In this document: positions 1 through 16,322 of the stretch, piece after piece
Position numbering within the stretch: the first letter of the stretch is position 1
Layout: the number at the start of each line of letters is the position of its first letter
Assembly (NCBI GenBank): GCA_041686025.1
Contig: JAWLEP010000052.1
Span: 1-16,322 of the forward strand
DNA length: 16,322 nt
Origin: Candidatus Fermentibacteraceae bacterium
Lineage (GTDB): Bacteria; Fermentibacterota; Fermentibacteria; Fermentibacterales; JCC-6
Direction: 5' to 3'
The notes under the pieces: model-generated
Told to the model about the DNA's origin: nothing
Seen by the model: only the letters and a program-made list of their open reading frames with translations
Database searches by the model: none
Made by a program: the position numbers and the translations under genes

Positions 1-366
1 CACGTTGGCGCTGCCGGGAGCGATGCCCAGTGTGGTGATGCCGGCCTTCCGGGCGTCACCGAAGGCCTCGTCGTCGGGGTAGATCCCGTCCAGGGCCCGA
101 ATCTCCGGGGTGAGCGGGTCGCTGTAGTCGTTGCCGTCCATGCCCACCTCGCCCACCCCCTCGTTGAAGACGCCCACGTGGCAGTGGGCGTCGATTATGC
201 CGGGTGTGACGTGGCATCCGGCCAGCGAGCGGACCTCTTCGGCGCCTTCGGTGGAGACGTCCCTGCCCACGGCGGCGATGCGTCCGTCCCTGACTACTAC
301 GGTGCAGGCCTCTATCGTACCGCTGCAGACCGTGTGAGCCGTAACGTCGGTTATGGCGAAATGCAT
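1..366 (-). CDS. Amidohydrolase-superfamily metal-dependent hydrolase (imidazolonepropionase-like), N-terminal part; runs off the left edge
   Basis: Not in the ORF track; translated by hand from ATG at 366: MHFAITDVTAHTVCSGTIEACTVVVRDGRIAAVG...HVTPGIIDAHCHVGVFNEG...AGITTLGIAPGSANV. It has the DGRIAAVG and PGxIDxHxH amidohydrolase motifs. SD AAGGAG lies 5 nt upstream of the ATG. Confidence 0.9.
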   Translation of the reverse strand, partial: MHFAITDVTAHTVCSGTIEACTVVVRDGRIAAVGRDVSTEGAEEVRSLAGCHVTPGIIDAHCHVGVFNEGVGEVGMDGNDYSDPLTPEIRALDGIYPDDEAFGDARKAGITTLGIAPGSANV

Positions 367-388
367 TACATCTCCTTTCGTTCGTCCA

Positions 389-416
389 AATATATTTGAG
401 CCTAGCCCGGGGTCAA
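389..416 (-). promoter_or_regulatory. Putative sigma70 promoter of the amidohydrolase gene
   Basis: Minus strand reads TTGACC (416-411), 16 nt, TATATT (394-389), just upstream of the SD/ATG, in an AT-rich patch within GC-rich DNA. Confidence 0.55.
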
Positions 417-421
417 CGGCA

Positions 422-1318
422 CTACCGCTCGGGAATGCCGCTGGGGGCAAGGGACGCCTTCCGCCGCTTCCTCTCGGACATGTAGACGGTCCAGTAGGTT
501 GAGCCCAGGATAAGCGCCGCCCCCAGCCACCCGGAGGCGGGAAGCGACTCGCCGAAGAGGAGGACACCGCCTGTGGCCGCCACCACCGCCTCGCCTATGT
601 AGATCAGAGCGGAGGGGGCAGCGCCCAGCAGCGGCTGCCACCGCAGCTGCCACATGACCACCAGGACGGTGGCGGGAAGCGCCAGGTAGAGAAGGCCCAG
701 CAGCTCAGGCGCGCCCAGGTCCGGGGTTCCCCATCCGGAGGCCAGGGCCGCCCCCAGGGAGATCACGCCCACCACCGTCAGCTGCACCAGGCAGAGTCCC
801 AGCTCCTCCCCCCTGACGGTGTAGCGGTCGATGAGGGCCAGGTGGACGGCCCAGCACAGCGCGCTGCCGGCGGTAAGGGCGTCTCCGGGGTTCAGGCCCC
901 CCGCCGGATCGGCCAGCAGGTACATCCCCGCCATGGCCGCCGCCGCAGGCATGAGGGTCCTCGCCCCCACCCTCCCCCATCCGGTAACGGCCAGAACCAG
1001 GGGGGTGAAGACCACGTAGAGGGATGTGATGAAGGCCGACTTCCCCGCATCGGTGTGCACCAGCCCGGCGGTCTGCAGGAAGTAGCCGCCGAAGAGGACC
1101 AGGCCCATCAGCGTTCCCCGAAGCAGCACCCGGCGGCCGGGAAGCCCCCCCCTGCGAAGGGCCAGCGGGGCCAGCAGCGCCGCTGCGGCCAGGAATCGGA
1201 GGGCCACCAGCTGAAGCGGGGGCACGCTCCTCACCAGGGGCTTGATAACCACGAAGGTCATGCCCCAGAAGAAAGTGGCGATGCCCAGCATGAGCGCTGC
1301 CCTGGTCCGCTCCCTCAT
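422..1318 (-). CDS. DMT/EamA-family transporter (about 298 aa, two EamA repeats)
   Basis: About 10 hydrophobic helices and typical motifs (ATFFWGMTFVVIK, ALRFLAAA, GYFLQTAGL..TDAGKSAFITSLYVVFTP, GDALT, FGESL...GWLGAALI). Start placed at ATG 1318 (MRERTRAALML). The longer ORF-track extension overlaps the divergent gene. Confidence 0.9.
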   Translation of the reverse strand: MRERTRAALMLGIATFFWGMTFVVIKPLVRSVPPLQLVALRFLAAAALLAPLALRRGGLPGRRVLLRGTLMGLVLFGGYFLQTAGLVHTDAGKSAFITSLYVVFTPLVLAVTGWGRVGARTLMPAAAAMAGMYLLADPAGGLNPGDALTAGSALCWAVHLALIDRYTVRGEELGLCLVQLTVVGVISLGAALASGWGTPDLGAPELLGLLYLALPATVLVVMWQLRWQPLLGAAPSALIYIGEAVVAATGGVLLFGESLPASGWLGAALILGSTYWTVYMSERKRRKASLAPSGIPER

Positions 1319-1383
1319 ACCCCCGGCCCCTGTCTTTCCGCAAGCCTCTCTCTGACGCATAGTAGAAGCAGGATCCGAAGCGG

Positions 1384-1389
1384 TATAAT
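1384..1389 (+). promoter_or_regulatory. Putative -10 element for the HD-GYP/cyclase operon
   Basis: Perfect TATAAT in the short divergent intergenic region, about 60 nt before ATG 1451. No convincing -35 seen. Confidence 0.4.
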
Positions 1390-1450
1390 AACCACCGTCC
1401 AGGCCGGCGGTACCGTCTTCCGCCGGGGCGATGGAAGGGAAAGCTCCGCC

Positions 1451-2569
1451 ATGGCAGGCCAGGCAGCTGACGCGGACGCCCACAGGCGCAACGCCGTAAT
1501 ACTGCGGATACTCAGGTCCATAGGCTCGGCCCGCAGCATCCGGCAGCTCATTACGCTGCTGGCGCGGGAGACCCGCATCGTCCTGAGCTGCCAGAGGGCC
1601 AGCGTCTTCCTCTACGACCCCGACGAGGAGGAGCTCTGGTCGCTGGTGGCGGAGGGCGAGTCGGACGAGATCCGCTTTCCCGTCGACACGGGAATCGCCG
1701 GGCACGTCTTCGAGACCGGGCAGCCCCTGGTGATAGGCGACGTTCCCTCAGACCCCCGGTTCAACCCGGAGATAGACGCCCGCACGGGATTCACCACCCG
1801 TCAGCTCATCACCGCCCCCATCATCGGCCCCGGGGGCGAGAAGGTGGGCGTCTTCCAGCTGGTGAACAGGCTGGAGGGGGATTTCGACGCCGGGGACCTG
1901 GAGTTCCTGGAGGCCATAGCCGGGGAGGCGGCGGTTACCATACAGAACTTCCAGATGCTGGAGAGCCGACGCCGGATGTTCGAGGGGCTGGTGAACGCCC
2001 TGGCGGAGTCCATCGAGTCCCGGGACCCCCTCACCGCCGGCCACAGCTACCAGGTGATGCTCTACTCGGTGGAGGCCGCCCGGGAGCTGGGTCTGGACTC
2101 CCGGCAGATAGAGACCATCAGGTACGCGGCACTGCTGCACGACTACGGCAAGATCGGCATACCCGACAGCATACTCAAGAAGGACGGGGCCCTCTCCGGC
2201 GACGAGAGGGCCATAATCCGAACCCACGTCGAGCACACCGAGAAGATACTCTCGAGGATCGAGTTCGAGCGGGGGCTTCGGGACGTCCCCCGCTTCGCCG
2301 TAGAGCACCACGAGCGCCTTAACGGCTCGGGCTACCCCAGGGGTCTGGCCGGGGAGGACATCTCCCTGGGGGGGCGGATAATCGCCGTAGCCGACGTCTT
2401 CGAGTCCCTGACATCCCAGCGCCATTACCGAAGCCCCATGCCCTTCCCGGAGGCCCTGGCCGTCATCCGTGAGGGGGCCGGAGATCTGTTCGACCGGGAG
2501 GTGGTGGAGGCCTTCGTCCGGGTCCTGTCCAGGCTGGGCCTCGCAGAGAAGCCGGAGCACGGAGCTTGA
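1451..2569 (+). CDS. GAF + HD-GYP domain cyclic-dinucleotide phosphodiesterase
   Basis: GAF motifs RASVFLYD, GIAGHVFETG, DPRFNPEIDARTGFTTRQLITAPI, GVFQLVN, FDAGD. HD-GYP motifs GHS, LLHDYGKIG, HHERLNGSGYPRGL, IAVADVFESL, RHYR. Start chosen at ATG 1451. Confidence 0.92.
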   Translation: MAGQAADADAHRRNAVILRILRSIGSARSIRQLITLLARETRIVLSCQRASVFLYDPDEEELWSLVAEGESDEIRFPVDTGIAGHVFETGQPLVIGDVPSDPRFNPEIDARTGFTTRQLITAPIIGPGGEKVGVFQLVNRLEGDFDAGDLEFLEAIAGEAAVTIQNFQMLESRRRMFEGLVNALAESIESRDPLTAGHSYQVMLYSVEAARELGLDSRQIETIRYAALLHDYGKIGIPDSILKKDGALSGDERAIIRTHVEHTEKILSRIEFERGLRDVPRFAVEHHERLNGSGYPRGLAGEDISLGGRIIAVADVFESLTSQRHYRSPMPFPEALAVIREGAGDLFDREVVEAFVRVLSRLGLAEKPEHGA

Positions 2570-4707
2570 GCGACGTTTCGACCGCGAGGGTGGTGGGGCG
2601 CCTGCTGAGGCCGGACTCCTTCACCGTACGCCTGATCCTGGTGGCCCTGGCCTCGGTGCTGATGACGGCCCTGCTCTCATCCACCGGCATCGTCAGGCAG
2701 TGGGAGTGGACCCTCCTCGACTACCGGCACCGGCTGACCCCGGACCCGGAGGGCGCCGACGACTCCATGGTCCTGGTGGTGCTCAACGGCGACTCCATGG
2801 ACCGGCTCTCCTGGCTCTCCTGGCCCTGGCCGCGGCAGATATACGCCGACTGCCTGGACATCCTCTCCCGCTGGGGGGCCCGGACGGTGGTCTTCGACAT
2901 CCTCTTCGACCTGCCCTCCATATACGGCGGCGCCGACGACCAGGCCCTGGGCCGGGCCGCCTCCCGCACCACGTCCCTCTTCGCGGTGGAGGCCCACAGC
3001 AGGGTCCACGGGGGGCGCAGAGACACCATTCCCGACAAGGCCCTGCTCCCCGGCGCCAGGCTTCTGGGCAGTCCCGACACCGTGCTCTCCTGCAACCCGC
3101 CTGCCGGCGAGATACTGGCCGGCGCCCACCTGCTGGGGAGCACGTCGCAGTCCCCCGACGACGACGGCGTGTTCCGACGGATCCGGGTGGCCAGGGCCTC
3201 CCCGGAAGGGGTGGTCCCCTCCCTTCCCCTGGCGGCGGCATGGACCCTCACCGGCGAGGGTCCGGTTACGGTGACGCCCCGCCGGCTGGAGCTGGCGGGA
3301 AGGTCGGTCCCCCTGGACGGCGACTACGGCATGATCCTCCATTACCACGGCCCGAGGGAGACCTACACCTACGTCCCCATCGCCGACCTGCTGGCGTCCA
3401 TGGAGGCCCTGGCCGCCGGCGAGCCCCCTCTGGTGGACTCCACCCTCTTCGAAGGGGCCACCGTTCTCTTCGGCTATACGGCGGCCGGGCTCATGGACCT
3501 CAAGCCCACCCCATTCTCATCGGTCTACCCGGGAGTGGAGGTCCTGGCCACGGCTCTGGACAACATGCTCTCCGGCAGAGCGGTAAGGCCCCTTTCTCCC
3601 CTGGCGGGATGGGCAGCTGCCGCCCTTCTGGCCCTTCTGGCGGCGGTGGCTTTCCGGGCGGTCCCCAGCGTCTACCTGGCAGCCCTGGCGGCGCTGGCCC
3701 CCATGGCCGTCTACCTGGCGGCGGCGCTTCTGCTGTTCGGCAGGGGAATATGGATGGACATGGCCTTCCCCCTCTCGTCGGGCATACTGGCCCTGATCGG
3801 AGGCGGCGTTGTATCCTACAGCCACGCCACCAGCCAGAAGAGGTTCATCAGGAAGGCCTTCTCCCAGTACCTCTCCCCGGAGGTAGTGAGCCAGGTCATC
3901 TCCACCCCCGAGAGACTGTCCCTGGGCGGAGAGAAGAGGGTGATGACGGCCTTCTTCTCCGACATCCGGGGATTCACCGCCATATCCGAGGGGCTGGACC
4001 CCACCGAGCTGGTGGGCCTTCTCAACGTCTATCTCACCCGAATGGCCGACATCATCATGGAGGCCGGCGGTACCGTGGACAAGTTCGAGGGGGACGCGGT
4101 GATAGCCTTCTGGGGGGCGCCCCTGGAGCTTCCCGACCACGCCGCCAGGGCCTGCGGGGCGGCCCTGGACTGCCGAGACATGCACGGAGAGCTGAACCGC
4201 CGACTCTCCCGGAGGGGCTACCCGGAGATAGTCACCAGGATCGGTCTGAACTCCGGACCAATGGTGGTGGGCAACATGGGCTCGGAGAAGCGCTTCGACT
4301 ACACGATGATGGGCGAGGCGGTGAACCTGGCCGCCAGGCTGGAGGGGGTCAACAAGACATACGGCACGCTGACCATGTGCTCCGCGGAGACTGCGCAGGC
4401 GGCGGGAGACGGCTTCGTCTTCCGCCAGCTGGACACGGTCAGGGTGGTGGGCCAGAAGCGTCCGGTAACCGTCATGGAGCTGGTGTGCCGCAAGGGTTGC
4501 CTGGACCCGGACCGGGAGCGTATCCTGCAGGGGTATCGGCAGGCGCTGGCCGCGTACAGGCGGGGCGCGCTGGCGGAAGCCGGGGAGCTGTTCGCCAGCA
4601 TGGAGACCGACCCTCCCTCGGCGTTGATGGCGCAGAGGTGCGCCGCCATGCTGCAGGGGGACATGGAGACTTGCCAGGACGGGGTATTCGTCCTCGAGAG
4701 CAAGTAG
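2566..4707 (+). CDS. CHASE2-domain class III adenylate cyclase (membrane-bound)
   Basis: CHASE2 motifs WPWPRQIYA, VVFDILF, DDDGVFRR, VLFGYTAAGLMDLKPTP, YPGVEVLATALDN, followed by three TM helices. Cyclase core FFSDIRGFT, DKFEGDAVIAFWG, RIGLNSGPMVVGNMGS, DYTMMGEAVNLAARLE. TTG start overlaps the upstream stop (TTGA). Confidence 0.93.
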   Translation: MSDVSTARVVGRLLRPDSFTVRLILVALASVLMTALLSSTGIVRQWEWTLLDYRHRLTPDPEGADDSMVLVVLNGDSMDRLSWLSWPWPRQIYADCLDILSRWGARTVVFDILFDLPSIYGGADDQALGRAASRTTSLFAVEAHSRVHGGRRDTIPDKALLPGARLLGSPDTVLSCNPPAGEILAGAHLLGSTSQSPDDDGVFRRIRVARASPEGVVPSLPLAAAWTLTGEGPVTVTPRRLELAGRSVPLDGDYGMILHYHGPRETYTYVPIADLLASMEALAAGEPPLVDSTLFEGATVLFGYTAAGLMDLKPTPFSSVYPGVEVLATALDNMLSGRAVRPLSPLAGWAAAALLALLAAVAFRAVPSVYLAALAALAPMAVYLAAALLLFGRGIWMDMAFPLSSGILALIGGGVVSYSHATSQKRFIRKAFSQYLSPEVVSQVISTPERLSLGGEKRVMTAFFSDIRGFTAISEGLDPTELVGLLNVYLTRMADIIMEAGGTVDKFEGDAVIAFWGAPLELPDHAARACGAALDCRDMHGELNRRLSRRGYPEIVTRIGLNSGPMVVGNMGSEKRFDYTMMGEAVNLAARLEGVNKTYGTLTMCSAETAQAAGDGFVFRQLDTVRVVGQKRPVTVMELVCRKGCLDPDRERILQGYRQALAAYRRGALAEAGELFASMETDPPSALMAQRCAAMLQGDMETCQDGVFVLESK

Positions 4708-4720
4708 GAGCGGAGGAGAT

Positions 4721-5293
4721 ATGAGATCGAGAGGGTGCAGGATATGGGCTGCCGCCGCCCTGCTGGGGGCCGTGCTGGCCTCCGGGGCGGCAGTGGCCGA
4801 GGACCCGCCCGAGGCGGGGAGCCAGGCCACCGTCAAGGTGCGGTCGCAGCATATGTTTCCCAGGCCCGTCTTCTACGCCGAGCCGCTGGCCGAGCTGAGC
4901 TTCGGCGAGGTCCTTACACTGGGCGAGAGCAGCGGCGACTGGTTCAGGGCCACCCGTTCTGGGGGAACCTCGGGATGGGTCCACGCCACGGCGCTGACGG
5001 GAGCGGTGGCCGGCGAGGGCGACATCGGCTCCGGGTCCGGAGAGGTGAGCTCCGACGAGGTCATGCTGGCCGGCCGGGGCTTCAACAGCCAGGTGGAGGA
5101 TGCCTACAGCAGCGACCACCCGGAGCTGGACTTCTCCGAGGTGGACGCCATGGAGAGGCTGGAGGTAACCCCTTCGGAGCTGGAGAGCTTCCTGGCCGAG
5201 GGGGGCCTCATTGAGTCCACCGGCTCCTCCGGAGGCGACTCCGGTGACTCCGGGTCCTCCCCGGACTCCGGCCGCGGAAGGGGGAGGAGCTGA
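4721..5293 (+). CDS. Exported SH3-type domain protein
   Basis: SD GGAGG. Signal peptide (basic N-terminus, AAALLGAVLA, AVA cleavage site). Bacterial SH3-like pattern LSFGEVLTLGESSGDWFRA...GTSGWVH. C-terminal EVMLAGRGFNSQVE segment. Confidence 0.75.
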   Translation: MRSRGCRIWAAAALLGAVLASGAAVAEDPPEAGSQATVKVRSQHMFPRPVFYAEPLAELSFGEVLTLGESSGDWFRATRSGGTSGWVHATALTGAVAGEGDIGSGSGEVSSDEVMLAGRGFNSQVEDAYSSDHPELDFSEVDAMERLEVTPSELESFLAEGGLIESTGSSGGDSGDSGSSPDSGRGRGRS

Positions 5294-6246
5294 TGGTCTG
5301 CGCAATGATTCTGGCTGCAGCGCTCGGCTGGGGCCTGGACGACCTCGACGACGTTGTGGACGTGGTGGAGAGCGACGAGGTCCAGACGGCCATCGAGGTG
5401 GGCGAGTCGTTCCATGACGCCGCCCGGGAGATCAGCGAGACCGAGGAGTACTACATAGGGCGCGCGGTGGCCGCCAACATACTGCACCGCTACTCCCCGG
5501 TGTCCGACCCCGACGTACAGGCCTACATCAACGAGGTGGGCAGGGCGGTATCGGTCTACTCCCCCCGGCCCGCAACCTACGGAGGCTATCACTTCCTGCT
5601 GCTGGAGAGCGGAGAGATAAACGCCATGGCCTGCCCCGGAGGGCTGGTGTTCGTAACCCGGGGCCTGTACGACCTGGCCGACAGCGAGGACGAGCTGGCC
5701 GCCGTACTGGCCCACGAGATATCCCACGTGGCCCTGAAGCACGGCCTGAGGTCCGTGGAGAAGGCCAAGTGGACCGGGGCCTTCGCCCAGCTGGGAACGG
5801 CAGCGGCGGAGCGGTACGGCAGCGACGAGGTCCGCGAGCTGTCCGAGAGCTACGGCGACGTAGTGAGCGACATCACCACCAACCTGGTGACCCGCGGGTA
5901 CAGCCGCGACTCCGAGAAGCAGGCCGACAGCCTGGCGGTGGCCATACTGGACCGTTCCGGCTACGACCCCGCGGCGCTGAAGAGGGTCCTGGAGGCCATG
6001 GCCGCCATGGACAGCCGTTCGGGGCCGGGCTTCTGGCAGACCCACCCCTCCCCCGAGGACAGGCTGGACGTGGTGGAGGAGTCCCTCGACGGGTGCACCG
6101 GCACCCCCAGGGGGATGGCGGAGAGAACCGCCCGCTTCGCGGAGAGGTCGGCGGTGGACGCCAGCGCCCCGGAGACCACTGATTCGGGAACCTCCGGCCG
6201 CGGCGGCCGGTCCTCCGGCGGCTCCAGCGGAGGGGGAAGGCGCTGA
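5293..6246 (+). CDS. M48-family (BepA/YfgC/Ste24-like) zinc metallopeptidase, probably exported
   Basis: INAMACPGGLVFVTRGL, EDELAAVLAHEISH (HExxH), GYSRDSEKQAD, GYDP and THP motifs. TGATG overlap with the upstream gene. Confidence 0.93.
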   Translation: MVCAMILAAALGWGLDDLDDVVDVVESDEVQTAIEVGESFHDAAREISETEEYYIGRAVAANILHRYSPVSDPDVQAYINEVGRAVSVYSPRPATYGGYHFLLLESGEINAMACPGGLVFVTRGLYDLADSEDELAAVLAHEISHVALKHGLRSVEKAKWTGAFAQLGTAAAERYGSDEVRELSESYGDVVSDITTNLVTRGYSRDSEKQADSLAVAILDRSGYDPAALKRVLEAMAAMDSRSGPGFWQTHPSPEDRLDVVEESLDGCTGTPRGMAERTARFAERSAVDASAPETTDSGTSGRGGRSSGGSSGGGRR

Positions 6247-6260
6247 CCGGGAAAGCACCA

Positions 6261-6288
6261 GGGCGGCCGGACCCGGCTCCGGCCGCCC
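6261..6288. terminator. GC-rich hairpin after the M48 gene (possible terminator or processing site)
   Basis: Perfect 11-bp stem GGGCGGCCGGA/TCCGGCCGCCC with a 6-nt loop; no U-tract. Confidence 0.4.
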
Positions 6289-6301
6289 CTCCCCTGCAGT
6301 C

Positions 6302-7075
6302 TTGATCGGCCGGGAGACCCCGGCCGCCCTGCTGCTGGCGCTGCTGGCCCTGTGCGGGGGCCGGCGGACCCCGGCGGGGACGTCCCTTTGGACCCCCGAC
6401 ACGCTGTACACGCTGCCCCACGACCCCGCCGTCTACACCCAGGGACTGGAACTTCGCGGCGGAGTGCTCTACGAGAGCTCCGGGGGGTACGGCAGAAGCG
6501 CCATTCACACGGTGGACCCCTCCACCGGCCGGGTCCTCTCCAGGCGCAGACTGCCCGATGACATATTCGCCGAAGGGCTCACCTTCCATGAAGACAGCGG
6601 CTACCTGCTCACCTGGAGGGAGGGCCTGGTTCTCGTATTCGACCCCTCCTCCCTGGAGGTCACGGACACGCTGCAGCTGGCCGGCGAGGGCTGGGGCGTA
6701 TGCTCCGACGGACAGAACCTGTACACCTCCAACGGCAGCGCCGCCCTTGTCGTCCGCAGCCCCCGGAACATGTCTCCGCTGGACACCCTGACGGTGACCC
6801 TCGGCGGCGTGCCCCGGCCCGGCCTCAACGAGCTGGAATGGACCGAGTCGGGCATACTGGCCAACCGCTGGGGCACCGACAGGATACTGCGGATCTCCCC
6901 ATCCACCGGCGAGGTGCTGGAGGTGATGGACATCTCCCCCTTCTCCGAGTCGGGCCTGCCGGGGAGGGACGTGATGAACGGCATTGCCGTGATGGACGAC
7001 AGCCTGCTCCTGGTCACCGGCAAGCTGTGGCACAGGTACCTCGTCTTCCCCCTGCCGGACGGAACCCGCCGATGA
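6302..7075 (+). CDS. Glutaminyl-peptide cyclotransferase (bacterial/plant-type glutaminyl cyclase)
   Basis: Motifs PHDPAVYTQGL, LYESSGGYGRS, FAEGLT, LTWRE, GEGWG, SNGS, LNELE, VMNGIA, VTGKLW. Hydrophobic N-terminus ending LLALC (possible lipoprotein). TTG start is uncertain. Confidence 0.9.
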   Translation: MIGRETPAALLLALLALCGGRRTPAGTSLWTPDTLYTLPHDPAVYTQGLELRGGVLYESSGGYGRSAIHTVDPSTGRVLSRRRLPDDIFAEGLTFHEDSGYLLTWREGLVLVFDPSSLEVTDTLQLAGEGWGVCSDGQNLYTSNGSAALVVRSPRNMSPLDTLTVTLGGVPRPGLNELEWTESGILANRWGTDRILRISPSTGEVLEVMDISPFSESGLPGRDVMNGIAVMDDSLLLVTGKLWHRYLVFPLPDGTRR

Positions 7076-8382
7076 GGGACTCCATCCGAGACGCCGCTTC
7101 CACCTACAGAAGCGGCCTGGAGAACGGCTCCTTCGACTGGCGTCACATGCTGCGGGCCCTGCGCTGGCGCAACTTCCGCCTCTACTTCATCGGACAGGCC
7201 TTCTCGCTTACGGGCACCTGGATGCAGCGGGTGGCCCTGGGCTGGCTGGTATACAGGCTCACCGACTCCGAGACCATGCTGGGACTGGTGAGCTTCGCGG
7301 GGAGGATACCCAACATCCTGGTCCTGCCCTTCTCGGGCGTTCTGGCGGACAGGGTCAACAGGCACGCGGTGATGATGGTGGCCAGGGGGTTCGCCATGCT
7401 GCAGGCGGCCACGCTGGCGGTGCTGGTGCTCACCGGGGTGGTGCGTATATGGCACATAATCGTCCTGTCGCTGGTGATGGGGACGATCTTCGCCATGGAC
7501 GCGCCATCGAGGCAGGCCTTCATATACCAGGTCGTGGGCAGCAAGCGCGACCTGAGCAACGCCGTGGCCCTGCACTCCGCCGTATTCAACCTGGCCCGCC
7601 TGGTGGGGCCGGCCCTGGCCGGGCTGCTGGTGGCCCTGGCCGGCGAAGGGCCCGTCTTCCTGGTGAACGCCGCCTCCTACCTGGCCGTTCTGGCGGCCCT
7701 GGCCATGGTCAGGGTGGAGCCCCCTCCCAAGACCCGCAGGCGAAAGACCCTTCACCAGCTGCGGGAGGGCCTCTCCTACGCCTCCCGCACCCCCCCGGTG
7801 CGGGCCATACTCCTGCTGCTGCTGGCCACCAGCCTGCTGGCCTTCCCCTACCTGGTGCTGATGCCGGCCTTCGCCCGGGGAGTCCTGGGGGGCGACTCCC
7901 GCACCCTGGGCTGGCTCATGGGCTCCATTGGGGCGGGGGCGCTGGTGGGGGCGGCCTTCATCTCCTCGCGCCGCGACAACCTCTTCCTCTGGCACCAGAT
8001 ACCAGTATCCGGCCTGGCCCTGGGACTGGGGGTGGCCGGCTTCACCCTCTCCCGCAGCGTTCCCCTCTCCTGCGCCCTGCTGGTCCTCCCGGGCTTCGGC
8101 CTGATGACCCTGATGTCCTCCTGCAACACGGTGCTTCAGACCCTGGTGCCGGAAAGGGCCCGGGGGCGCGTCATGAGCCTATACTACATCTCCTTTCTGG
8201 GGATGATGCCCTTCGGAAGTCTGATCATGGGCTCCCTGGCCGAGCACTTCGGCACTCCCCAGACCGTCATGGTGGGTGGGCTCCTCTCGGCAGTAGCCTC
8301 CCTCCTCTTCGCCGCCCAGATCGATTCCATCCGCTGCTGCGCCTCCAGGCTGAAGGGCGAGGAGGCCTCTGCCGACGACTGA
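7072..8382 (+). CDS. MFS transporter (MFS_3/EntS-like, 12 TM)
   Basis: RNFRLYFIGQAFSLTGTWMQRVALGWLV, GVLADRVNR, DAPSRQA, NAVALHS..FNLARLVGPALAG, RGRVMSLY. ATGA overlap with the glutaminyl cyclase stop. Confidence 0.9.
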   Translation: MRDSIRDAASTYRSGLENGSFDWRHMLRALRWRNFRLYFIGQAFSLTGTWMQRVALGWLVYRLTDSETMLGLVSFAGRIPNILVLPFSGVLADRVNRHAVMMVARGFAMLQAATLAVLVLTGVVRIWHIIVLSLVMGTIFAMDAPSRQAFIYQVVGSKRDLSNAVALHSAVFNLARLVGPALAGLLVALAGEGPVFLVNAASYLAVLAALAMVRVEPPPKTRRRKTLHQLREGLSYASRTPPVRAILLLLLATSLLAFPYLVLMPAFARGVLGGDSRTLGWLMGSIGAGALVGAAFISSRRDNLFLWHQIPVSGLALGLGVAGFTLSRSVPLSCALLVLPGFGLMTLMSSCNTVLQTLVPERARGRVMSLYYISFLGMMPFGSLIMGSLAEHFGTPQTVMVGGLLSAVASLLFAAQIDSIRCCASRLKGEEASADD

Positions 8383-8565
8383 GCCTCCGCGGGAAGCCCC
8401 TGCCCGCTCCCCGAACCCGCGCCTTGACGCGGCGACGGATGAGAACATATCCAACCCTGTTCGAACGCCGCACCTCCCGCCGTTCCCGACCCGGAGGAGC
8501 CGGAGCAGGGGAACCGGGGGTCAACGGCCCCGTCACCCGGCGCGGCCCTTGTCGTGGAGGACCGA

Positions 8566-10074
8566 TTGCTAAACGCCCAGACGCTTCGCATCATCCTCAC
8601 CGGCCTGGGGGTTGGGCTGGTCATCGGCATTGCGCTGTGGATGATCAGGCGCCACACCGACAGGAGCCGCATACGCCTGTGGGTAATCCTCACCATTCTC
8701 AACGGGCTGATATACGTCCTGCTCCGCATGGCGGGCCTCCCCCCGGAGAACACCGTATGCAAGATCGTACTCGCAACGGCGATATTCCTGGCGGCCAACA
8801 CCCTGCTGCGTTTCCTCAACTACCTGGTATGGGACGTCGTCCTGCGGGAGAAGCGCGACGTGGTGGTGCCCCGCCTGGTGATAGACATCATCAACTTCAT
8901 CTTCCTGGCGGTGGTGGCCATAGCCGTCCTCAACAGCATCTTCAACGTCCAGCTCACCGCCTTCCTGGTTACATCCACGGTGATCTCGGCGGTAATCGGT
9001 CTCTCCCTGCAGGACATCCTGGGCAACATCTTCGCGGGGCTGGCGCTGCAGATCGAGCGCCCCTACAACGTCAACGACTGGGTGAGCGTCAGCGGTTACG
9101 AGGGCCGGGTGGTGGAGCGAAACTGGCGGACGGTCACCCTCCTCACCCGCGAGAACCACGTGGTCAACATTCCCAACGCCACCGTATCCAAGGAGCCGGT
9201 GGCCAACTACACCAAGACCGATCCCCTGGAGATGGGGCACGCCTTCGTCGGCGTGGCCTACGACCATCCCCCGGGAGTGGTAAAGAACGTGATCATAAAG
9301 GCGGTGCGGGAGACCAAGGGCGTCCAGTCCGATCCCTGCCCCGACGTGCTGGTGAAGGAGTTCGCGGATTTCTCCATTGTCTACGACGTCCGCTACTGGA
9401 TTCGCGATTACCGGCGCAAGCCCCAGATAGACGACGCTGTCAAGTGCAGGATCTGGTACTCCCTGCACCGCGCGGGACTCAAGATCCCCTTCCCGGTCAG
9501 GGACGTCATCGTCCATACCCTGCCCCCCGACCACGACGCACGGATACGCCAGAAGCTGCACCGGGAGATATCGGACGAGCTGCGCAGGCTCGATCTCTTC
9601 TCTCCCCTGTCCGACCAGCAGATCGAAGAGCTGGCCTCCAGTTCCGCAAAGCTACGCTATGCGGAAAACGAGACCCTGGTCAGGCAGGGAACTCCCGGCG
9701 AGTCCCTCTACCTGATCCGCACCGGCCGCGCCCGAGTGGAGGTATCCGGCGCGGGCGGATCCAGGGCCACGGTGGCCGAGCTGGGACCCGGGGACTTCTT
9801 CGGCGAGATGAGCCTGCTCACCGGCGAGCCCCGCTCGGCTACGGTCAACGCCGTGGAGGAGACCGAGGTGGTTGTGGTGGACCGTGACGGACTGGCCCCC
9901 ATCCTGGCATCGGACATGGGAATTGTGGAGCAGCTCTCGGAGCATCTGGAGAAACGCCGCAGCGAGCTGGAAGCCAGCCTGGCCGAGCTGTCCTCCCGCC
10001 GCTCCCGGGCCCGCAAGGGGAAGGAACGGAAGGATGACCTTCTCAGCCGGATCAGGGGCTTCTTCGGAGTCTGA
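8566..10074 (+). CDS. MscS-family mechanosensitive channel with C-terminal cNMP-binding domain (bCNG-like)
   Basis: MscS core IGLSLQDILGNIFAGLALQIERPYNVNDWV, NWRTVTL, IPN, IPFP. cNMP-binding cassette LVRQGTPGESLYLI...LGPGDFFGEMSLLTGEPRSATV. Start placed at TTG 8566, 5 nt after GGAGG; in-frame GTG 8554 is the alternative. Confidence 0.9.
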   Translation: MLNAQTLRIILTGLGVGLVIGIALWMIRRHTDRSRIRLWVILTILNGLIYVLLRMAGLPPENTVCKIVLATAIFLAANTLLRFLNYLVWDVVLREKRDVVVPRLVIDIINFIFLAVVAIAVLNSIFNVQLTAFLVTSTVISAVIGLSLQDILGNIFAGLALQIERPYNVNDWVSVSGYEGRVVERNWRTVTLLTRENHVVNIPNATVSKEPVANYTKTDPLEMGHAFVGVAYDHPPGVVKNVIIKAVRETKGVQSDPCPDVLVKEFADFSIVYDVRYWIRDYRRKPQIDDAVKCRIWYSLHRAGLKIPFPVRDVIVHTLPPDHDARIRQKLHREISDELRRLDLFSPLSDQQIEELASSSAKLRYAENETLVRQGTPGESLYLIRTGRARVEVSGAGGSRATVAELGPGDFFGEMSLLTGEPRSATVNAVEETEVVVVDRDGLAPILASDMGIVEQLSEHLEKRRSELEASLAELSSRRSRARKGKERKDDLLSRIRGFFGV

Positions 10075-10138
10075 CGTCCCGCCGCCGCCCTCAGGAGGGC
10101 CTCCGTCTCCGGGGCATCAGCCGACAGGGAGGTAGTCG

Positions 10139-11383
10139 CTGCACGCTTTCTGGATCCTCTACCTGAGGGAGATGCGCAGCTTCCTGCGGGAGCGGCAGGT
10201 GGTTCTGTTCTCCATTGCCGTTCCCATTGTCCTCTACCCCCTTCTCATGTGGGGTATGTTCACCATGATGAGCCTGGCCCAGGAGCGGGGGGCGGACCTC
10301 CGTCCGCGGGTCGGACTGGTGGGACCGTCCTCACCCCGGGACCTTCCGGGCAGTCTGGCCGACCTCGAATCCGTGGAGTGGCTGGCGGTCCCGGCGGATT
10401 CTCAACGAGCCGCAGAGGCCGTCGGAACCGACAGTCTGGATGCCGTCCTCATCGTACGGCCGGGGCCGTCATTCGAGATGCTGTACGACGGCAGCGGAGA
10501 GGCTGGCCCCCTGGCCAGACGGCGGATTGGAAATGCCCTGGAAGACGCCCGGGAGCACGAGCTGCGGAGAAGGGCCATGCTCCACGGGGTCTCCCCCACC
10601 TCGTGGGAGTACTTCCACATGAAGGCCCTGGACATAGCCAGCCGGAGGGAGCACGGCAGCTTCATGCTCAGCCTGATGCTGCCCGTCTTCTTCACCGTGA
10701 TGGTTGCGGTAGGCAGCTTCTATCCTGCCGTAGACTCAACCGCCGGCGACCGGGAGAGAAGGACGTGGGAGACGCTGATGTCCTGCGGTGTGAGCCGAAA
10801 TGCAGTACTGGCCGCCAAGTACCTTTCGGTGACTACATTGGGGACGACTGCGGGCCTGCTGAACGTAGGATCCATGACCCTTACGCTATCCACGATACTG
10901 GCCCCCCTGGCCAGTGGGGCGCAGATGCCGGCGTTCAGCCTCTCCGCCGGCTCGATACCCCTGGTTCTGCTGTCGTCTCTGCTTCTGGCCGCCATGGTCT
11001 CTGCGGGGATGATGATACTGGCGTCCTTCGCCAGGGACTTTCGCGAGGGGCAGGCACTGGTGCAGCCCTTCTACATAATGGCAATCCTTCCGGCCCTACT
11101 GCTGCAGCTTCCCGGCCTGAGACTGGAAGCGCTGACGGCCCTGATTCCCTTTCTCAACACGGCTCTGCTGGTGAGGGCCGCGGTTCTGGGTACCGCGGGT
11201 CTGGTGCCGACGGCCATAACGGTTGCAGTCTCGGCCACAGCCATCGCTCTGATGATGAGGGCCGCAGGACGCATATCCCTTCAGGAGGGTGCCGCCGCTG
11301 GAGATATGCGCCTGCGCGCACCGGCGCTGCTGCAGTCCTTTATCGACAAACGCTCCCGAAAAGAGGGTGCACATGCAGGATAG
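10139..11383 (+). CDS. ABC-2 type exporter permease, NatB-like
   Basis: N-terminal TM, extracytoplasmic loop, then AVDSTAGDRERRTWETLM...AKYL and SFARDFREGQ motifs. First ATG is at 10172, but the SD and N-terminal pattern point to CTG 10139 (see findings). Confidence 0.85.
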   Translation: MHAFWILYLREMRSFLRERQVVLFSIAVPIVLYPLLMWGMFTMMSLAQERGADLRPRVGLVGPSSPRDLPGSLADLESVEWLAVPADSQRAAEAVGTDSLDAVLIVRPGPSFEMLYDGSGEAGPLARRRIGNALEDAREHELRRRAMLHGVSPTSWEYFHMKALDIASRREHGSFMLSLMLPVFFTVMVAVGSFYPAVDSTAGDRERRTWETLMSCGVSRNAVLAAKYLSVTTLGTTAGLLNVGSMTLTLSTILAPLASGAQMPAFSLSAGSIPLVLLSSLLLAAMVSAGMMILASFARDFREGQALVQPFYIMAILPALLLQLPGLRLEALTALIPFLNTALLVRAAVLGTAGLVPTAITVAVSATAIALMMRAAGRISLQEGAAAGDMRLRAPALLQSFIDKRSRKEGAHAG

Positions 11384-12128
11384 CACCATCCAGATAGAGA
11401 ACCTGGTCAAGGTCTACCATGACAGGGCCCGGGGCGAGGTCCGGGCGGTGGACGACATCACCTTCTCCTGCCGATCCGGCGAGATATTCGGCCTGCTGGG
11501 TCCCAACGGCGCCGGCAAGACAACGACTCTCCGTACCGTGTCCACAGTGCTGGAGCCCAGCAGCGGAACGGTACGCGTCATGGGAATCGACGCCCGCCAG
11601 GACCCTGTGGCCGTCAGGCGCTCCATAGGATTCTACTCCTCCACGACTGCCCTTTTCCCGAGGCTTACCGCCCGGGAGACACTGAGGTTCTTCGCAGAGG
11701 TAAACGGCTACCCCGGTGAAGTCCGGCAGAGGGTGGAAGAGGTCATACATGATCTCGACCTGGGCAGCTACGCAGACGTACGCGTAGACCGACTCTCCCA
11801 GGGAATGAGGCAGAAGGTCTCCCTGGCCAGGACCGACATCCACGACCCCCCCGTACTGATCCTCGACGAGCCCACTACCGGCCTGGACGTTCTCAACGCC
11901 CGGGAGATTAGGGACCGCATATCAATCCTCCGGGACCGGGGAAAGACGGTTCTGTTCTCCACGCACATCATGGCGGAGGCGGAGAAGCTGTGCGACCGAA
12001 TCGCCATCATCCATGAGGGCAGGCTGCTGGGCACCGGTACGCTGGAGGAGATCCGCGAAAGAACGGGCGAGAGATACCTGGAGGATGCTTTCGTCAAGCT
12101 GCTGCTGAGGCGTGGTGCCGATGGCTGA
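11373..12128 (+). CDS. ABC exporter ATP-binding subunit, NatA-like
   Basis: Walker A GPNGAGKTT, signature LSQGMRQK, Walker B VLILDEPTTGLD, H-loop FSTHIM. Start at ATG 11373 overlaps the upstream permease. Confidence 0.93.
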   Translation: MQDSTIQIENLVKVYHDRARGEVRAVDDITFSCRSGEIFGLLGPNGAGKTTTLRTVSTVLEPSSGTVRVMGIDARQDPVAVRRSIGFYSSTTALFPRLTARETLRFFAEVNGYPGEVRQRVEEVIHDLDLGSYADVRVDRLSQGMRQKVSLARTDIHDPPVLILDEPTTGLDVLNAREIRDRISILRDRGKTVLFSTHIMAEAEKLCDRIAIIHEGRLLGTGTLEEIRERTGERYLEDAFVKLLLRRGADG

Positions 12129-14166
12129 CCGGGCCGGCCGGCTGTCAAGGATATCCTCGGTGTTCCTGCATCAGCTCAAATCCGTTCTGCGCGACCGACG
12201 TACGATCTTTTTGGCCTTCGTCCTTCCTCTGCTGATCGTACCTGCGATGATACTCCTATCGGGCTGGATAACCGATGTTCGGGAGGAGCAGAGGGAATCG
12301 GTGGAGATAGAGTACGCCGTGGTCGGCCCCCACGGCGACAGGGCCGCGAACATGGTCAGGCTGGCGGGGCAGCACACGGCCGAGAATGACACCCTGACAT
12401 CGCTCGCCCTGAAGGAGGAGACACCGGAATCGCCTCTGTCCTCACTGGCCGACGGTGAGCTGCACCTGGTGGTGCGGCTGGTCCGATCCTCCAAGATCCA
12501 CAGCGAAGGAGAGTCCGGCACGTCCAAGACCCCCATGCTCGTTCTCTACTACCGCGGAGACAGCGACGAGTCCGGATGGGCAATGGAGGAGCTGGGCTCC
12601 GCGCTGGAGGAGCTGAGGACGGCCCAGCGCCGGGAGCTGCTGCTGTCCAGCGCGACGGTGACGAAGCCCGACTCGTTCATGGCTCTCCAGCTCACAGATG
12701 TGGCCCCCGAGGGCCGGGCGGCAGCCTATACCATAGGCCGCCTGACCACTCTCTTCGTTCTTTTCTTCATCCTGGCCGGTGGTTCTGTGGTGGCCATGGA
12801 TCTGGTGGCCGGCGAGAGGGAGAGGGGCAGCCTGGAGACCCTGCTGACCACCGCCATTACACGGCGGGAGCTTGCCCTCTCCAAGCAGCTGATCGTGCTG
12901 GCAATAGCCCTGGCAATCTGCATTCTGCAGGTGCTCAATCTGCTTCTCTACACGTCTCTGGGGCTGCTGGACAGCCCCCTTGCCGAGGCCGCCATCTCCC
13001 CTGCCCGGCTTATCGTGGTCCTTCTGCTCCTGCTTCCGGTGGCCTTCCTGGCGTCGGGGATTCTCCTGCTGATATCCAGCAGGGCCCGCAGCTACCGGGA
13101 GGCCCAGATCCTCCTGTTTCCCGTTGTGCTGCTGGGAGCAGTCCCGGCAGCTGCACCGCTCATACCCGGTATCAGTCTGAGCTCCGCGGTCCTGGCCGTC
13201 CCCGTTGCCAACATAGCCCTGGCCGTCCGCGGCGTGCTCACGGGAGGTGTCAATCCGGCGCTTGCGGCGGTGTCATGGATCATCACGGGCGGCGCCGGCA
13301 TCGCAGTCTCTCTATGGGCCGCCAGACTCATGGGCAGCTCACTGTCACCGGAGGCAGACGTTCTCCCCACCAGCCCGATACAACTGAGGCTGCGCCTTTT
13401 CTCGAAGTCGGCACCCAGGGCCTTCCTGCCCATGTTCGCCCTGGTTCTGGTCTCCAGCAGCCTCTTCTCCGACGATCTCGCCCTGCAGATCATCGCCAAT
13501 ACCGTTCTCATTCTCCTGGGCGGCTCCCTCCTGCTTCTCAAGCGCTACCGTCTGCCTCTCAGGGAGACCCTGGGACTGCAACTGCCCAGCCCCCTCATCT
13601 GGCCATTCCTGGGGGCGGCAGTGCCGGCCGGGATCTTGCTCAGCTCCCACATATACCGGCTTTCAACCGCCCTCTTTCCCACCTCCGCCCGCATGATGGA
13701 GGAGATGTACGCCCGGGGCATAGGCCTGGATGCACCCCTCTGGCAGCTGCTCCTGCTGGGCGCCATCGTTCCCGCCGTCTGCGAGGAGGCCGCCTTCAGG
13801 GGAGTCCTGCTGGGAAGCGTCCGGCGTACGGTGGGCAGCGTATCGGCCGTAATCGTCTCCTCCCTTGTCTTCGGCCTATTCCACATGACTGCCGTGCGCT
13901 TCCTTCCCACAGCATTCCTCGGACTGATGCTGGGACTCTCCGTGGTCCTGACGGGATCGATCCTGCCCGCCATCGTCTGGCACGCACTCAACAACGCCCT
14001 GGCCCTCATACTGAGCGGCACCTCTCTGGATCCTACGTCTCCAGGCACCCTTCCGACCCTTGCCGCTGCCGCCACAATCTCGGCCGCCTTCTACGTCATG
14101 GCCAGGACCCGATCCGCTCCATCTCCGCAAGTCGCCCTTGACAGGCGGCATAGAGGGGATGGATAG
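12121..14166 (+). CDS. NatB-like ABC permease fused to a CPBP (CAAX/Abi) intramembrane metalloprotease
   Basis: Permease motifs LRDRRTIF, AMDLVAGERERGSLETLL, ARSYREAQ. C-terminal CPBP motifs CEEAAFRG, FGLFH, WHALNN are all intact. Confidence 0.88.
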   Translation: MADRAGRLSRISSVFLHQLKSVLRDRRTIFLAFVLPLLIVPAMILLSGWITDVREEQRESVEIEYAVVGPHGDRAANMVRLAGQHTAENDTLTSLALKEETPESPLSSLADGELHLVVRLVRSSKIHSEGESGTSKTPMLVLYYRGDSDESGWAMEELGSALEELRTAQRRELLLSSATVTKPDSFMALQLTDVAPEGRAAAYTIGRLTTLFVLFFILAGGSVVAMDLVAGERERGSLETLLTTAITRRELALSKQLIVLAIALAICILQVLNLLLYTSLGLLDSPLAEAAISPARLIVVLLLLLPVAFLASGILLLISSRARSYREAQILLFPVVLLGAVPAAAPLIPGISLSSAVLAVPVANIALAVRGVLTGGVNPALAAVSWIITGGAGIAVSLWAARLMGSSLSPEADVLPTSPIQLRLRLFSKSAPRAFLPMFALVLVSSSLFSDDLALQIIANTVLILLGGSLLLLKRYRLPLRETLGLQLPSPLIWPFLGAAVPAGILLSSHIYRLSTALFPTSARMMEEMYARGIGLDAPLWQLLLLGAIVPAVCEEAAFRGVLLGSVRRTVGSVSAVIVSSLVFGLFHMTAVRFLPTAFLGLMLGLSVVLTGSILPAIVWHALNNALALILSGTSLDPTSPGTLPTLAAAATISAAFYVMARTRSAPSPQVALDRRHRGDG

Positions 14167-14406
14167 TCCCTTTGTTCGCAAGTTGCCATGGAACCCAGCG
14201 TATCAGGACAGAGCGCCGCTTGAATCAGCCTTTTTCCACCCAATCAGAAAACCAGTCCCAGCACAGGTCTGTCCATCACGGCTGCGGGCTTCGGCCCTCA
14301 GAACTTCGAGGCACGCAACTCGTGGGCTTCGAAGGGGCCGGGGAAGTGCCCCGGTCCGTATTTTCCAACCCGCGGGGCTCGGAAGCCCTGGAAAGCAGCA
14401 GGTATT

Positions 14407-14664
14407 ATGAATAATAAGCTCTTTGTCGGCGGTCTCGCCTGGTCAACAACTGACGACAGCCTCAAGGCTGCGTTCGATGAGTTCGGAGAGGTGACCGAGG
14501 CTCGCGTCATCACAGACCGCGAGACCGGCCGCTCCCGCGGATTCGGCTTCGTCTCCTTCACCGACCCGGCTCATGCGCAGGCGGCCAAGGACGCCATGGA
14601 CAACCAGCCCATAGACGGCAGGAACGTCCGGGTGGATTTCGCCCACGACAAGGGCCGCAGCTAG
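14407..14664 (+). CDS. RRM (RNP-1) RNA-binding protein, single domain
   Basis: RNP2 KLFVGGL and RNP1 RGFGFVSF, with DRETGRSRG; 85 aa, no Gly-rich tail. Confidence 0.95.
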   Translation: MNNKLFVGGLAWSTTDDSLKAAFDEFGEVTEARVITDRETGRSRGFGFVSFTDPAHAQAAKDAMDNQPIDGRNVRVDFAHDKGRS

Positions 14665-14684
14665 AGCGGACCGCTTCAGGCAAG

Positions 14685-14715
14685 AGGCCGGGAAATCTTG
14701 ACGGTTTCCCGGCCT
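14685..14715. terminator. Hairpin downstream of the RRM gene
   Basis: Perfect 11-bp stem AGGCCGGGAAA/TTTCCCGGCCT with a 9-nt loop; no real U-tract. Confidence 0.5.
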
Positions 14716-14726
14716 GCATCTATGTT
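14698..14726 (+). promoter_or_regulatory. Putative sigma70 promoter for tRNA-Asn
   Basis: TTGACG (14698-14703), 17 nt, TATGTT (14721-14726); 27 nt separate it from the tRNA 5' end. Confidence 0.6.
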
Positions 14727-14753
14727 CACCGCTGCTTCTACAGGGATCTCTGC

Positions 14754-14829
14754 TCCCCGATAGCTCAGTTGGTAGAGCGGGTGGCTGTTAACCACTAGGT
14801 CGCAGGTTCGAGTCCTGCTCGGGGAGCCA
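14754..14829 (+). tRNA. tRNA-Asn (GTT)
   Basis: 76 nt. Acceptor stem TCCCCGA/TCGGGGA, D-arm AGCTCAGTTGGTAGAGC, anticodon GTT at 14787-14789, T-loop GGTTCGAGTCC, discriminator G and encoded CCA. Confidence 0.98.
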
Positions 14830-14961
14830 TTCCTCTATGAAGTAGCGGATGTTGTCATTGCGGGTAGGTAAGTCGAACGGGGGATTGAAGCCCGCGGATA
14901 TGAGTGGCCTGTGGCATCATGACCTTGGGAGTCAAATTCTCTATTGCATAACTATGGTTAG

Positions 14962-15411
14962 CTAGTCTGAAGTATCGAGCTTAACTAGACTCTCATGCAG
15001 CCCTAAGAAGGAGACTACTGGGAGAATAACTGCTTCATAAGGCCCTCTCCCAGTTATACTTGCGAGATATTCTCTTGTTGCTGAGTACAAAAGAGAGGCT
15101 CCATTATCTGCCGCGACTTTGAATACGTCTTCATCGGGAACAGTTTCGCCGACCTCATAATGGCCTACAGCGAGAATGTTGAATCTGTACGGTGCTCTTC
15201 CTTCATTACCGTCATATTTCAAGTGAAGCAATATGCGGTAATTCCTTCGATTCTCATTGACTTGTTGCACGGTAGTTTTACACTCAAGTCCTTTTAGCGC
15301 ATCTTTCGGCTGCACTTGATCAACTGACCCGTACTCAGGATTTGCCGTAACGTTGGTTACTGGGAAGTAGTAGTTAGCTAGCTTGAGCGGAAAACCCCGC
15401 ATACTCACCAT
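14962..15411 (-). CDS. SecB-like chaperone (TAC-type)
   Basis: 149 aa. beta-strands YRILLHLKY / PYRFNILAVGHYEV, then NGASLLYSATREYLASITGRGPYEAVILPVVSF, which matches the SecB C-terminal pattern LFPYxRExIxxxxxRGGFPPxxLxPVNF. Alternative start at ATG 15402. Confidence 0.8.
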   Translation of the reverse strand: MVSMRGFPLKLANYYFPVTNVTANPEYGSVDQVQPKDALKGLECKTTVQQVNENRRNYRILLHLKYDGNEGRAPYRFNILAVGHYEVGETVPDEDVFKVAADNGASLLYSATREYLASITGRGPYEAVILPVVSFLGLHESLVKLDTSD

Positions 15412-15847
15412 CTTTCTCCCACAGACATTCCTGGGTTACAGAACCTTCGATACGGTCCGACCAATCCTCATTGACTACACTTTTTCGATTCAGGACTGGA
15501 AGAACAGAAGAATCTCTATAGAAAGGAATGGGATCAACAATACAGGAGTACCAGTCACGCATTGCTATTGATTTTGGCTCGAGACCAATACAAGGTACAT
15601 AGCCTAGAACCCATGCGCACTTTACTATTGTTTCTAGCGTAAAGTTCTTTCCCTCTTGTCTTAATATCTTCGATACATTGGGAGGACTGGTATCGAGAGC
15701 TCGTGCCATATCTGCTTTAGATATTCCCTCTTTATCCATTTTAGACAGTATCTCATCAACATACTCCAGAGAGAGGCGTTCAATCCAGTACTCCTCGGTC
15801 TTTCTTGCTTCATCAAGTAGTCTGCGAGCTCGCTTACTTGCCTTCAT
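15374..15847 (-). CDS. XRE-family HTH antitoxin (HigA-like) with C-terminal extension
   Basis: HTH GISKADMARALDTSPPNVSKILRQEGKNFTLETIVKCAWVLG. SD GAGGAG. TAATG coupling to the toxin. About 65 extra C-terminal residues. Confidence 0.85.
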   Translation of the reverse strand: MKASKRARRLLDEARKTEEYWIERLSLEYVDEILSKMDKEGISKADMARALDTSPPNVSKILRQEGKNFTLETIVKCAWVLGYVPCIGLEPKSIAMRDWYSCIVDPIPFYRDSSVLPVLNRKSVVNEDWSDRIEGSVTQECLWEKDGEYAGFSAQAS

Positions 15848-16245
15848 TAGTCCTCCTCTATGATGTGGAGGCTTCCCTCTTTCTTGGCCCGGAAATACTT
15901 CTCTCTTGCTCTTACTGCCCTTCTTATATGCTTTCTCGGCGTCTTCTTGCTGTCCTTAATGAAACAATGCGTAAGGATAATAATTCTACCCTCATCGTAG
16001 AAATAGGGGACTCTAAGCGGTCCAGCAGTAAACTGGAATACTTTCTTCGCGATATTGTGTGATACATCTGATCTACGCGTAGGCCCACTTTTACTTGCAT
16101 GCTCCAAGTTACTCATTAGTGTAGCTCTATTGCCCCCCATGTCTTTTTGTAGGCTCTCTAGAAAATCCATGAAAGTGTCTTCACCTCTGCGTCCACAAAC
16201 TGAAAGCACTCGCCATCGATCCTCAAAGACTAGCCGAAGTTCCAT
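15847..16245 (-). CDS. Type II TA toxin, RelE/ParE superfamily (HigB/Gp49-like)
   Basis: 132 aa, basic. VFQFTAGPLRVPYFYDEGRIIILTHCFIKDSKKTPRKHIRRA matches the Gp49/HigB pattern IxEhR...RhhYF...hhhLxHxFxKKxxKTPxxxIxxA. Toxin-first gene order as in higBA. Confidence 0.88.
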   Translation of the reverse strand: MELRLVFEDRWRVLSVCGRRGEDTFMDFLESLQKDMGGNRATLMSNLEHASKSGPTRRSDVSHNIAKKVFQFTAGPLRVPYFYDEGRIIILTHCFIKDSKKTPRKHIRRAVRAREKYFRAKKEGSLHIIEED

Positions 16246-16274
16246 ATTAACTCATAAGTTAATACCATTGTCAA
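16245..16274 (-). promoter_or_regulatory. Palindromic operator plus -35 box of the TAC operon
   Basis: TATTAACT-CATA-AGTTAATA (16245-16264), perfect 8-bp arms, abutting the toxin ATG. Consensus TTGACA on the minus strand at 16274-16269. Confidence 0.7.
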
Positions 16275-16322
16275 GCCCCCAAGTTCCAATCGGTCCGCGT
16301 ATGACGATAACAACATATGCCC

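Follow-up and report, generated by a model that had tools for sequence, protein, structure and literature searches.

The three minus-strand genes between positions 14962 and 16245 would form a working, chaperone-dependent toxin-antitoxin-chaperone (TAC) module of the HigBA type, a reading to which we assign a probability of about 0.8. They lie at the end of a 16,322-nucleotide contig from a Candidatus Fermentibacteraceae bacterium, and this whole stretch is referred to here as the window. Toxin, antitoxin, and SecB-like genes share one strand and show the order, overlaps, and gene families that mark TAC membership by operon layout (Table 1). The first-pass annotation had already named the locus a TAC, and that identity is supported by the families, by the predicted SecB fold of the third protein, and by co-conservation at 7 of 7 related loci. 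Two outcomes that it had listed as counting against the idea could be computed here, a third gene lacking the SecB fold and a lack of co-conservation, and neither was found.

Table 1. Features of the TAC locus and its surroundings, in window coordinates
Feature	Coordinates	Strand	Remarks
tRNA-Asn(GTT)	14754-14829	+	ARAGORN; 132 nt from chaperone stop
Chaperone ORF	15411-14962	minus	149 aa (146 aa if Met4 is the start)
Antitoxin ORF	15847-15374	minus	157 aa
Antitoxin C-terminal tail	15377..15577	minus	67 residues; candidate chaperone-addiction (ChAD) element
Toxin ORF	16245-15847	minus	132 aa
Palindrome, candidate antitoxin operator	16245..16264	minus	Perfect, 8-bp arms, 4-nt spacer, core TAAC-N6-GTTA
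TTGACA, perfect -35 hexamer	16269..16274	minus	Seen in sequence; matching -10 uncertain

The overlapping frames and low GC content described in the first-pass annotation were confirmed. The toxin stop and antitoxin start codons have one base in common (TAATG), and the antitoxin start is preceded by a strong AGAGGAGG Shine-Dalgarno sequence; none is present ahead of the toxin ATG. The antitoxin and chaperone genes overlap by 38 nt counted from the first ATG, or by 29 nt with a start at Met4, the position where homologs of the chaperone begin. Judging from gene order and overlaps, the trio likely forms one operon, presumably read as a single transcript. Contigs from RNA libraries carry pieces of all three genes; strand and level are not readable from them. 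The GC content of the trio region is 0.446 versus 0.663 in positions 1 to 14753, and GC3 is 0.37 to 0.45 in the trio versus 0.62 and 0.78 in two neighboring host genes. Across the genome, GC content falls below 0.50 in 6 of 5268 1-kb intervals, and the trio region is among these 6. Upstream of the toxin gene the contig runs for only 77 nt more. The low-GC region is therefore seen from one side only, no place was found for its far end in the assembly, and, for the same reason, no defense genes are visible beside the trio. In runs X7 and X8, contigs continue more than 1 kb past position 16322. A search of 69 further genomes from the phylum did not turn up the trio. Together, low GC content and absence from those genomes make horizontal acquisition likely, as had been suggested.

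The first-pass annotation also placed the trio at a tRNA-linked island edge. The hotspot part of that proposal held. A family of serine-recombinase elements uses the last bases of the tRNA-Asn, GAGCCA (14824 to 14829), as its core, and the DNA behind this tRNA is variable among relatives, with a recombinase directly behind it in two genomes (G001 and G010) and, by similar N termini, also in G009, G011, and G021. The recombinase site is empty in the present genome, with no element arm behind the tRNA. In run X7, the HTH-side arm of the element ends at 14824 and is followed by the trio, outside the element; the element inserts in front of the trio without carrying it, and the trio, not lying between the two arms, is not its cargo. 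Two other interpretations of the X7 junction, an excised circle and an element in the opposite orientation with the trio as cargo, were dropped because the same arm recurs at four further sites, where host DNA comes after it. Neither an integrase gene nor a repeat of the tRNA 3' end was found in the assembly.

The toxin matches Gp49 (PF05973) well above the Pfam cut-off (E value of 9.3e-13; 48.5 bits versus 23.9) and is encoded upstream of an HTH antitoxin, in agreement with the RelE/HigB/Gp49 identity first proposed for it. A profile of four toxin relatives also matches Streptococcus pneumoniae HigB (6AF3; E value of 4.6e-5). We predict a HigB/Gp49-type member of the RelE superfamily that cuts mRNA on ribosomes. 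Catalytic residues were mapped through a weak alignment to 6AF3 together with correspondences given in PMC9098466, with K99 placed by spacing and K58 and N73 of HigB-TAC left out; on this mapping, R78, F95, K97, and K101 of the toxin preserve four of the six catalytic residues of HigB-TAC, the Mycobacterium tuberculosis toxin (E66, R68, R77, F93, K95, and K99). The positions of E66 and R68 hold Gln71 and Thr73, and because an R68A mutation blocks the toxicity of HigB-TAC, the toxin studied here could be weak. The E66/R68 pair is likewise absent from the four closest toxins.

The antitoxin fits its earlier description as an XRE-HTH protein, matching Pfam HTH_26 above the cut-off (E value of 3.7e-5) as well as HTH_3 (E value of 1.7e-4), and it can be aligned with antitoxins from related triads. 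It carries the C-terminal extension typical of TAC antitoxins, 67 residues long versus 3 in a two-gene relative, with eight aromatic residues, among them W99 and W129, which are 30 residues apart. With 11 D/E versus 7 K/R, the tail is acidic overall, and acidic residues are disfavored in SecB-binding motifs (PMC5105189). It ends in Gln-Ala-Ser; the antitoxins of six of the seven relatives have the Ala-Ala ClpXP degron at this end, compared with Ala-Ser here. A complex model of four chaperones plus the tail, a pairing put forward in the first-pass annotation for modeling, gave a weakly supportive 0.48 versus 0.01 for the best control, with a partner pLDDT of 39 to 41 and the interface not given, and its runs had at least 43% of contacts in common. 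Of 157 solved pairs, 116 reached the mark applied, as did 2 of 215 mismatched pairs; at 0.60 or below, those reaching it were just 18 solved pairs and the two mismatched ones. Because a like complex (5MTW) has already been solved, the pass may come from memorization by the model. Contact between tail and chaperone is, on this model, weakly predicted.

The third protein would indeed be easy to misannotate, as had been remarked, for its match to Pfam SecB (E value of 4.5e-4; 20.6 bits) falls below the cut-off of 26. It also scores below the NCBIfam cut-offs (TIGR00809, 13.6 versus 102.8; NF004392, 18.7 versus 143) and matches the PADLOC model PD-T4-9_C (CmdC) with an E value of 2e-5. Folding from the single sequence reached a pLDDT of only 35; an AlphaFold2 model built with 111 alignment rows reached 87.7. 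With that predicted model, the top matches in both Foldseek and VIA have the SecB fold that had been expected: Foldseek ranks 1 to 10 are all SecB or Rv1957 chains (SecB E value of 2e-6; TM of 0.56 to 0.66), and VIA Z values are 12.6 to 12.8 to SecB, 10.0 to Rv1957 (5MTW), and 5.7 to the first unrelated fold. The chaperone is the only SecB-family match in its genome. Within the phylum, PF02556 matches 2 of 70 genomes, both times inside triads, and since the other 68 show no SecB match, the lineage exports proteins without SecB. In a profile alignment, Arg76 and Asn78 occupy the positions of E. coli L75 and E77, which serve SecA binding (PMC4257090); the alignment as printed covers these two of the four SecA-binding residues D20, E24, L75, and E77. 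Missed curated cut-offs, the rarity of PF02556 in the phylum, and the changed SecA positions indicate that the protein is not a housekeeping SecB.

Co-conservation was seen from both ends of the module. All seven distinct loci opened from the toxin clade (L041, L045, L047, L049, L050, L051, and L053) encode a toxin, an HTH antitoxin with a tail of 53 to 64 aa, and a SecB-like third protein drawn from one of two chaperone subfamilies, and five of the seven were reached by toxin searches alone. The third gene product of four of these triads matches Rv1957 (E value of 7.6e-5). Four of the relatives (L041 and L049 to L051) form one clade (support, 89/97), so the seven are not independent cases. 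From the chaperone side, an antitoxin gene precedes the chaperone homolog at each of the six genuine loci opened. At nine distant Gp49 loci of the phylum, taken as controls, the antitoxins stop shortly past the HTH (length in the seven intact pairs, 96 aa) and no chaperone-profile match was found, with at least 467 nt of downstream DNA at seven of the nine. Among the top three Atlas clusters, SecB is present on 18 to 63% of members, with scores of 0.94 to 0.95. Most relatives stem from a viral collection chosen for scanning, and the phage link looks stronger than it is as a result. The locus counts exclude plasmid matches H4 (97% like H3), H5, and H6 and three weak matches to Streptococcus satellite phages (H7 to H9). 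Spurious short matches were dropped at L038, L042, and L043 and, inside a helicase-like ORF, at L044. Word-indexed protein searches returned only near-identical copies (chaperone, 1 of 14 candidates; toxin, 1 of 3), neither the antitoxin nor two related toxins matched plasmids, and a toxin scan gave nothing with a two-row alignment and only the same five loci with a seven-row alignment.

The module looks mosaic in its sequence relationships, with toxin/antitoxin and chaperone coming from different subfamily partnerships. Among the compared loci, the three best matches to the chaperone follow antitoxins that are MqsA-family or MqsA-like, and the best toxin and antitoxin matches use the other SecB subfamily. 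An hhalign comparison of the two chaperone subfamilies gave no link (probability of 0.1), and the chaperone-tail pair is about 30% identical to its nearest relatives.

The palindrome upstream of the operon ends at the A of the toxin ATG. When the 80-nt upstream stretch was dinucleotide-shuffled 2000 times, arms of 8 bp were reached 9 times; a repeat finder set at 10 nt misses a palindrome of this size. Its core lies 2 to 10 nt before the toxin start in all 13 upstream regions examined, our own included, with an exact core in 12, and there are four exact copies in the 2.7-Mb genome. Pseudomonas HigA/GraA operators also have TTAAC/GTTAA half-sites, as described in PMC6987408 and PMC6393540, and equating the two was set aside because the spacing differs. 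The usual 17-nt spacing from the -35 hexamer would place a -10 element against the toxin ATG. A promoter and terminator scan found sites no commoner than in shuffles and none on the minus strand.

The three genes are under purifying selection. The X7 variant differs at 23 positions across them, 15 synonymous and 8 nonsynonymous (pN/pS of 0.15; binomial P of 1.3e-5), with 5 synonymous changes versus 1 nonsynonymous change in the toxin gene, and all three frames are intact.

Among the closest described counterparts is the M. tuberculosis TAC (HigB1/Rv1955-HigA1/Rv1956-Rv1957), which has the same gene order, likewise a Gp49-family toxin whose C-terminal helix region is long and basic, a chaperone of the same fold as that predicted here, and a host lineage that also lacks a housekeeping SecB. 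Its HigA1 has W108 and W137 (PMC5105189), spaced about 30 residues apart like W99 and W129 of the antitoxin here, in both cases in the C-terminal extension of an XRE-HTH protein. The two systems differ in that Rv1957 has no significant sequence match to the present chaperone (phmmer E value of 0.11), the E66/R68 equivalents are absent here, and the HigA1 tail has about 45 aa and ends in Val-Ala, compared with the longer, acidic tail ending in Ala-Ser here. The HigBAC system of E. coli NT1F31 (Mets et al., 10.1101/2024.02.24.581848), compared by description rather than by sequence, has the same HigB-HigA-SecB-like order and aromatics at a 30-residue step in a longer tail (96 aa). It too lies in mobile DNA, a lambdoid prophage there versus DNA behind a tRNA here, and its trigger is lambda gpV. 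The CmdC match of the chaperone is a point of likeness to CmdTAC (PD-T4-9); the toxins of CmdTAC and MqsRAC are an ADP-ribosyltransferase and MqsR, unlike the Gp49/HigB-like toxin here, and our HigA-like antitoxin, unlike theirs, has no zinc finger. Two-gene Gp49/HigB-HigA pairs (N15 gp49-gp48 type; L055 to L063 in the phylum) are also toxin-first with an XRE-HTH antitoxin and have the same palindrome before a toxin start devoid of a Shine-Dalgarno sequence, but their antitoxins end 3 residues past the HTH region with no chaperone-profile match after them. The housekeeping SecB of Pseudomonadota is alike in fold and only 12 to 17% identical; it differs at L75/E77, and the present chaperone is encoded in a toxin-antitoxin operon.

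By analogy with M. tuberculosis HigBA1-Rv1957 and E. coli HigBAC and CmdTAC, the tail would leave the antitoxin prone to aggregation or degradation when no chaperone tetramer is bound; with the tail held, the antitoxin could neutralize the toxin. An antitoxin dimer may repress the operon at the palindrome, and the toxin, lacking a Shine-Dalgarno sequence, may be under-translated relative to the antitoxin. Titration of the chaperone by a competitor, perhaps a phage protein, would free a ribosome-dependent RNase and stop translation. The trio probably halts protein synthesis once its trigger draws the chaperone off the antitoxin. If the TAC works, we give phage sensing about an even chance of being its main job, islet maintenance or addiction a lesser one, and stress sensing a smaller one still.

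A TAC that serves mainly the selfish maintenance of the islet by postsegregational killing, with no phage trigger, is rather unlikely. It would suit low-GC DNA at an integration hotspot, a trio absent from the rest of the phylum searched, related TACs among IS elements on plasmids, and the first description of HigBA as a plasmid stabilizer (10.1101/2024.02.24.581848). Against this, addiction would need only a two-gene pair, the trio stands outside the element that uses the tRNA-Asn with no integrase or att repeat of its own found in the assembly, one chaperone homolog directly precedes DISARM drmA, and phage defense is found in each of the three E. coli TAC types assayed to date (10.1101/2024.02.24.581848). 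We consider it improbable that the TAC senses proteotoxic or export stress through unfolded or presecretory host proteins, its chaperone perhaps doubling as the only SecB. Such a sentinel has been proposed for M. tuberculosis (PMC4257090), TAC chaperones complement E. coli secB mutants (PMC5105189 and PMC3581621), and no other SecB-family match exists in this genome; yet export in nearly all of the phylum runs without a SecB match, and the SecA-binding positions are not kept.

Equally improbable is an ordinary or decayed pair, with an attenuated toxin, a chaperone-independent antitoxin acting mainly as a repressor, and an independent SecB-like neighbor. The catalytic-site changes, the acidic tail without Ala-Ala, the low complex score, and a chaperone subfamily unlike that of the best toxin matches all fit this idea. 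Countering it are the overlapping genes, the intact frames and synonymous excess of the X7 variant, the joint occurrence of tail and chaperone gene in all seven relatives and the absence of both from two-gene controls, the four retained catalytic residues, and the lack of the E66/R68 pair in the four closest toxins as well. Returning to a working TAC, we tentatively propose, at somewhat worse than even odds, a reassembled antiphage version, in which a HigBA from a lineage otherwise paired with an Rv1957-like chaperone acquired an MqsRA/CmdC-like chaperone and a new Trp-spaced tail by a swap. The outcome would be a sensor with a new phage trigger, in a phylum lacking a SecB of its own, and a toxin active site that functions without the E66/R68 pair.

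The occurrence of TACs in many phyla, their mixing with different TA families, and their spread by transfer are already described in the available parts of PMC3581621 and PMC4257090, and the locus leaves established TAC knowledge unchanged. TAC chaperones are among the few understood phage sensors. To these the locus adds a distant chaperone-tail pair, from a lineage without SecB, in what looks like a natural swap of the sensor module, and for that reason it is a usable test case for joint exchange of tail and chaperone. It also points to a candidate TAAC-N6-GTTA operator common to the toxin clade and its two-gene cousins.

The gene order at the end of contig C52, which is the whole window and one of 87 contigs in the 2.70-Mb genome, agrees with the first-pass annotation: three overlapping minus-strand genes, encoding a toxin, an antitoxin, and a SecB-like chaperone, occupy the last 1.4 kb in low-GC DNA. 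The toxin stop and antitoxin start have one base in common (TAATG), preceded by AGAGGAGG, and the antitoxin and chaperone ORFs overlap by 38 nt. The GC content of the trio is 0.446 versus 0.663 for the remaining contig, and values below 0.50 occur in only 6 of 5268 1-kb windows genome-wide. The contig terminates 77 nt upstream of the toxin gene. An assembly error at the join between host and trio was ruled out, because sequencing run X4, from a study other than the possible source's, carries host flank and trio at equal depth (~5) and a contig from run X6 spans the tRNA end to the chaperone.

Features of the trio, its surroundings, and related elements (G000, this genome; G001, same-genus relative)
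Feature	Position	Strand	Remarks
Toxin ORF (gene 1)	16245-15847	-	132 aa
Antitoxin ORF (gene 2)	15847-15374	-	157 aa
XRE-type HTH	antitoxin residues 36-82		
Chaperone ORF (gene 3)	15411-14962	-	149 aa
tRNA-Asn(GTT)			end 132 nt away from chaperone stop codon
Perfect palindrome	16264-16245		8-bp arms; last base is A of toxin ATG
TTGACA	16274-16269		
Element-family loci	G000:C13:1979-2004 (L064); G001 C21, C31, C3, C19 (L065-L068); window 14824-14829		
Presumed RNA-binding gene	14407-14664	-	85 aa; resembles single RNA-recognition motif
Presumed ABC-2-type transporter genes	10172-14166	+	NatAB-like; last permease fused to apparent CAAX-protease-like domain
Presumed consecutive genes	842-6246	+	GAF + HD-GYP; CHASE2 + adenylate/guanylate cyclase; SH3-like; M48-like peptidase
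RelE-like ORF, presumed toxin gene	G000:C37:937-1245		
PIN-domain-like ORF, presumed toxin gene	G000:C67:6324-6728		

The toxin matches Pfam Gp49 (E 9.3e-13; 48.5 bits versus a cut-off of 23.9) and PHROG 2523 (E 1.6e-10), and a four-row toxin profile matched Streptococcus pneumoniae HigB (6AF3; E 4.6e-5); the remaining 18 of 19 profile matches were to triosephosphate isomerases, none better than E 0.17. Residues were mapped through the 6AF3 profile alignment and correspondences in excerpts of PMC9098466. R78, F95, K97, and K101 probably correspond to R77, F93, K95, and K99 of the Mycobacterium tuberculosis TAC (toxin-antitoxin-chaperone) toxin, but Q71 and T73 apparently stand at the positions of E66 and R68, where R68A abolishes toxicity (PMC9098466, same excerpts). 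The E66/R68 pair is likewise missing from the four closest toxins. By analogy with Gp49-family toxins, which are ribosome-dependent mRNases in the passages seen of PMC11980606, this protein would be an mRNase. Two other toxin-like ORFs of the genome (see the table) lie within or close to low-GC stretches.

The proposed SecB fold of the third gene product is upheld by its predicted structure. Its Pfam SecB match (E 4.5e-4, 20.6 bits) is under the cut-off of 26, and it scores well under the NCBIfam SecB cut-offs; it matches the PADLOC CmdC model (E 2e-5) and falls among SecB-bearing clusters in the Atlas (0.94 to 0.95). A profile seeded with two plasmid homologs annotated SecB (32% and 37%) retrieved 171 proteins of 4194 candidates, and 110 of the 120 listed aligned with the query. 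The predicted model, which has four strands plus one long helix at pLDDT 87.7, recovered SecB or Rv1957 chains at Foldseek ranks 1 to 10 (E 2e-6 to 9e-6), and VIA gave Z 12.8 against SecB (rmsd 3.5, 130 aligned) and Z 10.0 against Rv1957, with the first unrelated fold at Z 5.7. SecB L75 and E77 of Escherichia coli, required for SecA binding according to part of PMC4257090, align by profile with Arg76 and Asn78. The chaperone is the sole PF02556 match in its own genome; among 70 genomes from the phylum, 2 have such a match. The other (G062, contig C46) holds an unrelated second triad (L037:238-1776), with a toxin-like ORF of 182 aa lacking a Pfam match, an HTH antitoxin whose tail spans ~92 aa, and a gene resembling SecB (PF02556, E 0.0018).

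Behind its HTH, the antitoxin carries a C-terminal tail of 67 residues (8 aromatic, 11 acidic, and 7 basic). In excerpts of PMC5105189, a variable C-terminal extension is the defining trait of TAC antitoxins, W108 and W137 are important in M. tuberculosis HigA1, and SecB-binding motifs disfavour acidic residues. W99 and W129 of the tail are spaced thirty residues, the step also found between aromatics of E. coli HigA, and the protein ends Gln-Ala-Ser, whereas CmdA ends in the Ala-Ala that directs it to ClpXP (both in passages of 10.1101/2024.02.24.581848). Binding of this tail by a chaperone tetramer was weakly supported by modelling: four copies of the chaperone together with antitoxin residues 88 to 157 scored 0.48 (runs 0.35, 0.48, and 0.52) against 0.01 for the best of three controls. 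Partner pLDDT was 39 to 41, at least 43% of contacts were common to the runs, and no interface was reported. Among solved complexes, 116 of 157 passed the mark, as did 2 of 215 mismatches; those that passed at 0.60 or below were only 18 solved complexes and both mismatches. Because a like complex is already solved, the pass may reflect prior exposure of the predictor to it. The model tentatively suggests that the chaperone may bind the tail.

The third gene accompanies the toxin-antitoxin pair elsewhere, in line with the expected co-conservation. All seven distinct toxin-clade loci opened (L041, on a Ralstonia megaplasmid, and L045, L047, L049, L050, L051, and L053 from IMG/VR) have an HTH antitoxin with a 53- to 64-aa tail and a SecB-like third gene, and six of the antitoxins end Ala-Ala. 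Five were found via the toxin alone and L045 and L047 via chaperone scans; the seven are not independent, because four (L041 and L049 to L051) form one clade. At all six genuine chaperone-homolog loci opened, the chaperone comes after an antitoxin gene, which belongs to the MqsA family or is MqsA-like in L039, L040, and L046 and is of HTH type in L045, L047, and L048. These counts leave out six weak or redundant plasmid or satellite-phage matches (H4 to H9), and L038 and L042 to L044 were discarded as spurious short matches. Nine distant Gp49 loci (E ~1e-5) in 8 of 69 other genomes of the phylum served for comparison. Their antitoxins end just past the HTH; scanned with one of the two chaperone profiles, none of the loci gave a match, and in seven of the nine the available DNA extends 467 nt or more downstream. 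In L040:4805-6282, on a Candidatus Thiodictyon plasmid, an MqsA-type TAC lies immediately upstream of DISARM drmA.

The best toxin matches, L041, L049, L050, and L051 (E 1e-17 to 3e-16; next 4e-10), three of them the best antitoxin matches too, are Gp49-HTH-chaperone triads (L041:5986-7335) with third genes of 173 to 174 aa. These third genes match Rv1957 by profile (E 7.6e-5), have no PADLOC match or, in L041, Pfam match, and show no detectable likeness to the window chaperone (phmmer E >100; hhalign probability 0.1). The latter clusters with the other subfamily (support 97/96) and scores highest against the three MqsA-linked chaperones. The trio may thus be a mosaic with a chaperone swapped from the other subfamily, a swap suggested only, because the chaperone branch is long, the trees are unrooted, and the toxin tree leaves the window unplaced. 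Chaperones are already known to combine with differing TA families (parts of PMC3581621 and PMC4257090). An integrase-like ORF adjoins the L051 triad.

Palindrome arms of 8 bp were reached in 9 of 2000 shuffles. The core, TAAC-N6-GTTA, lies 2 to 10 nt before the toxin start in all 13 upstream regions compared (12 exact), comprising the window, five triads, and seven two-gene pairs that count as one case because they are near-identical; L047 and L050, which have no upstream DNA, and the broken L056 and L059 were set aside. Four exact copies exist in the whole genome. Since HigA antitoxins autoregulate at palindromes (passages of PMC11980606 and PMC6987408), this one is likely the antitoxin operator, a candidate by analogy. 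A 17-nt spacing from TTGACA would set the -10 against the toxin ATG; a promoter scan found no minus-strand promoter, and a Shine-Dalgarno-like word is absent before the toxin start in all 13 regions. In the two-gene Gp49-HTH pair L055 to L063 (nine loci spread over 8 of the phylum's genomes, near-identical between genomes, with L056 and L059 apparently broken), a -35 and TAAC-N6-GTTA are followed by a -10-like hexamer ~6 nt ahead of the toxin ATG, which suggests that this toxin may be translated leaderless.

A tRNA-linked island edge had been proposed; variable DNA does lie behind tRNA-Asn, but the trio is outside the recombinase element that uses this tRNA. The trio DNA was unmatched in 40 relatives' genomes. 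Same-genus G001 aligns as far as the tRNA end and then has a serine recombinase, the DNA behind tRNA-Asn varies among the relatives listed, and recombinase-like genes follow it immediately in at least five (G001, G009, G010, G011, and G021). Run X7 carries a copy of 14824-16322 at 98.4% identity, and on the left this copy departs from the tRNA at 14824. The loose 30 letters there are identical to the HTH-side arm of a family of elements. G000 has this arm once and G001 has it at three places, in every case leading into GAGCC and then other host DNA, and the arm in inverted form is located behind the G001 tRNA-Asn. This genus-specific family has a serine recombinase and inverted arms of ~26 bp that flank a GAGCC core, with sites at tRNA-Asn and at least three others; its recombinase gene was not found in the G000 assembly. 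Because the loose end is an arm seen elsewhere, the element likely sits in tRNA-Asn in front of the trio in the X7 strain. The site is empty in the window genome, and the trio, resident DNA lying past that site, is probably an older islet.

The trio is under selection: the X7 copy has 23 coding differences, 15 synonymous and 8 non-synonymous (toxin 5:1, antitoxin 4:5, chaperone 6:2), no stops or frameshifts, and a pN/pS of 0.15 (p 1.3e-5) for this one pair of strains. Near-identical trio pieces occur in contigs of all three RNA libraries compared (two studies), which is compatible with transcription. RNA-library contig depth is 32 to 52 at 14407-14664 versus 3 to 6 across the trio.

The portions of the literature consulted report neither this locus nor a TAAC-N6-GTTA operator for the toxin clade; the table of 49 TACs in PMC3581621 and the neighbourhood figures of 10.1101/2024.02.24.581848 may list relatives. 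We put the probability that the trio is a working TAC at about 0.8. Gene order, families, tail, co-occurrence, and selection are observed directly, the SecB fold is predicted, and tail binding is weakly predicted; chaperone addiction, toxicity, and a trigger would be expected by analogy with the M. tuberculosis TAC and E. coli HigBAC and CmdTAC. Most likely, a chaperone tetramer would bind the antitoxin tail and maintain its fold, the antitoxin would sequester the toxin and repress the operon, and a competing client would release the mRNase, so that translation halts. Phage sensing, at roughly even odds, would be the likeliest single job of the trio, before islet maintenance and stress sensing.
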